A stretch of DNA of 64,000 nucleotides, from assembly GCA_003223295.1 (NCBI GenBank), contig QHYM01000103.1, forward strand, positions 6,581-70,580, in the 5' to 3' direction. Below are positions 1 to 64,000 of the stretch, one piece after another. Positions within the stretch are counted from its first letter, which is position 1; every line of letters begins with the position of its first letter. The notes under the pieces were generated by a model that had not been told where the DNA came from, made no database searches, and worked only from the letters and a program-made list of their open reading frames with translations. The translations under genes were made by a program, and so were the position numbers. The stretch comes from Acidobacteriota bacterium. Its GTDB lineage: Bacteria > Acidobacteriota > Terriglobia > Acidiferrales > UBA7541.

Positions 1-402
1 CCGGTGTGCACGACGGCGGGCAACGCGGTTCTGGACTATCTCGAAACGCACAAGCTTTTCGAACGCGTGGACTCGGCCGGGAAGAATTTGCGCCAGGCGC
101 TCGTTCCATTGGAAAAGCATCCACACATCGGCGAGATTCGAGGCATGGGGCTGCTTTTCGGCGTGGAGTTTTTAAAAGACAAAGCCGCGCGCGAGCCTTT
201 CATGAAGTCGGACAATACTGCGGAAAAAATGCGTCAAGCTGCGATGGACGAAGGCGTGCTGACGTACCCGACGCAAGGGTGTGTCGACGGACACCGGGGC
301 GATCACCTGCTGCTTGCGCCTCCGTTCACGATTTCCGAAGAGGAGTGCAAGCTCGTGGGTAGCGCCCTCGCGGCGGCGCTCCGAAAAGTGTTTCCCTCTT
401 GA
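1..402 (+). CDS. class-III PLP aminotransferase, C-terminal fragment (5' end outside window)
   Basis: The frame is open to the window edge. The segment HIGEIRGMGLLFGVEF ... DHLLLAPPFTISEEE is typical of the C-terminal small domain of class-III aminotransferases. Confidence 0.75.
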   Translation, partial: PVCTTAGNAVLDYLETHKLFERVDSAGKNLRQALVPLEKHPHIGEIRGMGLLFGVEFLKDKAAREPFMKSDNTAEKMRQAAMDEGVLTYPTQGCVDGHRGDHLLLAPPFTISEEECKLVGSALAAALRKVFPS

Positions 403-443
403 TTCGATCCCTGTTTGCGCGGTTTGCGGAAAGCTAACTACGA

Positions 444-2636
444 ATGCGAAAAATCTCTTTGGCTGCGCCTGTCAGTTTGTTCGCGATCCTGATTCTTTCC
501 GCAATCCTTTTTGCACAACACCCGGAATCCAGTTCGAGCCCATCGCACATTCTGGGCTTTACGGCAGCGCACGCGAGGGCGGAGCACCGCCTCGAGGCGG
601 ACTTTCAGTCGATTCCTTCGCCCGAGAAGGCGCGGGAATGGCACCGGAAGTTTACGGCGGAACCGCATCCGGCGGCGTCCGAGCGCAACACTCAGCTTGC
701 GGATTTCACCGCAGACGAATGGCGAAAGCAGGGTTGGGAAGACGTGACGTTGCGGCGCTACGACGTTTTCCATTCGCGTCCGCGCAGTGTTTCGCTGGAA
801 ATGACCACGCCGGTGCGCTACATGGCGTCGCTGCGCGAAGACCCAGTCGAAGCGGATGCGGATACGAAGAATCCCTCCATCTACGGAGCTTACTTTGGAT
901 ACTCGGCGTCGGGCGATGTCACGGCGGAAGTGGTCTACGCGCACAGCGGGAATCCCGAAGATTATGATTTGCTGCGCAAGAGCGGCGTTAACGTCAAAGG
1001 GAAAATTGTGCTGGTTCGCTATTCGAATCCCTACAGCTACCGCGGATTCAAAGCGCTGACGGCGGAGCGCGAAGGCGCGGCTGCACTGCTGATTTATTCC
1101 GATCCTGCGGAAGACGGCTTCACGCACGGGAAAGTGTTTCCCGAAGGGCCGTGGGGACCGGAGAGTCACATTCAACGCGGCGCAATCACATACGACTACA
1201 TCGTGCCGGGTGATCCCACAACCCCAGGCTGGGCTTCGGTTCCTGGAGCGAAACGCATCAAGCCGGAGGAAGCACGGTCGCTGCCGAAAATTCCGGCGCT
1301 GCCCCTTTCCTGGCGCGACGCAAAACCGCTGCTGGAAAACATGAACGGTCCCACGGCGCCCAAGGATTGGCAAGGAGCGTTGCCCATCACGTACCGGCTG
1401 ACCGGCGCGGTGACGGTGCACGTGAAAGTTGACATGGATACGAGCCTGCAACCTTACACGGTGGTGGAGGCGCGCATTCGCGGAAGCGAGATTCCCGACG
1501 AATGGGTATTGCTGGGGAATCACCGCGATGCCTGGGTGTTTGGCGGCGTCGACCCTTCGAGCGGCACGGCTTCGATGATGGAATTGACGCGCGCTCTCGG
1601 CGAACTGAAGCAGCGGGAGATTCGGCCGCGGCGGACGATCGTGGTTTGCAGTTGGGACGGAGAAGAGTACGCGCTAACGGGCTCGACGGAATGGGGCGAG
1701 CAGTTCGCGGACGACTTGAAGAAAAAACTGGTTGCGTATTTGAACGTGGACGAATCGGTGGCGGGTGCGGCTATGACAGCCGGCCCGGAGGGACTGAGCT
1801 TTTCGCCTTCGGCGGTGGCCTCGCTTGCGCCGATGCTCGTGGAAGCTTCGAAGGACGTGCGCGCGCCGTCAGGAAAATCGCTCTACGAAGGATGGCGAGC
1901 GACGAGCAAGCGCGATGCGCGAGCCAGCGCGCCGCCGCTGGACAGCGGACTTGTGGAGACGCGCATCGGCAGCGGTTCGGACCACACGGTATTTCTGAAT
2001 CATCTGGGACGGCCGGTGATCAACCTGGGGTTCGGCGGCGATTACGGCGTGTACCACTCGATGTACGACGATCATTACTGGATGGAAAACATCGGCGATC
2101 CAGCGTTCGAATACCACGTGGCGCTGACGAATATCTGGGGGCTGGTTGCGCTGCGGTTGGCAAACGCGGATGTTCTGCCGTATGACTTTGGGTTCAACGC
2201 TGGGGCACTGGATCATTTTCTGGCGGAACTGGAACTGAAGAACAAGATCGATACGCACAAACTGAAATTGAGGAAGCTGCACGAGCGTATCGCGGAATTT
2301 GAGAAAGCTGGAAATGAACTGCGCGAGGCGGTGGGACAGGGCCTTGCTTCCGGCAAGAATTCCGCGGAAAAGACACAGCGGCTCAATGAGCAGCTTCTGC
2401 AAGTGGAATCGAACTGGCTGGAGCCTAGTGGGATTCCGGGACGGCCGTGGTTCCAGCATTTGCTTTATGCAGCGCGGTATACGTACGCGCATTTGGAGTT
2501 TCCCGGGCTGACAGAAGCGGTGGAAAAGGGAGATTGGAAGATGGCGTCCGAACAGGAGACCTTGATCGAGCGGGCGTTCGAGAGGAACGTTGAATTGCTG
2601 CGTGCGGCGAAAGCTTCCTGGGAGAAAAATAATTGA
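444..2636 (+). CDS. M28 family metallopeptidase with PA domain and transferrin-receptor-like dimerisation domain (glutamate carboxypeptidase II-like)
   Basis: 730 aa with an N-terminal signal-like segment MRKISLAAPVSLFAILILSAILFA. The core GNHRDAWVFGGVDPSSGTASMMEL closely resembles GCPII/NAALADase, and there is a helical C-terminal domain. Confidence 0.85.
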   Translation: MRKISLAAPVSLFAILILSAILFAQHPESSSSPSHILGFTAAHARAEHRLEADFQSIPSPEKAREWHRKFTAEPHPAASERNTQLADFTADEWRKQGWEDVTLRRYDVFHSRPRSVSLEMTTPVRYMASLREDPVEADADTKNPSIYGAYFGYSASGDVTAEVVYAHSGNPEDYDLLRKSGVNVKGKIVLVRYSNPYSYRGFKALTAEREGAAALLIYSDPAEDGFTHGKVFPEGPWGPESHIQRGAITYDYIVPGDPTTPGWASVPGAKRIKPEEARSLPKIPALPLSWRDAKPLLENMNGPTAPKDWQGALPITYRLTGAVTVHVKVDMDTSLQPYTVVEARIRGSEIPDEWVLLGNHRDAWVFGGVDPSSGTASMMELTRALGELKQREIRPRRTIVVCSWDGEEYALTGSTEWGEQFADDLKKKLVAYLNVDESVAGAAMTAGPEGLSFSPSAVASLAPMLVEASKDVRAPSGKSLYEGWRATSKRDARASAPPLDSGLVETRIGSGSDHTVFLNHLGRPVINLGFGGDYGVYHSMYDDHYWMENIGDPAFEYHVALTNIWGLVALRLANADVLPYDFGFNAGALDHFLAELELKNKIDTHKLKLRKLHERIAEFEKAGNELREAVGQGLASGKNSAEKTQRLNEQLLQVESNWLEPSGIPGRPWFQHLLYAARYTYAHLEFPGLTEAVEKGDWKMASEQETLIERAFERNVELLRAAKASWEKNN

Positions 2637-3829
2637 TGAATCGCTACTTGGGATTGTGCTGGCTCGCGATAGCGTTTTGTTTCGCCGCGGTCCTTCCCGC
2701 GTTCGCGCAGCAAGAAACGCACGCAAAACCTCGCGCGCATGATCTGGGTGTTCCGTTTGACGGGAAGCCGGGGCCATTGAACGCCATCACGGACGTAGCT
2801 GGCGTTACGGTGGGGCACACGACGCTGACTTCGGGCGAAGGCAAACTGCAAATCGGAAAAGGGCCGGTGCGAACCGGCGTGACGGCGGTTCTTCCGCGCG
2901 GATTGGATTCGATGATGAATCCCGTTTTTGCGGGCTGGTGGTCGCTCAACGGCAACGGTGAGATGACGGGCACAACCTGGGTGGAAGAGTCGGGCTTTCT
3001 GGAAGGCCCGGTAATGATTACGAATACGCATAGCGTGGGCGTGGTCCGCGACGCGGTGATTCAATGGCGCGTGGCGCACGGCAAGCCGGATCCCACCGGA
3101 TATTGGTGGTCGCTTCCGCTAGTAGCCGAAACCTGGGATGGCTGGCTGAACGATATCAATGGATTTCACGTCAAGCCCGAGCACGCCTTCCACGCGATTG
3201 ATTCCGCGCATGGCGGGGCAGTGGAAGAAGGCAATGTGGGCGGCGGCACCGGAATGGTTTGCAACGGGTTTAAAGGCGGCATCGGCACATCGTCAAGAAA
3301 GCTGGATGAGAAGTCGGGCGGGTATACGGTGGGTGTGCTGGTGCAATGCAACTACGGCACGAAAGACAATTTACGCATTGCCGGAATTCCCGTGGGGAGA
3401 GAAATTGCCGCTGATGATCCGTACGCCAGCGCTTCTTTCGTGAATGACGATCACGGCTCGATCATCGTGGTGGTTGCGACGGACGCGCCGCTCGTCGCGC
3501 ACCAGCTGAAGCGTTTGGCACGCCGCGTCTCGCTGGGCTTGGGGAGAAACGGCAGCATCTCCGGCAACGGCTCGGGCGACATTTTCATCGCGTTCTCCAC
3601 GGCAAATTCGGGCGCGGCAGCTACGGACCACGTCGTTGATTTGAAAATGCTGCCCAACGACAAGCTCGGGCCTGTCTTCGCCTCCACGGTGCAGGCTACG
3701 GAAGAAGCCGTCGTCAACGCGATGGTGGCAGCGGAGACGATGACGGGGATCGAGAATCATAAGGTGGTTGCGCTACCGCACGACAAGCTTCGCGCGGTTC
3801 TGAAGAAATACAACCGCCTGACCCAATGA
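2636..3829 (+). CDS. DmpA/P1 (S58) family aminopeptidase
   Basis: Signal peptide, then GPLNAITDVAGVTVGHTT and GNVGGGTGMVCNGFKGGIGTSS, characteristic of the DmpA/Ntn aminopeptidase family. The ATG at 2636 overlaps the upstream TGA by 1 nt. The ORF track starts at TTG 2633. Confidence 0.85.
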   Translation: MNRYLGLCWLAIAFCFAAVLPAFAQQETHAKPRAHDLGVPFDGKPGPLNAITDVAGVTVGHTTLTSGEGKLQIGKGPVRTGVTAVLPRGLDSMMNPVFAGWWSLNGNGEMTGTTWVEESGFLEGPVMITNTHSVGVVRDAVIQWRVAHGKPDPTGYWWSLPLVAETWDGWLNDINGFHVKPEHAFHAIDSAHGGAVEEGNVGGGTGMVCNGFKGGIGTSSRKLDEKSGGYTVGVLVQCNYGTKDNLRIAGIPVGREIAADDPYASASFVNDDHGSIIVVVATDAPLVAHQLKRLARRVSLGLGRNGSISGNGSGDIFIAFSTANSGAAATDHVVDLKMLPNDKLGPVFASTVQATEEAVVNAMVAAETMTGIENHKVVALPHDKLRAVLKKYNRLTQ

Positions 3830-3863
3830 GGAAAAAGGGGAGAAATTAATTTTGCAGGGAGCT

Positions 3864-3950
3864 GTGGGCGCGGGTTGAATCCGATCCTTTTGATTTTTGT
3901 TTTGGTATCTCAAAGATGACATCAACCGATGTGTCGGATTCAACGCCCAC
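3864..3950. repeat. long imperfect hairpin (11-bp plus 6-bp helices, about 49-nt AT-rich loop) between convergent genes
   Basis: GTGGGC-gcgg-GTTGAATCCGA (3864-3884) pairs with TCGGATTCAAC-GCCCAC (3934-3950). No U-tract follows on either strand. Confidence 0.5.
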
Positions 3951-4043
3951 TCCGTTTAGCATAACCGGTTTGTACTTCCACTGCGCCAGTGATCCTTCGG
4001 GTTCGACTTTGTCGAACCCTCAGGATGACAGCGCTTGTTTGCG

Positions 4044-5243
4044 TTAAATCACCGGGAGGGCGGTTTTGCGCGGGGGATTGAAGAAGGGAAGCGGGACGAC
4101 TTTCGCGGAGACGGTGTGGCGCACGGCTTCGACGGTCATTTCCATACTGAGAGATGTGCCCGGAGTGGAACTTTCGCGGCTCACCGAAGCGAGGGCGATC
4201 ATTTTTTTCAACGTGGGAGACCAGGTGGTTGAGGTAGCTTTGCCGACCTGGCGGCCACCGCGATAAACGGGCACGGCGACGCGCGAGGCCATGCCGGGGA
4301 CTTGCGGCGCCATTTTTAGCTTGTCGTATAGCGCTTCGACTTCGTTCCAATTGATTTCCAGGCCGACGAGAGCACGCTTGGCCCCTTTTTTCGCTTCCTG
4401 CGCCAGCGCTTCGCGGCCCACAAAATTTTCTTTTTCCAAATCGACCAGCTTGCCGAGGCCGATTTCGAAGGGCGAATATTTTTGCGAGTCAATGAGCGCT
4501 TTCTTGCTCGAGATGTAGTCCACTTCGATCAGGATTAGCCCTGCTTCGATGCGGGCGACGTCCAGAGCAATCATGCCCGCGGGATGGATGTCGAAGGCTT
4601 TGCCTTTGGCGACCAGCGCGTCCCACACTTTGACGGCGTCGATCCAGGGCATCCAGATCTCGAAGCCAAGATCGCCGGTGTAGCCGCTGCGGGAGATGTC
4701 CACGGGAACGCCGGCGATTTTTCCACGCGTAACGCGGAAATACTTCAGGTTATCGATCGGCGCATCGGTAACCATGCGCAAGAGCCGTCCCGACGTGGGT
4801 CCTTGCAGAGCAAGCGCGGCGGTTTGTTCGGAAATGTCCTCGATCCTCACGTCCAGGGCGAGCGCGTTTTGCTGGAACCAGCGCAAGCTGGGATCCGCGG
4901 CGGTCCAGCGGTATTCGTTTTCGCTGAGGCGCGTGATGGTGCCATCGTCGATGACTTTGCCCTCGGGATCGCACCAGCAGCAGTAGATGACCTGGTCGAC
5001 GGCGACTTTGTTGATGTCGCGGGAGATGACGCGGTTGACGAACTTGGTGGCGTCGCGGCCGGTCACGCGATATTTGAAGAGCGGGGAAATGTCGATGAGC
5101 GCGGCGGAATTGCGGATGGCGTTGTACTCGTGCTCATGATGCATCTCGTAGACGCTGACAGTGTAATAGCCGGACCACTCGCGATAGTTCAGGCTTTCGC
5201 ACAGCGCCAAGGTGCGCTCATGAAACGCGGTTCCAACCGGCAC
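4044..5243 (-). CDS. aminomethyltransferase family protein (GcvT-like folate-dependent)
   Basis: 399 aa. ALIDISPLFKYRVTGRDA ... ALQGP ... SRSGYTGDLGFEIW are hallmark GcvT/DMGO-type motifs. GTG start with GGAGGAG 3 nt upstream. Confidence 0.85.
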   Translation of the reverse strand: MPVGTAFHERTLALCESLNYREWSGYYTVSVYEMHHEHEYNAIRNSAALIDISPLFKYRVTGRDATKFVNRVISRDINKVAVDQVIYCCWCDPEGKVIDDGTITRLSENEYRWTAADPSLRWFQQNALALDVRIEDISEQTAALALQGPTSGRLLRMVTDAPIDNLKYFRVTRGKIAGVPVDISRSGYTGDLGFEIWMPWIDAVKVWDALVAKGKAFDIHPAGMIALDVARIEAGLILIEVDYISSKKALIDSQKYSPFEIGLGKLVDLEKENFVGREALAQEAKKGAKRALVGLEINWNEVEALYDKLKMAPQVPGMASRVAVPVYRGGRQVGKATSTTWSPTLKKMIALASVSRESSTPGTSLSMEMTVEAVRHTVSAKVVPLPFFNPPRKTALPVI

Positions 5244-5335
5244 GACTCCTCCGTACGCAAACGCCGCATAAACGACTGCGAGAACACCGGATTATAGGTG
5301 CGATTCAGTGTGCTCGCAAGGCGTGGCGAAAGCAG

Positions 5336-5960
5336 CTACAGGGAGGGAATCATTGATTCGGCGGGGGCAGGGTCTGTACGTAGGTATTCTTTACAATCTT
5401 CGCTTGCGTGGTGAAAATGCGGTAGTCCGTGAACTGACCGCGACACCAATAAACCTTGTTCTTGAATTTGGCTTGCGTTGAGATCGTGAGTGGGATGAGC
5501 CGAGGAGCCTCGTCCGTTGCCGTACGTCACAGAGAAGCCCTCGTTCATAGAAGCGCCTTCGTCATCCGGCCCGGTGGCCAGATACCGCTGGATAACTCTT
5601 TCTCCTTTGATCTTCCGAGGCCGCGCCATCATGGCGACGTGATAGTTGGTTCCGATGAGACGACACTCGGGGATCCAAGCAGAAGCCCGTACCGAACTGG
5701 CCTTCTACCCCAAGCCCAGCCCACTTCAACTTTGTGATAGGGAGGACCGTTTTGCTCAAGTCCTGGGCAGAAGCGTGTTTGAAACAGCGGGCTTCCCAAA
5801 TGGAACGAATGGCCAGTCGTTCCAGGAAAGCAGTGCCGATATGAAACTCAGCAGGGCCGATGTTTGCCGTGAATCTTGAAGAGAGCCGCGGCCATGATCT
5901 GTTCGGGCTTCTTGTGCCGCGTTCTTGGTCTCTGTAGAATGCTTTCTCTTGCTTCCTGCA
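5336..5960 (-). pseudogene. decayed, frame-broken ORF fragments (possibly a LamG/concanavalin-like domain protein remnant)
   Basis: No intact ORF fills the 750-bp gap. Minus-strand fragments in three frames (5336-5707, 5562-5960, 5756-5977) read on from one another. Segments such as IGTAFLERLAIRSIWEARCFKHASAQDL and VRASAWIPE...YHVAMMARP...LNASQIQ loosely fit LamG patterns. GC looks lower by eye. Confidence 0.3.
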
Positions 5961-5993
5961 TTTTTCTCTTGAGTCATACCGGAGTCTGACTGA

Positions 5994-7604
5994 ATGGGAC
6001 AGCACTACGACGCTATCGTCATCGGCGGCGGCCATAACGGGCTTGTCAACGCCGCGTATCTAGCCAAGGCAGGGAAGAAGGTTGTCGTTCTCGAGCGCCG
6101 GCACGTGCTGGGCGGCGCGGCGGTGACGGAGGAGATCTTTCCCGGGTTCCTGTTTTCGGAGTGCTCCTACGTGGTCTCGCTGCTGCGGCCGGAGATTATC
6201 CGGGAGCTTGAACTACCGCGCCACGGGCTCGAAATCCTGCCGCTGGACGGCACGTTCACGCCCATGCCGAGCGGTGATTACCTGTGGCGCGTGAACGATC
6301 ACGCCAAAACGATCCGGGAGATTCGCCGGCACTCGCGCGTGGACGCCGAAGCGTATGAAGAATTTTCGAAGATGATGGTGCCGATGTGCCGGTTCGTGAA
6401 GCCCATCCTGTCGATGATTCCACCCGATCCCACGACGCTAAACCCGCGCGATCTCAAGCAACTCCATTTTCTGCTGCAACGCTTCCGCGAACTTTCTTCC
6501 GACGAGCGATACACGCTGGTGCAGCTCATGACCATGAGCGCGGCGGATTTCCTCGACCAGTGGTTCGAAACCGATGCCCTGAAAGCCACGATGTCGGCCT
6601 CAGGAATCATTGGGACGTTTCTGGGGATTCGCTCGCCGGGAACGGCATACGTTTTGCTGCATCACTACATGGGCGAGATTGACGGTGCGTTTCGCTCCTG
6701 GGGCTTCAGCCGCGGGGGCACGGGCGCCATTTCCAACGCCATCGCTTCAGCCGCGCGCGAACTCGGCGCGGAGATTCGCACGAAAGCGCCCGTCACGAAA
6801 ATCCTAACGAAGAACGGGCGGACCTGCGGTGTGGTGCTGCAGTCCGGAGAAGAAATCTCAGGGGACGTCGTTTCGTCGAGCGTCGATCCTCATCTGACGT
6901 TTGAGAAATTTCTCGAGCCCAACGAACTACCTTCGGATTTTCTCGAAAGCGTGCGGCGCTACAAATTCCGCGGCTCTTCCGGCAAGGTCAATCTCGCCCT
7001 CGACGCGCTTCCGAATTTCAAGTGCCTGCCGGGTCATGGCGCGCATCTTCGCGGCGCGATTTCCATCTCTCCCGGCATGGACTACATGGAGCGCGCCTAC
7101 GATGACGCCAAATACGGCCATTACTCGCGCCGCCCGTATATCGACATGGTGATACCAAGCCTGACGGATCCAAGCGTGGCCCCTCCCGGGAAACACGTTC
7201 TTTCGTGTTTCGTGCAATACGCGCCGTACAGATTGGCCGAGGGCAACTGGGACGAGCAGCGCGAGGCCTTCGGCAACAACGTGATCGACACGATTGCCGA
7301 ATATGCGCCGAATATCAAGGACATCATCATCGGCAAGCAGGTGCTCACACCGCTCGACCTGGAACTCGAATTCGGCCTCACGCAGGGAAATATTTTTCAA
7401 GGCGAGCTTTCCCTTGAACAGCTCTTCTTCCTGCGGCCCGTTGCCGGGTGGGCCTATTACCGTACGCCGATTCACAACCTCTATATGTGCGGGTCGGCCA
7501 CGCACCCGGGAGGCGGCATTATGGGCGCCAACGGCCGCCTGGCGAGTCAGGTCATCCTGAAAAACTGGAAGTTTGGCGCATCTCGTTCGAAGGCGGCCAA
7601 CTGA
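5994..7604 (+). CDS. FAD-dependent oxidoreductase, phytoene desaturase (CrtI)-related family
   Basis: 536 aa with the N-terminal Rossmann motif YDAIVIGGGHNGLVNAAYLAKAGKKVVVLERRHVLGG, COG1233-like throughout. Confidence 0.85.
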   Translation: MGQHYDAIVIGGGHNGLVNAAYLAKAGKKVVVLERRHVLGGAAVTEEIFPGFLFSECSYVVSLLRPEIIRELELPRHGLEILPLDGTFTPMPSGDYLWRVNDHAKTIREIRRHSRVDAEAYEEFSKMMVPMCRFVKPILSMIPPDPTTLNPRDLKQLHFLLQRFRELSSDERYTLVQLMTMSAADFLDQWFETDALKATMSASGIIGTFLGIRSPGTAYVLLHHYMGEIDGAFRSWGFSRGGTGAISNAIASAARELGAEIRTKAPVTKILTKNGRTCGVVLQSGEEISGDVVSSSVDPHLTFEKFLEPNELPSDFLESVRRYKFRGSSGKVNLALDALPNFKCLPGHGAHLRGAISISPGMDYMERAYDDAKYGHYSRRPYIDMVIPSLTDPSVAPPGKHVLSCFVQYAPYRLAEGNWDEQREAFGNNVIDTIAEYAPNIKDIIIGKQVLTPLDLELEFGLTQGNIFQGELSLEQLFFLRPVAGWAYYRTPIHNLYMCGSATHPGGGIMGANGRLASQVILKNWKFGASRSKAAN

Positions 7605-7605
7605 C

Positions 7606-9195
7606 ATGCCGCTCGGACAACGCGTTGTTCTGATTGGTGGGGGCCACAACGCCCTGGTCGCCGCTTTTTATTTAGCCAGGGGTGGTTTCAAGCCGCTGGT
7701 TCTCGAACGCCGCGAAATGGTTGGCGGCGGCGCCATCACCGAGGAATTCTATCCCGGCTTCCGCGCTTCCACACTGGCGCACACCCTCGGCCCACTGCGC
7801 GCCGATATTGCACGCGACATGCAACTGCAGCGGTTTAGTTGCGAGATTCTCTCTCCTGACCCTCGCGTGTTCGCCCCTGCGCCGGACGGCCGAGCTTTGT
7901 TTTTCTACAACGACGCGGCGAAAACCGCGGCAGGCATCGCTGATTTCTCGGAAAAGGATGCGGGGAAGTACGCGGAATTCGCGGAGTCGCTCGAATCCAT
8001 TTCCGAGGTTCTTACACAACTGGTTTCCATGACACCTCCGGCGGTCGATAAGCCCAGTCCGGAAGACTTCTGGAATCTGTTCAAGACCGGGCGCGGTGTG
8101 CGCCGACTCGGTAAAGAGGGCATGTTTAACCTTTTCCGCTGGTCGCCGATGGCGGTAGCGGATTTTGTCGCCGAATTCTTTGAAACAGAATTGCTTCGAG
8201 CGGTGATTGCCGCGAGGGGAATATTTGGCAATGCCCTAGGCCCATGGTCTGCAGGATCAACCGCGGTCCTGCTTCTGCGCGCCGCTGCGGACTCCCACCC
8301 GGTCGGTTCTGCGGCTTATCCGCGGGGAGGCCTTGGCTCGTTCACGCGCGCACTTGCGGAATCCGCCAGGGGAGCAGGCGGGGAAATTCGCACGGACGCC
8401 GAAGTCGAGCAGATTCGCATCAAGGATGGCGCAATCGCGGGAGTTGTGCTCAAGGGCGGAGAAGAAATCGCAGTGGAAGCCGTGGCTTCCAGCGTCGACC
8501 CGAAGCGCACCTTCTTTCACCTCATCGACCCTTCGCAGCTTGATCCCGTGTTCGCGAATCGCATCAAGAACTTCCGCGCGCGGGGCAATGTCGCCAAAGT
8601 CAATCTCGCGCTTGGTGGTTTGCCAGCTTTCACGGCGCTCGAGGCTCATGAACACGCGCTGAGAGCGCTTTCCGGACGCATTCACATTGGTCCGGACATC
8701 GATTACCTGGAACGCGCTTTCGACAATTCCAAGTACGGTGAATTTTCAAAAGCGCCCTATCTGGACGTTACCATCCCCACGATTCTCGACCCGGCGCTCG
8801 CGCCCGACGGCAAACAGGTGCTCTCCGCTTACGTCCAGTTTGCCCCCTACAAGTTGAAGGAAGGGAATTGGGATTCTTGTCGGCGAGAGCTCGGCCTCAC
8901 CGTGATCAAAACACTTTCCACTTACGCGCCAAATCTCTCCAGCCTGGTGGAAGGCGTGCAAGTCATCACACCCGCTGACCTAGAGACTTGTTACGGCTTT
9001 ACCGGCGGACATGTTTTTCATGGCGAGCTCGCGCTGGACCAGCTTTTCACCATGCGCCCAGTTCTCGATTGGGCGCGCTACAAAACACCGGTTCGCGGGC
9101 TTTTTCTCTGCGGCTCTGGCACGCACCCTGGAAATGGACTGACGGGCGCAAGCGGCGCCAACGCTGCCCGCGAAATCATCCGCGAACTTCGATGA
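7606..9195 (+). CDS. FAD-dependent oxidoreductase, CrtI-related (tandem paralog)
   Basis: VVLIGGGHNALVAAFYLARGGFKPLVLERREMVGG, colinear similarity to the upstream gene. ATG at 7606 lies 1 nt after the upstream TGA (7602-7604). The ORF track start at 7573 overlaps the upstream gene. Confidence 0.85.
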   Translation: MPLGQRVVLIGGGHNALVAAFYLARGGFKPLVLERREMVGGGAITEEFYPGFRASTLAHTLGPLRADIARDMQLQRFSCEILSPDPRVFAPAPDGRALFFYNDAAKTAAGIADFSEKDAGKYAEFAESLESISEVLTQLVSMTPPAVDKPSPEDFWNLFKTGRGVRRLGKEGMFNLFRWSPMAVADFVAEFFETELLRAVIAARGIFGNALGPWSAGSTAVLLLRAAADSHPVGSAAYPRGGLGSFTRALAESARGAGGEIRTDAEVEQIRIKDGAIAGVVLKGGEEIAVEAVASSVDPKRTFFHLIDPSQLDPVFANRIKNFRARGNVAKVNLALGGLPAFTALEAHEHALRALSGRIHIGPDIDYLERAFDNSKYGEFSKAPYLDVTIPTILDPALAPDGKQVLSAYVQFAPYKLKEGNWDSCRRELGLTVIKTLSTYAPNLSSLVEGVQVITPADLETCYGFTGGHVFHGELALDQLFTMRPVLDWARYKTPVRGLFLCGSGTHPGNGLTGASGANAAREIIRELR

Positions 9196-9648
9196 CCTCC
9201 GTCGATCGCAAGAAATTGAAAGACATGTGGATGGCCGCGAATACGTGGACCTTTGCCTTGGCGATACGGGCGCAATGACCGGGCACTCTCCCGACGTGGT
9301 TACGGAAGCCGTTGCGCGCCGCGTTTGCGAAGGCATCACGTTGATGCTGCCCACGGAGGACGCGTTGCGGGTCGGCGAGGACCTGAAGCGGCGTTTCGGC
9401 CTGCCGTATTGGCAATTCACGCTAACGGCGACCGACGCGAATCGCTTCTCGATTCGAATCGCGCGGGAAATCATGCAGCGCTCGCTGATTTCGAACTGGA
9501 GCGCTTCCTTCACCTCTATGCTCTGAACCGCGGCGTCCTCCTCACGCCGTTCCACAATATGGCCCTCATGTGCCCGGATACGACCGAGGCTGATATCGAC
9601 CTTCACACCAAGATTTTCGCCGAAGCTGCCCACCAACTGACCGCTTGA
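9194..9648 (+). pseudogene. class-III aminotransferase remnant (N-terminus missing, PLP core deleted, frameshifted)
   Basis: Frame 2 reads VDGREYVDLCLGDTGAMTGHSPDVV...WQFTLTATDANRFSIRIAREI, the N-terminal third of GSA-aminomutase-like enzymes. Near 9475-9485 it jumps to another frame reading FELERFLHLYALNRGVLLTPFHNMALMCPDTTEADIDLHTKIF, the extreme C-terminus. About 270 aa, including the PLP-lysine region, is absent. Confidence 0.7.
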
Positions 9649-9708
9649 AGATTAGTTGACACTCCTTGTGTAGAATGGTGGGCGTAAATTTGTGGAGGTG
9701 AAGAGTTC

Positions 9709-10095
9709 ATGCCCTCGGACTATTTGCTCAAGACCGAACCTTCCGAGTATTCTTTTGCCGATTTGCAGCGCGACAAGGTCACGCAGTGGGATGGCGTCCA
9801 CAATCCCGTCGCTCTAAGAAACCTTGGTGCGATGACACCGGGCGCCCGGCTCATCATTTATGAGACTGGCGACCAAAAGACCGCTGTCGGCACTGCAACT
9901 GTAGTTTCCGTGGACGCTTCCAACCCCAAAGGTCCCGTGGTTACGATCAAGGCGGGAAAGCCCATCGCGAAACCAGTGTCCCTAGCGCAAATCAAGTCCA
10001 ACAAGCTCTTCGCGGATTCGCCGCTGGTCCGGCAAGGCCGCCTCTCAGTCGTTCCTCTAACTGCGGCCCAATACAAAGCGCTGACCGGCGACTGA
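9709..10095 (+). CDS. EVE (PUA-like) domain protein
   Basis: 128 aa. YLLKTEPSEYSFADLQRDKVTQWDGVHNPVALRNL matches the EVE/DUF55 N-terminal signature. GAGGTG SD upstream. Confidence 0.8.
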   Translation: MPSDYLLKTEPSEYSFADLQRDKVTQWDGVHNPVALRNLGAMTPGARLIIYETGDQKTAVGTATVVSVDASNPKGPVVTIKAGKPIAKPVSLAQIKSNKLFADSPLVRQGRLSVVPLTAAQYKALTGD

Positions 10096-10144
10096 CGACG
10101 GAAACCCGCGTATGATGCGGGGCAGTCCAAGGAGACCGATTTCG

Positions 10145-11209
10145 ATGAAGCGCTCCCTCATTCTCTCTGCACTCTTGCTTGCCGCGCCCGTTCTTGCTCA
10201 ACAGCCGCCCGAAATCCGTTTTCACTCTGCGCCGGATTTTCTCCAGCTTCCGCCGGATCTTTATCTTGGCGAAGCCACGGGCGTCGCGGTCAATTCGAAG
10301 GGTCACATTTTTGTTTTTTCACGCGGCAGCACCACGGGGCCTGCCTACGGCGCAGCTGCGGCCCAACTTTTGGAGTTTGCTCCTGATGGAAAATTTCTGC
10401 GCGAGATTGGCCACCATCTTTACGCCTGGTCGTTCGCGCACACCGTGAAAGTCGACCAAGACGACAACATCTGGGTCACCGACAAGGGTTCGGACATGGT
10501 GATCAAATTCAATCCGGAAGGCCGCGTTGTGCTTGTGTTCGGCCGCAAGCAAGAGGCTTCCGACGAAGGCACCGAGCCGCTGAAGCACGTGAAACCGCCG
10601 CTGCCACCCGTGGATGGCATGTTTCGCCAAGTAACCGACGTTGCCTGGGACGCTGCCGGGAACACCTACATCAGCGACGGTTACATCAATTCGCGCATCG
10701 CCAAGGTGGATAAAGATGGCAACTGGCTGAGGTCCTGGGGCGAACCAGGAAGTCAGCCCGGGCAATTTAGCACGCCACACAGCATTGCCGTGGACGCACA
10801 TGACAATATCTACGTGGCCGACCGCGGCAACCGCCGCATCCAGGTTTTCGATACTGGTGGAAAATTTCTCCGCCAGTTCACCCTTGACGTTCCCGCTCCA
10901 GCGGATGCCCGCCCCGCCATCGGCAATAGACCCACCGTCACCACGGGCACGATGTCGCCTGGTGCGCCCTGGGCCATTTGCATCACCCCTGGGCCGCATC
11001 AGGTTCTTTACGCGTCGGATGCTTTTCCCGGCCGCATCTACAAGCTCACTCTCGATGGCAAAGTCCTCGGAGTTCTTGGCAAGGCGGGCAAGCAGCTTGG
11101 CCAATTTGGCTGGATCCACGAGATCGCCTGCCCCAGTGAGAATGAGCTTTTCGTCGCGGAACTTCTCAATTGGCGCGTCCAGAAGCTAAGCCTCGAACCG
11201 AGTCACTAG
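10145..11209 (+). CDS. NHL-repeat six-bladed beta-propeller protein (peptidyl-alpha-hydroxyglycine amidating lyase-like), exported
   Basis: Signal peptide MKRSLILSALLLAAPVLAQ. Repeated blades such as NIWVTDKGSDMVIKFNPEG, NTYISDGYINSRIAKVDKDG, NIYVADRGNRRIQVFD and ELFVAELLNWRVQKL. Confidence 0.8.
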   Translation: MKRSLILSALLLAAPVLAQQPPEIRFHSAPDFLQLPPDLYLGEATGVAVNSKGHIFVFSRGSTTGPAYGAAAAQLLEFAPDGKFLREIGHHLYAWSFAHTVKVDQDDNIWVTDKGSDMVIKFNPEGRVVLVFGRKQEASDEGTEPLKHVKPPLPPVDGMFRQVTDVAWDAAGNTYISDGYINSRIAKVDKDGNWLRSWGEPGSQPGQFSTPHSIAVDAHDNIYVADRGNRRIQVFDTGGKFLRQFTLDVPAPADARPAIGNRPTVTTGTMSPGAPWAICITPGPHQVLYASDAFPGRIYKLTLDGKVLGVLGKAGKQLGQFGWIHEIACPSENELFVAELLNWRVQKLSLEPSH

Positions 11210-11324
11210 CAGAATCGCGTTCTACAACGACGCCTTGCTCCCTCACGTTCGTGCTCAGCGCTACAACTGTGATAATCTTTTTTCCCGCGCTTGAATTCTC
11301 GGCGCCCCATAGCCCAAAACGTTC

Positions 11325-12938
11325 ATGTCAAACTCTCTTCTCCCGATTCAAGCGGTAGCGCGCAAACTCGACCTTCCTGATCAATATTTCGAGCAAATTG
11401 GCTCGGACAGAGGCAAGGTCCGGCTGGAACTTCTTTCCGATCCCGCTTTCAAGCGTCGCGGCAAGCTGATTATCGTCACCGCGACCACCCCCACTGCCGC
11501 TGGAGAAGGCAAGACCGTCACCGCCATCAGCCTCACGCAAGGTCTTGCACACATTGGCAAAGAGGTCGTCATTACCTCCCGTGAGCCGTCGCTAGGCCCG
11601 GTGTTCGGGATGAAAGGCGGCGCGGCAGGCGGTGGACTTTCGCAAATCGAGCCCAGCTCGAAGATCAATCTTCATTTCAATGGCGACTTTCACGCCATTG
11701 CCTCGGCCCACAATTTGCTCGCTGCGCTGGTGGACGCGCACCTATTTCACGGCAACGAGCTGCATCTCGATCCCGGACAGATTACCTGGCCGCGCACGAT
11801 TGACATGAACGATCGCGCGCTACGCCATATCACTCTTTCGCTCGACACCAAAAAAGAGGGTGGCGGACGCCAGTCCGGCTTCATCATCACGGCAGCCTCA
11901 GAAATCATGGCGATCATCGCGCTTGCGAATGACCGCAAGGATCTTCGCAAGCGGCTGGAGGCCATGGTCGTCGGCGTCACTCGGGACGGGAAGCCCGTTT
12001 GCGCGAAAGATCTGTCCGCCCCCGGCAGCATGATGGCTTTGCTGAATGAAGCGATTCTTCCAAATCTCGTGCAAACCACCGACGGCACCCCTGCATTTGT
12101 TCACGCGGGGCCTTTCGGGAACATCGCGCATGGCACGAGCAGCGTCATCTCGCAGGAGATGGGATTGCGCCTCGCGGACTATGTGGTGAACGAATGCGGG
12201 TTCGCTTCCGACCTTGGCGCGGAAAAATACTTCGACATTGTCATGCAACAATCGGGCATCGTGCCCGCGGCCGCGGTCCTCGTCACCACCGTGCGGAGCA
12301 TGCGCAACCAGGGTGAGGGCGACTTCGAGAGCGGACTGCCGAATCTTGGCAAGCATATTGCGATCCTCAAGAGTTTTGGCGTTCCGATCGTCGCCGCGAT
12401 TAATCGCTTTCCGGACGATGCGAATTCAGATTTGGAGCAGTTGGCGGCGTATTGCGCTGAGCGCGGCGTCCCCAGCGTGCTCTCGGAAGGCTTCGCGATG
12501 GGAGGTCCCGGTGCCAGGGCGCTGGCGGAAAAGGTGGTCGAAACCATCGAGAGGAATCCGTCGCCCGGTGTCCATGCGCTGTATTCGTTCGACGAGCCTC
12601 TGACGGATAAGATCAGAAAAGTGGCGCAAAGAATCTACGGCGCGTGCGACGTGAATTTCTCGGACCAAGCGAAGGCGAAGCTGAAGCAGTTCGCGGATTG
12701 GGGTTATGGAAGATTGCCGGTTTGCCTGGCGAAGACGCAGTATTCACTTTCGGACGATCCCAAGCGTCTCGGCGCGCCTACGGGTTGGACTCTTAATGTG
12801 ACGAACGCCTCGCTCTCGGCGGGCGCTGGCTTTGTCGTCGTGATTTCCGGCAACATGATGCTCATGCCGGGCCTGTCGAGAGTCTCGCGCGCCGCCTCGA
12901 TCGACGTGGACGACTCGGGGAAGATCGTCGGCATCTGA
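11325..12938 (+). CDS. fhs: formate--tetrahydrofolate ligase
   Basis: 537 aa. TPTAAGEGKTVTAISLTQGL, the P-loop-like FTHFS signature, with full-length colinearity to Fhs. Confidence 0.95.
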   Translation: MSNSLLPIQAVARKLDLPDQYFEQIGSDRGKVRLELLSDPAFKRRGKLIIVTATTPTAAGEGKTVTAISLTQGLAHIGKEVVITSREPSLGPVFGMKGGAAGGGLSQIEPSSKINLHFNGDFHAIASAHNLLAALVDAHLFHGNELHLDPGQITWPRTIDMNDRALRHITLSLDTKKEGGGRQSGFIITAASEIMAIIALANDRKDLRKRLEAMVVGVTRDGKPVCAKDLSAPGSMMALLNEAILPNLVQTTDGTPAFVHAGPFGNIAHGTSSVISQEMGLRLADYVVNECGFASDLGAEKYFDIVMQQSGIVPAAAVLVTTVRSMRNQGEGDFESGLPNLGKHIAILKSFGVPIVAAINRFPDDANSDLEQLAAYCAERGVPSVLSEGFAMGGPGARALAEKVVETIERNPSPGVHALYSFDEPLTDKIRKVAQRIYGACDVNFSDQAKAKLKQFADWGYGRLPVCLAKTQYSLSDDPKRLGAPTGWTLNVTNASLSAGAGFVVVISGNMMLMPGLSRVSRAASIDVDDSGKIVGI

Positions 12939-12968
12939 GGATGCTCCGCTGACAGATGGAGAAGTAGG

Positions 12969-13715
12969 ATGACGGCTGCATGGCCAAGCCCGAGTGGAGC
13001 CGATAGCGTAGGAACGAGATTCATCGAGCCGCTGATGGTTCGCATTCCGGGACAGTGGTTTTGCATGGGATGCGAGACTGGGCGGGATGACGAGAAGCCT
13101 GTGCATCGCGTGTGGGTCGATTCGTTCGAATTGGCTGCATGCCAAGTGACCAACGCCGAGTATCAATACTTTCTTGCCGCGACTAACACCGCCGGGCCCT
13201 CTTGTTGGGCCGACCCAAATTTCAATCATCCGAAAATGCCGGTGGTCGCCGTGTCTTGGCATGAGGCCGTGGCCTACTGCGATTGGTTGAGCAAGGCGAG
13301 CGGCAAACATTATCGCTTGACGACGGAAGCCGAATGGGAATGCGCGGCGCGAAGCGGAGCGGAGGGATCGGCGTATCCCTGGGGAAATTCGCCGCCCGAA
13401 TCGCTTCCCGATTATGCGAACCGCTGGAAGAGTGGGCCTGAGCCGATCGGACTGTATGCGCCGAACGCTTACGGTCTTTACAACCTGGGCGACAATGTGC
13501 ACGAATGGTGCGCCGATTGGTATGACGCGAGCTACTACGGGTCTTCTCCGGAGCGAAATCCGCAAGGCCCGGCTGGCGGAACCCGGCGCGCTTCCCGGGG
13601 CGGCTCGTGGCGGCACCACATCAAGGTGAGCCGGAACGCGGCGCGCTCCAGCATTCCACCGGAGTTCCAATACGCTGACTACGGATTCCGCATCGCGCGT
13701 TCCCCGGCCCCATGA
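12969..13715 (+). CDS. formylglycine-generating enzyme (SUMF1/FGE-sulfatase) family protein
   Basis: HRVWVDSFELAACQVTNAEYQYFL ... VSWHEAVAYCDWL ... RLTTEAEWECAAR ... RGGSWRHH ... GFRIARS. Confidence 0.85.
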   Translation: MTAAWPSPSGADSVGTRFIEPLMVRIPGQWFCMGCETGRDDEKPVHRVWVDSFELAACQVTNAEYQYFLAATNTAGPSCWADPNFNHPKMPVVAVSWHEAVAYCDWLSKASGKHYRLTTEAEWECAARSGAEGSAYPWGNSPPESLPDYANRWKSGPEPIGLYAPNAYGLYNLGDNVHEWCADWYDASYYGSSPERNPQGPAGGTRRASRGGSWRHHIKVSRNAARSSIPPEFQYADYGFRIARSPAP

Positions 13716-13783
13716 GACAGCGAACGTAACTCGCGCTCGAAGGAGCTTATGTTAGAGAACCGCAGACGGCTAGACAGACCCTG

Positions 13784-14146
13784 TTGCTCATGCTGTTGCC
13801 GATGCTGGCCACCTTTGCGGGATTGAGACTGTACCTCCATCTGGTTCACGTGCAACATATCTATCCGGGTGGATACCTTGTTCATCATCTCTTCATTGGA
13901 ATCCTCATTTTAGTTCCCGGAGCGTTCTTGCTGGCCTTTGCACCATGCCGGCGGCCTCTGCAAGCCGTTGCCACGGCCGCCGTAGGAATTGGAAGTGCCA
14001 TGATTCTGGATGAGTTCACATATATGATCGCAACGAAGGCGACCGACCAGGATTATGTTTCGCGCGTTTCCTTAGTCGGTGCAATTGTGTGCATTTCCTT
14101 GGCGGTGATCCTGCTGCTGATTCTCTACGCGCTCCATCGTGAATGA
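13784..14146 (+). CDS. small integral membrane protein, unknown function
   Basis: 120 aa with 3-4 hydrophobic helices. TTG start at 13784 or ATG at 13790. No family recognised. Confidence 0.5.
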   Translation: MLMLLPMLATFAGLRLYLHLVHVQHIYPGGYLVHHLFIGILILVPGAFLLAFAPCRRPLQAVATAAVGIGSAMILDEFTYMIATKATDQDYVSRVSLVGAIVCISLAVILLLILYALHRE

Positions 14147-14301
14147 GGACCACTCCAGAAGATTCCCATTTTCCGGTGTGTTGTTTGCGCACCCCAGTAC
14201 CTTCGTACCATAGCGAGCCGGCTGGGTGGGCTGAAATCATAGTATGCTTATGCTGACCGCCCTGCTTTTGGGCGGCCGCCCACGGCCCGGATACTCCATT
14301 C

Positions 14302-16062
14302 GTGGGGATGGCGCTCGCCTGCCCTGGCGCACAAAGGATAACGGACTTGTCTTCCGCAGAGGACAGAACCTCTTCGACAGTCTTGCCTTCGCAGGCGTCC
14401 TCGAATTCTGCCCCCGAAGAGTTCGCAGTCGATCCACATCAAGAAAACAGGAATGAGCATTGTTCTTCTGCGCCTGTGCCCGAAGAGTCGAAACAAGTCG
14501 GCCTAAACGCGAACGACTCGCCTGCGCAGGCCCCCGAGGAAACGACAGAACACGCAGCCACACCTCTCAAAACCAAACCCCTCCCCAAAGTCAACGCTGT
14601 AGCCCGTGAAGTACCGGTAAAAATCACGGGCGCGCGTGTTATTGCCGGAGAACGCGATCTTTTTGCCGAATCAACCACGACTGTGCTGGTATTTGAGAAG
14701 GGAGGAGTGATCCGGCTGACGGCTGCGGTAACGCCCGGGCAACTCCTTTTCCTGACCAACGAGGAATCCAAACGCGAAGTGGTCACGCAAGTAACGAGAA
14801 AGCGCGATCATCGGCCGACCGAGTGCTATGTGGAACTGGAATTTACCGAGCCGGCGCCAGGATTTTGGGGAATGGAATTCTCGGCGGCGACGGCATTGCT
14901 GCCTAAAGACGCGAAAGTAATTGCTGCCGCCGAGATGATCGCATCCGCCGAGACTACGGACGATGAGCTTGATGAAGCAGCCCCCCGCCCGAGCGCCGAA
15001 GAAGTGGAAGCGCTAAGAAGGGAAATTGACGCGCTGCGAAGTCAATTGACCCAACTCCAAACGCCGGCGGAGCCTGGGCAGACTGAACCGGCCACAATTC
15101 CAAACGCTCCAGCCCTGTCGCCGGTGGCTACAAGCGCGCCCCAGACCGAGACGCCTAGCTATCAAACCGAAAAGGTCGCTTGGGCTGAACTTACGGCCGA
15201 TGCATTTCCTGTCGAAGGCGAGACAAAGCCTAACCGAGTAGCTCCAGCAGATTTGGCCTCGGTGCCGAGACCGGCGTCGGATTTCCACGTCCCGGTGCCA
15301 AAGCGCAAGCGGTCTTTCCGGGCACGTGGGCAATTCACACCAGGTTTTCGAGCGGGAATGCTGCGGTTGGTCCTGCTAAGCAGCATCCTGGCCGCATTGA
15401 TCGGCACCGCATGGTACAAAGGCTGGCTCCCTTGGATCCACGAACCTAAGAAGATTTCAGTTTCTTCCTGGTCCGGCGGGGTCACAACTCCCGTATCGAC
15501 GCCTAGTGCGTCCTTGCCGAACCCGGTGGCCGGTGAAACAACAAAAGCAAACTCCGGAAATGACCTGCCCGTTTCCGGGAACGGAAAATCACCCGGCGCA
15601 GAGCATTCGAGCGAAGCTCCATTAGAAGGAGTTACCGGGAATGAGCATCCCATTGGTTCCTCCCGTCCCTATGCCATCGAGAAGCCAGTGGCCAGAGGAA
15701 AGAATACGCCGCCAACCTCGATAGGGAAGTCCTCACCCGTTCATTCATTACCGACGAAAGGGGGCAATTCCGTTCCCACTTCGGTTTCGAACGGCGTCCT
15801 CGTGCCACCGAAGCTCATTAGATCGGAGCGGGCCGTTGCCAGGCTGGACGATTTGCGGGACTTTGAAACCGGAAGTGTGGTGGTCGACGCGATTATAGAC
15901 ACCGCGGGAAACGTAACATCCATGAGAGTGCTGTCAGGGCCTCCTTCCTTGCGGTGGCCAGCCTTGCAAGCGCTGAAGAATTACAAATACGAGCCCGCAA
16001 TGCAGAATGGCCAGCCCGTCCCCGCCCACGTCACCGTCAAAATCCAGTTCCACTTTGAGTGA
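14302..16062 (+). CDS. TonB C-terminal domain protein with N-terminal beta-rich (PilZ-like?) domain and single TM
   Basis: The C-terminus GSVVVDAIIDTAGNVTSMRVLSGPPSLRWPALQALKNYKYEPAMQNGQPVPAHVTVKIQFHF is a TonB_C fold signature. There is a central TM (LRLVLLSSILAALIGTAWY) and a long S/P/T-rich linker. The start codon is uncertain. Confidence 0.7.
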   Translation: MGMALACPGAQRITDLSSAEDRTSSTVLPSQASSNSAPEEFAVDPHQENRNEHCSSAPVPEESKQVGLNANDSPAQAPEETTEHAATPLKTKPLPKVNAVAREVPVKITGARVIAGERDLFAESTTTVLVFEKGGVIRLTAAVTPGQLLFLTNEESKREVVTQVTRKRDHRPTECYVELEFTEPAPGFWGMEFSAATALLPKDAKVIAAAEMIASAETTDDELDEAAPRPSAEEVEALRREIDALRSQLTQLQTPAEPGQTEPATIPNAPALSPVATSAPQTETPSYQTEKVAWAELTADAFPVEGETKPNRVAPADLASVPRPASDFHVPVPKRKRSFRARGQFTPGFRAGMLRLVLLSSILAALIGTAWYKGWLPWIHEPKKISVSSWSGGVTTPVSTPSASLPNPVAGETTKANSGNDLPVSGNGKSPGAEHSSEAPLEGVTGNEHPIGSSRPYAIEKPVARGKNTPPTSIGKSSPVHSLPTKGGNSVPTSVSNGVLVPPKLIRSERAVARLDDLRDFETGSVVVDAIIDTAGNVTSMRVLSGPPSLRWPALQALKNYKYEPAMQNGQPVPAHVTVKIQFHFE

Positions 16063-16116
16063 TAGCACCGTCTTCGTCTGCCAACTGCTCCAAAAAACGT
16101 GAACGAGGCCCCCTGC

Positions 16117-16146
16117 TTGTGAGGGAGTTTGCAAGCGCAGTACAAT
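16117..16146 (+). promoter_or_regulatory. sigma70-like promoter candidate for pruA
   Basis: TTGTGA (16117-16122), 18-nt spacer, TACAAT (16141-16146). It is followed by GAGGAGG (16163-16169) and GTG at 16178. Confidence 0.45.
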
Positions 16147-16177
16147 GGTTTGCTTGCCGATTGAGGAGGGATTTGCC

Positions 16178-17752
16178 GTGGCCACTGCCGAACAGAAACT
16201 GCACATGACAGAGTTCACCAACGAACCGTTTATTGATTTCTCTAAACCGGAAAACCGCCAGCGCATGGAAGAAGCGCTGAAGAAGGTGAAATCCGAATTT
16301 GGCCGCGAATATCCGGTGTGGCTGGGCGGGCAAAAAGTGAGCACACCGGACAAGCGCAACTCGACAAATCCATCGCGGCCTTCGGAGGTGATTGGCGTCT
16401 TCCAGAACGCCACTGCCGACATGGCCAAGCAGGCGGTGGATGCAGCCCACAAGTATTTTGATACCTGGAAAAAGGTGCCGCCGCAGGAGCGCGTGAAGTG
16501 CATTTTCCGCGCCGCGCAGATCGTGCGCGAACGAAAATTTGAATTGAACGCGCTGGTTTGCTACGAAGTCGGGAAAACGTGGGTGGAAGCGGATGCGGAC
16601 ATCGCGGAAACGATTGATTTTTGCGAATTTTACGGGCGCGAGATGCTGCGGCTGGCTGAGCCACAGAAACTCACCCCTATGCGCGGCGAGCGCAACTACC
16701 TTGTGTACATTCCTCTAGGTGTCGGGGTGGTGGTTCCGCCGTGGAATTTTCCCTGCGCGATCATGGCTGGCCTTGTCGCTGCATCACTGGTGACCGGAAA
16801 CACCGTGGTCCTGAAGCCAGCGAGCGATTCGCCTACAATCGCCGCAAAGTTCATTGACATAGTTTACGAGGCAGGCATACCAAAGGAAGCGGTGAATTTC
16901 ATTACCGGGCCGGGCGGAGCCGTTGGCGACACTTTGGTGACTCATCCGAAGACGCGCTACGTTGGATTTACGGGTTCGAAGGAAGTTGGACTGCGCATCA
17001 GCGAATTGGCCGCAAAACCCTCACCGGGACAAATCTGGATTAAGCGCACCGTGTTGGAGATGGGCGGCAAGGATGCGATTGTCGTGGATGAGGAAGCGGA
17101 TATTGACGCGGCCGTAGAAGGAACGGCGCAGGCAGCGTTTGGCTATCAAGGCCAAAAGTGCTCAGCGTGCTCCCGGGCGATCGTGACGGAGAAAGTTTAT
17201 GACACCTTCCTGCAGAAACTTGTAGATCGGACCAAAAAGATCACCGTGGGACCGAGCGATGATCCCGGCAATTACATGGGGCCGGTGATCAATCAGTCGG
17301 CGCTGAAGACGATTTTAGATTACATCGAAGTAGGCAAGAAGGAAGGGCGCTTGCTCACGGGCGGAAAGCGCGCGGCAGGCGATGGCTATTTCATCGAGCC
17401 AACGATTATTGCGGACGTGCCTCCAAAAGCGCGGCTGGCCCAGGAAGAAGTTTTTGGTCCGGTGCTGGCGGTGATCAAGGCGAAGAATTATGACCAGGCG
17501 CTGGAAATCGCCAACGATACGGAGTTTGGCTTGACCGGCGCGGTGTATTCGAAGAATCCGGAGAAGATTCGGAAAGCCGAAGAAATGTTCCACGTCGGGA
17601 ATCTGTATTTAAACCGCAAGTGCACCGGCGCGATGGTTGGCGCGCATCCCTTTGGCGGCTTCAACATGTCTGGAACGGATTCCAAGACGGGCGGAAAAGA
17701 TTATCTTCTGCTGTTCCTGCAGGCCAAGTCCGTCGCGGAAAAAGTCAACTGA
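16178..17752 (+). CDS. pruA: L-glutamate gamma-semialdehyde (1-pyrroline-5-carboxylate) dehydrogenase
   Basis: TEFTNEPFIDFSKPENR N-terminus, an ALDH core with EMGGKDAIVVD and a catalytic-Cys region QGQKCSACSR. GTG at 16178 sits 8 nt after a strong SD. The ORF-track ATG at 16145 lies inside the putative -10 box. Confidence 0.9.
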   Translation: MATAEQKLHMTEFTNEPFIDFSKPENRQRMEEALKKVKSEFGREYPVWLGGQKVSTPDKRNSTNPSRPSEVIGVFQNATADMAKQAVDAAHKYFDTWKKVPPQERVKCIFRAAQIVRERKFELNALVCYEVGKTWVEADADIAETIDFCEFYGREMLRLAEPQKLTPMRGERNYLVYIPLGVGVVVPPWNFPCAIMAGLVAASLVTGNTVVLKPASDSPTIAAKFIDIVYEAGIPKEAVNFITGPGGAVGDTLVTHPKTRYVGFTGSKEVGLRISELAAKPSPGQIWIKRTVLEMGGKDAIVVDEEADIDAAVEGTAQAAFGYQGQKCSACSRAIVTEKVYDTFLQKLVDRTKKITVGPSDDPGNYMGPVINQSALKTILDYIEVGKKEGRLLTGGKRAAGDGYFIEPTIIADVPPKARLAQEEVFGPVLAVIKAKNYDQALEIANDTEFGLTGAVYSKNPEKIRKAEEMFHVGNLYLNRKCTGAMVGAHPFGGFNMSGTDSKTGGKDYLLLFLQAKSVAEKVN

Positions 17753-17755
17753 CCA

Positions 17756-17763
17756 AACAAGCC
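17756..17763. repeat. target-site duplication, left copy (AACAAGCC)
   Basis: Identical 8-mer immediately outside both terminal IRs. Confidence 0.8.
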
Positions 17764-17779
17764 GGTAGTGGTACAGTTT
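17764..17779. repeat. terminal inverted repeat, left (GGTAGTGGTACAGTTT)
   Basis: Exact reverse complement of 20259-20274. The tip GGTAGTG fits the IS1-family GGnnnTG end pattern. Confidence 0.85.
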
Positions 17780-17828
17780 GAGTTTCGATCCCATTGAAGT
17801 GATCCGCCGACCGTGCAATCATTGGTTC

Positions 17829-17972
17829 ATGGCAAAGAGCAAAACCGAAGATATAAACGAAGCAGCATTCCGCGTGGTCAGAGAGTCCACTTTAGAGCCT
17901 TCGAGCATGCCAAAGAAAAAGCCTACTAGGAGCCGCAAGAGAAAGGCCAAACGAATTACGAAATCAAGGTAA
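17829..17972 (+). CDS. small basic protein (47 aa), unknown function, transposon cargo
   Basis: MAKSKTEDINEAAFRVVRESTLEPSSMPKKKPTRSRKRKAKRITKSR with a Lys/Arg-rich tail. Its 3' end overlaps the Fic 3' end by 17 nt (convergent). Coding status is unproven. Confidence 0.3.
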   Translation: MAKSKTEDINEAAFRVVRESTLEPSSMPKKKPTRSRKRKAKRITKSR

Positions 17973-19101
17973 CGCCTTTTTGGAAGGGATCAGGTATACC
18001 TTTCGGTTCTGATCCGTGTATCTTCACAGCTATTGCCCTAATTTCCTCAGAAGCTCTATAAATTCGTCCTCTCCGTTCTCCTGTTGGTACGAGCAGACCT
18101 GATTCTACAGCCGCTCGTAAATCTCGACTTGCAACAACTTTGCTTACTTCAGCAAAATGCCTGTAGGTGGCGCTGCGAACGCGAAATCCCATCGCCGCAT
18201 CAGCAACAGCCCCTATTACGCGGTCCGGCAAATTTTTCCTTGCTACTTCTCTTTCCAATTCATCCCACAATTTCTTGATGATCACTGAACGTCTCAGGAC
18301 AGTACCAGCTTGGCGATAATGAGCGGTGAGGTTGAATCGAATCCACGGACGAGTATCGCGTTGCGGATTCCACTTGCCACGCCCAACCTCAGCTAGAATG
18401 TCGTAATAGTCTTGAGTGTTTTTCCCCAAATATTCCTCGATTGAACAGAATGTGGGGTCAACAATTCCTTTGATTGCTAAAACGAGAGTCTGCAAACATC
18501 GAGCCATTCTGCCATTCCCATCGGAGAACGGATGGATCATCGTTAAATTGAGATGCGCCATAGCCGCTTTGACGAGAGTGTGTTCACTATCTCGTGGGCC
18601 GTTAAGGTACTCGACGAGTTCCGCTACGAGTTTCGCAACAATATCGGCGGGTGGGCCTTCGTAAACATTCTCTCCCTTCGATTCATCTCGGACATAGATC
18701 GGCCCTGGCCGCCAGTTCCCTGGATGTTTTGTAAGATCGTAGCTCAGCATCATGAAGTGGAGGCTTCTAAGGAAACCATCATTGAAAGCGAAGCTAGAGT
18801 CTTTGGAGAGTTGCAGAACGTAGGTCATAGCATTGCGATAGCCTGTTACTGCATGCCACGTCTCTTCCCCTGCCTCAAGTGGTTCGTCTCCTTCGGCGGC
18901 TGCTATAGCATCCTCGGCGGTTACCAGATAACCTTCAATGCTATTTGATCCCCGAATCGCGCGAGCAAAGGCGTTTCGCCGCAAAACACCCTCCCATCGC
19001 GAGGGTGTAGACAAGCTGTATTTAAGCGACTTATGCATCTTCGCAATGGCGGCAATGACTTCTAATTCTTCTTTTCTAAGCTCCACGCTCTTAAAGATCA
19101 T
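17956..19101 (-). CDS. Fic family protein (class II, N-terminal inhibitory helix; C-terminal wHTH-like region)
   Basis: 381 aa. Canonical Fic motif HPFSDGNGRMAR (nt 18499-18534) and inhibitory motif SNSIEG, which fits [ST]xxxE[GN] (nt 18931-18948). Confidence 0.9.
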   Translation of the reverse strand: MIFKSVELRKEELEVIAAIAKMHKSLKYSLSTPSRWEGVLRRNAFARAIRGSNSIEGYLVTAEDAIAAAEGDEPLEAGEETWHAVTGYRNAMTYVLQLSKDSSFAFNDGFLRSLHFMMLSYDLTKHPGNWRPGPIYVRDESKGENVYEGPPADIVAKLVAELVEYLNGPRDSEHTLVKAAMAHLNLTMIHPFSDGNGRMARCLQTLVLAIKGIVDPTFCSIEEYLGKNTQDYYDILAEVGRGKWNPQRDTRPWIRFNLTAHYRQAGTVLRRSVIIKKLWDELEREVARKNLPDRVIGAVADAAMGFRVRSATYRHFAEVSKVVASRDLRAAVESGLLVPTGERRGRIYRASEEIRAIAVKIHGSEPKGIPDPFQKGVTLIS

Positions 19102-19136
19102 GTTCCTTATCCTATAATCAGTGAACTTCCGTATAA

Positions 19137-19165
19137 ATAATAATTGACTTTTAGTCCCATGTCAA
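19137..19165 (-). promoter_or_regulatory. sigma70-like promoter candidate for fic
   Basis: On the minus strand: TTGACA (19165-19160), 17-nt spacer, TATTAT (19142-19137), about 35 nt upstream of the Fic ATG. Confidence 0.5.
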
Positions 19166-19171
19166 TATACT
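19144..19171 (+). promoter_or_regulatory. sigma70-like promoter candidate for the transposase
   Basis: TTGACT (19144-19149), 16-nt spacer, TATACT (19166-19171), then the GAGAGGAA SD and ATG at 19196. Confidence 0.5.
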
Positions 19172-19195
19172 ATTTTCACTGAGAGGAATAGACCA

Positions 19196-20047
19196 ATGAA
19201 CCGACTAAGAAGGGCAAAGCAGGCGCAAATCATCTCAGCCCTGGTTGAGGGAAATTCTCTACGCGCCACTTCGCGCATGACTGGCGTTTCAAAGGTGACG
19301 ATTCTTCGACTGCTGAAATCGCTCGGGGCAGCCTGCGCCGCGTATCAGGATAAGGTCCTACGAAACCTCACGTGTAAGCGGATTCAGTGCGATGAGATTT
19401 GGCAATTCTGCTATGCCAAAGACAAGAACGTGCCCGCCGATAAACAAGGGCAGTTTGGCTATGGGAATGTGTGGACCGGGGTTGCGCTCGATGCGGAAAC
19501 GAAATTGATTCCTAGCTGGCGCGTTGGGACACGCGGGGCGGCCACCGCCTATGAGTTCATGCACGATTTGGCTGGGCGTCTGGCGAATCGCGTACAACTG
19601 ACCACAGACGGCCATCGCGTGTATCTAGACGCGGTAGAAAGTGCATTCGGCTCAGAGATTGATTACGCGATGCTGGTCAAGCTGTATGGCGGAGATCGTG
19701 AGGAAAGCGAAGCTCGCTATAGTCCGGCAGAGTGCATCGGATGCCGTACGATCCCCATTTCTGGCAACCCGAAAGCAAAGCATATTTCTACTAGCTATGT
19801 TGAGCGCCAGAATCTCACAATGCGGATGTCTATGCGCCGATTCACGCGGCTCACCAATGCATTCTCAAAGAAAGTGGAGAATCACGAGCACGCGCTGGCC
19901 CTTCACTATATGCATTACAACTTCTGCCGGATTCACCAAACACTGCGCGTCAAACCAGCGATGGAAGCGGGAATTGCCGACCACGTTTGGAACATAGAAG
20001 AATTGGTGGGACTATTGGACAGAATGCAGACTGAGGCAGCGGCATGA
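19196..20047 (+). CDS. IS1 family DDE transposase (single-ORF type, N-terminal HTH)
   Basis: 283 aa. CDEIWQFCYAK ... WTGVALDAETKLIPSW ... LTTDGHRVY ... YVERQNLTMRMSMRRFTRLTNAFSKKVENHEHALALHYMHYNFCRIH is the conserved IS1-type C-terminal pattern (ERxNLTxR...R.T..FSK...H). Confidence 0.8.
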   Translation: MNRLRRAKQAQIISALVEGNSLRATSRMTGVSKVTILRLLKSLGAACAAYQDKVLRNLTCKRIQCDEIWQFCYAKDKNVPADKQGQFGYGNVWTGVALDAETKLIPSWRVGTRGAATAYEFMHDLAGRLANRVQLTTDGHRVYLDAVESAFGSEIDYAMLVKLYGGDREESEARYSPAECIGCRTIPISGNPKAKHISTSYVERQNLTMRMSMRRFTRLTNAFSKKVENHEHALALHYMHYNFCRIHQTLRVKPAMEAGIADHVWNIEELVGLLDRMQTEAAA

Positions 20048-20259
20048 TCTCGCAAGTACAAATGTACGCCCTACTAGGTGTTGTATGGGTTGGTGGCTGG
20101 GGATTCATGTTCTTCGCCTATCCTGAACTAGTGTGTCGAATTTTCAGAGTAAAAAATCCCACGCCCAAGAGGCTCAAACTCATCAAAATAACGGGAGCCG
20201 TCGAGTTGGTCTTGGTTTTCAGTGCGTCTATTGGATACGCAATTTTCGGTTTCCATTGA
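20044..20259 (+). CDS. small two-TM membrane protein (71 aa), transposon cargo
   Basis: An ATGA start/stop overlap with the transposase suggests translational coupling. There are two hydrophobic helices, and the stop codon abuts the right IR. Confidence 0.4.
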   Translation: MISQVQMYALLGVVWVGGWGFMFFAYPELVCRIFRVKNPTPKRLKLIKITGAVELVLVFSASIGYAIFGFH

Positions 20260-20274
20260 AACTGTACCACTACC
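20259..20274. repeat. terminal inverted repeat, right (AAACTGTACCACTACC)
   Basis: Exact reverse complement of 17764-17779. Confidence 0.85.
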
Positions 20275-20282
20275 AACAAGCC
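20275..20282. repeat. target-site duplication, right copy (AACAAGCC)
   Basis: Identical to 17756-17763. Confidence 0.8.
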
Positions 20283-20284
20283 AA

Positions 20285-21676
20285 TTAGGTCGCCTTGTCA
20301 TCCGCCTTGCGCGAAACACGCTTCAGCACGCGAAACACGGGATAACTCAGGACAAGCATTCCCAGGGCCAGCGGAGCATTCTTCTGGTCGGTGACAATCG
20401 AACCAATCAGGAACAAAACCGAGGCCGCCAGCGCAACTCCGGTGAGCCAAGGGTAACCCAGCGCTCGATACGGGCGTGGCATCTCCGGCTCTCGCTTTCG
20501 CAGGACGAAGACCGACGCGTAGGAAAGCGTGTAATTTGCCACGAAGAAAAACGAGAGCATGGCCGTGATACGCTGGAAGGCGTCTCGGCCCATGAAGGAA
20601 ATCACAAGGAAGAGCACACCGACGAGCGTGCTGAGAAAAAGTGAGACCGTCGGTGTTCCGCCTTTGTTTACCGTCGTCGCGCTGCGAAAGAAGAGCCCGT
20701 CGCAACTCATGGCATACACTGTCCGTGTACAGAAGAGTTGATTGGCGTTGAGACAGCTCAGCATGGAAATCACCATGATCGAGCGGATGATTGGGTCCCC
20801 AAGACTTCCGAACACCCGATCGGCAACGGTTCCAAGGACAAAAGTATTCCCGGCGATTTCATTCATGGGCACGATGTACAGCGCGATCAGATTCAGCAGC
20901 AGATAAATGCCCATGATGGAGAACACGCTGCCGAAAATGGCACGCGGAATATCGCGGCCGGGATCGCGCACCTCTTCGCCGAAATAGATGACGCCATCCC
21001 AGCCGTCCACCGTGTAGATGACGGCCTGAAGTCCCAGCATGACTGCGATGGCCAGAGGCCAGCCCGACGGCAAGGGAAGTGCGGCGGCGGACTGCACGGC
21101 AGCTTTGTGAGCTGCTCCTCCCCAGAGAAAAGCTGCGCCGACGAGAATCACGAATGCGCCGGTCTTGAGCGCGGCAGTCAAGAGTTGCGCGCCACTTCCC
21201 CAGCGAATGCCGCGCCACTGCAGGACCCCAAACCCGACAATGATCCCCACGGAAAGACTTTGCACGCGGCCCACGAAGATGGGGAACAAGTGGCCGCTAT
21301 ATTCGCTGATGACGATGGCGACAGCGGCCGCGGTGCCGCAGGTGGAGAGCCAGTCACTCCAGCCAACGATGAAGCCGGCGTAATCGCCGAGCGCGCGCCG
21401 CGAAAAATTATACTGGCCGCCGCTACGCGGAATCGCAGCGCCAAGTTCGGCCATGGAAGATGCGCCGCAGAGCGCGTAGAGCCCGCCAAGAATCCAGATG
21501 CTTAGAAACAACCACGCGTTGGGCAATTGCTTCGCAACATCGCCAGGCGTGTAGACGATGCCTGCAGCAATCGTATTTCCGATGGCTACCGACATACCAA
21601 ACCACATGCCGAGAACTTTCAAGAGCCGGCCGCGGCTGTAAGGCTGAGTGGAAGACGCCAACGAGCTGGTCGTCAA
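20285..21676 (-). CDS. APC superfamily amino acid permease
   Basis: 463 aa with about 12 TM segments and an N-terminal region LKVLGMWFGMSVAIGNTIAAGI typical of APC transporters. TTG start at 21676, uncertain. Confidence 0.85.
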   Translation of the reverse strand: MTTSSLASSTQPYSRGRLLKVLGMWFGMSVAIGNTIAAGIVYTPGDVAKQLPNAWLFLSIWILGGLYALCGASSMAELGAAIPRSGGQYNFSRRALGDYAGFIVGWSDWLSTCGTAAAVAIVISEYSGHLFPIFVGRVQSLSVGIIVGFGVLQWRGIRWGSGAQLLTAALKTGAFVILVGAAFLWGGAAHKAAVQSAAALPLPSGWPLAIAVMLGLQAVIYTVDGWDGVIYFGEEVRDPGRDIPRAIFGSVFSIMGIYLLLNLIALYIVPMNEIAGNTFVLGTVADRVFGSLGDPIIRSIMVISMLSCLNANQLFCTRTVYAMSCDGLFFRSATTVNKGGTPTVSLFLSTLVGVLFLVISFMGRDAFQRITAMLSFFFVANYTLSYASVFVLRKREPEMPRPYRALGYPWLTGVALAASVLFLIGSIVTDQKNAPLALGMLVLSYPVFRVLKRVSRKADDKAT

Positions 21677-21801
21677 TTTACCCCGCTAGAGAAGCGTGTG
21701 TGGGAGCAGCAAGGCGGCCATCATAACTGCCAGCGCGGAAAATGCAAGCTTGAGTAGCGATATCTGCGCGGGTAATTGGTACCAGCGGAACGCGATGCGC
21801 T

Positions 21802-22530
21802 TCAGCGCGGCTTGCCAACGAAATTCCATTTTCCCCAGGCGAAAGACTCATGAACCGGCACAAAGTGTTCTCGAGCGACTTTCTGCATGAGCTCTGGCTG
21901 ACTCAGCCACTGTGTATACGTGCGAATTTCGTGCTCGCTCATGGTGGCGAACGCATCCATTTTGTTCGAAAGCCTGCGGACAATCGGAATTTCGGAAACG
22001 AAGTGGACAAAAGTCAGAAAAGGCGTGCGCCAGGGTTCCACGAACATCACGAGGCCGTCTTTTCGCAAGACGCGCTGCATTTCCGAAAATGTTTGGTCCA
22101 GGTCTCCGGGCAGGTTCGGCAAGTGATGCAGGCCCCCTTGCACGATAAGAACATCCTTGCTGCGGTCGTCGAAAGGGAGCTTGCGGCAGTCAGCGATGGT
22201 ACATTTCGCGGAGCCTTTGTACTGGGCGATCAATCGCGGAGAAAGATCCACCCCTTCCAGGCGCGTGAACCCGAGACGCTGCAGTGCGACCAAACCATTG
22301 CCGCGTCCACAAAAAAGCTCAACAATTTCCGCATCGCTAGGCCATTGCCGCGCGCCAAGGCGATTGAGCCGGCCGATAAACTTACGTATTTCCTCTTCCG
22401 GCGTTTCGAACCGCAGGTAAGCGGCTTCCCATGGATTGGGAGTCAGCGCTGCCTGCGCTTCCGATTCATTATGCGAGTCAGACATTTGTGTTTGGGCAGC
22501 GGACATCCTTGAGTCATCGAAGGTTCCCAT
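21802..22530 (-). CDS. class I SAM-dependent methyltransferase
   Basis: Motif I VELFCGRGNGLVALQRLGF..LEGVDLS and post-I/II motifs (DVLIVQGGLHHL). Confidence 0.8.
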   Translation of the reverse strand: MGTFDDSRMSAAQTQMSDSHNESEAQAALTPNPWEAAYLRFETPEEEIRKFIGRLNRLGARQWPSDAEIVELFCGRGNGLVALQRLGFTRLEGVDLSPRLIAQYKGSAKCTIADCRKLPFDDRSKDVLIVQGGLHHLPNLPGDLDQTFSEMQRVLRKDGLVMFVEPWRTPFLTFVHFVSEIPIVRRLSNKMDAFATMSEHEIRTYTQWLSQPELMQKVAREHFVPVHESFAWGKWNFVGKPR

Positions 22531-22550
22531 AGATAGGTACTCAATTCAAG

Positions 22551-23864
22551 ATGAATGCCGGGAAAGCGTCGCTGCCGAACCCGAGTGGGCAAGCCAGTGG
22601 CGTGAAAAGTCCCGCGGAGCGCGATATGATGTTGCCAGCTATGGGCGCTACGCTAGCTTCCGACAGCGCACAGTCTGAACGGGTCGACAAGACACTGCCG
22701 GTGGAAGTGTCGGTGGTCATTCCCTGCCTGAATGAGGCGAACTCCCTAGCTTTCTGCGTGGACAAAGCGGTGAAGGCATTCCGCGCATCGGGTCTTTCCG
22801 GCGAAGTGGTCGTAGCGGACAATGGCTCGACGGACGGATCGCTTCAAATCGCAGAAGAGCACGGCGCGCGCGTGGTGCACGTGCCGGAGCGCGGCTATGG
22901 TTCGGCGCTGCGCGCAGGAATTGCGGCAGCTCGAGGGCCGCTCATCATCATGGGCGATGCGGACGACAGCTACGACTTTACCGATGTGCCGCGTTTCGTA
23001 GACAAGTTGCGGGAAGGCTACGACATAGTGATGGGCAACCGCTTTCGCGGGGGAATCAAGCCCGGAGCCATGCCTCCGTCCCATAAGTATTTGGGGAATC
23101 CGGGGCTCACGGCCCTGCTCAACACCTTATTTCGGGCCCACATCGGTGACAGCTATTGCGGCATGCGTGGATTTACGCGGGCGCTCTACGACCGATTGGA
23201 TGTGCGCAGTACCGGAATGGAATTTGCGCTGGAAATGATCATCAAGGCCGCGCAAATCGGGGCACGCATCTCGGAAATCCCCATTATTCTGTGGCCCGAC
23301 AAACGCGGGCGTCCGCCACACCTCCGCAGTTTTCGCGATGGATGGCGCAGCCTGCGATTCATGTTGTTGTACGCGCCAAACTGGCTGTTTCTCTTACCGG
23401 GCGCCGCTTTGGTCGTGGTTGGACTTTCTCTTGTATTCTGGTTGCTGCCCGGGCCGCGCCAGATTTCGCCTCACGTCATTCTGGACGTGCACACCATGAT
23501 TTTTGGCGTAATCTTTACGCTGCTGGGAGTGCAAACCTTGTCCATCGGCGCGTTCGCGAAGCTGTTCAGTTACGCGGAGCGTTTTGACCGCGGCTCAGTC
23601 TCTCTGAAGCGCCTACTAAAGCGGATCACTCTCGAATCCGGTTTGCTGCTTGGAGGGGCGCTGTTCCTCACGGGCTTCGCTGGTTGCGCGTGGGTCACTT
23701 GGCAGTGGGCCGCGAGCGGTTTTGGCGAGCTCCACCAAGTGCGTCAGGTGCTTTTCTGGGCGATGTGGCTGTTCATTGGAATTCAGGTGATCTTCGCTTC
23801 GTTTTTCCTCAGCATGCTGGGCATCAGCCGCGGCACCTACATCGGTGATTACGACTTAAAGTAA
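22551..23864 (+). CDS. family 2 glycosyltransferase with C-terminal 4-TM domain (polyprenyl-phosphate sugar synthase-like)
   Basis: VSVVIPCLNEANSL ... VVVADNGSTDGS ... IIMGDADDSYDF (DxD region), followed by four hydrophobic helices. Confidence 0.85.
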   Translation: MNAGKASLPNPSGQASGVKSPAERDMMLPAMGATLASDSAQSERVDKTLPVEVSVVIPCLNEANSLAFCVDKAVKAFRASGLSGEVVVADNGSTDGSLQIAEEHGARVVHVPERGYGSALRAGIAAARGPLIIMGDADDSYDFTDVPRFVDKLREGYDIVMGNRFRGGIKPGAMPPSHKYLGNPGLTALLNTLFRAHIGDSYCGMRGFTRALYDRLDVRSTGMEFALEMIIKAAQIGARISEIPIILWPDKRGRPPHLRSFRDGWRSLRFMLLYAPNWLFLLPGAALVVVGLSLVFWLLPGPRQISPHVILDVHTMIFGVIFTLLGVQTLSIGAFAKLFSYAERFDRGSVSLKRLLKRITLESGLLLGGALFLTGFAGCAWVTWQWAASGFGELHQVRQVLFWAMWLFIGIQVIFASFFLSMLGISRGTYIGDYDLK

Positions 23865-23921
23865 TTTGCCTGTGCGAATTAGGGCTTCGTATCGCGATTT
23901 CTGCCAGCGGGGACGAGCCGT

Positions 23922-25631
23922 TCATTGCTGGCCTGGCGATTCCGAGGAAGCCTGGTAGGGGATTAATTCCGTGTTGTCTTTGTCGGGCTCGACCAGCCAG
24001 ACCTGCCGATCATTGAAATAGGCCAACAGCTTTGCATTCTGCTCCGCATCGAGTTCGCGCGCCCAGAGCACCTTGGCGGAATCGATCTCCGCGCCGTTGT
24101 AGACCCATTCGTCGTGAATGTTGTGATCCTCCTCGTAGCGCACGAGGATGAGATGCTTTCCCGGAGCGTGTGATAGTTTTTCCTGGATGGCCGCGCGGCT
24201 GGGATCCCCTTGGCAAGTCCATTCCAATGGGTCGCATTGGTGGTTTGACACGCGGAAGGCGACTTCCGCCGCCAGGAGACAGACCGCAGCGCACGAAAGC
24301 GCAAGCCCGACGGGGCGGCGTGCAACACGCATGACCCGCAAATGACGGATCGCTTGGACAAGCAGCAAAAATATCACGCAAGTCGCCGGCGCGGCGTAGT
24401 GGGGGAAGGACCAAATGGAAGCCAGAAAGCCGGCCGTAACCAACACTAATGCGGTCAGAGGTAGCCGCATCTTGCGGTCGCGAAATGCGTAGGGAAGGGC
24501 AGGCAAGAGAAGTAGAGCCCCCCACCAGAAATACGTGCTGCCGCTTCGGGTCAATTTTTCCGCAGAAACTCTCCACACGTCTTGCCAAGAGTTTTGATAA
24601 TCCTCGCGCTCCCAACCATTGTAGAAATCTTCGAACTGCTGGTTGTGGTATTGCATGGGCGGCTTGGGATGGTCCCAGAGGAAGAGACCCATCGTGCGGT
24701 AGGTGCGCGAATGCAAAGCGTGGGGGAATAGCAACGCGTTTCCAGTGAGCCGCCAGTTGTAATAGCCCATGAATGCGATGGTCAACACCAAGACGGCCGC
24801 CAGCGGCGTGAGCACGCGCGCTATGCGAGTTCGCACGCTGGCCTTGGACTTAGTTTTCCCTGCAAGCCACCAGAGGAGCCAGCATCCCAGGGGTATGGAA
24901 AGGAGCAGACCTTCGTAAGGTCTCGTGTTGGCGAGAATCGCGAGTCCGAGCGCGAGCAGAAAAGCATCGGGCGTCCTGGCATAGCGAACAATGCGGGGCA
25001 TCGCCCCCAGCACCAGTGCGCCACCTGTGGCCGCCAGTGCTCCGCCCCAATAGCTATTCATCCAATAGCTCGCGATGGCGAACTTCAGCGCCACAAGAAC
25101 TGCGCCTAGCAACGCCCACCTCGCAGGTAGCCAGGCTTGGAGCATCCACAGGATTGCAGCGCACATCGCGCCAACGCTCAAAACCACGCCGATCCACGGG
25201 AGCCCGAGCAACTCGCCGAGCGCGAGCACGGCGCCCTGGCCGGGCGGATATTTTGAGCAATACGTCGGAAACCAATTGATGTGAAACGATTCGAAGCTCA
25301 TGCACATCGGGTGCGTAGGATTCGTGAGGCGACCATGAGCCAGCGTGTCGCCGAGTAACAAGTAACTGTATTCGTCGTGGATACCGGGAACGGGGACGGG
25401 AAGCAGCGGCAGCACGGCGAGTCGAACACCGATTATAAAGAAGAATAAGAGCCAGATAGCGAGCACTTTTCGGCGGGCCAGCCGCGCAAATGGCCACAAA
25501 ATCGCGCGCAGCAGGTTCCCGCTCCATCGAGGCGCGAGCACGGCAACGGAGATAAACGCGAGCACGACACCGATGAACGCTAAAATTTCGCCAGAAAACT
25601 GCAGCATCGTGCTGCCGCTCGAGGGACTCAT
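23922..25631 (-). CDS. polytopic membrane protein, probable GT-C fold glycosyltransferase (ArnT/PMT-like)
   Basis: 569 aa with more than 10 TM helices. An acidic motif in the first loop (GIHDEYSYLL) and a soluble C-terminal domain. The family assignment is tentative. Confidence 0.45.
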   Translation of the reverse strand: MSPSSGSTMLQFSGEILAFIGVVLAFISVAVLAPRWSGNLLRAILWPFARLARRKVLAIWLLFFFIIGVRLAVLPLLPVPVPGIHDEYSYLLLGDTLAHGRLTNPTHPMCMSFESFHINWFPTYCSKYPPGQGAVLALGELLGLPWIGVVLSVGAMCAAILWMLQAWLPARWALLGAVLVALKFAIASYWMNSYWGGALAATGGALVLGAMPRIVRYARTPDAFLLALGLAILANTRPYEGLLLSIPLGCWLLWWLAGKTKSKASVRTRIARVLTPLAAVLVLTIAFMGYYNWRLTGNALLFPHALHSRTYRTMGLFLWDHPKPPMQYHNQQFEDFYNGWEREDYQNSWQDVWRVSAEKLTRSGSTYFWWGALLLLPALPYAFRDRKMRLPLTALVLVTAGFLASIWSFPHYAAPATCVIFLLLVQAIRHLRVMRVARRPVGLALSCAAVCLLAAEVAFRVSNHQCDPLEWTCQGDPSRAAIQEKLSHAPGKHLILVRYEEDHNIHDEWVYNGAEIDSAKVLWARELDAEQNAKLLAYFNDRQVWLVEPDKDNTELIPYQASSESPGQQ

Positions 25632-25726
25632 TTTAAGGAGATATCTTTGATTCAGAACCCAGCATGATGCTGGGTGCGTTACAGGATAACCGATTTTGTG
25701 TGGAGTGAGCCGTCCTTTGTTGGTGA

Positions 25727-26962
25727 TTATCTCTCAATCTCGATTTCGGTGGATCCGTCGGCGCCAGCGGACGGTTCGCCGGTTCGGCTTTCTTCAAGAA
25801 AGTCGGCCATCTCCAGGCGCAAATTCCCTGCATTGGTCGAGTAGGACATGCCCGCCTCGAAATCGACGATTCCGGCCCGAATGAGCTTTTCAATTTCTCC
25901 GTCGAAATACTGCATCCCCTCAGTCGTGCCGTCGCGCATGGCATCCAGAAGCGTTTTGCCTTCGCCTTCCCCTTTTTCGATATATTCGCGCGTGCGCATC
26001 GTGGATTTCAGAATCTCCACCGCAGCCACACGTCCGCTTGCGCCCTTTTTGGGAAGCAAGCGCTGGGAAATGATAAAGCGAAACGCTTTCGCCAGACGCG
26101 TGCGAATGGCTTGCTGATCGCTCAGCGGAAAAACTCCCACGATGCGCTCGATGGTCTTGGAAGCATCAATCGTGTGCAGCGTGGACATCACCAGGTGGCC
26201 GGTTTCCGAAGCTTCCAATGCAATCTCGATGGTTTCCCTGTCGCGCATCTCGCCGACGAGAATGACCTTGGGGGCCTGCCGCAAAGCCGCGCGCAATGCC
26301 AGCGCAAAGCTGGGCGTGTCCGAATGCAGCTCGCGCTGGTGGATCGTTGCTTTCTTGTGGCGGTGCAGGAATTCGATGGGATCCTCGATGGTGAGGATGT
26401 GATAGGACTTCTCCGCGTTCATCTTGTCCAGAATGGCCGCGAGCGTGGAGGATTTTCCCGATCCGGTTGGGCCGGTCACCAGGACGATGCCGTTCCGCAG
26501 ATCCACAATTTCGGCCAAGGTCGCGGGAAGATGCAAATCCTCGAATCCGGGGATTTTGTCCGGGATAACGCGCATCACGATGGCGCAGCTCCCGCGTTGC
26601 TTGAAAATATTCACACGAAAGCGCGCTACTCCCGTAAGCCCGTACGAGAGGTCCGCTGATCCTTCTTGCTCCAGTTTGCGAATGGGCGTTTCGTTTTTGC
26701 CCATGATGTCGCTGGCAATGAGGTCCGTGTCTTGCGCAGTGAGACACTCGAGCCCCTTGTACTTCAATTCGACGAGTTGACCGCTTACTTCGATTTGCGG
26801 CGCGCGGCCGGGCGAGAAAATCAGGTCACTGACATGCGGGCTCGCCTTCAGCATGGCTGTAACGAGCTGGGCCGTATGAATTTTCCTTTGTGGCGCAGGA
26901 ACCGATGACGGCGCAGGCGCTTGATCAGTTTGAGATGGGATCGTTTGCGTAGGTGTTCCCAT
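25727..26962 (-). CDS. pilT: type IV pilus retraction ATPase PilT family
   Basis: Walker A LVTGPTGSGKSSTLAA, HILTIEDPIEFLH, Asp box, GHLVMSTLHT. About 35 aa of N-terminal P/S/Q-rich extension and an acidic C-terminal tail. Confidence 0.9.
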   Translation of the reverse strand: MGTPTQTIPSQTDQAPAPSSVPAPQRKIHTAQLVTAMLKASPHVSDLIFSPGRAPQIEVSGQLVELKYKGLECLTAQDTDLIASDIMGKNETPIRKLEQEGSADLSYGLTGVARFRVNIFKQRGSCAIVMRVIPDKIPGFEDLHLPATLAEIVDLRNGIVLVTGPTGSGKSSTLAAILDKMNAEKSYHILTIEDPIEFLHRHKKATIHQRELHSDTPSFALALRAALRQAPKVILVGEMRDRETIEIALEASETGHLVMSTLHTIDASKTIERIVGVFPLSDQQAIRTRLAKAFRFIISQRLLPKKGASGRVAAVEILKSTMRTREYIEKGEGEGKTLLDAMRDGTTEGMQYFDGEIEKLIRAGIVDFEAGMSYSTNAGNLRLEMADFLEESRTGEPSAGADGSTEIEIER

Positions 26963-27112
26963 GTTGTGTTGTGATCCTTGTGAGGCCCGATGAGAGGAGC
27001 GGAGCCATCGCTAAAAGAGTCGACAGTTCATGTACCGGACGCCCCATTGTAGATGAGCGGGTAGAGCCGCAGCTTTCCAGCCTTTTGCATGATTGCCTGA
27101 GAGTAACGGCCG

Positions 27113-28666
27113 CTATTGTTTGGAAGCCACGTCGATGAAGGTGGCCACGTTCTTCTTGAGCTTTGCCAGGTCTTCATCGTGCACGTACATCATGTGCCCC
27201 GCTTCGTAGTATTGGTGCCAGATGTTCTTGCGGATGTTTTCCGGCAGCCCCATGTGGTCCACGGTGTACTCCGCTTCCATGAAAGGCGTCGCCAGGTCGT
27301 AGATTCCGTCTTCTACTTCCACCTTCAGGCGCGGATTCGAAATCATGGCTTGCACGAGATCCAGCACGACGCTGGGCGAGCCCGGGAAAAAGCCAAAATC
27401 ACCGCCTTCGTGTTTCCAGTCCCAGCGGTTGTTTTCGAAGTCCGCGGCCGGCTTGTACTTCTTGTCCTGCCCGAATTTCAGTTCTTCGCGGATGTACGTA
27501 TTAAACGCGCCGACGAACGCGCCACTGATGGCCGTATCCTGGGGGTCGTAATCCGCGGCTTCGCCGATCAGGTTGTAGGTTGGTCCGGCAAAGCGCGCGT
27601 CCAGGCGGCCCGTCGTCAACCCGCGGTTGCGCTGGAGTTCCTGCATGAACTGAAACAAGCGCACGCGCAGGTTGGCTTTGTCGAGATAGTCTTCGCTCAG
27701 TCCCGTAAATCGCGCCACTTTCTTAACGATCTCCGCCTTCTCCGCCTTGCTGAGCGCATCGCCCTTCATGAGGGCGTCTGCATATTCGCCCCGGGCGAAT
27801 TTCCGGGCTTCGTCGAGAAACGCGTTCAGGTTTTCGGGACGATCCTTCAGCGTCTTGTGGAACCACGCCGTGGCTGCATAGCTCGGCAGATAAAGGATGT
27901 AGGCGAGATCCTGGCCCGGATAGAAAGAGATGGTTCCCAAATCCAGCACCGAAGAGACCATAACGATTCCATTCAAGTACATGTTGTCGTGGCCCTGCAG
28001 GTAATTCGCGAGCGCCGCATTTCGAAACGTGCCGTAGCTCTCGCCAATCAGGAATTTGGGAGAGTTCCACCGGTTGTTGCGGCTGACATACGTTGTGACA
28101 AACTGCGCGAGCGATTTCACGTCGGGGTCGACGCCCCAGAAATCCTTATCCTGAGCCTTCCCGACAGCATGGCTGAAGCCCGTGCCCACGGGATCAATAA
28201 ACACAAGGTCTGACTTGTCCAGCAGGCAGTCCGGGTTGTCCATCAACTTGTACGGCGCGGGAGGCGTCACCCCGGCATTGATGGTCATCACTCGCCGCGG
28301 GCCCATCGATCCCATGTGCAGCCAGACGGATGCGGAGCCCGGCCCGCCATTGTAGAGAAACGATACCGGGCGCTGGCTCATGTCCTTCACGTCGCTTCGC
28401 GTGTACGCCGTGTAATAGATCAGTGCGGTCGGCTCGTCCTTGTCATTCTTGATGAGAATCGTTGCGGCGGTTGCTTTGTACGGAATCGTTTGGCCGCCGA
28501 TTCTAATCGTGTGATCGGTAACCGACGATTCTTCTTTTGGGGGCGGGGCCGGCGCTTCCGCGGGCTTCTCGGCGGGCTTGGACTCCTGTGGTCGCGCACT
28601 CATCTTACTTGCACTCAGCGCCATTACGGCTACAAGCAGGACACTTAGGTTCTTCACGGGGATCAT
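27113..28666 (-). CDS. serine carboxypeptidase, peptidase family S10, exported
   Basis: Signal peptide, then LYNGGPGSASVWLHMG, the catalytic-Ser motif FLIGESYGT and the C-terminal motif YEAGHMMY. Confidence 0.85.
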   Translation of the reverse strand: MIPVKNLSVLLVAVMALSASKMSARPQESKPAEKPAEAPAPPPKEESSVTDHTIRIGGQTIPYKATAATILIKNDKDEPTALIYYTAYTRSDVKDMSQRPVSFLYNGGPGSASVWLHMGSMGPRRVMTINAGVTPPAPYKLMDNPDCLLDKSDLVFIDPVGTGFSHAVGKAQDKDFWGVDPDVKSLAQFVTTYVSRNNRWNSPKFLIGESYGTFRNAALANYLQGHDNMYLNGIVMVSSVLDLGTISFYPGQDLAYILYLPSYAATAWFHKTLKDRPENLNAFLDEARKFARGEYADALMKGDALSKAEKAEIVKKVARFTGLSEDYLDKANLRVRLFQFMQELQRNRGLTTGRLDARFAGPTYNLIGEAADYDPQDTAISGAFVGAFNTYIREELKFGQDKKYKPAADFENNRWDWKHEGGDFGFFPGSPSVVLDLVQAMISNPRLKVEVEDGIYDLATPFMEAEYTVDHMGLPENIRKNIWHQYYEAGHMMYVHDEDLAKLKKNVATFIDVASKQ

Positions 28667-28744
28667 GGGCTCTCTCCTCGATGCAGACTGGGTTTCCGGG
28701 TTCGGTGAGGCTTGGAATTCTAGCTGTTTCTACGAAGCGCGTAA

Positions 28745-29458
28745 CTATTTTGTTCGACGCTGCAGCAGCAAAAACTCTTCCCTGCCATTTACAAACTCCG
28801 CGGACAATTCCGCGCAGTTATCAACAATCCAGTCGGCTCCCGCTTCGCGGAGCTCGGCGTCGCCGGCCGTCGTTCGTAACGCGATCACGCGCCCACCCGC
28901 GGCTTTGCCAGCGCGGATTCCGGCAGGGGCATCTTCGATGACCACACATTCCGAGCCGGGCACGCCCAAAATCTGCGCTCCCTTGAGGTACGGCTCGGGA
29001 TCGGGCTTCCCCTTTCTGATGTCGGTTGAAGTGACCATCTGCTTCGGCTTTGGCAGACCTGCTGTGCCGATTCGCACCTCCGCCAGTCGCCGCGTGCAGG
29101 AGGTTACGATTGCCCACTGTGCTGCGGGCAAGGCCTGCAGCAGCTCAATCGCTCCGGGCAAGGGAATTACATCTTCAACGTCCTCAATCTCCCGGCGTTC
29201 CACTTCGCGATTCTCTGCCTCATAGTCGCCATTGGGCAGCAGTTCGCGGATCGTCGCGATGCTCGGCCTCCCGTGCGCTTGCCGCACTACTTCGTCCGCA
29301 TCGAACCCGTGCTTGCGCGCCCACCAGGCCCACACCCGCGCCACCGCTGGAGTCGAGTCCACCAGCACGCCATCCAGGTCAAACAACACACCGCGACAAC
29401 GAATTGAATTCACTTGCACCTCATCGACGGATTTGCCCCGATGATTCGGAGCCGTCAT
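28745..29458 (-). CDS. HAD-superfamily hydrolase (beta-phosphoglucomutase-like subfamily IA)
   Basis: Motif I VLFDLDGVLVDS, motif II VTS, motif III/IV KGKPDPEPY ... VVIEDAPAGIRAGKAAG. Confidence 0.85.
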   Translation of the reverse strand: MTAPNHRGKSVDEVQVNSIRCRGVLFDLDGVLVDSTPAVARVWAWWARKHGFDADEVVRQAHGRPSIATIRELLPNGDYEAENREVERREIEDVEDVIPLPGAIELLQALPAAQWAIVTSCTRRLAEVRIGTAGLPKPKQMVTSTDIRKGKPDPEPYLKGAQILGVPGSECVVIEDAPAGIRAGKAAGGRVIALRTTAGDAELREAGADWIVDNCAELSAEFVNGREEFLLLQRRTK

Positions 29459-29512
29459 TGGGCCTCTGATGAGAATCTATGGGATCGAATGACCGGCCGG
29501 ACCGAAATACGT

Positions 29513-29589
29513 TGGGGTGGGAGATGGGATTTGAACCCACGACATTCGGAGCCACAGTCCGACGCTCTACCAGCTGAGCTACTCCCACC
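29513..29589 (-). tRNA. tRNA-His (anticodon GTG) with encoded G-1 and 3' CCA
   Basis: Manual fold of the reverse complement: G(-1)-GTGGGAG-TA-GCTC-AGCTGGTA-GAGC-G-TCGGA-CTGTGGC-TCCGA-ATGTC-GTGGG-TTCAAAT-CCCAT-CTCCCAC-C-CCA. The anticodon loop is CT-GTG-GC. Confidence 0.9.
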
Positions 29590-29770
29590 ACTGGAATGAT
29601 TCTCTAGTTTACGCTAAATCCGCGGCAGCGAAAAGCGTCCCCGGCCAAGGCGGCCAAGGGGCCAAGGGAGAGTGCGGGGCCGTTCCTCCGCCGGTAATCG
29701 CTACGTTGCAGCCTTGCGCACGCCGCGCCACCAACTCCACGCCTCTTGCTAGACTAAACGCAGAGGACTT

Positions 29771-31453
29771 GTGTCTTCGCGCATGAGCGCTCACCAAACC
29801 GACCGCAACCATTTCGAGCGGCAAATCCTCTTTGCGCGCCCGATTTTTGTTTTGCTCGCCCTCCTTGCCGCTCTCCAAGAACCTGTTTCTCGCCAGGAAC
29901 GCCGCTCGGTGTCCTTTCTCATTGCTTACCTCACCGTGGCCCTGGTGATCACGCAGATTGAGGGCCTGCTGCGACGCCGCTCGTGGCACCTGCCGCTGGT
30001 TTGTGACCTCCTGGCCCTCGGTTATTTCATGTTTATCAGTCCTTCGACCGTTCCCGTATGGTTTCCGTACATGTTCATCTGTTACGCAGCGGGCATTCGC
30101 TGGGGCTTCGACCTGACGCTGCCTTTGGCCGGCGCCCTTTCCCTGACGCTGGCTTTGCTCACCGCCGTGAAGGGTGAGGTTCACTGGATTCGGGTTGTTG
30201 CGTGGCTGGGTCTCACGGCAGCCACTTTTGCAGGTGGGGCGGGCCTGGCTTTTCTGGGCGATCGCAACAAGCGTTTTGCCTCCCAAATCGAGTTTTTCTC
30301 CCGCATCAACGCCACAATGCAGGTCGACCAGGGACTGGCGGAGTCCCTGCGCCTTTTTCTCCAAGAGCTTGGCCTCACTTTTGATGCTGAGGAGGCTCTT
30401 CTCCTTTATCGAGACGCGGATCTGGAGCGCATTTTCCTGTGGCGCATGAAGGCGGGCGAGAACGACCGCCTGGTTCCGGAGAGCTTGCCACTTTCTCGAA
30501 CGGACGGGTTTCTCCTGGACGACATGGACGCCACACTATGCTGGAATTCGCTCGTCGGCCAAGGCGCTGGCTTTGGCTGGGACCGCCGCGACGGCCGCAC
30601 GATCAAGAACCTGCCTCGGCTTCCCGGCCCCGTCTTGCAAGAATTCAAGATCAACTCACTTTTGACCGTTTCCTTCGATCAAGCGGGGCAGTCGACGGGG
30701 CGAGTCTTCCTGCTAAATGGTCGTAAACCATTCCAAAAGCAAGACTTAGCTTGGCTTGAAAGCATTGCCCAGCATATTGGTCCGGCACTCGAAAACATCT
30801 TCCTTCTGCGGCACCTTCGCGCCCGTGCCATCGAGGCTGAGCGGAGCCGTATCGCCCGCGACCTCCACGACGGTATTCTCCAGACCCTTCTGAGCATCGA
30901 AATCCAGCTCGACGTCCTCCGCCGTCGCGTTCCTGCCACTCCGGAACAGGCCTCCAATGCCTTGGCAAACCTGCAACAAACCGTCAAGAACGAGGCTGCC
31001 GAACTCCGTCAGACGGTCACGGACCTCCGCCCCCTACGCGTTCAAAGCGCCGACCTCGTAGACCTTATGCGCGGCTTTGCCGAGCGCTACCGCAACGAAT
31101 CCACAATTGCCCTCGATCTGCTTATCGATTCGACACAATTACGCGCTCCCGACCGGGTTTGCCGCGAGATTTTCCAGATTTACCGTGAAGCACTCAACAA
31201 CATAAAAAAGCATGCCAAGGCTTCCCATGTCGTGGTAAAACTGTCGCAGGATGACAGCCGTCTAGTACTTGTAGTGGACGACAATGGCGAGGGTTTTAGT
31301 TTTGCCGGCAGATTTACCGCCGACGAACTGGATCGCCTGCGGCTGGGACCCATTTCCATTAAGGAACGTTCTCGAACTGTGGGTGGGGTTTTGACCGTTG
31401 AGTCAAATCCGGGGCATGGGGCGCGTTTGACTATCGAAGTGCCTCTCGGTTGA
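29771..31453 (+). CDS. sensor histidine kinase (multi-TM, GAF-like, HisKA_3, HATPase_c; NarL-partner type)
   Basis: N-terminal hydrophobic helices, H-box ERSRIARDLHDGILQTL, N-box YREALNNIKKHA and G-box VDDNGEGF ... GHGARL. GTG at 29771 or ATG at 29783. Confidence 0.85.
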   Translation: MSSRMSAHQTDRNHFERQILFARPIFVLLALLAALQEPVSRQERRSVSFLIAYLTVALVITQIEGLLRRRSWHLPLVCDLLALGYFMFISPSTVPVWFPYMFICYAAGIRWGFDLTLPLAGALSLTLALLTAVKGEVHWIRVVAWLGLTAATFAGGAGLAFLGDRNKRFASQIEFFSRINATMQVDQGLAESLRLFLQELGLTFDAEEALLLYRDADLERIFLWRMKAGENDRLVPESLPLSRTDGFLLDDMDATLCWNSLVGQGAGFGWDRRDGRTIKNLPRLPGPVLQEFKINSLLTVSFDQAGQSTGRVFLLNGRKPFQKQDLAWLESIAQHIGPALENIFLLRHLRARAIEAERSRIARDLHDGILQTLLSIEIQLDVLRRRVPATPEQASNALANLQQTVKNEAAELRQTVTDLRPLRVQSADLVDLMRGFAERYRNESTIALDLLIDSTQLRAPDRVCREIFQIYREALNNIKKHAKASHVVVKLSQDDSRLVLVVDDNGEGFSFAGRFTADELDRLRLGPISIKERSRTVGGVLTVESNPGHGARLTIEVPLG

Positions 31454-31454
31454 T

Positions 31455-32120
31455 ATGGCAAAAACAAAACAGCAAATACGGGTACTACTAGCCGATGACC
31501 ACGCCATCTTTCGTGATGGCCTGCGCAAACTCCTCGAGTCCGACGAGGACATCACCATCGTCGGCGAAGCTCAAAATGGCGCGGAGTGCATCAAGCTCCT
31601 CACCAAGCTGAAGCCCGACATTCTTCTCCTCGATCTGCGCATGCCCGATAAAGACGGACTGGCCGTTCTCGAAGAAGTGAATTTTGACACGTTGCCCACG
31701 CGCGTCGTGGTGCTCACGGCGGCTGAAGACGATCGCGACGTAGTCCGCGCCATGCGTCTTGGCGCACGCGGCGTTGTCCTCAAGCAGTCCGCCACCGATC
31801 TCCTGGTCAAGAGCATTCATCGCGTGCATGCCGGCGAAATCTGGCTCGATAATCGCATGACCGCCGAAGTCATGAAGGCGTTTTCGAAATCTTCCGAAGC
31901 CGGTCCGCGCCGCGAGAAGCCTTTGCTCAGCGACCGCGAAAAAGAAATCGTTCAGCTGGTCGCTCAAGGTTTCCGCAATAAAGAAATCGGCGAGAAACTT
32001 TTCATTTCCGAGCAAACGGTCAAGAATCATCTCCACAACATTTTCGACAAGCTGGGCGTTTCCGACCGCCTCGAGCTTGCACTCTACGCGATTCATCATC
32101 GCCTCATCGATCATTCCTAA
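31455..32120 (+). CDS. response regulator, NarL/LuxR family
   Basis: REC domain (LLADDHAIFRDG..., DILLLDLRMPDKDG) plus a LuxR HTH (LSDREKEIVQLVAQGFRNKEIGEKLFISEQTVKNHLHNIFDKLGV). It starts 1 nt after the kinase stop. Confidence 0.9.
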   Translation: MAKTKQQIRVLLADDHAIFRDGLRKLLESDEDITIVGEAQNGAECIKLLTKLKPDILLLDLRMPDKDGLAVLEEVNFDTLPTRVVVLTAAEDDRDVVRAMRLGARGVVLKQSATDLLVKSIHRVHAGEIWLDNRMTAEVMKAFSKSSEAGPRREKPLLSDREKEIVQLVAQGFRNKEIGEKLFISEQTVKNHLHNIFDKLGVSDRLELALYAIHHRLIDHS

Positions 32121-32582
32121 TCGAACCGTATCGCGGATTTTGGGCAGGCGCCACGGACTCCGACGCAATCCTTGGAATTCTCAACGAAGCACAACACGCT
32201 CGTCTGTTTTTCTCTGGATGCGGCTCTCAGGTATTTCACTGGCGCGCAAACGCAGCGAAAGACCCGACGCCACGCAAGAAGAAAGAATCGGTGTGAAGAG
32301 CGCAAGAAAGAGTATTGCTGTGAAGAAAGGAACCGAGTCGGGGAAGGTTTGCAAGGACTAGTACCGCAGAAAAACCAACAAACGCATCGGAACAAGACAG
32401 ATAAGTCGCCATATCCCACGCATTTACAAAAAAAATCAGTAATGGCAGCGGGATTGCCCGCAAAAGTCACAGTGGATTCATAAAAGCTCCAGGGCGTTAG
32501 CTGGCGGGGCTATCTGCCTACTGAATTTGAATCTTCAAAAAAAGTGCGCAGGGATGTGCGCCTGAGCGATGAGGAGGACGAA

Positions 32583-33275
32583 GTGCATCGTCAGAGAGCG
32601 ACGGAAGTTTGCGAGTTGCCCGAAGCCAAGGTTATACGCATGGCGCAACGCGGGGACGATGGAGCGTTTGAGCGGCTTTACAGGCTGCATAGCGCCCGGG
32701 TCTATGCCTTGTGCATGCGCATGCTAAGGAATCCGGACGAGGCTGAAGATTCGACTCAGGAGGTTTTTCTGCACGTCTTCCGCAAGATTCAAGGGTTCCG
32801 AGGCGCCTCCGCCTTTTCCACGTGGCTGCATCGCGTGGCAGTGAACACCGTGCTCATGAGGCTTCGCGGATCCAAGCTGGCGAAGGCCACGCTGATCGAA
32901 GACATGGAAGGCACCGACGAAACCGGAATGGCGAGGCGCGAGTTGGGCGCGCCGGACTTGCATCTGGAGGGTTACGTTGATCGTGTGGCGATTGAAAATG
33001 CCATCAAGCAATTGCCACCAAGATGCAAAATGATGTTTGTGCTGTACGACATTCAGGGCTACGCCCATAGCGAGATTGCCAAACTGCTGGGATGTTCCGT
33101 GGGAAATGCGAAATCCCAGTTGCACAAGGCCCGTGTGCGGCTGCGGAAGCTTCTGCGCTCAGAGGCGGACCATCCCGAACTGGGAAAGTCGTCGTCAGGG
33201 GCACCGGGGCACAATACGGGCGACCTCGGCGGGAGGCCATTTCTACGCGGCACGGAGCTTTGCGAATCCGTGTAA
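32583..33275 (+). CDS. ECF-type RNA polymerase sigma-70 family factor
   Basis: Region 2 FERLYRLHSARVYALCMRMLRNPDEAEDSTQEVFLHVFRKIQGFRGASAFSTWLHRVAVN and region 4 MMFVLYDIQGYAHSEIAKLLGCSVGNAKSQLHKAR. GTG at 32583 lies 5 nt after GAGGAGG. The ORF-track start at 32544 is also possible. Confidence 0.85.
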   Translation: MHRQRATEVCELPEAKVIRMAQRGDDGAFERLYRLHSARVYALCMRMLRNPDEAEDSTQEVFLHVFRKIQGFRGASAFSTWLHRVAVNTVLMRLRGSKLAKATLIEDMEGTDETGMARRELGAPDLHLEGYVDRVAIENAIKQLPPRCKMMFVLYDIQGYAHSEIAKLLGCSVGNAKSQLHKARVRLRKLLRSEADHPELGKSSSGAPGHNTGDLGGRPFLRGTELCESV

Positions 33276-33405
33276 TCCCTTTCTCTACAAGCGTTTTCCC
33301 ACGACAGGAGCATGCCACGAGGCGCGCTTCTGCGCTGGAATACGCTCCCCAGAGTACATGACAAGTTAGAGGTTTACACTGATACTGGATTCGGGGAGCC
33401 GTATC

Positions 33406-33434
33406 TTGCTTTTGCCGGGAGGCGGGAATATACT
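33406..33434 (+). promoter_or_regulatory. sigma70-like promoter candidate upstream of rimP-nusA-infB
   Basis: TTGCTT (33406-33411), 17-nt spacer, TATACT (33429-33434). Confidence 0.5.
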
Positions 33435-33465
33435 CTAATTTCGCTCTGAAGCGGGTCGAACGGTT

Positions 33466-33492
33466 AAGTGGGCGCGAGCCCACTTTTTTGTT
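33466..33492 (+). terminator. rho-independent terminator/attenuator hairpin
   Basis: AAGTGGGC-GCGA-GCCCACTT followed by TTTTGTT. It lies about 30 nt downstream of the candidate -10 box and about 50 nt before the rimP start. Confidence 0.65.
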
Positions 33493-33543
33493 GGGGCCGG
33501 GCGGAGTGTGGTGCGGACCGGCTACGGCCGAGGAGTCTCTAGA

Positions 33544-34074
33544 GTGGATTTAGAGAAGATCCGCGCAGCCGCCGAGCGCGTGGCGCGTTCGGGAGGGCTG
33601 GAAGTCGTTGATGTCGAATGGAAAATCGGCAAGCAGCGATTCTTGCGCGTGTACATCGACCGGGTACCAAAGCCCGCGGCGGTGATTAGCGATGCCGCTG
33701 GGACGTTGGGCGCGGGCGAAATTGTGCATGACCCGTTTCCGAAGATTAGCCACGCGGATTGCGAGCGAGTGAGCCAGCAACTCAGCGTGATTTTGGACGT
33801 GGAAGACCTGGTTCCCGGGCCCGGGTACATCCTGGAAGTGAGTTCGCCGGGGATGGACCGGGCGCTGAAAAAGGCCGCTGACTTCGAGCGGTTCCGGGGA
33901 CGGCTGGCGAAGATTACCACCGCTGAGCCGGTGGGAGACGCAAAATGTTTTGAAGGGCGGCTGGCGGGATTTACGAACGGGAAAGTGCGGATGGAGTTGA
34001 AAGGGAAGGAAGCACGGACCGTAGAGTTGCCGCTGGAGGCGATCCGCAAGGCGAATCTGGTTGTGGAGTTTTAG
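33544..34074 (+). CDS. rimP: ribosome maturation factor RimP
   Basis: GLEVVDVEW...RFLRVYID ... LEVSSPGMDRALK are RimP signatures. GTG at 33544 lies 8 nt after GAGGAG. The ORF-track start is 33508. Confidence 0.9.
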   Translation: MDLEKIRAAAERVARSGGLEVVDVEWKIGKQRFLRVYIDRVPKPAAVISDAAGTLGAGEIVHDPFPKISHADCERVSQQLSVILDVEDLVPGPGYILEVSSPGMDRALKKAADFERFRGRLAKITTAEPVGDAKCFEGRLAGFTNGKVRMELKGKEARTVELPLEAIRKANLVVEF

Positions 34075-34112
34075 AGCTGGGGCGGGGGATTCTGGGGATT
34101 TAGGGACGCGAT

Positions 34113-35645
34113 ATGGCGAATTTGCTCTACCAACAAATCGAGATGCTGAGCCGCGAGAAGCACATCGAGCCGGAAGTGGTGGTGTCGGCGATTGAAGATG
34201 CGATGGTGGTGGCGGCGCGGAAGTTTTATAAGTCGGAAGAAGATTTGCGCGGAAAGTTCAACCCGGAAACGGGTCAAGTGGATGTGTTCTCGGTGCACAC
34301 AGTAGTCGAGGAAGTGACCGACCCGAAGAAAGAAATCACGCTGACGGAAGCGAAGAAGAAGAATCCTTCTGCGGAGGTCGGAACGGAAATCATCACGCCG
34401 AAGCCGACGGACGTGCTGGGGCGCATCGCCGCGCAGACGGCCAAGCAAGTGATTTTGCAGAAAGTGCGCGAAGCCGAGCGCGACACGATTTTTAACGAAT
34501 ACAACGGCCGCGTGGGCGAGCTGGTTACGGTGATCGTGAAGCGCGCCGAAGGCCCGGACCTGATCGTGGATATGGGGCGGACGGAGGCGCGGCTGCCAAA
34601 GCGCGAGCAATCGAAGCTGGAGACTTACAACATCGGTGAACGCCTCCGCGTGGTGATCAAGGCCGTGGACCGCGCGGCAAAAGGGCCGCAGGTAATCGCA
34701 TCCCGGGCGGATGCCAGCCTGGTGCAACGGTTGTTTGAAATGGAAGTGCCCGAGATTTACGACGGCACGGTCCAGATCCGGCATGCGGCGCGCGAAGCCG
34801 GGGAGCGCACCAAAGTTGCGGTGATGAGCCGCGACAAAGACGTGGATCCCGTGGGCGCGTGCGTGGGCATGAAGGGCATGCGCGTGCAATCCATCATCCG
34901 CGAATTGCGCGGCGAAAAAATCGACATCATTCCGTATAGCGAAGAGACCGTGGCCTTCGCCCAAAAGGCGCTGAGCCCGGCGAAAGTGACGCGCGTGCAG
35001 ATCACCGATCCGGAGAACAAGAAATTGGAAGTGATCGTGGAGGATTCGCAGCTTTCGCTGGCGATCGGCAAGAAAGGGCAAAACGTCCGAGTGGCGAGCA
35101 AGCTGATTGGCTGGGACATCGATATTAAGAGCGAAGAAGAGAAGCGCCAGGAAATCGAAGAGCAGATGACCGCACTGACCGCGCCGGCAACGCCGCTGAC
35201 GTCATTGGCGGGCATTGGTGCAAAGACCATCGAGAAGATGGAGGCTGCCGGAGTGAATTCTGTGGAGAAGCTGGCTTCCATGACGCCGGAGCAATTGATG
35301 GAAATTCCGGGAATCGGCGAAAAGATGGTGGACAAGATCTACCAGGCCGTGAACCGCTTCTATGAGAGCGGTACGGAGGCGGCTCCCGCGGGTGAAGGCG
35401 CAGCGGCCGGAGAAACCACGGAGACAACCACAGAAGATGGCGAAGAAGGCGCGGCGGTAGATGCCGTAGAAGAAGGCTCGGCTGAAAGCACAGAGGCCGT
35501 AGAGGCAGCAGCGGAAACTCCGGCGGAGCAAGAGACGGCAGCGGCAGAGGCAGAGGAAACGACAACCGCAGAAGACACGCAAGCCGAAGCAACACCCGCT
35601 GATAAAGGCGGGACTGAACGAGCAGAAGAGGCCAAGTCAGAGTAA
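34113..35645 (+). CDS. nusA: transcription termination/antitermination factor NusA (with acidic low-complexity C-terminal tail)
   Basis: NusA N-terminal domain, S1, KH1/KH2 (LAIGKKGQNVRVASKLIGWDIDI), an HhH repeat, then an E/A/T-rich tail of about 90 aa. Confidence 0.95.
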   Translation: MANLLYQQIEMLSREKHIEPEVVVSAIEDAMVVAARKFYKSEEDLRGKFNPETGQVDVFSVHTVVEEVTDPKKEITLTEAKKKNPSAEVGTEIITPKPTDVLGRIAAQTAKQVILQKVREAERDTIFNEYNGRVGELVTVIVKRAEGPDLIVDMGRTEARLPKREQSKLETYNIGERLRVVIKAVDRAAKGPQVIASRADASLVQRLFEMEVPEIYDGTVQIRHAAREAGERTKVAVMSRDKDVDPVGACVGMKGMRVQSIIRELRGEKIDIIPYSEETVAFAQKALSPAKVTRVQITDPENKKLEVIVEDSQLSLAIGKKGQNVRVASKLIGWDIDIKSEEEKRQEIEEQMTALTAPATPLTSLAGIGAKTIEKMEAAGVNSVEKLASMTPEQLMEIPGIGEKMVDKIYQAVNRFYESGTEAAPAGEGAAAGETTETTTEDGEEGAAVDAVEEGSAESTEAVEAAAETPAEQETAAAEAEETTTAEDTQAEATPADKGGTERAEEAKSE

Positions 35646-35661
35646 GTATCGAACGGAGCGC

Positions 35662-38586
35662 ATGAGCGACGCGAATCAAGTCCGAATCAACGAGCTGGCG
35701 CGCGAACTAGAGGTCAAAGCCAAGGCGATCATTGACCTTCTGTCTGGCTTTGGTGTCACCGAAAAGAAAACGCACTCGAGCTCGATTCCCGCCGACGTCG
35801 CGGAGAAGGTCCGCAAAAAGATTCAGGGAGTTGCGGAAGCCGAAGCGCAGGCGGAAGCGGCTGCGAAGGCTGAAAAAGAGGCCAAGGAAGCTGCAGCGAA
35901 GGCTGCGCGGATGCGGCCTCCCGCGGCTGCTGCGCCTCCGCCGCAAGCTCGGGTGGCCCCTGCGGCTGCGGCCGCGAAACCGGCCGCGCCGACCGCACCT
36001 GCTGCCGCAGCCATGCCTGCGGCTCCGCCAACGCATGCTGCTCCCGCACCTGCTCCGACTGCCGCGCCGGGCGCTCCGAAAATTGTTCCTAAAGCGCCAG
36101 CTCCGGCAGCGCCTACAAGTGCGCCAGCCGCCACGAAGCCCTCCGCACCACCGGCTCCGACACCAATTCGTCCCGCAGCGCCGTCCGTGCAGCCTGGAAG
36201 TGCACCGGCTCGGCCTGCAGCCACAAGTCCGGCGAGCACACAGCCTTCTGCAGCACGGCCTGCGGCTGCGGCGCCTGGTACTTCGCCCGCGCGCCCCGGC
36301 GCACCCGCGAGGCCCGGTGGACCCGTGCGTCCAGCGGCACCAATCCGCCCTACTGGAAATCGTGGTCCTCTGCCGACAGGAAATCGCGGACCATTGCCGG
36401 ACATATCGCGCGAGCGCCCGAGTGGCCCGCGTCCCGGACAGCCGATTCGTCCGCAGCAACAAGGCCAGGGCAGACCAATGGGACGGCCGGGCGGTCCCGG
36501 CGGAGACTCATCGAGGCCTTTTGAGCACCGGCGAGGGCCGATGCCGACCGGCACACGTCCCGGGCCGCGCGCGCCCGGACGTCCGGGAATGTTGCCGCCG
36601 CTCCCGGACAAAATGCCGCCGAAGGCGGAACCCGGAAAGCCGCTTTACGCGCGCAAGACTCCAACGCGCCAGCGCCCGGCGATTGACAAGCGGGAGATCG
36701 AGGGAGAGCGCAAGCTGCACCCGACGCGCCTGCGACAGGGGGCGGGCCGCGGTGCGGCTGCTGCTGCGGTTATTGCACCTCCGGAACCGCGTCCGCCGCG
36801 CGAAGTAACCATCACCGAAGGCATCACCATTCGCGAACTCGCGGAAAAGCTGGACGTGCGCGCAAAGGATCTTCTGAAGACGCTGCTGGACCGCGGCGTT
36901 TTTGCAAGCATTAACCAAGCCTTGGATGTGCCAACGGCGACAACGCTGGCGGAATCGTTCAGCGGAGTCGTGAGCGTCGTTTCGCTCGAAGAAGAAATGG
37001 TGCTGGAGGTTGCGAAGGAAGAAACGAAAGAGAGTCTGAAGCCGCGGCCTCCTGTCGTGACCGTGATGGGACACGTGGACCACGGGAAAACAAGCCTGCT
37101 GGATGCGATTCGCGAAGCGGACGTGGCGGCGGGAGAAGCGGGCGGAATCACGCAGCACATCGGCGCTTACAAAGTGGTGGTCAACGATCGCAGCGTGGTT
37201 TTTGTGGATACGCCCGGCCACGAAGCTTTCACGCGGATGCGTTCGCGCGGCGCGAAAGTCACGGACATCGTGGTGCTGGTGGTGGCTGCCGATGATGGCG
37301 TCATGCCGCAAACCAAGGAAGCCATCGACCACGCAAAAGCTGCGAATGTGCCCATCGTTGTGGCCGTCAACAAGATTGACAAACCGGAAGCGCAGCCGGA
37401 GCGCGTGAAGCGCCAGTTGTCGGACCTAGGCCTGATGCCTGCGGAGTGGGGCGGAGACACGGAATTCGTGGAAGTTTCGGCGAAGCAGAAAAAAGGCATC
37501 GACAAGCTGCTGGAAATCATTTTGCTGGTCGCGGATTTGCGCGAATTGAAGGCGAACCCGGATGCACCGGCGAGCGGCACCGTGCTCGAATCGCGCGTGG
37601 ACAAAGGGCGCGGGCCGGTGGCCACGGTGCTGGTTCAGAACGGCACTCTTAATGCAGGCGACTTTTTTATCTGCGGCTCGGTGTTCGGCAAAGTGCGCGC
37701 GATGTTCGACGATCGCGGGCGCACGGTGAAAGACGCGCCACCATCCACGCCCGTCGAAGTGTTGGGATTGCAAGGCGTTCCGGAAGCGGGAGACCACTTC
37801 CAGGTGACGGACGAAGCCAAGGCCCGCCATATCGTCGAATACCGCCAGAGTAAGCAACGCGACGCGGCCATGGCGCGCAGCAGCGGTGGGCGCATCACGC
37901 TCGACCAGTTACACGAACAACTCAAGGCGGGCGAAGTCAAAGAGCTGCCGATTGTTATCAAGGCAGACGTGCAGGGATCTGTGGAAGTGCTGAGCGAGAT
38001 GCTGCCGAAGCTTTCCACTGACCAGGTAAAGCTGAAGATCATCGGCTCGGGCGTGGGCGCGGTAACGGAAAACGATGTGTTGCTGGCGTCCGCTTCGGGA
38101 GCGATTGTCATCGCCTTCGGCGTGCGGCCGGACCGCAAGGCAGCGGACCTGGCGCAGCAGGAACACGTGGACATCCGCACGCACAACATCATTTACGAGG
38201 TCTCGGATGAGATTAAGAAGGCCATGGAAGGCCTGCTCGAACCGGTCATCACGGAGACCTACCTGGGCCGCGCGGAAGTTCGGAACACGTTCCGCGTGAA
38301 GGGCGCGGGCACGGTAGCGGGCTGCTACGTGGTCGATGGCATTCTAAAACGCGACGCGCAGGTGCGCGTGGTCCGCGATGGCACAGTGATTTACACTTCG
38401 AAGCTGAGCTCGCTGAAGCGCTTCAAGGATGACGCCAGCGAAGTGCGCACGGGCTTTGAATGCGGCGCAGGCGTGGCCAACTTCAACGACATTAAGGTAG
38501 GCGACGTCCTGGAATGCTTCAGCGTCACCAAAATGAGCGCCGCGGAAGCCGCCGGCCAGGCCAGCGCGCCTTCCGGCAAGAAATAA
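35662..38586 (+). CDS. infB: translation initiation factor IF-2
   Basis: 974 aa. A conserved N-terminus ([21 protein letters not shown]), a long Ala/Pro-rich region, a G domain ([28 protein letters not shown]) and the C-terminal IF2 domains. Confidence 0.97.
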
Positions 38587-38613
38587 CCGCCGAGCTTTTC
38601 TCCGGAGCCGCAG

Positions 38614-38895
38614 ATGCCAGTCGGCTTGCTCACCCTCGAGCTGCACATCCCAGACGCACAATCGCTGAAGGACAAGCGCCACGTGCTGCGCAGCTTGAAG
38701 GACCGATTGAGGCGGGATTTCAACGTGGCCGTGGCGGAACTCGAGCATCACGATACTTGGCAGCGATCGGTCGTGGGCGTGGTGACCATTTCGAACGAAG
38801 AGAAGCACGTGAATGAAGTGCTGCAGAAAGTCCTGGACGAGGCGGACGGAATCCTCGGCTCGATATTAATCCATCAAGCGGTGGAGATTATTTAG
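38614..38895 (+). CDS. DUF503 family protein (YlxP-like)
   Basis: 93 aa. LELHIPDAQSLKDKRHVLRSLKDRLRRDFNVAVAE is the DUF503 signature, in the typical position between infB and rbfA. Confidence 0.85.
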   Translation: MPVGLLTLELHIPDAQSLKDKRHVLRSLKDRLRRDFNVAVAELEHHDTWQRSVVGVVTISNEEKHVNEVLQKVLDEADGILGSILIHQAVEII

Positions 38896-38916
38896 GAAGC
38901 ACCGCGGGAAACGCAG

Positions 38917-39282
38917 ATGAGTTCCACCAATCATCGTCACGAACGCGTGGGCGAGGAAATCGCTCACGAAATCAACGCCATGCTGGCGGGAGAATTGAAG
39001 GATCCGCGGCTGGAGGGCAGCGTGGTCGCCAGCGAAGTGCGCGTGCAACCGGACATGAAGCATGCGCGCGTGTTCATCAGCGCGAAAGGGACGAGCCAGG
39101 AGCAGACCGATGCCATCAAGGCTCTGGAACATGCAGCAGGATTTATCCGTCGCGAACTTGTTGAGCGTTTGCAGCTTCGCCGGCTGCCGGAATTGCACTT
39201 CGCCTTGGACTTTTCCGAACAACACGTCGAGCGTATCGAGCAACTCTTGAAGGAAATGAAGAAGGACAAGCCGGGGAAGTAG
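38917..39282 (+). CDS. rbfA: ribosome-binding factor A
   Basis: RVGEEIAHEINAMLAGELKDPRL...VRVQPDMKHARVFI...ELVERLQLRRLPELHF. Confidence 0.92.
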   Translation: MSSTNHRHERVGEEIAHEINAMLAGELKDPRLEGSVVASEVRVQPDMKHARVFISAKGTSQEQTDAIKALEHAAGFIRRELVERLQLRRLPELHFALDFSEQHVERIEQLLKEMKKDKPGK

Positions 39283-39408
39283 TCAATTATCCCAGTAGCC
39301 AGTCAGCCGCAGGACGAGAATTTACGGGAATAGTTTTGGTTGGGCTCAACTTGCGATTACTTTTGATTGGAACTGATACCTGACGCCTGACGACTGCTTA
39401 CTTTTCGT

Positions 39409-40383
39409 ATGCCACGCCAGCCACAACCGGCGCCGTTTGACGGCGCGCTCGTCATCAACAAGCCCAAAGGAAAAACGTCGCACGACGTCGTGGATGCCGT
39501 GCGCCACCTGGCGGGGTTTCGGCAAATCGGGCATTTGGGCACATTGGATCCGCTGGGAACGGGAGTCTTGGTGTTGCTGCTTGGGCGGGCGACGCGGCTC
39601 GTGCGCTTCTACTCGGGCAGGAGAAAGCGTTACGCGGCGGGTTTCCGCTTCGGGTTTGCGACCGATACCTACGATTCTGACGGTGAAGCACAAGGCCCGG
39701 ACACGGCGCCGGCACTCGAGCCCGCCATCCTCGAGAGGCTTGCGGCGGGGCGCATCGGGCAATTCGAACAGATGCCGCCTGTATTTTCCGCCAAGAAAGT
39801 GGGAGGCCGCCCTGCATACGAGCTGGCGCGAAAAAAACAAGACGTCGCGCTGAAGGCCGTCCCCGTAGAAATCTACGAATACCAGCTGACGGGAATTGCA
39901 GGCAGCATCGCGCGTTTTGTCATCGAGTGCTCTTCCGGCACGTACATCCGTTCGCTGGCGCATGAAATGGGACAAAAGCTAAGCTGCGGGGCGCATCTGG
40001 CGGAAATCACGCGCACGGCCGTGGGAGAATTCTCCATAGAACAAGCGATTGCGTTGGAGGAGCTTGCAGAGGCGAGCCGCGAGGGACGCTTTGAAAGCTG
40101 CCTGATCAAGATGGAAAACCTGCTGCCCAATTTCCCGCGCATCAATGTTTTGCCGGTGATCGAAAGGCGCGTGCGCCACGGCTCGAAGTTCAATATTTCT
40201 GTTTCGCAACTGCAGCCCGGACGGGTGGAGACCCCTCCCGGCGCGACCGCGGAACTCGATGGCGGGCCACCGAAAGCTCCGCGGCTGCGCATCTTCAACC
40301 AGCAGGACAAATTGATTGCCATTGCCGAAGCCGTGGTGCCGCGGACGTACCAACCCGTCGTGGTGTTCGAACCGCTGCCCTAG
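39409..40383 (+). CDS. truB: tRNA pseudouridine(55) synthase
   Basis: GALVINKPKGKTSHDVVDAVR...GHLGTLDPLGTGVLVLLLGRATR (catalytic Asp motif) and a C-terminal PUA-like region. Confidence 0.93.
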   Translation: MPRQPQPAPFDGALVINKPKGKTSHDVVDAVRHLAGFRQIGHLGTLDPLGTGVLVLLLGRATRLVRFYSGRRKRYAAGFRFGFATDTYDSDGEAQGPDTAPALEPAILERLAAGRIGQFEQMPPVFSAKKVGGRPAYELARKKQDVALKAVPVEIYEYQLTGIAGSIARFVIECSSGTYIRSLAHEMGQKLSCGAHLAEITRTAVGEFSIEQAIALEELAEASREGRFESCLIKMENLLPNFPRINVLPVIERRVRHGSKFNISVSQLQPGRVETPPGATAELDGGPPKAPRLRIFNQQDKLIAIAEAVVPRTYQPVVVFEPLP

Positions 40384-40421
40384 GCAGTTCGATCAAACAC
40401 ACAGCCCTTCAGGCAATTTAG

Positions 40422-40444
40422 TTGAGAAGAGTTCCACTTCTCAA
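40422..40444. terminator. hairpin between convergent truB and the secretin gene (possible bidirectional terminator)
   Basis: TTGAGAAG-agttcca-CTTCTCAA. The flanks are only weakly T/A-rich. Confidence 0.35.
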
Positions 40445-40489
40445 ACTATTTGCAAAGCTGCGGAAACGCCACTGCCGCTCAGAGATTAT

Positions 40490-43400
40490 TTACAGCTGTT
40501 GTGGCTGTGGTTGCTGTGGCTGCTGTTGAGGCGGCGGCTGAAGCGGCGGTTGAGGTTGTGGTTGTTGAGGCGGTGGCGGCGGTCCCGGAGTCCCCCGGAA
40601 TCCTGGGCCAGCGGCACCGCGGCCGACATCGCCGCGACCTGCGTAGATCGTCCGTGTTAGATGATCCGCGAGCCGCAATCTGCGGGGAGTGACCACAATC
40701 AACAACTCGGTGTCTTGCAGGGATTGGCTTTTTGAGCTGAACGCATATCGTATGCCGGGGGTCTCCCCGAACCCCGGCAAGCCAACGATCGAGCGAGTCT
40801 CTTCTTTGTCCATCATCCCGCTAAGGAGCGTCGGTTCGTTTTCTTTCACGCGCACGGTTTGCGACAGCGTACGGTTCGAAAGAATGGGAATGCCGTTGAC
40901 GTTGGTGCCGGAAAGCGCGCGGATTTCGAATTCCAGCTGCAGAGTCACTTCGCTATTGGGATGGAGCGTCGGTGTGGCCTTAATCTTCAAGCCCAGATCC
41001 ACATATTCGGAGGCGGGGTAAGGCTGCTGTGCGACTCCAGGAGCCACGCCGTTGGCAAACAGACTTGCCGGACTCAAGACCACAGTGATATCGCCGGCCG
41101 CTCCCGACACATTGTTGGTGATGGCCACGTCCGGAAATACGCCGGTCGCGAAGGTGCCGGTGACGATTGCGGTTGGCGTGGAACCGGCAGGTCCAGCGGG
41201 AGGTTCGAAGGCCAAGCTGAATAGCCCTTTCGAGAGGCCCACAAAGACCCGAAAGGTGTTGGCTCCTCCGTTCGTCACGGCAAGATCCGGGATCCCATCT
41301 TGATTGAAGTCCGCGATGGCAACGCCGGTTGGGGATGCTGCGGTTTGCAGCGGTGAACCTGTTGCCGCCGCAAAAGTGGCGTCCCCATTGTTCAACAACA
41401 CGCTGACGGTGTTATCGGTTTGGTTCACGACCGCAAGGTCCGGTTTGGAGTCCCCGTTCAAATCACCTGAGGCAATCGCCACCGGCCCATTGCCAACGCC
41501 TGATGAAATCGGCGAACCGGTGGCTTCGGTAAACGTGCCGTCGCCATTACCCAAGAGAATCGTCACGTTGTTGGTCGTCTGATTTGCGATGGCCAGGTCC
41601 TGGTTCCCATCGGAATTGAAATCGTTCACCGCCATCGCCACGGGACCTCGCTCGGTTGCAGAGATCGGCGTGAAAGTGAATTGTTTTTGCGCAGTCAGAG
41701 GTGTGGCGCCGGAGTCGGTCACCGTGACAGTGAATGTGAAACTTGGCGGCGTTGTCGTGGTGGATGTCGGGGTTCCGGTGATTTCGCCCGTCGTAGGGCT
41801 CAAACTCAAGCCAGTAGGCAGTGAACCAGCGGAAACGCTCCAGGCAAAAGGAGTCGTTCCTCCCGTAACGGTCAATATCTGGTCGTAGGGGGTTCCGATG
41901 CTTCCGTTGGGGAGCGAAGCCTTGGAGATCGCGAAAGTGGGAGCTGCAGCATTGATGACCATGCTGAGCGCGGTTGTGACGGAATTCGGAGGAGTGGCGG
42001 AATCGGTTACCTTCACGGCGATGGGCGAAGTTCCCGCCGCCGTCGGCGTGCCGGTGATGGCCCCAGTGCTGGGACTTAAAGTCAGGCCCGCAGGGAGGGT
42101 CCCCGTCGCAAGGCTCCAGGTCACCGCACCAGTTCCCCCCGCGGATTGCAGAGTAGCGCTGTAGGGTGCATTCAAAACGCCGTCGGGCAGAGACGTGGTG
42201 CTAATGGCAAGTTGCTGTGCGAGAAAGAAAGGAGAGTTTTTCGCGGCGGTAAATTTGCCTGTGCCGTCGCCAAGAAAAATGGAAATCGAATCATCAGCTT
42301 CGTTGGCTACGGCGAAATCCTGTTTTCCGTCGCCGTTGAAGTCCCCCGTGGCAATCGCAGTGGGATTGAAGCCTACAGGAATGGCGGCCGGTTTCTGAAA
42401 TGTGCCGTCACAATTGCTGATGAGCACGTTCACTACGTTCGCGAGGGGATCGCTGGCGACTAAGTCGTGGCATCCGCTGGCAGTGAATGTGGCCGAAGCG
42501 ATTCCAGGATGGGTTGCCGGGGCTGCGGCGCGCGCAATGCCAAGCGAAATGGGCGAACCCGTGGCCTGGGCAAATGTCCCTTGACTGGAGTTTTGGTTCA
42601 CCAGAATTGTGACCGAGTTATCCACTTCGTTGACGGCAGCCAAGTCCAAGGCACCGTTATTCAGAAAATCAGCGGCCACCAGCGCGACAGGTCCAACGCC
42701 CGCCGGAAACGAAGTGCTTGGGAAGGGGTTGCTCGCCCCGCCCGGATTTGGCGTAAAGGTAGAGCTGCCCAAACTGCCGGAGAGCAAGGAAAGCGTGACG
42801 GGGAATCGCTGGCCCACGAAGAAAGTAGCGGGCTTTCCGTCCTGCGCGCGCAAGAGGACCTGGCGGCCGCTCTGCACCAGCGAGAGCGCGTCGGAGAAGT
42901 CCGCGGCGACTGCAGGGAGAGTCAGGAGAAAAGTGGACTGGCCCCCGCCAATGGCCACGACTGGAGGAATCAGCGAACTGAGCGACGTCGCCCCGCCGCT
43001 CGCGCCACTTCCAAAGATTCCCGCAAGCAGCGTTTCGAGCGCCGACAGATTGCTCGCCTGGGTCACTAGGCTGATCAAGTTGGGGGGAATACTGAATAAT
43101 CTTAGCTTGGTTGGAGGTTCGATACCCAGCTTCCTTGCCGTGTTGCGGTCCACCTCCAGCAGCTCAATTTCGAGCATCAACTCTCCGCGAGCTCTTTCAA
43201 TCTGCTGAATCAGCGCGCCGGTGAGTGCCAGCCGCTCCGGAGTATCGCGCATCGTGATGCTATGCGCATTCGAATCGAGGTCGATGTGTGTTGAGGCAGT
43301 GATATCGCGCACGATGCGAAGGACTTCGGTGGCATCCTCGGAACTAATTGCGGAAGAGAGAGGAAAAGTCTGCTTTGCCTCCAAATCATATTGCCTGCGT

Positions 43401-44122
43401 TTTTCCGGCGCGTCCGCGGCGACAAACATCAGAGTGGCATTCAGCGGGCGCCAGAAGGTTCCTGTTTCCGCGGCGAGGACAGTAGCCGCGTTCTTGAAAT
43501 CCACGTCGTTGATGTTCAGGCGTACGTTTTTGACGATCAGGTCGGGATCGAAGGTGGCCCGGATGCCAAAAATACTCGCCAATTGCTCGTATACGGTCTT
43601 GGTGTCTCCCCGCAGGTCGAGGTTGCGCTTGCCAGCTTGCGGTTTCAATCGGGGCAGGCCGGAAATCTCTGGCGCAGCTTGCGGCCCGGCTTCAGCTTCC
43701 ATGCTTTTTATTTGGCGCAATCGCTCCAGGACATTGGCGTTTGCGGGGTCGATTGCCAGCGCCGCGGCAAGATCTTCTGCCGCCTGGTCAAACCGGCCGG
43801 CTAACGCATCGCGTTCCGCCGCATCCGCGTACGTGCGGACCAGTTTCGAGCGCTGAGCTTCGGCGCGGGCGGCGAAGTGGATGTCCTGCGGGGCATAGCG
43901 CGCGGCTTCCTGGAAGGCCGCCAGCGCTTCCTCAAGACGGCCGGCCGCCTCGGCTTTCTCTCCCTGCTCGGCGGCCTTGCGCGCGCGCTTGGGATCGGGC
44001 CGCACGCGCTGGGGAGCCGTTTGGGGATAGCCTATTGTGAATGAAAGGAAATCGGACCAAAACAGTCCGGTTGACGCATGCCGCCAAAATGCGGTAAACT
44101 CGAATTTGTAGTTGCAAATCAT
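40490..44122 (-). CDS. secretin-family outer-membrane channel protein with TPR-like N-terminus, internal FG-GAP/VCBS propeller plus Ig-like insert, and a P/Q-rich tail
   Basis: 1210 aa. Secretin signatures are split between aa 312-445 (ELMLEIELLEVDRNTARKLGI ... ALSLVQSGRQVLLRAQDGKPATFFVGQRFPV) and aa 1039-1150 (YVDLGLKIKATPTLHPNSEVTLQLEFEIRALSG..NGIPILSNRTLSQTVRVKENEPTLLSGMM...VGLPGFGETPGIRYAF...ELLIVVTPRRL). In between lie 7 FG-GAP-like repeats (e.g. DFNGDGKQDFAVAN, DFNSDGNQDLAIAN, DLNGDSKPDLAVVN, DFNQDGIPDLAVTN) and two LP.G....PY...L...GG..P..W....G.LP.GL.L....G.I.GTP Ig-like modules. Confidence 0.85.
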   Translation of the reverse strand: MICNYKFEFTAFWRHASTGLFWSDFLSFTIGYPQTAPQRVRPDPKRARKAAEQGEKAEAAGRLEEALAAFQEAARYAPQDIHFAARAEAQRSKLVRTYADAAERDALAGRFDQAAEDLAAALAIDPANANVLERLRQIKSMEAEAGPQAAPEISGLPRLKPQAGKRNLDLRGDTKTVYEQLASIFGIRATFDPDLIVKNVRLNINDVDFKNAATVLAAETGTFWRPLNATLMFVAADAPEKRRQYDLEAKQTFPLSSAISSEDATEVLRIVRDITASTHIDLDSNAHSITMRDTPERLALTGALIQQIERARGELMLEIELLEVDRNTARKLGIEPPTKLRLFSIPPNLISLVTQASNLSALETLLAGIFGSGASGGATSLSSLIPPVVAIGGGQSTFLLTLPAVAADFSDALSLVQSGRQVLLRAQDGKPATFFVGQRFPVTLSLLSGSLGSSTFTPNPGGASNPFPSTSFPAGVGPVALVAADFLNNGALDLAAVNEVDNSVTILVNQNSSQGTFAQATGSPISLGIARAAAPATHPGIASATFTASGCHDLVASDPLANVVNVLISNCDGTFQKPAAIPVGFNPTAIATGDFNGDGKQDFAVANEADDSISIFLGDGTGKFTAAKNSPFFLAQQLAISTTSLPDGVLNAPYSATLQSAGGTGAVTWSLATGTLPAGLTLSPSTGAITGTPTAAGTSPIAVKVTDSATPPNSVTTALSMVINAAAPTFAISKASLPNGSIGTPYDQILTVTGGTTPFAWSVSAGSLPTGLSLSPTTGEITGTPTSTTTTPPSFTFTVTVTDSGATPLTAQKQFTFTPISATERGPVAMAVNDFNSDGNQDLAIANQTTNNVTILLGNGDGTFTEATGSPISSGVGNGPVAIASGDLNGDSKPDLAVVNQTDNTVSVLLNNGDATFAAATGSPLQTAASPTGVAIADFNQDGIPDLAVTNGGANTFRVFVGLSKGLFSLAFEPPAGPAGSTPTAIVTGTFATGVFPDVAITNNVSGAAGDITVVLSPASLFANGVAPGVAQQPYPASEYVDLGLKIKATPTLHPNSEVTLQLEFEIRALSGTNVNGIPILSNRTLSQTVRVKENEPTLLSGMMDKEETRSIVGLPGFGETPGIRYAFSSKSQSLQDTELLIVVTPRRLRLADHLTRTIYAGRGDVGRGAAGPGFRGTPGPPPPPQQPQPQPPLQPPPQQQPQQPQPQQL

Positions 44123-44130
44123 TTACAACT
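44110..44130. promoter_or_regulatory. 21-bp near-perfect palindrome, candidate metalloregulator operator
   Basis: AGTTGCAAAT-C-ATTTACAACT (10-1-10, one mismatch). It ends 9 nt before the GTG of the FTR1-like gene and is centred on the annotated ATG of the divergent secretin ORF. Confidence 0.5.
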
Positions 44131-44139
44131 GGATATCCC

Positions 44140-45402
44140 GTGCTCTCAGCTTTTCTTATTGCCCTTCGTGAAGGGGTGGAAGCGGCGCTCGTCGTCGGCA
44201 TCATCCTGGTTTATCTCTCTCGCACCGCCCGCAGCCACCTGACGCGCTTCGTCTGGTATGGCGTTGCGGCGGCCGCTGCTCTGAGCCTGGCTGTGGCGGT
44301 GGGGCTGGAGCGCTGGCGCATCAGCGAAGACGGCTTCGAGGGGCTGATGCTCCTGGTGGCCTCGGTCTTCGTTGTTACGATGATTGTATGGATGAATCGA
44401 GTTGCGCGCCACCTGAGAAAAGAGATTGAAGAGAAAGTGGAGTCCTACGCCGAGCGAACCGGAAAAGCCGCCGGTTGGGGCGTTTTTCTTTTTGTGTTTC
44501 TGCTGGTGTTGCGCGAGGGAGCGGAACTGGCGCTGATCCTGCGCGCCGTGGAGCTTTCGACCGAGGGTTTGCAGACCTGGATTGGGACGATTGCCGGGAT
44601 TGCGGCCGCAGTCGCGGTGGGATTGTTCTTTTTCAAGGGCACGCTGCGCATCCCGCTAGGGCGGTTCTTCGCAGCCACGAGTGTCATCTTGATGCTGGTG
44701 GCGTTCCAATTGGGGCTTAGGGGTTTGCACGAATTGAGTGAAGCGCGCTGGCTGCCTTCCAGCAAGGGCGAGATGGCTATTCTTGGCCCCATCGTGAGCA
44801 ACGAGCTTTTCTTTTTTGTATTCATTTTTGGCGCGGCGATGTTGCTGATTTTGCGCGAATGGCAGGCGGCTTCCCATGCCAAAGCCGCGAAAGACTCGCT
44901 GAACGACGCGGAAAGGCGCCTGCTGGAATCGCAGAACCGGCGCCAGGGCCGCTGGATGATTGCCGCGGCCACTGCTTCTCTAACCGTGATTCTCGTGCTG
45001 ACAGCTGATTTCATTTACGCGCGAGCAAATTCCGCGCCGCCAACGGCTCAGCCGATTGATCCCGTTGGCAACATCGTGCGCGTGCCCGTTAGCGAAGTGC
45101 AGGATGGAACCATGCACCTTTTCACCGTGAATGCGGGCAGCCAGTCCTTGCGGTTCATGGTCATCAAGAAGCCGAATGGCTGGGGCGTCGCGCTGGATGC
45201 CTGCCGGATTTGCGGCGCGGAAGGCTATCGCCAGGACGGGCAAAATGTGATTTGCCGGCATTGCGCTTCCGCGATTTATATTCCCTCGATTGGCGATCAG
45301 GGAGGCTGCAATCCCATCGGCGTGCCCGCGCACGTCGATGGAGGAGACATTGTGATCGACATTTCCGCCCTCGCTCAGGCGTCCAAGGAGATTCCCCAGT
45401 AA
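44140..45402 (+). CDS. FTR1-family iron permease fused to a C-terminal DUF2318-like Cys-rich domain
   Basis: Two RExxE motifs (LREGVEAAL near the N-terminus, LREGAELAL in TM4). After a further TM comes the domain ...FMVIKKPNGWGVALDACRICGAEGYRQDGQNVICRHCASAIYIPSIGDQGGCNPIGVP with CxxC...CxxC. Confidence 0.8.
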   Translation: MLSAFLIALREGVEAALVVGIILVYLSRTARSHLTRFVWYGVAAAAALSLAVAVGLERWRISEDGFEGLMLLVASVFVVTMIVWMNRVARHLRKEIEEKVESYAERTGKAAGWGVFLFVFLLVLREGAELALILRAVELSTEGLQTWIGTIAGIAAAVAVGLFFFKGTLRIPLGRFFAATSVILMLVAFQLGLRGLHELSEARWLPSSKGEMAILGPIVSNELFFFVFIFGAAMLLILREWQAASHAKAAKDSLNDAERRLLESQNRRQGRWMIAAATASLTVILVLTADFIYARANSAPPTAQPIDPVGNIVRVPVSEVQDGTMHLFTVNAGSQSLRFMVIKKPNGWGVALDACRICGAEGYRQDGQNVICRHCASAIYIPSIGDQGGCNPIGVPAHVDGGDIVIDISALAQASKEIPQ

Positions 45403-45441
45403 GGCGCCACTTGACGCCTTGCGTGCGCGACGACTCATTCC

Positions 45442-46758
45442 ATGTTTCTACGACTCGTGGCCGATTCCTTTGGGCGGCGCCCGCGGCACAAGCTGCTGAC
45501 CGGCGCGGCGCTGGCTCTGGGTATGGGTGTGGCCACGGCGGCGCTCAGCGTGGCGCTGGACGTTGGTGACCGCCTGGCAAAGGAATTCCGCAGCCTGGGC
45601 GCGAATCTGCTGGTTACGCCGCAGGCCGATTCGCTAGCGCTCGAAATCGGCGGCGTGGACTACCGGCCCGTGAACGCGGGAGCTTATCTGCCGGAAGCGG
45701 ATCTGCCAAAACTCAAAACGATTTTCTGGCACAACAACATCGTGGGTTTTGCGCCGATACTCGAAGTCCGGGCCATGGCTTTGCCGTTTGCACAGGAGGG
45801 CGGCCAGTATCGGGCCGGAGAATGGATCGAGGGCGTTCCTACCATTGGAACCTGGGCCGACCATTCCGTCCCTCTCCCTGAGGGCGGAGAATTTCAGACA
45901 GGAGTTGCCAAGACAAACCCCTGGTGGCAAATCGACGGCCGATGGTTTTCCGACAATGGGATGGAATGCGTAGTCGGTGTGGCGTTCGCACAAAAAAATC
46001 ACATTAAGATCGGCGATGCAATTTCATTGGCAGTCGGCCGCGTCACCAAGACTCCTTCTCCGTTCAAAGTCGTAGGAATCCTCAATTCTGGCGATCCGGA
46101 GGATGAGTCCATTGTGGTCCCGCTCTCCAAAGCCCAATTCCTCGCACACGAACCAGGGCAATACCGCAAACTTTATGTCAGTGCGCTGACGAAGCCGGAA
46201 GATGCTTTTGCAAAGCGCGACCCGAAGACGTTTACGCCGGCGGAGTACGATCGCTGGTTCTGTACGCCCTACATTTCGTCAATCGCGTTTCAAATTCAGC
46301 AGGAATTGCCAGGGACGGACGTGCGAGTCATCCGGCGCATTGCAGAAGGCGAAGGGCGGATTCTTGGCCGCGTGCAAATGCTGCTTTGGCTGGTCACCGC
46401 TGCGGCCATGCTGGCCGCGGCGCTGGCGGTGGGAGCCTCATCAGCGGCTTCCGTCATCGAGCGACAGGTGGAGATCGGCTTGATGAAGGCTCTGGGCGCG
46501 GGCTCCCGCATGGTGGGTTTCTTGCTGGCCGCGGAGCAATTGCTGCTCGCGGTTGTGGGCGGAGGAGTGGGTTACGCGCTGGGAATCGTTCTGGCGCGCC
46601 TGCTCGGCGAAAAGATTTTCGGGGCCGCGCCGGAGCCGACGCTGCTGGTCTTTTTGGTCGTAATCGGGCTTGCGGCTATCGTGACGCTACTGGGCAGCGC
46701 CATTCCGTTGCGTCGCGCATCGCGCATTGAGCCGGCGCCTATCCTGCGAGGCGAATGA
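45442..46758 (+). CDS. ABC transporter permease, FtsX/MacB-like
   Basis: 438 aa: an N-terminal TM, a large periplasmic domain and a C-terminal FtsX 3-TM bundle (EIGLMKALGAGSRMV...). Confidence 0.85.
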   Translation: MFLRLVADSFGRRPRHKLLTGAALALGMGVATAALSVALDVGDRLAKEFRSLGANLLVTPQADSLALEIGGVDYRPVNAGAYLPEADLPKLKTIFWHNNIVGFAPILEVRAMALPFAQEGGQYRAGEWIEGVPTIGTWADHSVPLPEGGEFQTGVAKTNPWWQIDGRWFSDNGMECVVGVAFAQKNHIKIGDAISLAVGRVTKTPSPFKVVGILNSGDPEDESIVVPLSKAQFLAHEPGQYRKLYVSALTKPEDAFAKRDPKTFTPAEYDRWFCTPYISSIAFQIQQELPGTDVRVIRRIAEGEGRILGRVQMLLWLVTAAAMLAAALAVGASSAASVIERQVEIGLMKALGAGSRMVGFLLAAEQLLLAVVGGGVGYALGIVLARLLGEKIFGAAPEPTLLVFLVVIGLAAIVTLLGSAIPLRRASRIEPAPILRGE

Positions 46759-47963
46759 TGACGGAACTTGGCGCACTCAATCGAGCGATGTTCTGGCGCA
46801 TCCTTCGGCGTTTGCTGGGAGCCAATCGCGGACGGTTGTTCGTGATGCTGCTGGCGCTCGGCGCCGGCGCCGCCGTTACGGCCGCGCTGCTCAATCTGCA
46901 AGTGGATGCGAAGCGCCGCCTCACTACTGAATTCCGAGCCTTTGGGGCTAACCTAATCGTTGCCCCAAAATCCTCTGGGGCTACCCCAGCTTCTGACTCT
47001 CTCCTGAATCAATCGCTTCTTAGGAGTTTGCCTTCGGAATTTCAGGGCCACTCCGTGACTTCAGTTCCGTCGCTGTACCTGATTGCCGAACTTTCGGCCC
47101 CTTATTCCGAATCGAAATCGTCTGTGCCCGTAGTGGTTTCAGGTACTGAACTAGAGAAACTCCCGCGCATCTTTCCTACCTGGGACTTCCAAGCCTCTCC
47201 ATTCCCGATGCACAACAACTCTGTCGCTCCGGTGAAGGCAAATGTCGTCTGTTTGGTCGGAGCGAAGGTCGCTTCCACATTTCACCTAGTCCCATTCGAC
47301 GTAATCGAGCTGATGAACGGGACGGAGAAGGTAAGCTGCGCCGTAGCCGACATCATAAAGACCGGCAGCGAAGAAGACAGCCAGGTGTTCATGGACCTTG
47401 CAGGTGCTCAGCGTCTTGCAATGCTCTCGAGCAGGATAAGCCTCATACAAATCAGCGTTGAAGGTTCCCCACCTGTCATTCAACAGTTCCAGGGCTTCCT
47501 TTCGCAGAAAATTCTTGACGCTGAAGTGCGTCCTATCCGCCAATTCACTGAGAGCGAAGCGAAGATCTACAACAGCATCAGCGGATTGCTCACGGCCACG
47601 GTGGGCATCGTGTTGCTGCTGACGGCGCTGTGCGTGATGGCGGCGATGACCAACGTGGCCATTGAGCGCAAGATGGATGTCGGCCTGATGAAGGCGATTG
47701 GGGGCGCGACGCGGCGCGTGGTGCGGCTCTTCCTGGCTGAAGCGGCGCTACTGGGTTTAGCGGGCGGTTTGATCGGTGCGGCGGCAGGCCTTGTGCTGTC
47801 CATCGGTTTGGGCAAAGCAGTTTTTGGAGTGGCGGCGCGGCCGCGGCTGATTGTGTATCCTTTAACTGTGGGTCTGACGATGCTGGTGGCGATCCTGAGC
47901 GCTTTTCCGCTGCGGCGGCTGGCGAGCATCCGCCCGGCATCCGTGTTCCGAGGTGAAGCGTGA
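46755..47963 (+). CDS. ABC transporter permease, FtsX/MacB-like (second copy)
   Basis: 402 aa with the same architecture (DVGLMKAIGGATRRV...). ATGA overlap with the upstream gene. Confidence 0.85.
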   Translation: MMTELGALNRAMFWRILRRLLGANRGRLFVMLLALGAGAAVTAALLNLQVDAKRRLTTEFRAFGANLIVAPKSSGATPASDSLLNQSLLRSLPSEFQGHSVTSVPSLYLIAELSAPYSESKSSVPVVVSGTELEKLPRIFPTWDFQASPFPMHNNSVAPVKANVVCLVGAKVASTFHLVPFDVIELMNGTEKVSCAVADIIKTGSEEDSQVFMDLAGAQRLAMLSSRISLIQISVEGSPPVIQQFQGFLSQKILDAEVRPIRQFTESEAKIYNSISGLLTATVGIVLLLTALCVMAAMTNVAIERKMDVGLMKAIGGATRRVVRLFLAEAALLGLAGGLIGAAAGLVLSIGLGKAVFGVAARPRLIVYPLTVGLTMLVAILSAFPLRRLASIRPASVFRGEA

Positions 47964-49171
47964 GCGTGGTCGCTCCCATTTCCGTGCAGCCGCGAACGAC
48001 GGTGCAGCAGGTTGTCATTGACAACCTTGTCAAGCAGTATGGAGCACTGCGCGCCCTCAACGGCGTCAGTTTTGCGGTGAATAGCGGCGAATGGGTCGCG
48101 CTCATGGGGCCTTCCGGCTCGGGGAAAACCACGCTCATCAACATTCTGGGCGGATTGGACACGCTGAGTTCCGGTCACCTGGTTGTTGATGGCGTTGACC
48201 TCTCCAAGTTGGGCGAGAGCGAATTGGTCCGCTACCGCGCAGAAAAAGTGGGCTTCGTTTTTCAGCAATTTCATCTCGTCCCGTATCTCACGGCGCTCGA
48301 AAACGTGATGCTGGCGCAGTATTTTCACAGTGTCACCGATGAAAAAGAAGCCGAAGTCGCGCTAAAGCGCGTGGGCCTCGGCGATCGCCTGACGCACCTG
48401 CCCGCCCAGCTTTCCGGCGGCGAACAGCAGCGCGTGGCGATCGCGCGCGCGCTGATCAATCAGCCAAAGCTTATTCTCGCCGACGAGCCCACCGGCAATC
48501 TCGACGAGGCTAACGAAAAGATCGTCATCGAGATTTTCCGTGAGCTGCACAATGCGGGGCATACCATTCTGATGGTCACCCATGACCCCGACATCGCCCG
48601 CCAAGCCGACCGCCGCATCGAACTCGCACACGGTCATTTGCATTTCGACTCCGCGGTGCACGGACCGGGCCAGCCGCTGAATTGCCCGCTGGTGGACACA
48701 CCGGACTGCTGCAAGTCCGTTTCGACCGACGATGAAATTCGCTTTGACCACCTACTCGAGCAAATTTGGGTTTGCGGCGAGGAAGGGAAGCCCGCTCAGG
48801 TTGAGCGCTTGCGTGCCGCCGGGGCCTCAGGGAAACTTTCAACCGTGCCTGAGGAAACCGCCGCAAAGGTTCTTTCGCGCATGGCGGAGCTGCGTTTGGT
48901 CGCGTTGCAAAACGGGGAAGTGCAACTCACTCCGGTAGGAAGCCAGCGCGCACGTGACGTGGTGCGCCGCCATCGCCTGGCCGAGCGTCTGTTCAAGGAT
49001 ACTTTTTCCGTTGATGAAACCGAGGCGCACACGCAGGCCTGCAAATTCGAGCACATCATCAGCCCGGAACTGGATGCGCGCATCTGCACGTTCCTCGGCC
49101 ACCCGAAAACCTGCCCGCACGGCAATCCTATTCCTCCGGGCGACTGCTGCGAAGGAAAGGGAAAGTGGTGA
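47960..49171 (+). CDS. ABC transporter ATP-binding protein fused to a DtxR/MntR-type metal-sensor module
   Basis: aa 1-230 is a MacB/LolD-type NBD ([41 protein letters not shown]). aa ~258-392 aligns with Dtx[12 protein letters not shown]... wHTH-like, then [33 protein letters not shown]...CPHGNPIP. Confidence 0.85.
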
Positions 49172-49252
49172 CATCGGCCACGGGGAGAGCGAATTACCCC
49201 GGACTCATGCGCATGAACTGAAGACTGACGCTGACCACTGCAAACTTTCCCT

Positions 49253-49645
49253 ATGCCCACTCCCCTCGACCCGCGGAAAAAACCGACCAGCGTCAAGATT
49301 CACGTTTCCAGCGGCGCCGGTGTAGACATCACCTGGGCCGACGGCCACGCCAGCCATTACGACTTTGCGTATTTGCGTGACGAGTGTCCCTGTGCGACTT
49401 GCAATGACGAACGGGGGAAAAAAGAGGCGTTTAAGTCGCTCGCGCCGGGAATGGCCTCCTCTCCCGTGCTGCCCATGTTCAAGCCCAAGCCCAGCGCCAA
49501 AGCCGCCACGCAAGTAGGCAACTATGCCATTCAGATCACGTTTAGCGACGGCCACTCTACGGGCATCTATGCCTACGACCATCTCCGCAGCATCTGCCCT
49601 TGCGAAGAGTGTGCCAAAGCCTTCCGCACAGCTTCCGCGAGTTAG
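49253..49645 (+). CDS. DUF971 domain protein (gamma-butyrobetaine hydroxylase N-terminal-like, Cys-rich)
   Basis: VDITWADGHASHYDFAYLRDECPCATC ... YAIQITFSDGHSTGIYAYDHLRSICPCEEC. Confidence 0.8.
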   Translation: MPTPLDPRKKPTSVKIHVSSGAGVDITWADGHASHYDFAYLRDECPCATCNDERGKKEAFKSLAPGMASSPVLPMFKPKPSAKAATQVGNYAIQITFSDGHSTGIYAYDHLRSICPCEECAKAFRTASAS

Positions 49646-49750
49646 ATCTTTTCTGCATTTACGCATGCCTCGCAGGTTGAACCTTTCCGTATTTTTGTGG
49701 AATGCTCAGGTCAGACACTCATTAGTTCATAGTTACGACCGAGGTGATCT

Positions 49751-50578
49751 ATGGCCTGTGACATCAACGAATTGAAACACGTTCCGCTTTTCGCCCTCCT
49801 GGACGACGACGAAGCGGCCGTTCTTGCGAGCCAGGTCGAATTGAAACGCTTCGCGCCACGGCAGCGTATTTACAAAACTGGCGACACGACCGGTCAAGCC
49901 TACGTCATGATTTCCGGACGCGTGCGCGTCACTACCGTCGACGAGGATCATCAGGAAGTGGTCGTCGACGAGCCGGGACATGGAGAATTCTTTGGTTTCG
50001 CCTCCATGCTGGAAAAGACGCCTCATCAGACCGATGCCATCGCGCTGGAAGAGACCGCTTGCCTGGAAGTCTCGCGCGACGACATCGCCGTTCTTCTCCA
50101 GCGTAAGCCCCTTGCCGGCATGGACATGCTCACCGTTCTCGGCAAACAGTTCCATGCCTCGCAGCGGCTCGTTCGCGTGCGCGCCAATCGCCATCCCAAC
50201 GAAGTCATCGAGGGCGAAGCCACTTTCGGTGAGCGGATTGCCGATAAGGTGGCGCAATTTGGAGGTTCCTGGACGTTTATCATCCTTTTTGCGGTGGTGG
50301 CTACCCTCTACACGACCACGAACGTGATCCTGGGTAAGTCCGGGTGGGATCCTTATCCCTTCATTCTGCTAAATCTCTTTCTTTCCACGCTCGCAGCCAT
50401 TCAAGCGCCGGTGATCATGATGAGCCAGAACCGCCAGGACACAAAAGACCGCCTGCGCGGTGAGCTGGATTACGACGTCAACCGCCGGGCCGCCTCGGAC
50501 ATTCAGGGACTCTCCCGCAAGCTCAATTTGCTTGGCGAAAAAATCGGCGACATTGAAGACTTGCTGCGCAAGAGATAG
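49751..50578 (+). CDS. cyclic-nucleotide-binding domain fused to a DUF1003 membrane domain
   Basis: A CAP_ED-like N-terminus (FAPRQRIYKTGDTTGQAYVMISGRVRV...GEFFGFASML), then FGGSWTFIILFAVV...DPYPFILLNLFLSTLAAIQAPVIMMSQNRQ (DUF1003). Confidence 0.8.
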   Translation: MACDINELKHVPLFALLDDDEAAVLASQVELKRFAPRQRIYKTGDTTGQAYVMISGRVRVTTVDEDHQEVVVDEPGHGEFFGFASMLEKTPHQTDAIALEETACLEVSRDDIAVLLQRKPLAGMDMLTVLGKQFHASQRLVRVRANRHPNEVIEGEATFGERIADKVAQFGGSWTFIILFAVVATLYTTTNVILGKSGWDPYPFILLNLFLSTLAAIQAPVIMMSQNRQDTKDRLRGELDYDVNRRAASDIQGLSRKLNLLGEKIGDIEDLLRKR

Positions 50579-50666
50579 CTTATCGAGCCTGTCGAGCCTG
50601 CGATGCGCTAGACTTCCCGCTCGAAAAATGCGAGCATTTTAGCCTGCAAGCTAAAGCAATCCACAC

Positions 50667-52940
50667 ATGAGCAGCATCCCCAATAACCCTGCTGCTGCAG
50701 GCAGCCGGGGCAATGGAATTCCGCGCGTTTTGGTGGCCACCACCGCGCTGCTGAGTTTCATTTCCTTCTGGCGCGCCGCCGCAATTGTCCTCAATGATCT
50801 AGCTTCTTCCGCGTATTACGCCGGAGGTGAAGCAGAAGGCTACATCGGCAAGGCCGCACCGTGGTTCATCCTCGGCATCATGCTGTTTTCCTATGCCGTG
50901 CGCGCAGTCTATATCGAAAGCTGCAGCATGTTTGTGCGCGGCGGCGTCTACCGCGCCGTTAAACAGGCACTGGGGGGCAGCCTGGCGAAGTTCAGCGTCT
51001 CTGCCCTGATGTTCGACTACATCCTCACAGGGCCGATCAGCGGCGTTTCCGCCGGACAATACTTGGCGGGACTTCTGAGCGAAACGTCACAACACTTTCA
51101 TTTCAGCGGTCCGTTTTCGCCGGGCGTGGTGAATTTGACCGCTTCTTCCTTTGCGATCCTCGTCACCGTCTACTTCTGGTGGCAAAACACCAAGGGCGTC
51201 CACGAGTCCAGCGACAAAGCTCTCAAAATCATGAAGCTGGTCACGGTCATGGTCATCGTGCTCATCGTTTGGTGCGTCCGAACGATCATGATTCGGCATT
51301 CTCCGCTTCCACCACTTCCGTATCCCAGCAATCTTCACTTTAGCCCTGGCGCGCTTGGTTGGCTCGCCCACAGCTCGCTGCCGCACACGCTTGGCGTTCT
51401 CGCCATATTCATCGCTCTCGGACACTCCGTCCTCGCGATGAGCGGCGAAGAGTCACTGGCCCAGGTCTACCGCGAAATGGAGTCTCCCAAGCTGCGGAAC
51501 CTCAAAAAAGCCGGTTTGGTCATCTTCATCTACAGCCTGGTATTTACTTCACTGGTTTCATTCTTTGCCGTCATGATCATTCCCGACGATATACGTCAGG
51601 GTTTCCTGCAGAACCTGATCGGCGGCCTGGCGATGAATCTGGAAGGGCCGTTTCTCGCGCGCCTGATCTTCCACGGCTTCGTTGTCATCGTCGGCACGCT
51701 CATTCTTGCCGGTGCGGTCAATACTGCCATCGTGGGGTCGAACGGCGTCCTCAACCGCGTCTCTGAAGACGGAGTGCTCAGCGACTGGTTCCGTCAACCG
51801 CACCCGCGCTTCGGCACCAGCTATCGCATCATCAACATTATCGTGCTGCTCCAGATCATCACCATCATCATCAGCCGCGGCGATGTTACGTTTCTCGCGA
51901 ACCTTTATGCTTTCGGCGTGATCTGGAGCTTCACAATGAACGGCCTTGCCGTGCTCGTCTTGCGCTACACGCACCCCGGCGAGCGTGAGTTTCAGGTTCC
52001 TTTCAACCCCCGGATTGCCGGCGTCCAGGTTCCGCTGGGCCTCATTGCCATCACGCTGACACTTTTCCTCATCGCTGTCGTCAACTTGTTCACCAAGCCC
52101 GTGGCGACGATGGCCGGTGGAGTTTTCTCCGTCCTTCTCTACATGGTATTTGTCATCTCGGAGCGTCATCGCAAGAGGGTAGGCGCTGGGCACGTAGAGA
52201 TGGACCAGTTCAACCTGGAATCGGAAAGCGAGCTCACTCCCGAGGCGGTCGGAGCACGCCCGGGCAACATACTCGTTCCCGTAAGCAACCAGTTCAATCT
52301 ATACCATCTGAGCAATGTTCTCGACCGCGTGAAACCTGGCCGCCGGGATGTCGTGGTTCTGCACGTCCGGTTATTGCGGCGTTCGGCCTCCGGTGAATAC
52401 GAACTGGAAGCCGAACAACTTTTCGGCAGCATCGAGCAACAGCTTTTCTCGCAAGCGCTGGCGCTCGCCGAAAAACGAGGAAAATCCATTCGCCTTGCAG
52501 TTGTCGCCGCAAACGACCTGTGGGACGGCATTCTCCGGGCCGCAACTTCACTGCAATCCAGCACTATTGTGGTTGGTCGCTCGTCGCGAGAAAGCACAGA
52601 AGAACACGCCCGGCTCGTCGGCGAGGCTTGGGAAAAGCTTGGCGATCAGAAGCCCCAATTCAACCTTGAGATTCACATGCCCAATGGGGAGAAGCTCTAT
52701 AAAGTTCTCGGTCCGCACGCTCCGAACCTGACGGCGAACGAAATCAATCTCCTGCACCGGCTATGGCTGCGTTTCAGCGATTCCGTAGCTCCCCTGGAGA
52801 TTCACCATCACGATGTCGTTCACTTTGCGCTGGAAGAAGTCCAGAAAGAGTTGGAAGAGGGGCACGAAGATGACGTTGTCTGCCGCCTGCGTACGCATCT
52901 CGAAGTGAATCAGACAAAACGCAAGCCAGCCTCTTCCTAA
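50667..52940 (+). CDS. APC-superfamily permease fused to a C-terminal universal-stress-protein-like domain
   Basis: 757 aa: about 12 TM helices, then a cytoplasmic region NILVPVSNQF...VVVLHVRLL...IRLAVVAANDLWDGILRAATSLQSSTIVVGRS (Usp-like fold). Confidence 0.75.
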   Translation: MSSIPNNPAAAGSRGNGIPRVLVATTALLSFISFWRAAAIVLNDLASSAYYAGGEAEGYIGKAAPWFILGIMLFSYAVRAVYIESCSMFVRGGVYRAVKQALGGSLAKFSVSALMFDYILTGPISGVSAGQYLAGLLSETSQHFHFSGPFSPGVVNLTASSFAILVTVYFWWQNTKGVHESSDKALKIMKLVTVMVIVLIVWCVRTIMIRHSPLPPLPYPSNLHFSPGALGWLAHSSLPHTLGVLAIFIALGHSVLAMSGEESLAQVYREMESPKLRNLKKAGLVIFIYSLVFTSLVSFFAVMIIPDDIRQGFLQNLIGGLAMNLEGPFLARLIFHGFVVIVGTLILAGAVNTAIVGSNGVLNRVSEDGVLSDWFRQPHPRFGTSYRIINIIVLLQIITIIISRGDVTFLANLYAFGVIWSFTMNGLAVLVLRYTHPGEREFQVPFNPRIAGVQVPLGLIAITLTLFLIAVVNLFTKPVATMAGGVFSVLLYMVFVISERHRKRVGAGHVEMDQFNLESESELTPEAVGARPGNILVPVSNQFNLYHLSNVLDRVKPGRRDVVVLHVRLLRRSASGEYELEAEQLFGSIEQQLFSQALALAEKRGKSIRLAVVAANDLWDGILRAATSLQSSTIVVGRSSRESTEEHARLVGEAWEKLGDQKPQFNLEIHMPNGEKLYKVLGPHAPNLTANEINLLHRLWLRFSDSVAPLEIHHHDVVHFALEEVQKELEEGHEDDVVCRLRTHLEVNQTKRKPASS

Positions 52941-52981
52941 ACGTACACAGCGTAGTCATTTCATTCTTTCCGTATCGTGAT

Positions 52982-53404
52982 CTAAGCAAGCTGCGCAGTA
53001 CAGTGGCCGCAGCGCTTTGCCGCCATGGGAATGGTCATCGCGCATTGCGGGCACTCCTTCGTGGTTGGCGCTGGTTTCTTGGTCCAGCGATTCACCTGCT
53101 GCACCACAAGGAACACGCAGAACGCCACGATAAGGAAATTAATGAGGGCATTCAGGAAGAGACCATAATTGAGTGTGGGCGCGCCCGCGGCCTTCGCTGC
53201 TGCCAACGTCTCATAGGATTTTTCGCCCAGGTTGATAAACAGGCCGGAAAAATCGACGTGTCCTAGCAGGCGCCCGATCGGTGGCATCATCACGTCTTCC
53301 ACCAGCGAGGAAACCATTTTGCCGAACGCCGCGCCGATGATTACTCCGACCGCCAGGTCCACCACACTGCCACGCATGGCAAATTCTTTGAATTCCTTCA
53401 GCAC
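52982..53404 (-). CDS. mscL: large-conductance mechanosensitive channel MscL with a C-terminal CxxC...CxxC tail
   Basis: [44 protein letters not shown] is a canonical MscL N-terminus. The C-terminus is [24 protein letters not shown]. Confidence 0.9.
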
Positions 53405-53569
53405 GGTCTTTCTCCTTTGCTTCTTTGATGCAGGCGAATGGCGGCCCTGTGCGAGTTCCCCGGTTCTGAGAGGGCCGTCTTTGCGCGGATTATATCCAAC
53501 AAGAGAAGAAAAGCAGAGAAATCGCTATGGGGGGCAGAAGCATGAACGGCCGACGGCGGAAAAAATATT

Positions 53570-53929
53570 TCAGCTTGGCCGGAGGAGAAGAGTTATCGCT
53601 ACGATTCCGCGCAGCACCAGAACTGCGCCTCCTGCCACGAGCATTGGTCCTACCCAGGCAAAGGGGACGCGGGTAATCGCCAGCATCAGGATTCCCAGGA
53701 GCACGAGAGAAAGCCCGCGCGTCCAGTTTTCCCATCGCGCCCACCATTGGCCGGGTTTGTAGAGTGCGCGCAAGCCCCACAAGATGAGCACGACGCTGAG
53801 GACCAGCCACATTCTGCCGTGCCGGTCCACCAGAATACGTCCACGCAAAGCCAGCCATGCGATCAGCGTGCCGAGCAGGACGAAAATCAGTTCGACCGTG
53901 GCGCGCAACATCCGCTCTGGCGTGAGCAT
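53570..53929 (-). CDS. small 4-TM membrane protein, unknown function
   Basis: 119 aa, strongly hydrophobic, no family recognised. Confidence 0.5.
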   Translation of the reverse strand: MLTPERMLRATVELIFVLLGTLIAWLALRGRILVDRHGRMWLVLSVVLILWGLRALYKPGQWWARWENWTRGLSLVLLGILMLAITRVPFAWVGPMLVAGGAVLVLRGIVAITLLLRPS

Positions 53930-53949
53930 AGCCTGGCCTTCGCTTTCGC

Positions 53950-54477
53950 TCAGGCGATGCGTTCGATCCGCAGCTTGTTGAGGGTGACGGGGGTGCGTGG
54001 TCTATCGCTCGAGTCGCGTGGCACATTTGAGATTTTGTTGGCCACGTCCTGCCCCTCCACAACTTCGCCAAAAATCGTGTGCCGGTTGTCCAGCCAGGGG
54101 GTTGCCGCCACGGTGATGAAAAACTGGCTGCCGTTTGTGTTCGGGCCTGCGTTGGCCATCGAGAGAAATCCCGCTTTCGAGTGGTTCAGCGAAGGATGAA
54201 ACTCATCGGCAAACTTGTAGCCCGGGCCGCCCATCCCGCTGCCGTGGGGACAGCCGCCCTGGATCATGAATTGCGGGATCACGCGGTGAAAAATCAGCCC
54301 GTCGTAGAACGGACGTTTTTCCTTTTGACCGGTTTTTTCGTTGGTGAATTCCTTCGTGCCTTCGGCCAGCCCGACAAAATTGGCCACCGTCTTGGGCGCT
54401 TCTTTTTCGAGCAGCCGCACCACAATGTTTCCCTGCAAAGTTTCAAAAATGGCGTACGTTCCTGCCGGTCGGCTCAT
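53950..54477 (-). CDS. ppiB: peptidyl-prolyl cis-trans isomerase, cyclophilin type
   Basis: FYDGLIFHRVIPQFMIQGGCP...GGPGYKFADEF...GFLSMANAGPNTNGSQFFIT...LDNRHTIFGEV. Confidence 0.93.
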   Translation of the reverse strand: MSRPAGTYAIFETLQGNIVVRLLEKEAPKTVANFVGLAEGTKEFTNEKTGQKEKRPFYDGLIFHRVIPQFMIQGGCPHGSGMGGPGYKFADEFHPSLNHSKAGFLSMANAGPNTNGSQFFITVAATPWLDNRHTIFGEVVEGQDVANKISNVPRDSSDRPRTPVTLNKLRIERIA

Positions 54478-54633
54478 GCGTTCTCCGTTTCCCTAGTCAA
54501 ATGATGGTGCGCCGAATCATCCTACACGAGCCAGACTGTGCCCCGCCACTCCGCGCTCCCGACGAATCGCAACGTGGCAAAATAGGGATGAGTTGCCTGC
54601 GCGAGGGTCGTTACGCCATTCAGGCGGTTGCTC

Positions 54634-55155
54634 TTACCAGCCCTTTTGCTTGCGCAGCTCCGTGATGTGTGCGGTGTGGTGTTTTCCGTGCCATTCGTAG
54701 AGGAAAAGCAGCCAGTCGACAGTTCGCTCGCCGTTCTCCGGGTGAATCAGCGGCCTCGCGAACTGCTCCGGTTTCAGCGATCGCCAGATCCTGTCCCAGC
54801 GGTCGTGCACGGTGGTCAAAAGCGTAAGCGACACCTCGATCGGCGTTGACTTCGAATCCGCCAGTCTAGACCAAGCGTCTTCGTCGTAGGGTTTGATCGT
54901 TGGTTTTTCTTCTGTGAGAGCCAGCTTCAAGCGCACGTAGGCGTTCAAGTGGCTGTCCGGGACATGATGCACCACTTGCCGGACCGTCCAGCCTCCTGCG
55001 CGATAAGGAGTATCGAGCTGCTGCTCGCTCAGGCCCTTCACCGCGGCGCGCATCTTGGCGGGCAACGACGCAATCTCGTCCATGGCTTGCTGCCGCCGCC
55101 CCTGCGTAACCTGGGCGGGCATTTCAAAATTTCCAATTGGATAGCGCGGGTCCAT
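54634..55155 (-). CDS. DinB/YfiT-family metal-dependent protein (bacillithiol-transferase-like)
   Basis: YPIGNFEMP...LDTPYRAGGWTVRQVVHHVPDSHLNAYVRLKLALTEEKPTIKPYDEDAW...WHGKHHTAHITEL, colinear with B. subtilis YfiT as I recall it. ATG at 55155 follows GAGGAG. The ORF-track start is 55206. Confidence 0.85.
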   Translation of the reverse strand: MDPRYPIGNFEMPAQVTQGRRQQAMDEIASLPAKMRAAVKGLSEQQLDTPYRAGGWTVRQVVHHVPDSHLNAYVRLKLALTEEKPTIKPYDEDAWSRLADSKSTPIEVSLTLLTTVHDRWDRIWRSLKPEQFARPLIHPENGERTVDWLLFLYEWHGKHHTAHITELRKQKGW

Positions 55156-55345
55156 CGTGATCATCTCCTCGGGCAACCACGTTTCCTGCAATATACGCAC
55201 GCGCATTCCTAAGCGTCAACGTGGTTTCAATAAGAACGCTCTCCAATTTGGCTGCTGCGCGGATTCCGAAATGCCTAGGGGGGAATGCTACAATACCGCC
55301 CGTTGTATCCGGCGGGCGCAGTGCTGAATCTAATGGTTGGAGAAA

Positions 55346-56272
55346 ATGGGAATGCACAACGTCGTTATCATCGGCAGCGGCTGCGCTGGTCTCACCGCCG
55401 CGATCTATGCTGCGCGCGCGAACCTCAAGCCGCTCGTCCTCGATGGGCATGAGCCCGGCGGCCAGCTCTCTCTCACCACGCACGTTGAGAATTTCCCCGG
55501 TTTTCCCGACGGTATCCTGGGACCGGAGCTCATCGAAAACATGCGCAAGCAAGCGCAGAAATTTGGCGCGGAATTCAAGGCTGGAGCAGTCACCGAAGTC
55601 GACCTTCACAAGCGCCCTTTCAAGATCACAGCGGGGAAACATACTTACGAAGCAGAGGCATTGATCGTCGCCGCCGGAGCCTCGGCACGTCTGCTCGGCC
55701 TCAAGGGGGAGCGCGAGCTGATTGGCCACGGCGTTTCCACCTGCGCCACCTGCGACGGTTATTTCTTCCGCGGCAAGCCTATCGCGGTCGTGGGCGGCGG
55801 TGATTCCGCGATGGAAGAGGCCAACTTTCTTTCGCGTTACGCCAGCAGGGTTTATTTGCTTCACCGCCGGAAGGAGTTTCGTGCCTCAAAAATCATGATC
55901 GATCGCGCAAGGAAAAACGAGAAGATTGAATTTATCATCCCGGCCGTTGTCGAAGAGATTCTTGCCCCCAACGGCCTCGTGGAAGGCGTGCGCCTGCGCA
56001 GCACGGAATCGAAGGACACCCGGGAGCTCCCTCTGGATGGCGTTTTTGTGGCTATCGGCCACGAACCGAACACCACGGTGTTCAAAGGAAAGCTGGAAAT
56101 GGATTCGAACGGCTACCTCGTCGCCAAGCATGGCAGCCTCACTTCCATTCCCGGCGTGTTTGTCGCCGGAGACGTGCAGGATCATCGCTATCGCCAAGCG
56201 GTCACCGCTGCGGGATCGGGCTGCATGGCCGCGATTGACGCCGAAAAGTTCCTGGAAGAGCACAAACACTAG
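55346..56272 (+). CDS. trxB: thioredoxin-disulfide reductase
   Basis: [22 protein letters not shown], redox-active CATCDG, NADPH motif [13 protein letters not shown]-terminal GVFVAGDV. Confidence 0.95.
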
Positions 56273-56397
56273 AGCCGCTCAGACTTACCGAGAGAAATCA
56301 GGCAATACGATGCGGTGGCTGGATCCCTTTTGGTCTACGCAACAACAGTCGGACCGGTACTAGTTTCGTTTCTCCCAGGCTGCGATACTTAACCCGC

Positions 56398-57309
56398 ATG
56401 CTTCGGTCCACACTTCTGATGCTTTCCGAAAACAAGAAATTCGGCAGCTGGGTCATTTCCAATGGCACCACGCGCCGCATGGCGCGCCGCTTCGTTGCTG
56501 GCGAAACGCTGGAGGAAGCCATCGCCGCGGCCCGCCGCTGCCATGAAGTGGGCATGATGGCCAGCCTGGATTATCTGGGCGAAAATGTCGCCAACACTTC
56601 GGATGCGCAACGTTCACGCGACGCATATCTCGAAATCTTTGAGGCGATCGCCCAGGAAAAGCTCCAGGCCAACGTTTCCTGCAAGCTCACGCAGCTCGGG
56701 CTGGACATCAACAGCGAATTTTGCGCCGGCCTGGTGCTCTCTATCGTAGAGCGCGCGGCCAACTTCGATAATTTTCTCCGTATTGATATGGAAGGTTCCG
56801 CCTACACGCAGCGCACCATCGACCTCGTCAAGCGCGTTCGCGCGCGCAATCCGGCTGTCGGCACCGTGATCCAGTCTTATCTCTATCGCAGCGAGAAGGA
56901 CGTCGCGGATCTTTTGGCATGCGGCTGCCGCATCCGTTTGTGCAAGGGCGCTTACAAAGAGCCGGAAGATGTCGCGTTTCCGAGGAAAGCCGATGTCGAT
57001 GCCAATTACGTCCGCCTGATGAAGATTCTGCTTTCCAGTGGCTTCTACCATGCGATTGCCACGCACGATCCGCAGTTGATTGCGGCCACGATTCGCCATG
57101 CCGCCGAGAAGGGAAACTCCAAAGACGATTTCGAGTTTCAGATGCTTTATGGTGTGCGCACCGATCTGCAGCGCCGGCTGGTGAAGGATGGCTACCGAGT
57201 GCGCATTTACATCCCGTTTGGCAACGACTGGTTCCCCTATTTCATGCGCCGCCTGGCCGAACGCCCCGCTAACGTCGGCTTCCTCCTCCGCAATTTCCTT
57301 CGATCGTAG
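56398..57309 (+). CDS. proline dehydrogenase (monofunctional)
   Basis: 303 aa. FVAGETLEEAI...SLDYLGENV...IDMEGSAYTQRTID...RLCKGAYKEP...ATHD...FEFQMLYGVR is the PRODH beta8-alpha8 barrel signature. Confidence 0.9.
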   Translation: MLRSTLLMLSENKKFGSWVISNGTTRRMARRFVAGETLEEAIAAARRCHEVGMMASLDYLGENVANTSDAQRSRDAYLEIFEAIAQEKLQANVSCKLTQLGLDINSEFCAGLVLSIVERAANFDNFLRIDMEGSAYTQRTIDLVKRVRARNPAVGTVIQSYLYRSEKDVADLLACGCRIRLCKGAYKEPEDVAFPRKADVDANYVRLMKILLSSGFYHAIATHDPQLIAATIRHAAEKGNSKDDFEFQMLYGVRTDLQRRLVKDGYRVRIYIPFGNDWFPYFMRRLAERPANVGFLLRNFLRS

Positions 57310-57324
57310 TTGTCTCTATCTAAG

Positions 57325-57981
57325 TTACAGTTTGCGACAGACGGTCACCCCATCGCGCAGCGGAATCAGCACCGGATAAAGCTCTTTCGACGCATACACC
57401 AGCCGGTTGAATTCCTGCACTCCCTTGGTGTCCTTGTCGTCCTCCGCCGCGGGCCGCGCAGCTTTGCCCGACCAAAGCGTATTGTCCGCAATCACCAAGC
57501 CCCCTCGGCACAGCTTTGGCAGCGCCGCCTGTAGCGCTGCAGGGTATTGGTGCTTGTCGATGTCGATGAAAATCATGTCGAATTTGCCGGGCGTCTTCTT
57601 CACCAGCGCCAGTGCGTCCCCTACGTTGACTTCAATTCGCTTGGCCACGCCCGCCATGCGAAAGTACACTTGCGCTCTCTTCGCCTTTTCGGGATCTCCG
57701 TCCGTGTAAAAAACCTTTCTCTGCGTTCCTGCCGCGCGCGCCAGCCACACCGTCGAGTATCCGATCGCCGACCCCATCTCGAAGATTCGCTTTGCGCCCG
57801 AAACCTGCACGAGCAGTGCCAGCAGGCGCGCCACTGCCGGCCCAATGATGGGGACGCGATGTTCCTGGGCATAGGCCTCCATTTCGGACACCACCGCGTC
57901 GCGCTCCGGCAGCAGCTTGTAAAGATATTCCTCGACATCGTCGTGGATGTACCCGCTGCGCAGATTTTCGCTGCGAATCAT
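57325..57981 (-). CDS. class I SAM-dependent O-methyltransferase (family 3, caffeoyl-CoA OMT-like)
   Basis: AKRIFEMGSAIGYSTVWLA ... FDMIFIDIDKHQYP ... LCRGGLVIADNTLWSG. Confidence 0.85.
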   Translation of the reverse strand: MIRSENLRSGYIHDDVEEYLYKLLPERDAVVSEMEAYAQEHRVPIIGPAVARLLALLVQVSGAKRIFEMGSAIGYSTVWLARAAGTQRKVFYTDGDPEKAKRAQVYFRMAGVAKRIEVNVGDALALVKKTPGKFDMIFIDIDKHQYPAALQAALPKLCRGGLVIADNTLWSGKAARPAAEDDKDTKGVQEFNRLVYASKELYPVLIPLRDGVTVCRKL

Positions 57982-58691
57982 AGTTTGTCCCCCGGTTTCA
58001 ACGCGTGAATCTTCAGCCCTTTGGTCTTCCTCGTTTCCTTTCGCAGCTCTTCTACGGTTCCCGTCAAAAAAGCAAATGTCGCGTAATGCATGGGAATGAC
58101 GTGTTTCACTCCCAGCAGCCGGATTGCATATGCGGCCTCCCTTGGCCCCATGGTGAAGCGGTCACCGATGGGCAGCATCGCCAGGTCCGGTTTGTACAGT
58201 TCTCCGATTAATTTCATGTCGCCGAAGAGCGCCGTGTCTCCTGCGTGATACACCGTGAATCCGCCCGGCATGCGGATGACATAACCTGCGGGCTCTCCGC
58301 CATAGTGGCGCACGCCATTGTCATCGATCGAATTCGAATGAAACGCGTGTGTCATAGTAATCTCAAAGTCGCCGATTTTCTGCGACCCGCCCTTTCCCAT
58401 CGGGCAGGTTTCCTCCGTGAATCCCTTGCTCTCGATCCACAGGCAGGTCTCGAACATCGCTGCAATTTTGGGCCGATGCTGCTTGGCCAGCGCGAGCAAG
58501 TCGCCCAGGTGGTCCGTATGCGCGTGGGTCAGGAAGATCGCATCCAGCCGCTGCACACTTCTTAGCTCCTCTGGACACCACGGATTCGTCATCGTCCAAG
58601 GATCGATCAACGCCACCTGCCCCGATGGCGTCGTCAACGAAAACGTGCTGTGGCCAAGATACGTGATTCGATTGCCTTTGGTATTGAGCAC
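57978..58691 (-). CDS. metallo-beta-lactamase-fold hydrolase (UPF0173-like)
   Basis: ITYLGHSTF...IDPW...DAIFLTHAHTDHLGD...YHAGDT. 4-nt overlap with the downstream OMT gene. Confidence 0.85.
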   Translation of the reverse strand: MLNTKGNRITYLGHSTFSLTTPSGQVALIDPWTMTNPWCPEELRSVQRLDAIFLTHAHTDHLGDLLALAKQHRPKIAAMFETCLWIESKGFTEETCPMGKGGSQKIGDFEITMTHAFHSNSIDDNGVRHYGGEPAGYVIRMPGGFTVYHAGDTALFGDMKLIGELYKPDLAMLPIGDRFTMGPREAAYAIRLLGVKHVIPMHYATFAFLTGTVEELRKETRKTKGLKIHALKPGDKL

Positions 58692-58747
58692 GGGTACCTC
58701 CGAAGGAAGTTCAACAAGGAGAATTTAGACGGCGCTTCCCGTCGGCA

Positions 58748-59284
58748 CTAGTTGGGGCCAGAGTTGAGCAGCGAGCAAATCGCCCCTTCATACGTTTCGC
58801 GATTGCGCTCGCCGATAAAGTTTCCCACCTGCTTTCCGTCTTTCGAATAGAAAAACGAAGCTGGCAGCGAACCATTCCACCCCGGCAGCACCACCTGGCG
58901 AAACGGTTCCTCCTCGCCCGGTTTCCTGCGGTAGTTGGGAAAAATCGGTTTGTACCGTGCCATAAAGCGCCGCATCAGGATCAAATCCCCGTCATCATCC
59001 AGGTTCACGCCCACGACCTTCAATCCTTGCGGCGCATACTGCTTTGCCAGTTCGTTCAGCATGGGATATTCGTCGCGGCAAGGCTCGCACCACGTCGCCC
59101 AAAACGTCACCACCAGCGGTTTCCCGCGATATTGCTGCACCAGTTTCTGGTATCCCCGCGCGTCGATCAGCGCAGGATCGCGCGGTGCCACGGTTTTTGG
59201 TGCTTGTGGACTTTGTGGCGCGGCAAGTGCACTCGCGCCCGCCAGAAAGCACAACAGTACAAACCCGCTTCGCATTCCTATCAT
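58748..59284 (-). CDS. TlpA-like thioredoxin-fold thiol:disulfide oxidoreductase, exported
   Basis: Signal peptide MIGMRSGFVLLCFLAGASALAAP and active site WATWCEPCRDEYP. The ORF-track start (59593) would overlap the ferredoxin gene, so I chose the internal ATG at 59284, which follows GGTGAGGGG. Confidence 0.8.
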   Translation of the reverse strand: MIGMRSGFVLLCFLAGASALAAPQSPQAPKTVAPRDPALIDARGYQKLVQQYRGKPLVVTFWATWCEPCRDEYPMLNELAKQYAPQGLKVVGVNLDDDGDLILMRRFMARYKPIFPNYRRKPGEEEPFRQVVLPGWNGSLPASFFYSKDGKQVGNFIGERNRETYEGAICSLLNSGPN

Positions 59285-59461
59285 CGTTCCCCTCACCTTC
59301 ATTCTATCCATTGCCCTGCCGGTTGAGAAACTCAATCCCCCCGCGTACAATGACGTTAGCCGCTTGTCGCTGCAAGCAGCCTCATGATATAAGGACTTTT
59401 TTGCCGGTCGTGCCGATTTCACAGAAAGCCCCGGCCTGAAGTTTGAAAAAGGAGACCTCGA

Positions 59462-59731
59462 ATGGCTTACGTGATCGCCGAGCCCTGCATCGGCACAAAA
59501 GACACCGCCTGCGTGGACGTTTGCCCGGTGGACTGCATTCATCCGCGCAAGGATGAGCCGGAATTCGCCGCCGAAACACAGCTTTACATCCATCCCACGG
59601 AATGCATCGATTGTGGCGCATGCGTCCCGGTTTGCCCGGTGACTGCCATCTTCGCGCTCGAAGATTTGCCCGAGAAATGGGCCAGTTTCACGCCTGTTAA
59701 CTCCGATTGGTATGCCAAGAGGGGGAAGTAA
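59462..59731 (+). CDS. fdxA: ferredoxin (7Fe/2x[4Fe-4S]-type)
   Basis: MAYVIAEPCIGTKDTACVDVCPVDCIHP ... CIDCGACVPVCPVTAIF. Confidence 0.9.
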   Translation: MAYVIAEPCIGTKDTACVDVCPVDCIHPRKDEPEFAAETQLYIHPTECIDCGACVPVCPVTAIFALEDLPEKWASFTPVNSDWYAKRGK

Positions 59732-59770
59732 GGCGATCCTCTAGGCGCGGCCCACTGGCTGAGAATTTCA

Positions 59771-59801
59771 GGCGGCACGTTTTGGCGTGCCGCCTTTTTG
59801 T
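59771..59801 (+). terminator. rho-independent terminator after the ferredoxin gene
   Basis: GGCGGCACG-ttttgg-CGTGCCGCC followed by TTTTTGT. Confidence 0.8.
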
Positions 59802-60001
59802 CGTGTGACGGCTCTCGTTTCGTCAGGGCCCAGCTTTCAGCCGTGCCGAACAGCCCAGATCAACGCGGCTTTAGCCGCTGGGGGCAAGCACTATTAGTTC
59901 TCAACACAAACTCATCGCTGCGCTGCCTTTTTTCTCGCTTGAGAGCGCGGTGCTCGCGCCAACTCTTTTCTTCGCGAAATCATCTATAAGGAAATCTGCC
60001 G

Positions 60002-61789
60002 GTGGGGAGGTTTTGTTTGAAGCCCATTCTGGTTCGTTCGGCACTCACGCTTTTATTCTTGTGCAACGCTTGCTACACCGCCGCCAGCGCTCAGGCGCCC
60101 GCGAATCACAAGCCGCCTCTTCCCGCCTCCGCCACTCTCGAAGGCAATTGGGCTGGCTCCCTCGAGGCCGGCGACGCGGTTTTGCATCTCGTCCTCCATG
60201 TTTTGAAAGCGCAAGACGGCGCGTTCAAAGCCACAATTGACAGCCTCGATCAGGGCGTTTACGGCATCGAGGTAACCGCCTTCACACAAAACGGCTCCGA
60301 TCTCCGGTTCAGCGTTTCTTCCGTCGGCGCTCTATACGAAGGAACAATTTCCGCTGACCACTCCGGAATTCAAGGTGTTTGGTCGCAGGGCAACGTCGGT
60401 CTCCCGCTTTCCTTTCATCGCCAGGCTGCCGGCGCTGGCGCGAAGAAGCCGGGCGATGCCATCGCCAGTGTGGAAGGCGTGTGGCAAGGCGCCCTGGAAG
60501 CCAACGGCCTGCGTTTGCGTTTTCAGATCCACGTCACGCACGATGACCAAAAGCAACTCGTCGCGGCGCTGGACAGTCCCGATCAGGGCATCGGCGGCCT
60601 TCCGGCCGTCAAGGTCAGCCAGAAACTAGCCGTCTTCCATTTTGAAATTCCTGTCGTGCAGGGAGTCTACGAAGGCACATTGAACGCCGCAAAATCCGCC
60701 ATCACCGGAACCTGGACCCAGGGAGGCATCACGCGCAACCTGAACTTTCAGCGCTCGGACCAATTGCTCGAGCTCGTGCGTCCGCAAAACCCTGCGAAGC
60801 CTTATCCGTACCGAGAAGAAGCAGTGACTTTCGCGAATTCGAAAGCACAACTTTCGCTCGCCGGTGCCCTCACGCTTCCGCCCGGACAGGGCCCGTTTCC
60901 CGCAGCCATTCTTATCGCTGGTTCAGGACCTCAAGATCGCGATGAAAACGTCGCCGGTCATCGCCCCTTTCTCGTGCTTGCCGACCATCTAACGCGCAAA
61001 GGTCTCGCTGTTCTTCGCTACGACAAACGCGGCATCGGCAAGTCCACCGGCAATTACGATCAGGCGACTACCGAAGACTTCGCCAGTGACGCAACCGCGG
61101 CGCTCGCTTACTTGAAGTCCCGGAAGGAAATCGACGCCAGGAAAATCGGCCTCATCGGTCACAGCGAAGGGGGAAGTATTGCCTCCATGGTTGCCTCGCA
61201 CACCTTGGACGTAGCCTGGGTGGTGCTGCTCGCGGCTCCCGGCTTGAAGGGTGAACACATCATGCTGCTGCAGTCTGAGCTGATTCTGAAGGTCGCTGGC
61301 TTTGACGACGAGCGCATCGCTAAAGCGCGCGATTTCAATCTCCAGTCCTATGCTCTGGCGCGCAAGGAAAAGGATCCGGAAGTGATTGAAGCCAAATTGA
61401 CCGATCTCGTCGACTCCACGGGCATGAGCACCACGTTGCCTCCTATGGCGCTCAAGACCCAGGCTCGCGTGATGGCTTCGCCGTGGTTCCGCTTCTTCCT
61501 CGATTACGATCCCGTCCCCGCGCTACAGAAAACGCAATGCCCGGTCCTGGCTCTCAACGGCGACAAGGATTTGCAGATTGCCTCGAAAGAAAATCTCGCG
61601 CAAATCAAGAAAGCCCTTCAGGAAGGCGGCAACAAGGATTTTCAAACCACCGAGCTTCCTGGCCTGAACCATCTCTTTCAGCACGCCCCCACTGGCTCGC
61701 CCACCGAGTACGGCGGCATCGAGGAAACCCTAGCCCCCGAGGCGCTCACCTCCATCTCCGATTGGGTCCTCAAGCACACCGCCCCTTAA
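60002..61789 (+). CDS. exported alpha/beta-fold hydrolase with two tandem N-terminal beta-rich repeats
   Basis: Signal peptide, then two homologous modules of about 95 aa (aa 46-141 and 157-252), then the hydrolase core with nucleophile elbow GHSEGG and C-terminal LNHLFQH. Confidence 0.8.
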   Translation: MGRFCLKPILVRSALTLLFLCNACYTAASAQAPANHKPPLPASATLEGNWAGSLEAGDAVLHLVLHVLKAQDGAFKATIDSLDQGVYGIEVTAFTQNGSDLRFSVSSVGALYEGTISADHSGIQGVWSQGNVGLPLSFHRQAAGAGAKKPGDAIASVEGVWQGALEANGLRLRFQIHVTHDDQKQLVAALDSPDQGIGGLPAVKVSQKLAVFHFEIPVVQGVYEGTLNAAKSAITGTWTQGGITRNLNFQRSDQLLELVRPQNPAKPYPYREEAVTFANSKAQLSLAGALTLPPGQGPFPAAILIAGSGPQDRDENVAGHRPFLVLADHLTRKGLAVLRYDKRGIGKSTGNYDQATTEDFASDATAALAYLKSRKEIDARKIGLIGHSEGGSIASMVASHTLDVAWVVLLAAPGLKGEHIMLLQSELILKVAGFDDERIAKARDFNLQSYALARKEKDPEVIEAKLTDLVDSTGMSTTLPPMALKTQARVMASPWFRFFLDYDPVPALQKTQCPVLALNGDKDLQIASKENLAQIKKALQEGGNKDFQTTELPGLNHLFQHAPTGSPTEYGGIEETLAPEALTSISDWVLKHTAP

Positions 61790-61918
61790 TGAACTGCATT
61801 GCTCCCTGGCGGTCTGGCCCGCCCCCGATCACGTTGCGCATTCACTGCATCCTAACCGTGGTTTGAATTCATAAAATCTCGCGGCTTGTTATCATGGTAC
61901 GGAGAAAAAACTGTCCCC

Positions 61919-64000: not shown

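Follow-up and report, generated by a model that had tools for sequence, protein, structure and literature searches.

Element boundaries and insertion site

In the window, which is the whole 64-kb stretch of DNA analysed here, an intact IS1-family element carrying a Fic gene occupies positions 17764-20274. Its left terminal inverted repeat GGTAGTGGTACAGTTT (17764..17779, plus strand) is a perfect 16 bp, and the right repeat (20259..20274, minus strand; AAACTGTACCACTACC on the plus strand) is its perfect reverse complement. When the repeat is extended to 17783, 18 of 20 positions are matched. Only two matches to GGTAGTGGTACAGTTT were found in the window, even at up to three mismatches, and the chance expectation is 0.05. 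The two copies of AACAAGCC (17756..17763 and 20275..20282, no strand assigned) were read directly from the sequence immediately outside both ends, and the adjoining bases are not the same for both, which fixes the length of the target-site duplication at exactly 8 bp. The tips read GGTAGTG at both ends and fit GGnnnTG. The G+C content of the element is 49.4%, compared with 58.4% in the remainder of the window. The first-pass annotation had thus described the inverted repeat, the duplicated 8-mer, the tips, the length of 2,511 bp and the lower G+C content correctly. A compound transposon was rejected, because a single transposase gene is present and the repeats enclose one unit with no two flanking IS copies. 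Structurally, this is almost certainly an intact element of an IS1-related clade of the transporter IS type.

The element lies between two intact host genes, pruA for L-glutamate gamma-semialdehyde dehydrogenase (16145..17752, plus strand; 731.8 bits against TIGR01237 in a profile search, cut-off 659.65) and a gene for an APC-family amino-acid permease (20285..21676, minus strand). The pruA stop codon (17750-17752) ends 3 nt before the left copy of AACAAGCC, and the permease stop codon (20285-20287) begins 2 nt after the right copy. The insertion had been placed between two convergent stop codons, and indeed neither gene is disrupted. On the other hand, the spacer that remains when the element and one copy of the repeat are removed was given as about 20 bp, whereas the stop codon coordinates leave 13 bp. 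At least 16 metagenome contigs contain pruA directly convergent with the permease gene, with a short spacer and no element, and most of the pruA proteins encoded there share 84-94% identity with that of the window. None of the contigs examined (at least 16) has two copies of AACAAGCC, and the closest one has a single ...GCAAGCC|TAGG at the pruA-permease junction. The exact empty site was searched for in two sequence collections and was not found in either, so the empty-site evidence is the conserved pruA-permease gene order and not an identical allele. On insertion, the element duplicated 8 bp of the 13-bp spacer that separates the pruA gene from the convergent permease gene.

Transposase and family assignment

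The single-ORF HTH-DDE transposase of the IS1 family (19196..20047, plus strand) has 283 aa. An IS1-like DDE transposase was already proposed from the sequence, and the profile and alignment data agree with it. The protein scored above the threshold of the Pfam model DDE_Tnp_IS1 (PF03400; 28.1 bits, cut-off 24.1), and BLASTP against E. coli InsAB' gave 25% identity over 236 aa (E=4e-8), spanning the HTH, with the catalytic residues D66, D137, and E203 aligned. Among the NCBIfam IS models, IS1 was the best match with 59.9 bits, which is below its cut-off of 100 and covers residues 7-148 only, followed by IS6 (22.5 bits) and IS1595 (21.5 bits). Judged by these scores, the transposase is a divergent branch and not a close IS1 relative. 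Its close homologues are labelled 'IS1 family transposase' in both the NCBI and JGI pipelines.

The ends of IS1 family members are GGnnnTG (PMC10425158 Table 8; PMC6807381) and their target duplications are 8-9 bp (PMC10425158 Table 8), so that the transposase family and the ends observed here are compatible, and the element combines an InsAB'-homologous DDE transposase with both features. However, GGnnnTG ends are common to IS6 and IS1 (PMC6807381) and IS6/IS26 elements likewise make 8-bp duplications. The GG…TG ends and the 8-bp duplication therefore do not discriminate IS1 from IS6/IS26. Placement of the element in IS6/IS26, or in a family of its own, could also draw on the weak match to the IS6 model (E=7e-5), the IS1 score under its cut-off, the lack of an InsA zinc finger and of a programmed frameshift, and the approximately 40 additional residues between the second D and the E. 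We regard it as quite improbable, because the IS6 score is far from its cut-off of 125 bits, IS1 is clearly the best model, the Pfam IS1 model is over threshold, the InsAB' alignment includes the HTH as well as the three catalytic residues, and both pipelines name the homologues IS1 family.

Within the IS1 family, the element does not have the classical organisation, which is defined as 740-1180 bp with InsA and InsB joined via a -1 frameshift and a zinc finger in InsA. E. coli IS1 measures 768 bp. Clade ends such as GGTAGTGACTCAGTTT are similar to its right end GGTAATGACTCCAACTT in the inner part of the terminal repeat, and IS1 is like the element in its transposase with HTH and D, D, E, its GGnnnTG ends, and its 8-bp duplication. 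Unlike IS1, the element of 2,511 bp has one transposase ORF, whose N-terminus begins at the HTH, together with a different small left-end protein and passenger genes. A single-ORF layout of this size fits only the non-classical IS1 subgroups. The IS1 subgroups of ISfinder include 'single ORF' and 'ISMhu11', and the latter reaches up to ~4.6 kb with passenger genes.

Fic gene and cargo module

The gene at 17956..19101 (minus strand) encodes a SoFic-type class II Fic/AMPylase of 381 aa with an intramolecular inhibitory motif. The protein matched Pfam Fic (E=3e-15) and, over its full length (residues 18-355), the PADLOC SoFic model PDLC03963 (E=1.3e-49). PADLOC and DefenseFinder-style SoFic models match many Fic proteins without a known role. 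The PDB relatives are 4rgl (6e-20) and the SoFic structures 3eqx/3zcn (~6e-14). The catalytic motif HPFSDGNGRMAR at residue 190 is intact and fits HxFx(D/E)GNGRxxR. The inhibitory motif SNSIEG at residues 52-57 is also intact and precedes the Fic core within one chain, as class II, defined by (S/T)xxxE(G/N) in this position, requires. The class definition, in which class II has an intramolecular N-terminal inhibitory helix, reportedly goes back to Engel et al. in 2012. A class I FicT/FicA toxin-antitoxin pair was rejected, because the inhibitory motif is inside Fic and the neighbouring 47-aa ORF has no (S/T)xxxE(G/N).

SoFic was described as a stand-alone Fic defence protein (10.1101/2022.05.11.491447, Millman et al. 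2022) and reported to be a toxic AMPylase working by abortive infection (PMC12249575). The Fic of the element is like SoFic in the full-length PADLOC match, the catalytic motif, the N-terminal inhibitory helix motif, the similar length, and the presence of a C-terminal domain. On the other hand, it is only distant from the studied SoFic proteins, as seen from the PDB matches, and it is not their orthologue, because the NCBIfam SoFic equivalog score of 62.5 bits is far below the cut-off of 550. Furthermore, it lies inside a transposon. We give an even chance to a role of the Fic protein as a defence or addiction effector.

Homologues with 65-71% identity to this Fic occur as ordinary stand-alone genes on chromosomes and share the upstream spacer up to approximately element position 1421. 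Homology between the window and L003, an element of the same lineage with other cargo, is confined to element positions 1-115 and 1433-2511. The cargo module (17879..19195, no strand assigned), which such elements do not share, thus consists of the tail of the small left-end ORF, Fic, and the Fic-transposase spacer. This 94-bp spacer contains overlapping divergent promoter-like sites (19137..19171, both strands), which are consensus matches only: TTGACA-17-TATTAT on the minus strand (19165 to 19137; 11/12) and TTGACT-16-TATACT on the plus strand (19144 to 19171; 10/12).

Fic-carrying copies and mobility

That the transposon carries Fic, as first noted, is supported by the Pfam match and by three further copies with Fic inside the repeats. 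All three occupy other sites, and two of them have duplications of their own: L088 (3,055 bp, CGCCAGCT), with 78% nucleotide identity to the window across element positions 1-2261, and L089 (3,001 bp, GGAAATTC). The third, L176, is 97-98% identical and adjoins rplU/rpmA. Judged from these sequences, Fic travels as genuine cargo with a lineage that transposes. L176 lacks a duplication, has lost 72 bp of its transposase gene, and shows a mismatch in one repeat, and some members of its lineage are therefore decaying. The dN/dS ratio between copies is 0.06-0.075 for Fic and 0.065-0.10 for the transposase, both with synonymous sites near saturation. The former ratio indicates that Fic is under strong purifying selection.

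The insertion was described as recent and the element as probably still mobile, which is plausible, since the transposase has kept its full length along with D66, D137, and E203, and copies with 97-99% identity were seen in different samples and genomic contexts (L176, L087). We consider it somewhat probable from the sequence that the element is still mobile. There is only one copy in 64 kb, the sister copies are visibly decaying (L176, L090-95), and the Fic-transposase linkage is old (synonymous divergence 0.85-2), as would be expected of an immobile relic that is intact by chance of age and in which Fic is effectively a resident host gene. Such a relic is nevertheless unlikely given the perfect repeat (16/16) and duplication (8/8), the conserved D, D, E of the complete transposase, the nearly identical copies elsewhere, and a G+C content that is still 9 points under that of the host.

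Small left-end gene and 71-aa ORF

The 47-aa basic ORF at the left end (17829..17972, plus strand; ATG at 17829) contains 16 K+R. Starting instead from the upstream TTG at 17778, which is in frame, would lengthen it to 64 aa. Its final 17 nt coincide with the 3' end of Fic, which is encoded on the opposite strand. It was not matched by Pfam, NCBIfam, or PHROG. It had been counted as cargo but instead derives from a conserved left-end core gene, of whose product it is a shortened variant: its N-terminal residues ~8-22 (DINEAAFRVVREST) align with the clade-wide small ORF. This gene was found in ~42 of ~68 non-redundant delimited elements. The differences per codon position are 0.43/0.36/0.67, and the reading frame has no in-frame stops, while the other frames contain 4-5 per 100 codons. 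The protein has no fewer than 8,000 homologues, all unnamed or called 'histone H1'.

A 47-aa antitoxin, AS1, is encoded downstream of E. coli Sofic (EcSofic; PMC12249575), and the ORF of the window has an equal length, lies at the Fic 3' end, and is kept in the Fic lineage (67% identity to the L088 copy over all 46 aligned residues, dN/dS ~0.23). It would accordingly be conceivable that the ORF is a Fic-specific antitoxin and that both genes form a two-gene toxin-antitoxin cargo. However, the ORF is convergent and not co-directional with Fic, its N-terminal part has homology to the left-end ORF in elements whose cargo is unrelated, and the stand-alone chromosomal Fic homologues have no such ORF, which makes an antitoxin very unlikely and favours the core gene.

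At the other end, the ATG of a 71-aa ORF (20044..20259, plus strand) overlaps the transposase stop codon (ATGA), and its own stop codon (20257-20259) runs into the right repeat by one base, 20259. Two hydrophobic segments were seen in the Kyte-Doolittle profile, and no family was matched in profile searches, Pfam and NCBIfam among them. The ORF is conserved only in L176 (96%) and L003-6 (83%), and it is absent from the Fic-carrying L088 and L089. Its earlier description as a membrane ORF translationally coupled to the transposase stands as far as the overlap and the hydrophobic segments are concerned, and is corrected in that this is an accessory gene of the closest relatives only.

Related elements and proposed architecture

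Approximately 70 related elements of 1.8-4.1 kb have the same ends (GGTAGTG…TTTGA), so that no other boundaries emerged from further copies, and 65 of the non-redundant ones (~68 delimited) have perfect 8-bp duplications. The identical 16-mer GGTAGTGGTACAGTTT bounds the elements in L001, L003-6, L024, L041, L051, L063, L069, and L082. The tally of relatives reaches 515 across GTDB species genomes, and at least 8,000 clusters of related proteins were counted. Apparently, this is a very large and so far undescribed group of small soil-bacterial transposons. Cargo-carrying IS1 relatives had been called uncommon, but in this clade cargo is the rule, since every delimited element is at least ~570 bp longer than the bare transposase. 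The other cargo includes RmrA-like (RosmerTA-like; E=1.6e-79) and PD-Lambda-2_B-like (E=7e-47) proteins, NYN, YhaV toxin, methyltransferase, STAND NTPase, pairs of HTH and Zn-peptidase, and a RES toxin with Xre antitoxin in Acidiphilium. By raw count, nearly all members of the group carry passenger genes of the toxin/defence type.

Transporter IS (tIS) are IS derivatives with passenger genes, a concept of Siguier et al. 2009 cited in PMC3129680 and PMC9330008. The elements of the window, L088, L089, and L176 share with them IS-type ends, an IS-type transposase, and genes unrelated to transposition inside the repeats, which move with the IS. The clade differs from tIS in that the cargo is near-universal and not occasional, has a defined slot flanked by two core genes, and is dominated by toxin, antitoxin, and defence types and not by resistance or metabolic genes. 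Toxin-antitoxin pairs in Tn3-family transposons (PMC7157771) and defence cargo in Tn7-like transposons (PMC8649781) are likewise toxin or defence modules on transposons, and in Tn3 the module adjoins the genes for transposition, with which it may be co-regulated (PMC7157771). In contrast, these transposons have other transposase families and are much larger, while the clade consists of 2-4-kb IS with one or two cargo genes, and here the upstream region of the cargo itself appears to supply the transposase promoter.

The core of the clade comprises the 16-20-bp terminal repeats, a left-end gene for a small basic alpha-helical protein, and the gene for the single-ORF HTH-DDE transposase. The first cargo slot lies between the two genes, usually with cargo on the opposite strand, and a second variable slot after the transposase. 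In the window, the first slot holds the Fic gene with its own upstream region, which also provides the only promoter-like site (a consensus match) of the transposase, and the second the 71-aa membrane ORF. Uptake of the Fic module gave the small core protein a basic tail in place of its C-terminal half. Cleavage and joining of the GG…TG ends by the DDE transposase would have followed the IS1 mode. Taken as a whole, the locus is very probably best explained as an autonomous transporter IS of an IS1-related clade with Fic as cargo.

Fic would be a self-inhibited toxin-type effector, either an anti-phage abortive-infection or an addiction module, kept by selection on the host or on the element and not needed for transposition. 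It could be solely an addiction module for the element and not an anti-phage gene, whereby the AMPylase penalises loss or silencing of the element; clade members with toxin-antitoxin-type pairs (RES + Xre, HTH + Zn-peptidase, YhaV), the precedent proposed for such pairs within Tn3-family transposons (PMC7157771), and the spacer with overlapping divergent promoter-like sites shared by Fic and transposase point in this direction. On the other hand, the inhibitory motif is intramolecular (class II) with no labile antitoxin partner evident, and segregation does not remove a chromosomal element as it does a plasmid. Moreover, Fic is intact and under purifying selection in L090-95 despite a destroyed transposase; selection on Fic is therefore independent of the mobility of the element. 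We thus consider an addiction module rather unlikely and retain the broader effector role.

Tentatively, the related elements may be read together as an undescribed IS1-related mini-transposon clade with a two-gene core, a defence/toxin slot, and a transposase promoter supplied by the module. The fixed core could comprise a novel small basic accessory protein and the HTH-DDE transposase. It is possible, though less than probable, that the slot serves as a marketplace for one- and two-gene modules (SoFic, RosmerTA-like, PD-Lambda-2-like, RES-Xre), with many cargo genes without known function, and a similarly tentative point is that transposase expression is tied to cargo regulation via the promoter of the captured module. 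If this reading is true, the cargo slots represent a new guilt-by-association resource for defence genes of soil bacteria. The clade might extend over several phyla, Acidobacteriota, Verrucomicrobiota, Nitrospirota, Myxococcota, Chloroflexota, and Patescibacteria among them, as well as Alphaproteobacterial plasmids. In a cultured isolate, the Mesorhizobium loti plasmid CP050295 carries an element of 3,370 bp with a repeat matched at 20/20 positions and the duplication CGCTGGTG.

Ends, gene content and family placement of the element

The window element is an intact IS1-family transporter IS with a SoFic-type Fic passenger and, judged from its sequence, it is probably active. This is in essence what the first-pass annotation had proposed; the finding is real and its main interpretation was right. 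The element is 2,511 bp long and begins with the terminal repeat GGTAGTGGTACAGTTT (17764–17779), the perfect reverse complement of which lies at 20259–20274. The direct repeat AACAAGCC adjoins both ends (17756–17763 and 20275–20282), and the duplication is exactly 8 bp because the next outward bases differ. The perfect inverted repeat and the 8-bp target-site duplication are therefore as first described and at the same coordinates, and the lower GC reported for the element was borne out (49.4% G+C vs. 58.4% in the rest of the window). No further match to the 16-bp repeat was found in the 64-kb window with three mismatches allowed (chance expectation 0.05). The element contains four ORFs, namely a basic ORF of 47 aa (17829–17972, + strand; an in-frame TTG lies at 17778 within the left repeat), Fic of 381 aa (17956–19101, – strand), the transposase of 283 aa (19196–20047, + strand), and an ORF of 71 aa with two hydrophobic segments (20044–20259, + strand). 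The 71-aa ORF starts with an ATG that overlaps the stop of the transposase, and it ends with a stop codon (20257–20259) of which base 20259 also belongs to the right repeat. A compound transposon was ruled out since there is only one transposase.

The family was assigned from the transposase protein. GGnnnTG ends and 8–9-bp duplications are hallmarks of the IS1 family (PMC10425158, Table 8), but GGnnnTG ends are common to IS1 and IS6/IS26 (PMC6807381), so the protein evidence decides. The transposase passes the gathering score of Pfam DDE_Tnp_IS1, and among the NCBIfam IS models IS1 was clearly the best with 59.9 bits, which is below its equivalog cut-off of 100. The weak scores of the other models (IS6, 22.5 bits; IS1595, 21.5 bits) include that of IS6, membership of which was thereby ruled out. 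In BLASTP against the InsAB' frameshift product, rebuilt from IS1A of E. coli K-12, the transposase showed 25% identity over 236 residues (E = 4e-8). The alignment covers the HTH and D66 (QCDEIW/MDEQW), D137 (TTDGH/MTDGW), and E203 (YVERQNL/RIERHNL), which are predicted from sequence to be residues of the catalytic type. Compared with E. coli IS1, the window protein is about 40 residues longer between the second D and E and lacks both the InsA zinc finger and the frameshift. The IS1 right end GGTAATGACTCCAACTT is similar to clade ends such as GGTAGTGACTCAGTTT. The IS1-family membership claimed at first is upheld by the Pfam, NCBIfam, and InsAB' results, and the element is a divergent single-ORF branch of this family.

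Insertion site

The left flank is a bona fide pruA (TIGR01237, 731.8 bits, exceeding the cut-off) with its stop at 17750–17752, and the right flank is an APC-family permease with its stop at 20285–20287. From these coordinates the spacer before insertion was 13 bp, and not about 20 bp as had been estimated. The reconstructed empty-site junction is …GACCAAACAAGCCAATTAGG…, and the exact 23-nt empty site TGACCAAACAAGCCAATTAGGTC had no match in the genome contig collection or the metagenome contig collection. The question was therefore addressed by conserved gene order at pruA loci instead of by exact match. At least 16 metagenome contigs carry pruA directly convergent with the same permease across a short spacer, without the element, and their pruA products mostly share 84–94% aa identity with that of the window. 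The evidence for an empty site thus consists of the gene arrangement and not of an identical allele. The closest element-free contig, L096 (94% aa, 81% nt), has one …GCAAGCC|TAGG at the equivalent point, as anticipated for relatives lacking the element. The conserved order indicates that the element inserted into a very short, neutral spacer and left both genes undamaged.

A clade of IS1-related transposons with shared ends

To check the boundaries, the contigs that hold close transposase homologues were examined. There, the identical 16-mer delimits elements with other internal genes, at other sites and with their own 8-bp duplications, such as the 2,332-bp element of locus L001 (duplication AAAAATTC) and the 2,157-bp element of loci L003–6 (duplication GGATTATT). 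The boundaries are therefore real. When one genome per GTDB species was scanned, 515 relatives were detected, and about 70 elements could be delimited in 80 fetched loci, with the end consensus GGTAGTGnnnnnnTTTGA and lengths of 1,817–4,144 bp. Of the non-redundant elements together with L088, L089, and L178, 65 are flanked by perfect 8-bp duplications, and these have no target consensus. The hosts are mostly Acidobacteriota (Terriglobia, 'Acidiferrales'), with further members in Verrucomicrobiota, Nitrospirota, Myxococcota, Chloroflexota, and Patescibacteria. Clade elements also occur on plasmids of cultured Alphaproteobacteria, and in the copy on Mesorhizobium loti p_1 the repeats match at 20/20 positions (duplication CGCTGGTG). 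Cargo-carrying IS1 relatives had been called uncommon, but the clade is very large and cargo is the rule in it: none of the delimited elements is a bare IS, all having at least 567 bp upstream of the transposase. No description of this clade was found in the literature searched, with ISfinder and TnPedia outside that search, and this does not amount to evidence that none exists. Separately, transporter ISs, IS1, SoFic, and transposon-borne defence cargo are already known; the two-gene core, the defined cargo slot, and the toxin- and defence-rich load appear undescribed in that literature (ISfinder and TnPedia apart).

Three further loci show unusual arrangements. L068 (4341–11998) holds three tandem copies of a 2,547–8-bp clade member, with the same 8 bp GAAGCTAC between copies at each junction and at the array flanks, and copies 2 and 3 are 99.96% identical. 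The array may have arisen by tandem amplification via the duplicated target or by successive insertions into the same 8 bp, or it may be an artefact of long-read assembly. At L062 (4458–7590), a transposase-less element of 697 bp, bounded by GGTAGTGGTACAGTTT…AAACTTTACCACTGCC, directly follows a full element to which its interior is unrelated, and all three junctions have the same 8 bp GATTTTCG. The short element appears to be a non-autonomous (MITE/MIC-like) relative that inserted at the same target. The 1,107-bp contig L087 (GCA_009772155.1) is 99.1% identical to positions 1254–2364 of the window element and both its ends fall inside the element, a pattern expected for an assembler break at a multi-copy or polymorphic repeat. 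Loci L004 and L005 belong to sister assemblies whose accession numbers are neighbours.

Cargo slots and conserved small protein

The element at L003 belongs to the same transposase lineage as the window element and carries different cargo. Homology between the two is confined to element positions 1–115 and 1433–2511, so the cargo module comprises positions 116–1432 (window 17879–19195), the Fic-transposase spacer included. The 71-aa membrane ORF occurs only in L176 (96%) and L003–6 (83%), and other genes take its place in the Fic-carrying elements L088 and L089; this makes the region that follows the transposase a second variable slot. In the 121 internal ORFs with 110 aa or more, Pfam assigned HTH_3 (12), P63C (6), Peptidase_M78 (5), NYN (4), and SDH-type protease (4), with single cases of YhaV toxin, DNA methyltransferase, STAND NTPase, Rap1a, and others, and PADLOC matched RmrA of RosmerTA (up to E = 4e-84), PD-Lambda-2_B-like proteins (E = 1e-46), HEC-09, and capP/capH-like regulators, all as family totals. 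The cargo ORFs are for the most part singletons of unknown function, and some are probably spurious. In a relative from a cultured isolate, Acidiphilium multivorum plasmid NZ_CP041717 (L179), the IS1-family transposase (4001–4891) is immediately followed by a RES-domain toxin and an MbcA/ParS/Xre antitoxin.

In an all-against-all comparison of intra-element ORFs, a small + strand ORF beginning in or just after the left repeat was present in ~42 of ~68 non-redundant delimited elements, the window element included. Its long form has about 80–100 aa and the motif DxNQLAxxIV…KNPAAVALGRLGGLKGGxARAxKLSxxxRxxIAxKAAxARW. The coding signature is clear, with differences per codon position of 0.43/0.36/0.67 and no in-frame stops, compared with 4–5 per 100 codons in the other frames. 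The 47-aa ORF of the window element, first listed as a carried gene, instead derives from this conserved core gene: only its N-terminal part (DINEAAFRVVREST) is common to the long form and a basic tail follows. The same short form is found in L088 (67% identity, dN/dS ~0.23). There are at least 8,000 homologues of the small protein, all unnamed or labelled 'histone H1' and without a Pfam domain. Pfam, NCBIfam, and PHROG gave no match for the 47-aa and 71-aa ORFs, and the sole match of the long form was a PHROG of unknown function. AlphaFold2 modelled the long form as four helices (mean pLDDT 74, pTM 0.32), and Foldseek of this model against the PDB returned no meaningful match, so no fold-based function can be claimed. 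The small protein is a candidate transposition accessory factor. P63C-domain cargo proteins (L024, 321–1346; L027, 4887–5891) start with …GG…ARA..LSPEER…AA..RW, the same motif as at the C-terminus of the small core protein, with which they clustered for this reason; the motif looks like a portable module.

Taken by itself, the window element is a clear example, with sharp boundaries, of an IS that carries a Fic AMPylase gene from genome to genome, and the clade matters more than the single element. Soil bacteria hold thousands of 2–4-kb transposons with one pair of ends and one transposase, and the small module that they carry, whether toxin, defence, or unknown, differs from one to the next. 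Such genes thus seem to be spread by IS-sized elements too, besides islands, prophages, and large transposons, and the exact repeat and duplication boundaries provide a well-delimited cargo set for mining new defence genes.

Type, origin and selection of the Fic cargo

The Fic motif is intact (HPFSDGNGRMAR, residue 190), and the N-terminal inhibitory-helix motif SNSIEG lies within the protein at residue 52; the protein is therefore a class II Fic. On the same ground, Fic and the small ORF were ruled out as a class I FicTA pair. The PADLOC SoFic profile matched nearly end to end (E = 1.3e-49) and solved Fic and SoFic structures matched with E-values of 6e-20 to 6e-14; against the NCBIfam SoFic equivalog, the protein scores far under the cut-off. 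The literature reports SoFic as a stand-alone anti-phage protein with a Fic domain (bioRxiv 10.1101/2022.05.11.491447) and later describes it as a toxic AMPylase that works through abortive infection and has a 47-aa antitoxin gene downstream (PMC12249575).

Fic homologues 88–98% identical are common in soil metagenomes, and at all four loci examined for closer homologues (73–98%) they lie in elements or former elements. The elements at L088 (3,055 bp, duplication CGCCAGCT, 78% nt identity over element positions 1–2261) and L089 (3,001 bp, duplication GGAAATTC) are such independent Fic-carrying copies with the same ends, by which a chance repeat beside a chromosomal Fic was ruled out. The copy at L176 (124–2565), beside rplU/rpmA, is 97–98% identical to the window element; its transposase has lost 72 bp in frame, its repeats have one mismatch, its small ORF is frameshifted, and a target duplication is absent (CTAGAGCG vs. 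CGTCTTAA at the two ends). Loci L090–95 hold a fixed relic that has lost the last 6 bp of the repeat and has its transposase cut to 124 aa, with Fic intact (5001–6146 in L090). It occupies one genomic context (SurA-like gene upstream, DUF4143 downstream) on at least 15 contigs from several samples, its Fic is under purifying selection, and it looks like domestication of the Fic cargo. The dN/dS of Fic was 0.062 between the window and L088 and 0.075 between the window and the transposase-less relic, similar to that of the transposase (0.065–0.10), at a synonymous divergence of 0.85–2. Therefore, the association of Fic with the transposon is old and has outlasted several transpositions, and selection acts on Fic for a function of its own.

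More distant Fic homologues (65–71%) stand alone in the chromosome, with no repeats, transposase, or small ORF beside them. Their upstream spacer still matches that of the element to about element position 1421, which assigns the spacer to the Fic module. This spacer contains overlapping divergent promoter-like sites, TTGACA-17-TATTAT toward Fic and TTGACT-16-TATACT toward the transposase, and the captured Fic module may supply the transposase promoter. On several megabase-scale contigs (L182–L184), a 65%-identical stand-alone Fic (4001–5146) lies between gyrB and gyrA, a curious position because some Fic toxins, reportedly described by Harms et al. in 2015, are said to AMPylate GyrB and ParE.

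Follow-up and report, generated by a model that had tools for sequence, protein, structure and literature searches.

The open reading frame at positions 40490-44122 of the minus strand in the 64-kb stretch of acidobacterial DNA analyzed here (hereafter the window) is confirmed as a secretin gene of 1210 codons with an interrupted Pfam domain, and its product belongs to a genuine, conserved secretin family of Ca. Acidoferrales, an order of uncultured Acidobacteriota; in this family a seven-blade FG-GAP propeller is inserted at the very end of the central-gate hairpin. The split-secretin architecture recurs, uninterrupted, in more than 100 full-length homologues at 43-98% identity, and a literature search found no published description of a secretin with a propeller in its gate, in line with the first-pass annotation of the window, which had not recognized the design among the described secretin classes.

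Results

In the native protein the Pfam Secretin profile (PF00263) matches with its positions 52-166 of 169 only, over aa 1038-1147 (88 bits), and the part preceding the insert, searched alone with the same profile, gives no match. In silico excision of aa 461-1029 restores a single Secretin stretch over profile positions 16-166 of 169 at 99.7 bits (gathering threshold 27.5 bits, passed by both scores), with V. cholerae GspD 401-587 aligning contiguously over the excision junction. Because excision restores one stretch while the pre-insert part alone remains without a match, the split can be placed at about profile position 51 of 169. Together the two parts make up one secretin domain. The first-pass annotation had described two halves some 590 residues apart: the split is real and measures 589 residues (aa 447-1035) by block HMMs, vs. 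11-49 (mode 23) in 33 insert-free relatives, but the parts are unequal, corresponding to one third and two thirds of the profile. The stretch GKPATFFVGQRFPV in the first part spans aa 429-442 and YVDLGLKIKATPTL in the second aa 1040-1053. From its N to its C terminus the gene is laid out as follows:

40490-44122, minus strand: full reading frame of the window, encoding 1210 aa before the stop; public protein P0271 is identical
44024-44122, minus strand: spurious N-terminal 33 codons, a translated 5' region; deletion junction at ~44027/44028, with the ATG and Sec signal peptide (MGAIHQALSLILSSLLVFSQVAAQS...) missing
43712-43990, minus strand: TPR region, aa 45-137; five helices in the model
43148-43627, minus strand: two N-type (ring-building, Secretin_N-like) alpha/beta domains, aa ~166-325; pLDDT 70-90
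42785-43147, minus strand: secretin domain, first part, aa 326-446; ends FFVG(437)QRFPV with pivot glycine 1
42719-42796, minus strand: N-terminal gate-hairpin arm and conserved Gly/Ser/Pro linker, aa 443-468; column conservation 0.88
42209-42718, minus strand: FG-GAP blades 1-3, aa 469-638; Ca2+ loop DFNGDGKQD at aa 594; Cys551/Cys571
41657-42208, minus strand: He_PIG (cadherin-like Ig) domains, two in tandem, set between blades 3 and 4, aa 639-822; missing from homologues of ~1000 aa
41078-41656, minus strand: FG-GAP blades 4-7, aa 823-1015; Ca2+ loops at aa 834, 887 and 938
41006-41077, minus strand: C-terminal linker and C-terminal gate-hairpin arm, aa 1016-1039, ...QQPYPASE
40673-41017, minus strand: secretin domain, second part, aa 1036-1150; starts YVDLG(1044)LKIKA with pivot glycine 2; profile positions 52-166
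40493-40672, minus strand: Pro/Gln/Gly-rich C-terminal tail, aa 1151-1210

Pfam also returns a TPR match and a weak Secretin_N match in the native protein, the latter at 20-22 bits and thus short of its cutoff of 28.2, which homologue P0122 passes with 31.8 bits; together with the two alpha/beta domains of the AlphaFold2 (AF2) model, this places N-type ring-building domains ahead of the barrel. In the AF2 monomer the secretin core of the insert-bearing protein is modeled at a pLDDT below 50. Long P/Q-rich tails track with the presence of the insert (median 65 residues, vs. 17 in insert-free relatives).

The insert itself is resolved by profile and model alike. FG-GAP_3 matches the native protein in seven stretches (E 1e-36) and He_PIG (PF05345) in two (E 5e-25; 88.1 bits vs. 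a cutoff of 24). AF2 secondary structure runs from three four-stranded blades through two Ig domains to four further blades at pLDDT ~85-95, with four canonical Ca2+ loops (DxNxDGxxD), which upholds the proposed seven-blade propeller divided 3+4 by an Ig pair; the closest folds are CRTAC1 for the propeller and SraP/cadherin-like modules for the Ig part. Column conservation is highest in the secretin core (0.86-0.88, vs. 0.78-0.85 in the propeller). Conservation in the Ig region falls little short of that in the propeller (0.79 vs. 0.85), so that diversifying selection on an exposed surface is not clearly indicated.

[quoted passage not shown] The insert sits between the conserved pivot glycines G437 and G1044, at the tip of this hairpin, where the first-pass annotation had located it, and both hairpin arms are kept, as judged against insert-free relatives. 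Aligned with XcpD, the family profile positions it exactly between 'VGxxxP' and 'xDxGxxLK', and the pivot-to-pivot distance is 606 residues vs. ~30 in XcpD, far beyond a short hairpin of ~20-30 residues. Across the family the pivot glycines and gate arms are nearly invariant.

Relatives were confirmed by tblastn in 152 species-level genomes, and the 80 best loci all cover essentially the full protein and derive mostly from Ca. Acidoferrum/Acidiferrales. The design is shared by no fewer than 80 and by up to 152 such genomes. Carriers are nearly all labeled Acidobacteriota and all are metagenome-assembled genomes (MAGs), but the same design recurs in independent assemblies with contigs of up to 6.6 Mb, which excludes the mis-assembly initially considered at the insert borders. 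The insert occurs as propeller only, with two He_PIG domains or with three Big_2 domains, and gate loops fall into size classes of ~23, 370-460, 537-589 and 680 residues; the accessory modules are exchanged between lineages, a pattern typical of exposed binding proteins. Orthologues both with and without the insert were found. In a tree built from the core only, all 32 insert-bearing representatives form one clade whose sister is the syntenic, insert-free P0180, and the insert has a single origin. P0180 has a 23-residue gate loop and is found at the same chromosomal position, flanked by the FTR1 operon and truB. Ancestrally the protein is a canonical secretin: the P0180 monomer model (pLDDT 81.6) matches the secretin protomers GspD, BfpB, PilQ, InvG and pIV (E between 1e-16 and 1e-11).

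The window allele carries a 104-nt deletion by which the real start codon and the signal peptide are gone. The Sec signal peptide is kept in ~100 homologues and in the eight further members of the window protein's 90% cluster that have a complete N terminus. With start codon and signal peptide deleted, the window allele is probably nonfunctional, unless the assembly is wrong at this point. Neither this loss nor the FTR1 neighbor described below had been noticed in the first reading.

No T2SS, T4P or Tad genes were found within the 64-kb window or within 10 kb on either side of 83 related loci, and the gene is thus an orphan, as first supposed. The lone related gene in the 64 kb encodes a PilT/T2SSE-type ATPase (25727-26962), 13.5 kb from the secretin 3' end, and no other gene of a T2SS, T4P, Tad, T3SS or filamentous-phage machine accompanies the secretin in the window or the 83 flanks. 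On the 5' side lie:

44110-44130, no strand assigned: near-palindrome of 21 bp (AGTTGTAAATGATTTGCAACT), conserved and lying on the FTR1 side of the divergent promoter region; contains the spurious ATG of the window ORF
44140-49171, plus strand: FTR1/FtrD fusion, two FtsX/MacB-type permeases and an ABC ATPase carrying a fused Fe_dep_repr_C domain; divergent operon, strictly co-located

The near-palindrome is probably a metal-repressor operator. FTR1 adjoins the secretin in all 78 loci with enough flank, truB being often displaced; since the entire ±10-kb block is syntenic in the lineage (more distant insert-free relatives are located elsewhere), this adjacency may reflect mere common descent.

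Among known systems, the best sequence and profile matches of the split secretin are T2SS GspD/XcpD, and with GspD/XcpD/PulD (e.g., PDB 5WQ8, 5WLN, 6HCG) it shares the barrel motifs, the gate-flanking pivot glycines and an N3-like domain before the barrel. It differs by its 606-residue pivot loop with propeller and Ig domains (vs. ~30 residues in GspD-type proteins), a TPR N terminus instead of N0, a P/Q-rich tail instead of the S-domain and the lack of a gsp operon. Assignment to established subfamilies fails: the GspD equivalog TIGR02517 scores 65.4 bits vs. a cutoff of 351, with TPR in place of N0, and the PilQ model TIGR02515 54.7 vs. 284, with neither N0 nor AMIN domain found; the Tad secretin RcpA (8odn) ranks under GspD and PilQ, no tad genes lie near, and the 'CpaC' labels from JGI are automated. 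Closest in layout are the insert-free TPR-secretins of Acidobacteriota (e.g., P0180, P0155, P0211), likewise orphan and with the same order of signal peptide, TPR, N-domains and secretin domain (39-42% identity to the N-terminal part of the window protein; 25-41% full-length identity to P0180), from which the family departs in the gate loop and tail lengths given above.

A second closure on the outside has its closest precedent in the cap gate (top gate) of Vibrio-type GspD, an optional extra extracellular closure elaborated from the secretin domain that adds watertightness (PMC10550240). That gate, however, is a short beta-hairpin in a different outer-barrel loop, whereas the insert is a folded domain of 400-680 residues in the central-gate loop. 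Integrin alpha, CRTAC1 and bacterial FG-GAP/VCBS proteins share the seven blades with DxNxDGxxD Ca2+ loops in four of them, and the integrin alpha I domain is likewise nested between blades; here the nested element is an Ig pair and not a vWA domain, and the propeller, unlike those of integrin type, is itself inserted into a membrane beta-barrel protein. Type V and inverse autotransporters also combine an outer-membrane beta-barrel and a displayed passenger or adhesin in one polypeptide. This analogy is functional only; autotransporters have an unrelated barrel fold, a terminal passenger and a monomeric or trimeric barrel, vs. the 12-15-meric secretin.

Discussion

We regard as evenly poised the proposal that the propeller-bearing secretin is an outer-membrane protein in which a cap or crown of propellers replaces the gate, binds a ligand and works independently of any machine. 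In intact alleles a Sec signal peptide is followed by TPR, two N-type ring domains, the secretin beta-barrel domain and the P/Q-rich tail. Known secretins have 12-15 subunits whose hairpin tips converge on the channel axis, and a multimer would, as the first-pass annotation envisaged, bring 12-15 propellers at or into the channel; because as many modules of 45-65 kDa could not fit on the axis, they would have to be held out of the gate plane by the arms and the ~20-residue linkers. Their likeliest direction would be above that plane, the arms being flipped up as in open secretins. We infer that the propellers of such a multimer would form a ring or cap above the pore mouth, sealing it in lieu of the lost gate and presenting a multivalent, Ca2+-dependent surface for a ligand, and that the protein would function on its own, as a pore, adhesin or capture device, instead of serving a neighboring pilus or T2SS as exit port. 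Against a cap stands our own geometric estimate that a ring of 12-15 propellers over a pore of ~70 Å leaves a central hole unless staggered, and we know of no precedent among secretins for exporting fifteen folded 60-kDa modules to the surface. The protein may cooperate with the invariably adjacent FTR1/FtrD-FtsX-ABC iron-uptake operon. In the boldest version, which we consider very doubtful, the propeller ring of a machine-independent secretin would both cap the ~70 Å pore and capture an external ligand, plausibly mineral- or organic-bound iron, for this importer in an abundant lineage of iron cyclers of acid soils.

The same conserved core, pivot glycines and N-type domains would also suit a conventional exit port whose gate is enlarged, serving a T2SS, T4P or Tad machine encoded elsewhere, its propellers forming a periplasmic or luminal plug or a substrate-docking chamber pushed aside in transit. 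T2SS GspD/XcpD are the top sequence matches, secretin genes sometimes lie apart from their own machines, a PilT/T2SSE-type ATPase is encoded 13.5 kb away, and partner machinery may lie outside the 64 kb and flanks searched. We nevertheless find this unlikely: partner genes are missing from the window and from the flanks of all 83 loci, N0 and AMIN were not found and both subfamily scores fall far below cutoff (65 vs. 351 bits for GspD, 55 vs. 284 for PilQ), by our estimate from known secretin dimensions neither lumen nor vestibule has room for 12-15 modules of 45-65 kDa, and the accessory He_PIG and Big_2 Ig modules are typical of extracellular proteins.

It is quite improbable, in our assessment, that the barrel is a mere outer-membrane anchor, its pore permanently blocked and nonconducting, in a multimeric scaffold displaying a propeller-Ig adhesin. 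The usual gate geometry is indeed impossible with the insert, the genomic context is orphan and the gain of long P/Q-rich tails suggests altered periplasmic interactions, but conservation within the protein peaks in the secretin core and the near-invariance of pivot glycines and gate arms suggests that the hinge motion is still relevant. Hardly credible, finally, is a chimeric assembly, a fusion of neighboring genes or a decaying pseudogene. The defective window allele and the MAG origin of every carrier speak for it; for the family as a whole it is effectively refuted by an architecture conserved in more than 100 proteins from independent assemblies, by an insert conservation comparable to that of the core and by the signal peptide retained in the eight other complete cluster members.

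Few outer-membrane channels of bacteria are as thoroughly studied as secretins, and the solved ones all seal their pore by short hairpins meeting on the axis. With a 400-680-residue module at the hairpin tip such closure is not usable, and the lineage therefore tests current ideas on sealing, assembly and cargo; it also offers a natural permissive site for big insertions in a 12-15-meric outer-membrane scaffold, of possible use in surface display. As the TPR-secretin clade is orphan and without a recognizable partner machine, secretin function may extend beyond export ports. Ca. Acidoferrales, which carry the gene, are uncultured bacteria abundant in soil and proposed iron cyclers; in them the gene always stands back-to-back with an iron-uptake operon. 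If the protein does serve uptake or capture, it would be the first secretin to work in that direction instead of in export, and also the first whose gate consists of folded domains.

Results and Discussion

The secretin gene is a single uninterrupted open reading frame of 1210 codons (40490-44122, reverse strand), and Pfam profiles applied to the native protein returned the following domains.

Domains of the native window protein (Pfam)
aa ~45-137: TPR repeats
aa 262-312: Secretin_N, weak match
seven stretches: FG-GAP_3 (E 1.3e-36)
two domains: He_PIG Ig domains (E 5e-25)
aa 1038-1147: Secretin, profile positions 52-166 of 169 only

The first-pass annotation had proposed that the two halves of a secretin domain are separated here by a propeller and two Ig modules, and the domain-model search it called for matched all three components (FG-GAP_3 seven times, He_PIG twice, and Secretin). 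Its two secretin motifs lie at aa 429-442 and aa 1040-1053. When aa 461-1029 are removed in silico, the Secretin match becomes one stretch covering profile positions 16-166, its score rising from 88 to 99.7 bits, and in alignments with solved GspD structures residues 401-587 of Vibrio cholerae GspD (5WQ8) run contiguously across the excision junction. The 37-residue pre-insert piece by itself gives no Pfam Secretin match, being too short for detection; the excision test and the GspD alignments nevertheless rule out that the N-terminal part lies outside the secretin domain. Both parts are thus secretin, but the term "halves" does not hold, as the split falls at about one-third of the Pfam model rather than at its middle. 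Measured with block HMMs for the two flanks of the insert, the gap between the parts is 589 aa.

The central gate of type II secretion system (T2SS) secretins is formed by the loop that joins two conserved "pivot" glycines (XcpD residues 466-496). Loop tips from all subunits converge at the channel axis, and opening is believed to swing the loop up against the wall of the barrel (PMC10550240). Both pivots are present in the window protein (G437 in FFVGQRFPV, G1044 in YVDLGLKIKA), at a distance of 606 residues vs. ~30 in T2SS secretins. Alignment with insert-free relatives further shows that both hairpin arms are retained, FPVTLSLLSGSL of the window protein corresponding to FPIILASFTSIF and QQPYPASEYVDLG to PPIPAVQYEDLG, and the module therefore enters at the hairpin tip. 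Linkers of ~20 residues flank it, and few segments of the protein are as conserved as the N-terminal one (0.88). The proposed insertion in the inner-gate hairpin is borne out by the pivots and retained arms, and we are highly confident of the architecture and insertion point described here.

An AlphaFold2 model of the window protein, built with 74 homologues, predicts the insert confidently (pLDDT ~85-95) as three four-stranded blades, two Ig-like domains and four more blades, in agreement with the Pfam blade count and with the proposed seven-blade propeller split 3+4 by an Ig pair; the secretin core of the same full-length model is poor (pLDDT below 50). Canonical DxNxDGxxD calcium loops are found in four blades (aa 594, 834, 887 and 938), and the hairpin-tip module is predicted to be a folded, Ca2+-binding one. 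Foldseek searches with the whole model, which yielded per-domain matches only and at low TM-scores, pair the propeller with CRTAC1 and the Ig domains with cadherin-like modules of SraP and protocadherins. A match to NCBIfam XAC2610_fam was dismissed, as it covers only a short FG-GAP repeat motif. Column conservation is 0.78-0.85 in the propeller vs. 0.86-0.88 in the secretin core. Hypervariability of the Ig region was considered as a sign of surface exposure and is a weak one, conservation there being 0.79 vs. 0.85 in the propeller.

Protein searches of NCBI, JGI, ENA and Logan assemblies recovered more than 100 full-length homologues at 55-98% identity, in size classes of ~1200 aa with He_PIG and ~1000 aa without. 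By tblastn, relatives are encoded in 152 species-representative genomes, and each of the best 80 loci of that scan spans essentially the whole protein. All carriers are metagenome-assembled genomes (MAGs); the longest contigs reach 6.6 Mb, and the labels are nearly always Acidobacteriota, Ca. Acidoferrum/Acidiferrum/Acidiferrales or "gp2". A mis-assembly or gene fusion is ruled out as the source of the architecture, which more than 100 proteins share and which recurs in 80 or more (up to 152) species-level genomes. With the N-terminal 321 residues (aa 140-460) as query, an exhaustive HMMER search found relatives both with and without the insert, as the first-pass annotation had suggested looking for, and their gate-loop lengths form discrete classes.

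Gate-loop length classes
insert-free: 11-49 aa, mode 23 (33 representatives)
propeller only: 368-461 aa
propeller plus Ig: 537-589 aa (window protein included)
largest: ~680 aa

Among the largest variants, the 1328-aa P0124 carries three Big_2 domains in place of He_PIG and thereby indicates that accessory Ig modules were added independently; accessory modules of the propeller are evidently swapped or added independently. Another large variant, P0134 (1336 aa), has a gate insert of ~680 aa with ~300 extra residues lacking a Pfam match. The Pro/Gly/Gln-rich C-terminal tails are long in insert-bearing secretins (median 65 aa, up to 157; window 40493-40672) and short in insert-free relatives (median 17 aa), a correlated gain which suggests that periplasmic contacts changed as well. 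One MAG, CAZGFL01, holds both a He_PIG form (70% identity) and a propeller-only form (57%), at loci L012 and L032; as both occupy the same syntenic slot, they are probably not paralogues, and a mixed bin of two strains is more likely.

In a neighbour-joining tree of the secretin core only, computed without support values, all 32 insert-bearing representatives fall in one clade whose immediate sister is the insert-free P0180 (603 aa, 23-aa gate loop). The gene for the latter has exactly the chromosomal position of the window gene (FTR1/FtrD-FtsX-FtsX-ABC, secretin, truB-rbfA-DUF503) and is therefore a positional orthologue without the insert. Its AF2 model (mean pLDDT 81.6, barrel 80-95) matches GspD, BfpB, PilQ, InvG and pIV in Foldseek at E-values of 1e-16 to 1e-11. 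A second insert-free protein, P0155, is nested inside the insert-bearing clade, which reflects either secondary loss or tree error. On its 4-kb contig (locus L084) the P0155 gene directly adjoins a GBBH-like_N gene, the four-gene FTR1-ABC operon being missing between them; this single case could represent joint loss of insert and operon.

By domain, motifs and orthologue fold, the window protein is a member of the secretin superfamily. The family profile ranks T2SS GspD/XcpD highest among PDB entries (1.6e-29), followed by small margins by PilQ (4.8e-25) and RcpA (1.9e-22); all NCBIfam class-specific equivalog models score far below their own cutoffs, and Foldseek with P0180 matches every secretin class. 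By these three measures the protein is not assignable to a T2SS, type IV pilus (T4P), Tad, T3SS or phage subfamily. Two typical traits of characterised secretins are missing: the gate hairpin is not short, and neither the window nor the 10 kb on each side of 83 related loci holds a T2SS, T4P, Tad, T3SS or phage machine to go with the gene. As a precedent for an additional closure, the Vibrio-type cap gate comes nearest; it is a short hairpin in another loop (PMC10550240). Full-text literature searches turned up neither a secretin that carries an FG-GAP, VCBS or propeller insertion, in keeping with the first reading that this is not a described secretin class, nor orphan secretins in this acidobacterial lineage. 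Public annotations are generic: "FG-GAP-like repeat-containing protein", "CpaC", "GspD/PulD" and "TPR repeat protein".

The window copy itself is damaged at its 5' end. Intact homologues all begin with a Sec signal peptide, e.g. MGAIHQALSLILSSLLVFSQVAAQS, and the window encodes none in any frame. Aligned at the DNA level with locus L001 (98% identical), the window shows a clean 104-nt deletion (junction ~44027/44028, with TCC microhomology at both edges) which removes 15 nt of secretin leader, the ATG and the whole signal peptide and retains a -10-like element. The apparent start is an ATG inside the candidate FTR1 operator, and the first 33 codons of the deposited P0271 (1210 aa), which is identical to the window ORF, are translated intergenic DNA (44024-44122). 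All eight other N-terminally complete members of the P0271 90% cluster keep the signal peptide. Either the window copy is an allele that was inactivated recently, or the assembly is locally wrong; the remainder of the ORF is intact.

The gene is flanked on one side by the rimP-nusA-infB-DUF503-rbfA-truB operon and on the other by a divergent iron-uptake operon.

Neighbouring features in the window
25727-26962, -, PilT/T2SSE-type ATPase, 411 aa
44140-45402, +, FTR1 iron permease fused to an FtrD-like membrane iron-sulfur domain
after the FTR1/FtrD fusion gene, two FtsX/MacB_PCD-type permeases
47960-49171, +, ABC ATPase fused to an Fe_dep_repr_C (DtxR-type metal-binding/dimerisation) domain

Apart from the gene for the PilT/T2SSE-type ATPase, 13.5 kb off, the 64 kb contain no further pilus- or secretion-related gene, and the secretin gene is an orphan, as first noted. 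A 569-aa ORF without a Pfam match (23922-25631, -) adjoins the ATPase gene, and no other pilus genes surround the two. Elsewhere in the window, infB (35662-38586, +) codes for an N-terminal region that is very long, rich in Ala and Pro and of low complexity; GC there, especially at 36000-36750, is 0.70-0.72 vs. ~0.59 elsewhere, and gene callers cut infB differently in related contigs (664-952 aa). A Fic/DOC-family gene adjoining an IS1-type transposase fragment (17956-20047) looks like a small mobile or accessory patch amid housekeeping genes, and a 586-aa protein (14302-16062, +), unusually long for TonB, matches only a C-terminal TonB_C domain.

Of 83 related loci, 78 extend far enough to show the neighbouring gene, and in every one of these the FTR1 operon lies immediately next to the secretin gene in divergent orientation. 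In many loci truB has been shifted by 1-7 kb, and in two (L013 and L014) the flank lacks it. We take the FTR1/FtrD and FtsX cluster to resemble Ftr1-P19/FetMP-associated FtsX-type ABC clusters; no P19 or cupredoxin gene was seen at the window cluster. The unusual ABC-Fe_dep_repr_C fusion, kept in related loci and without an obvious DNA-binding domain, suggests that the transporter may sense metal directly. A 21-bp near-palindrome, AGTTGTAAATGATTTGCAACT (44110-44130), is located ~10 nt before the FTR1 start; it is shared by 74 loci and is probably a metal-repressor operator; FTR1 -35/-10-like elements and an inverted repeat, CCGGAC-N7-GTCCG, are also conserved there.

A shared iron-regulated promoter is no more than possible: the palindrome is on the FTR1 side, and the secretin gene appears to have its own -10 element. 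With the palindrome at the FTR1 start and a separate -10-like element preceding the secretin gene, co-regulation is possible. Since the block as a whole is syntenic in the lineage, adjacency argues only weakly for a functional link. Ca. Acidoferrales have been portrayed as acidophilic, abundant and uncultured bacteria that putatively cycle iron (PMC7980381). Overall, we consider a functional link to iron uptake unlikely.

Concluding Remarks

The analysis shows a canonical secretin chassis that keeps its hinge glycines and gate arms and bears, at the tip of the hairpin, a conserved, folded module with Ca2+-binding loops. By our own estimates a secretin lumen is ~70-80 Å wide and a seven-blade propeller ~50-60 Å across and 30 Å thick, so that there is no room at the axis for 12-15 subunit tips to meet, and the combined module volume would exceed that of the lumen or vestibule. 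Arms and linkers supply ~27-31 residues from each pivot, up to ~80 Å if extended, and would keep the modules clear of the gate plane. Because known gates swing upward, and because He_PIG, Big_2 and FG-GAP are module types characteristic of binding proteins outside the cell, we favour an arrangement in which the propellers crown or cap the pore mouth; this cap might both seal the pore and bind ligand. Proteins of the window type probably form a secretin multimer, and we put at about even the chance that the modules face the extracellular side. The protein has no cultured host, and a propeller-bearing secretin of this kind would surprise specialists.
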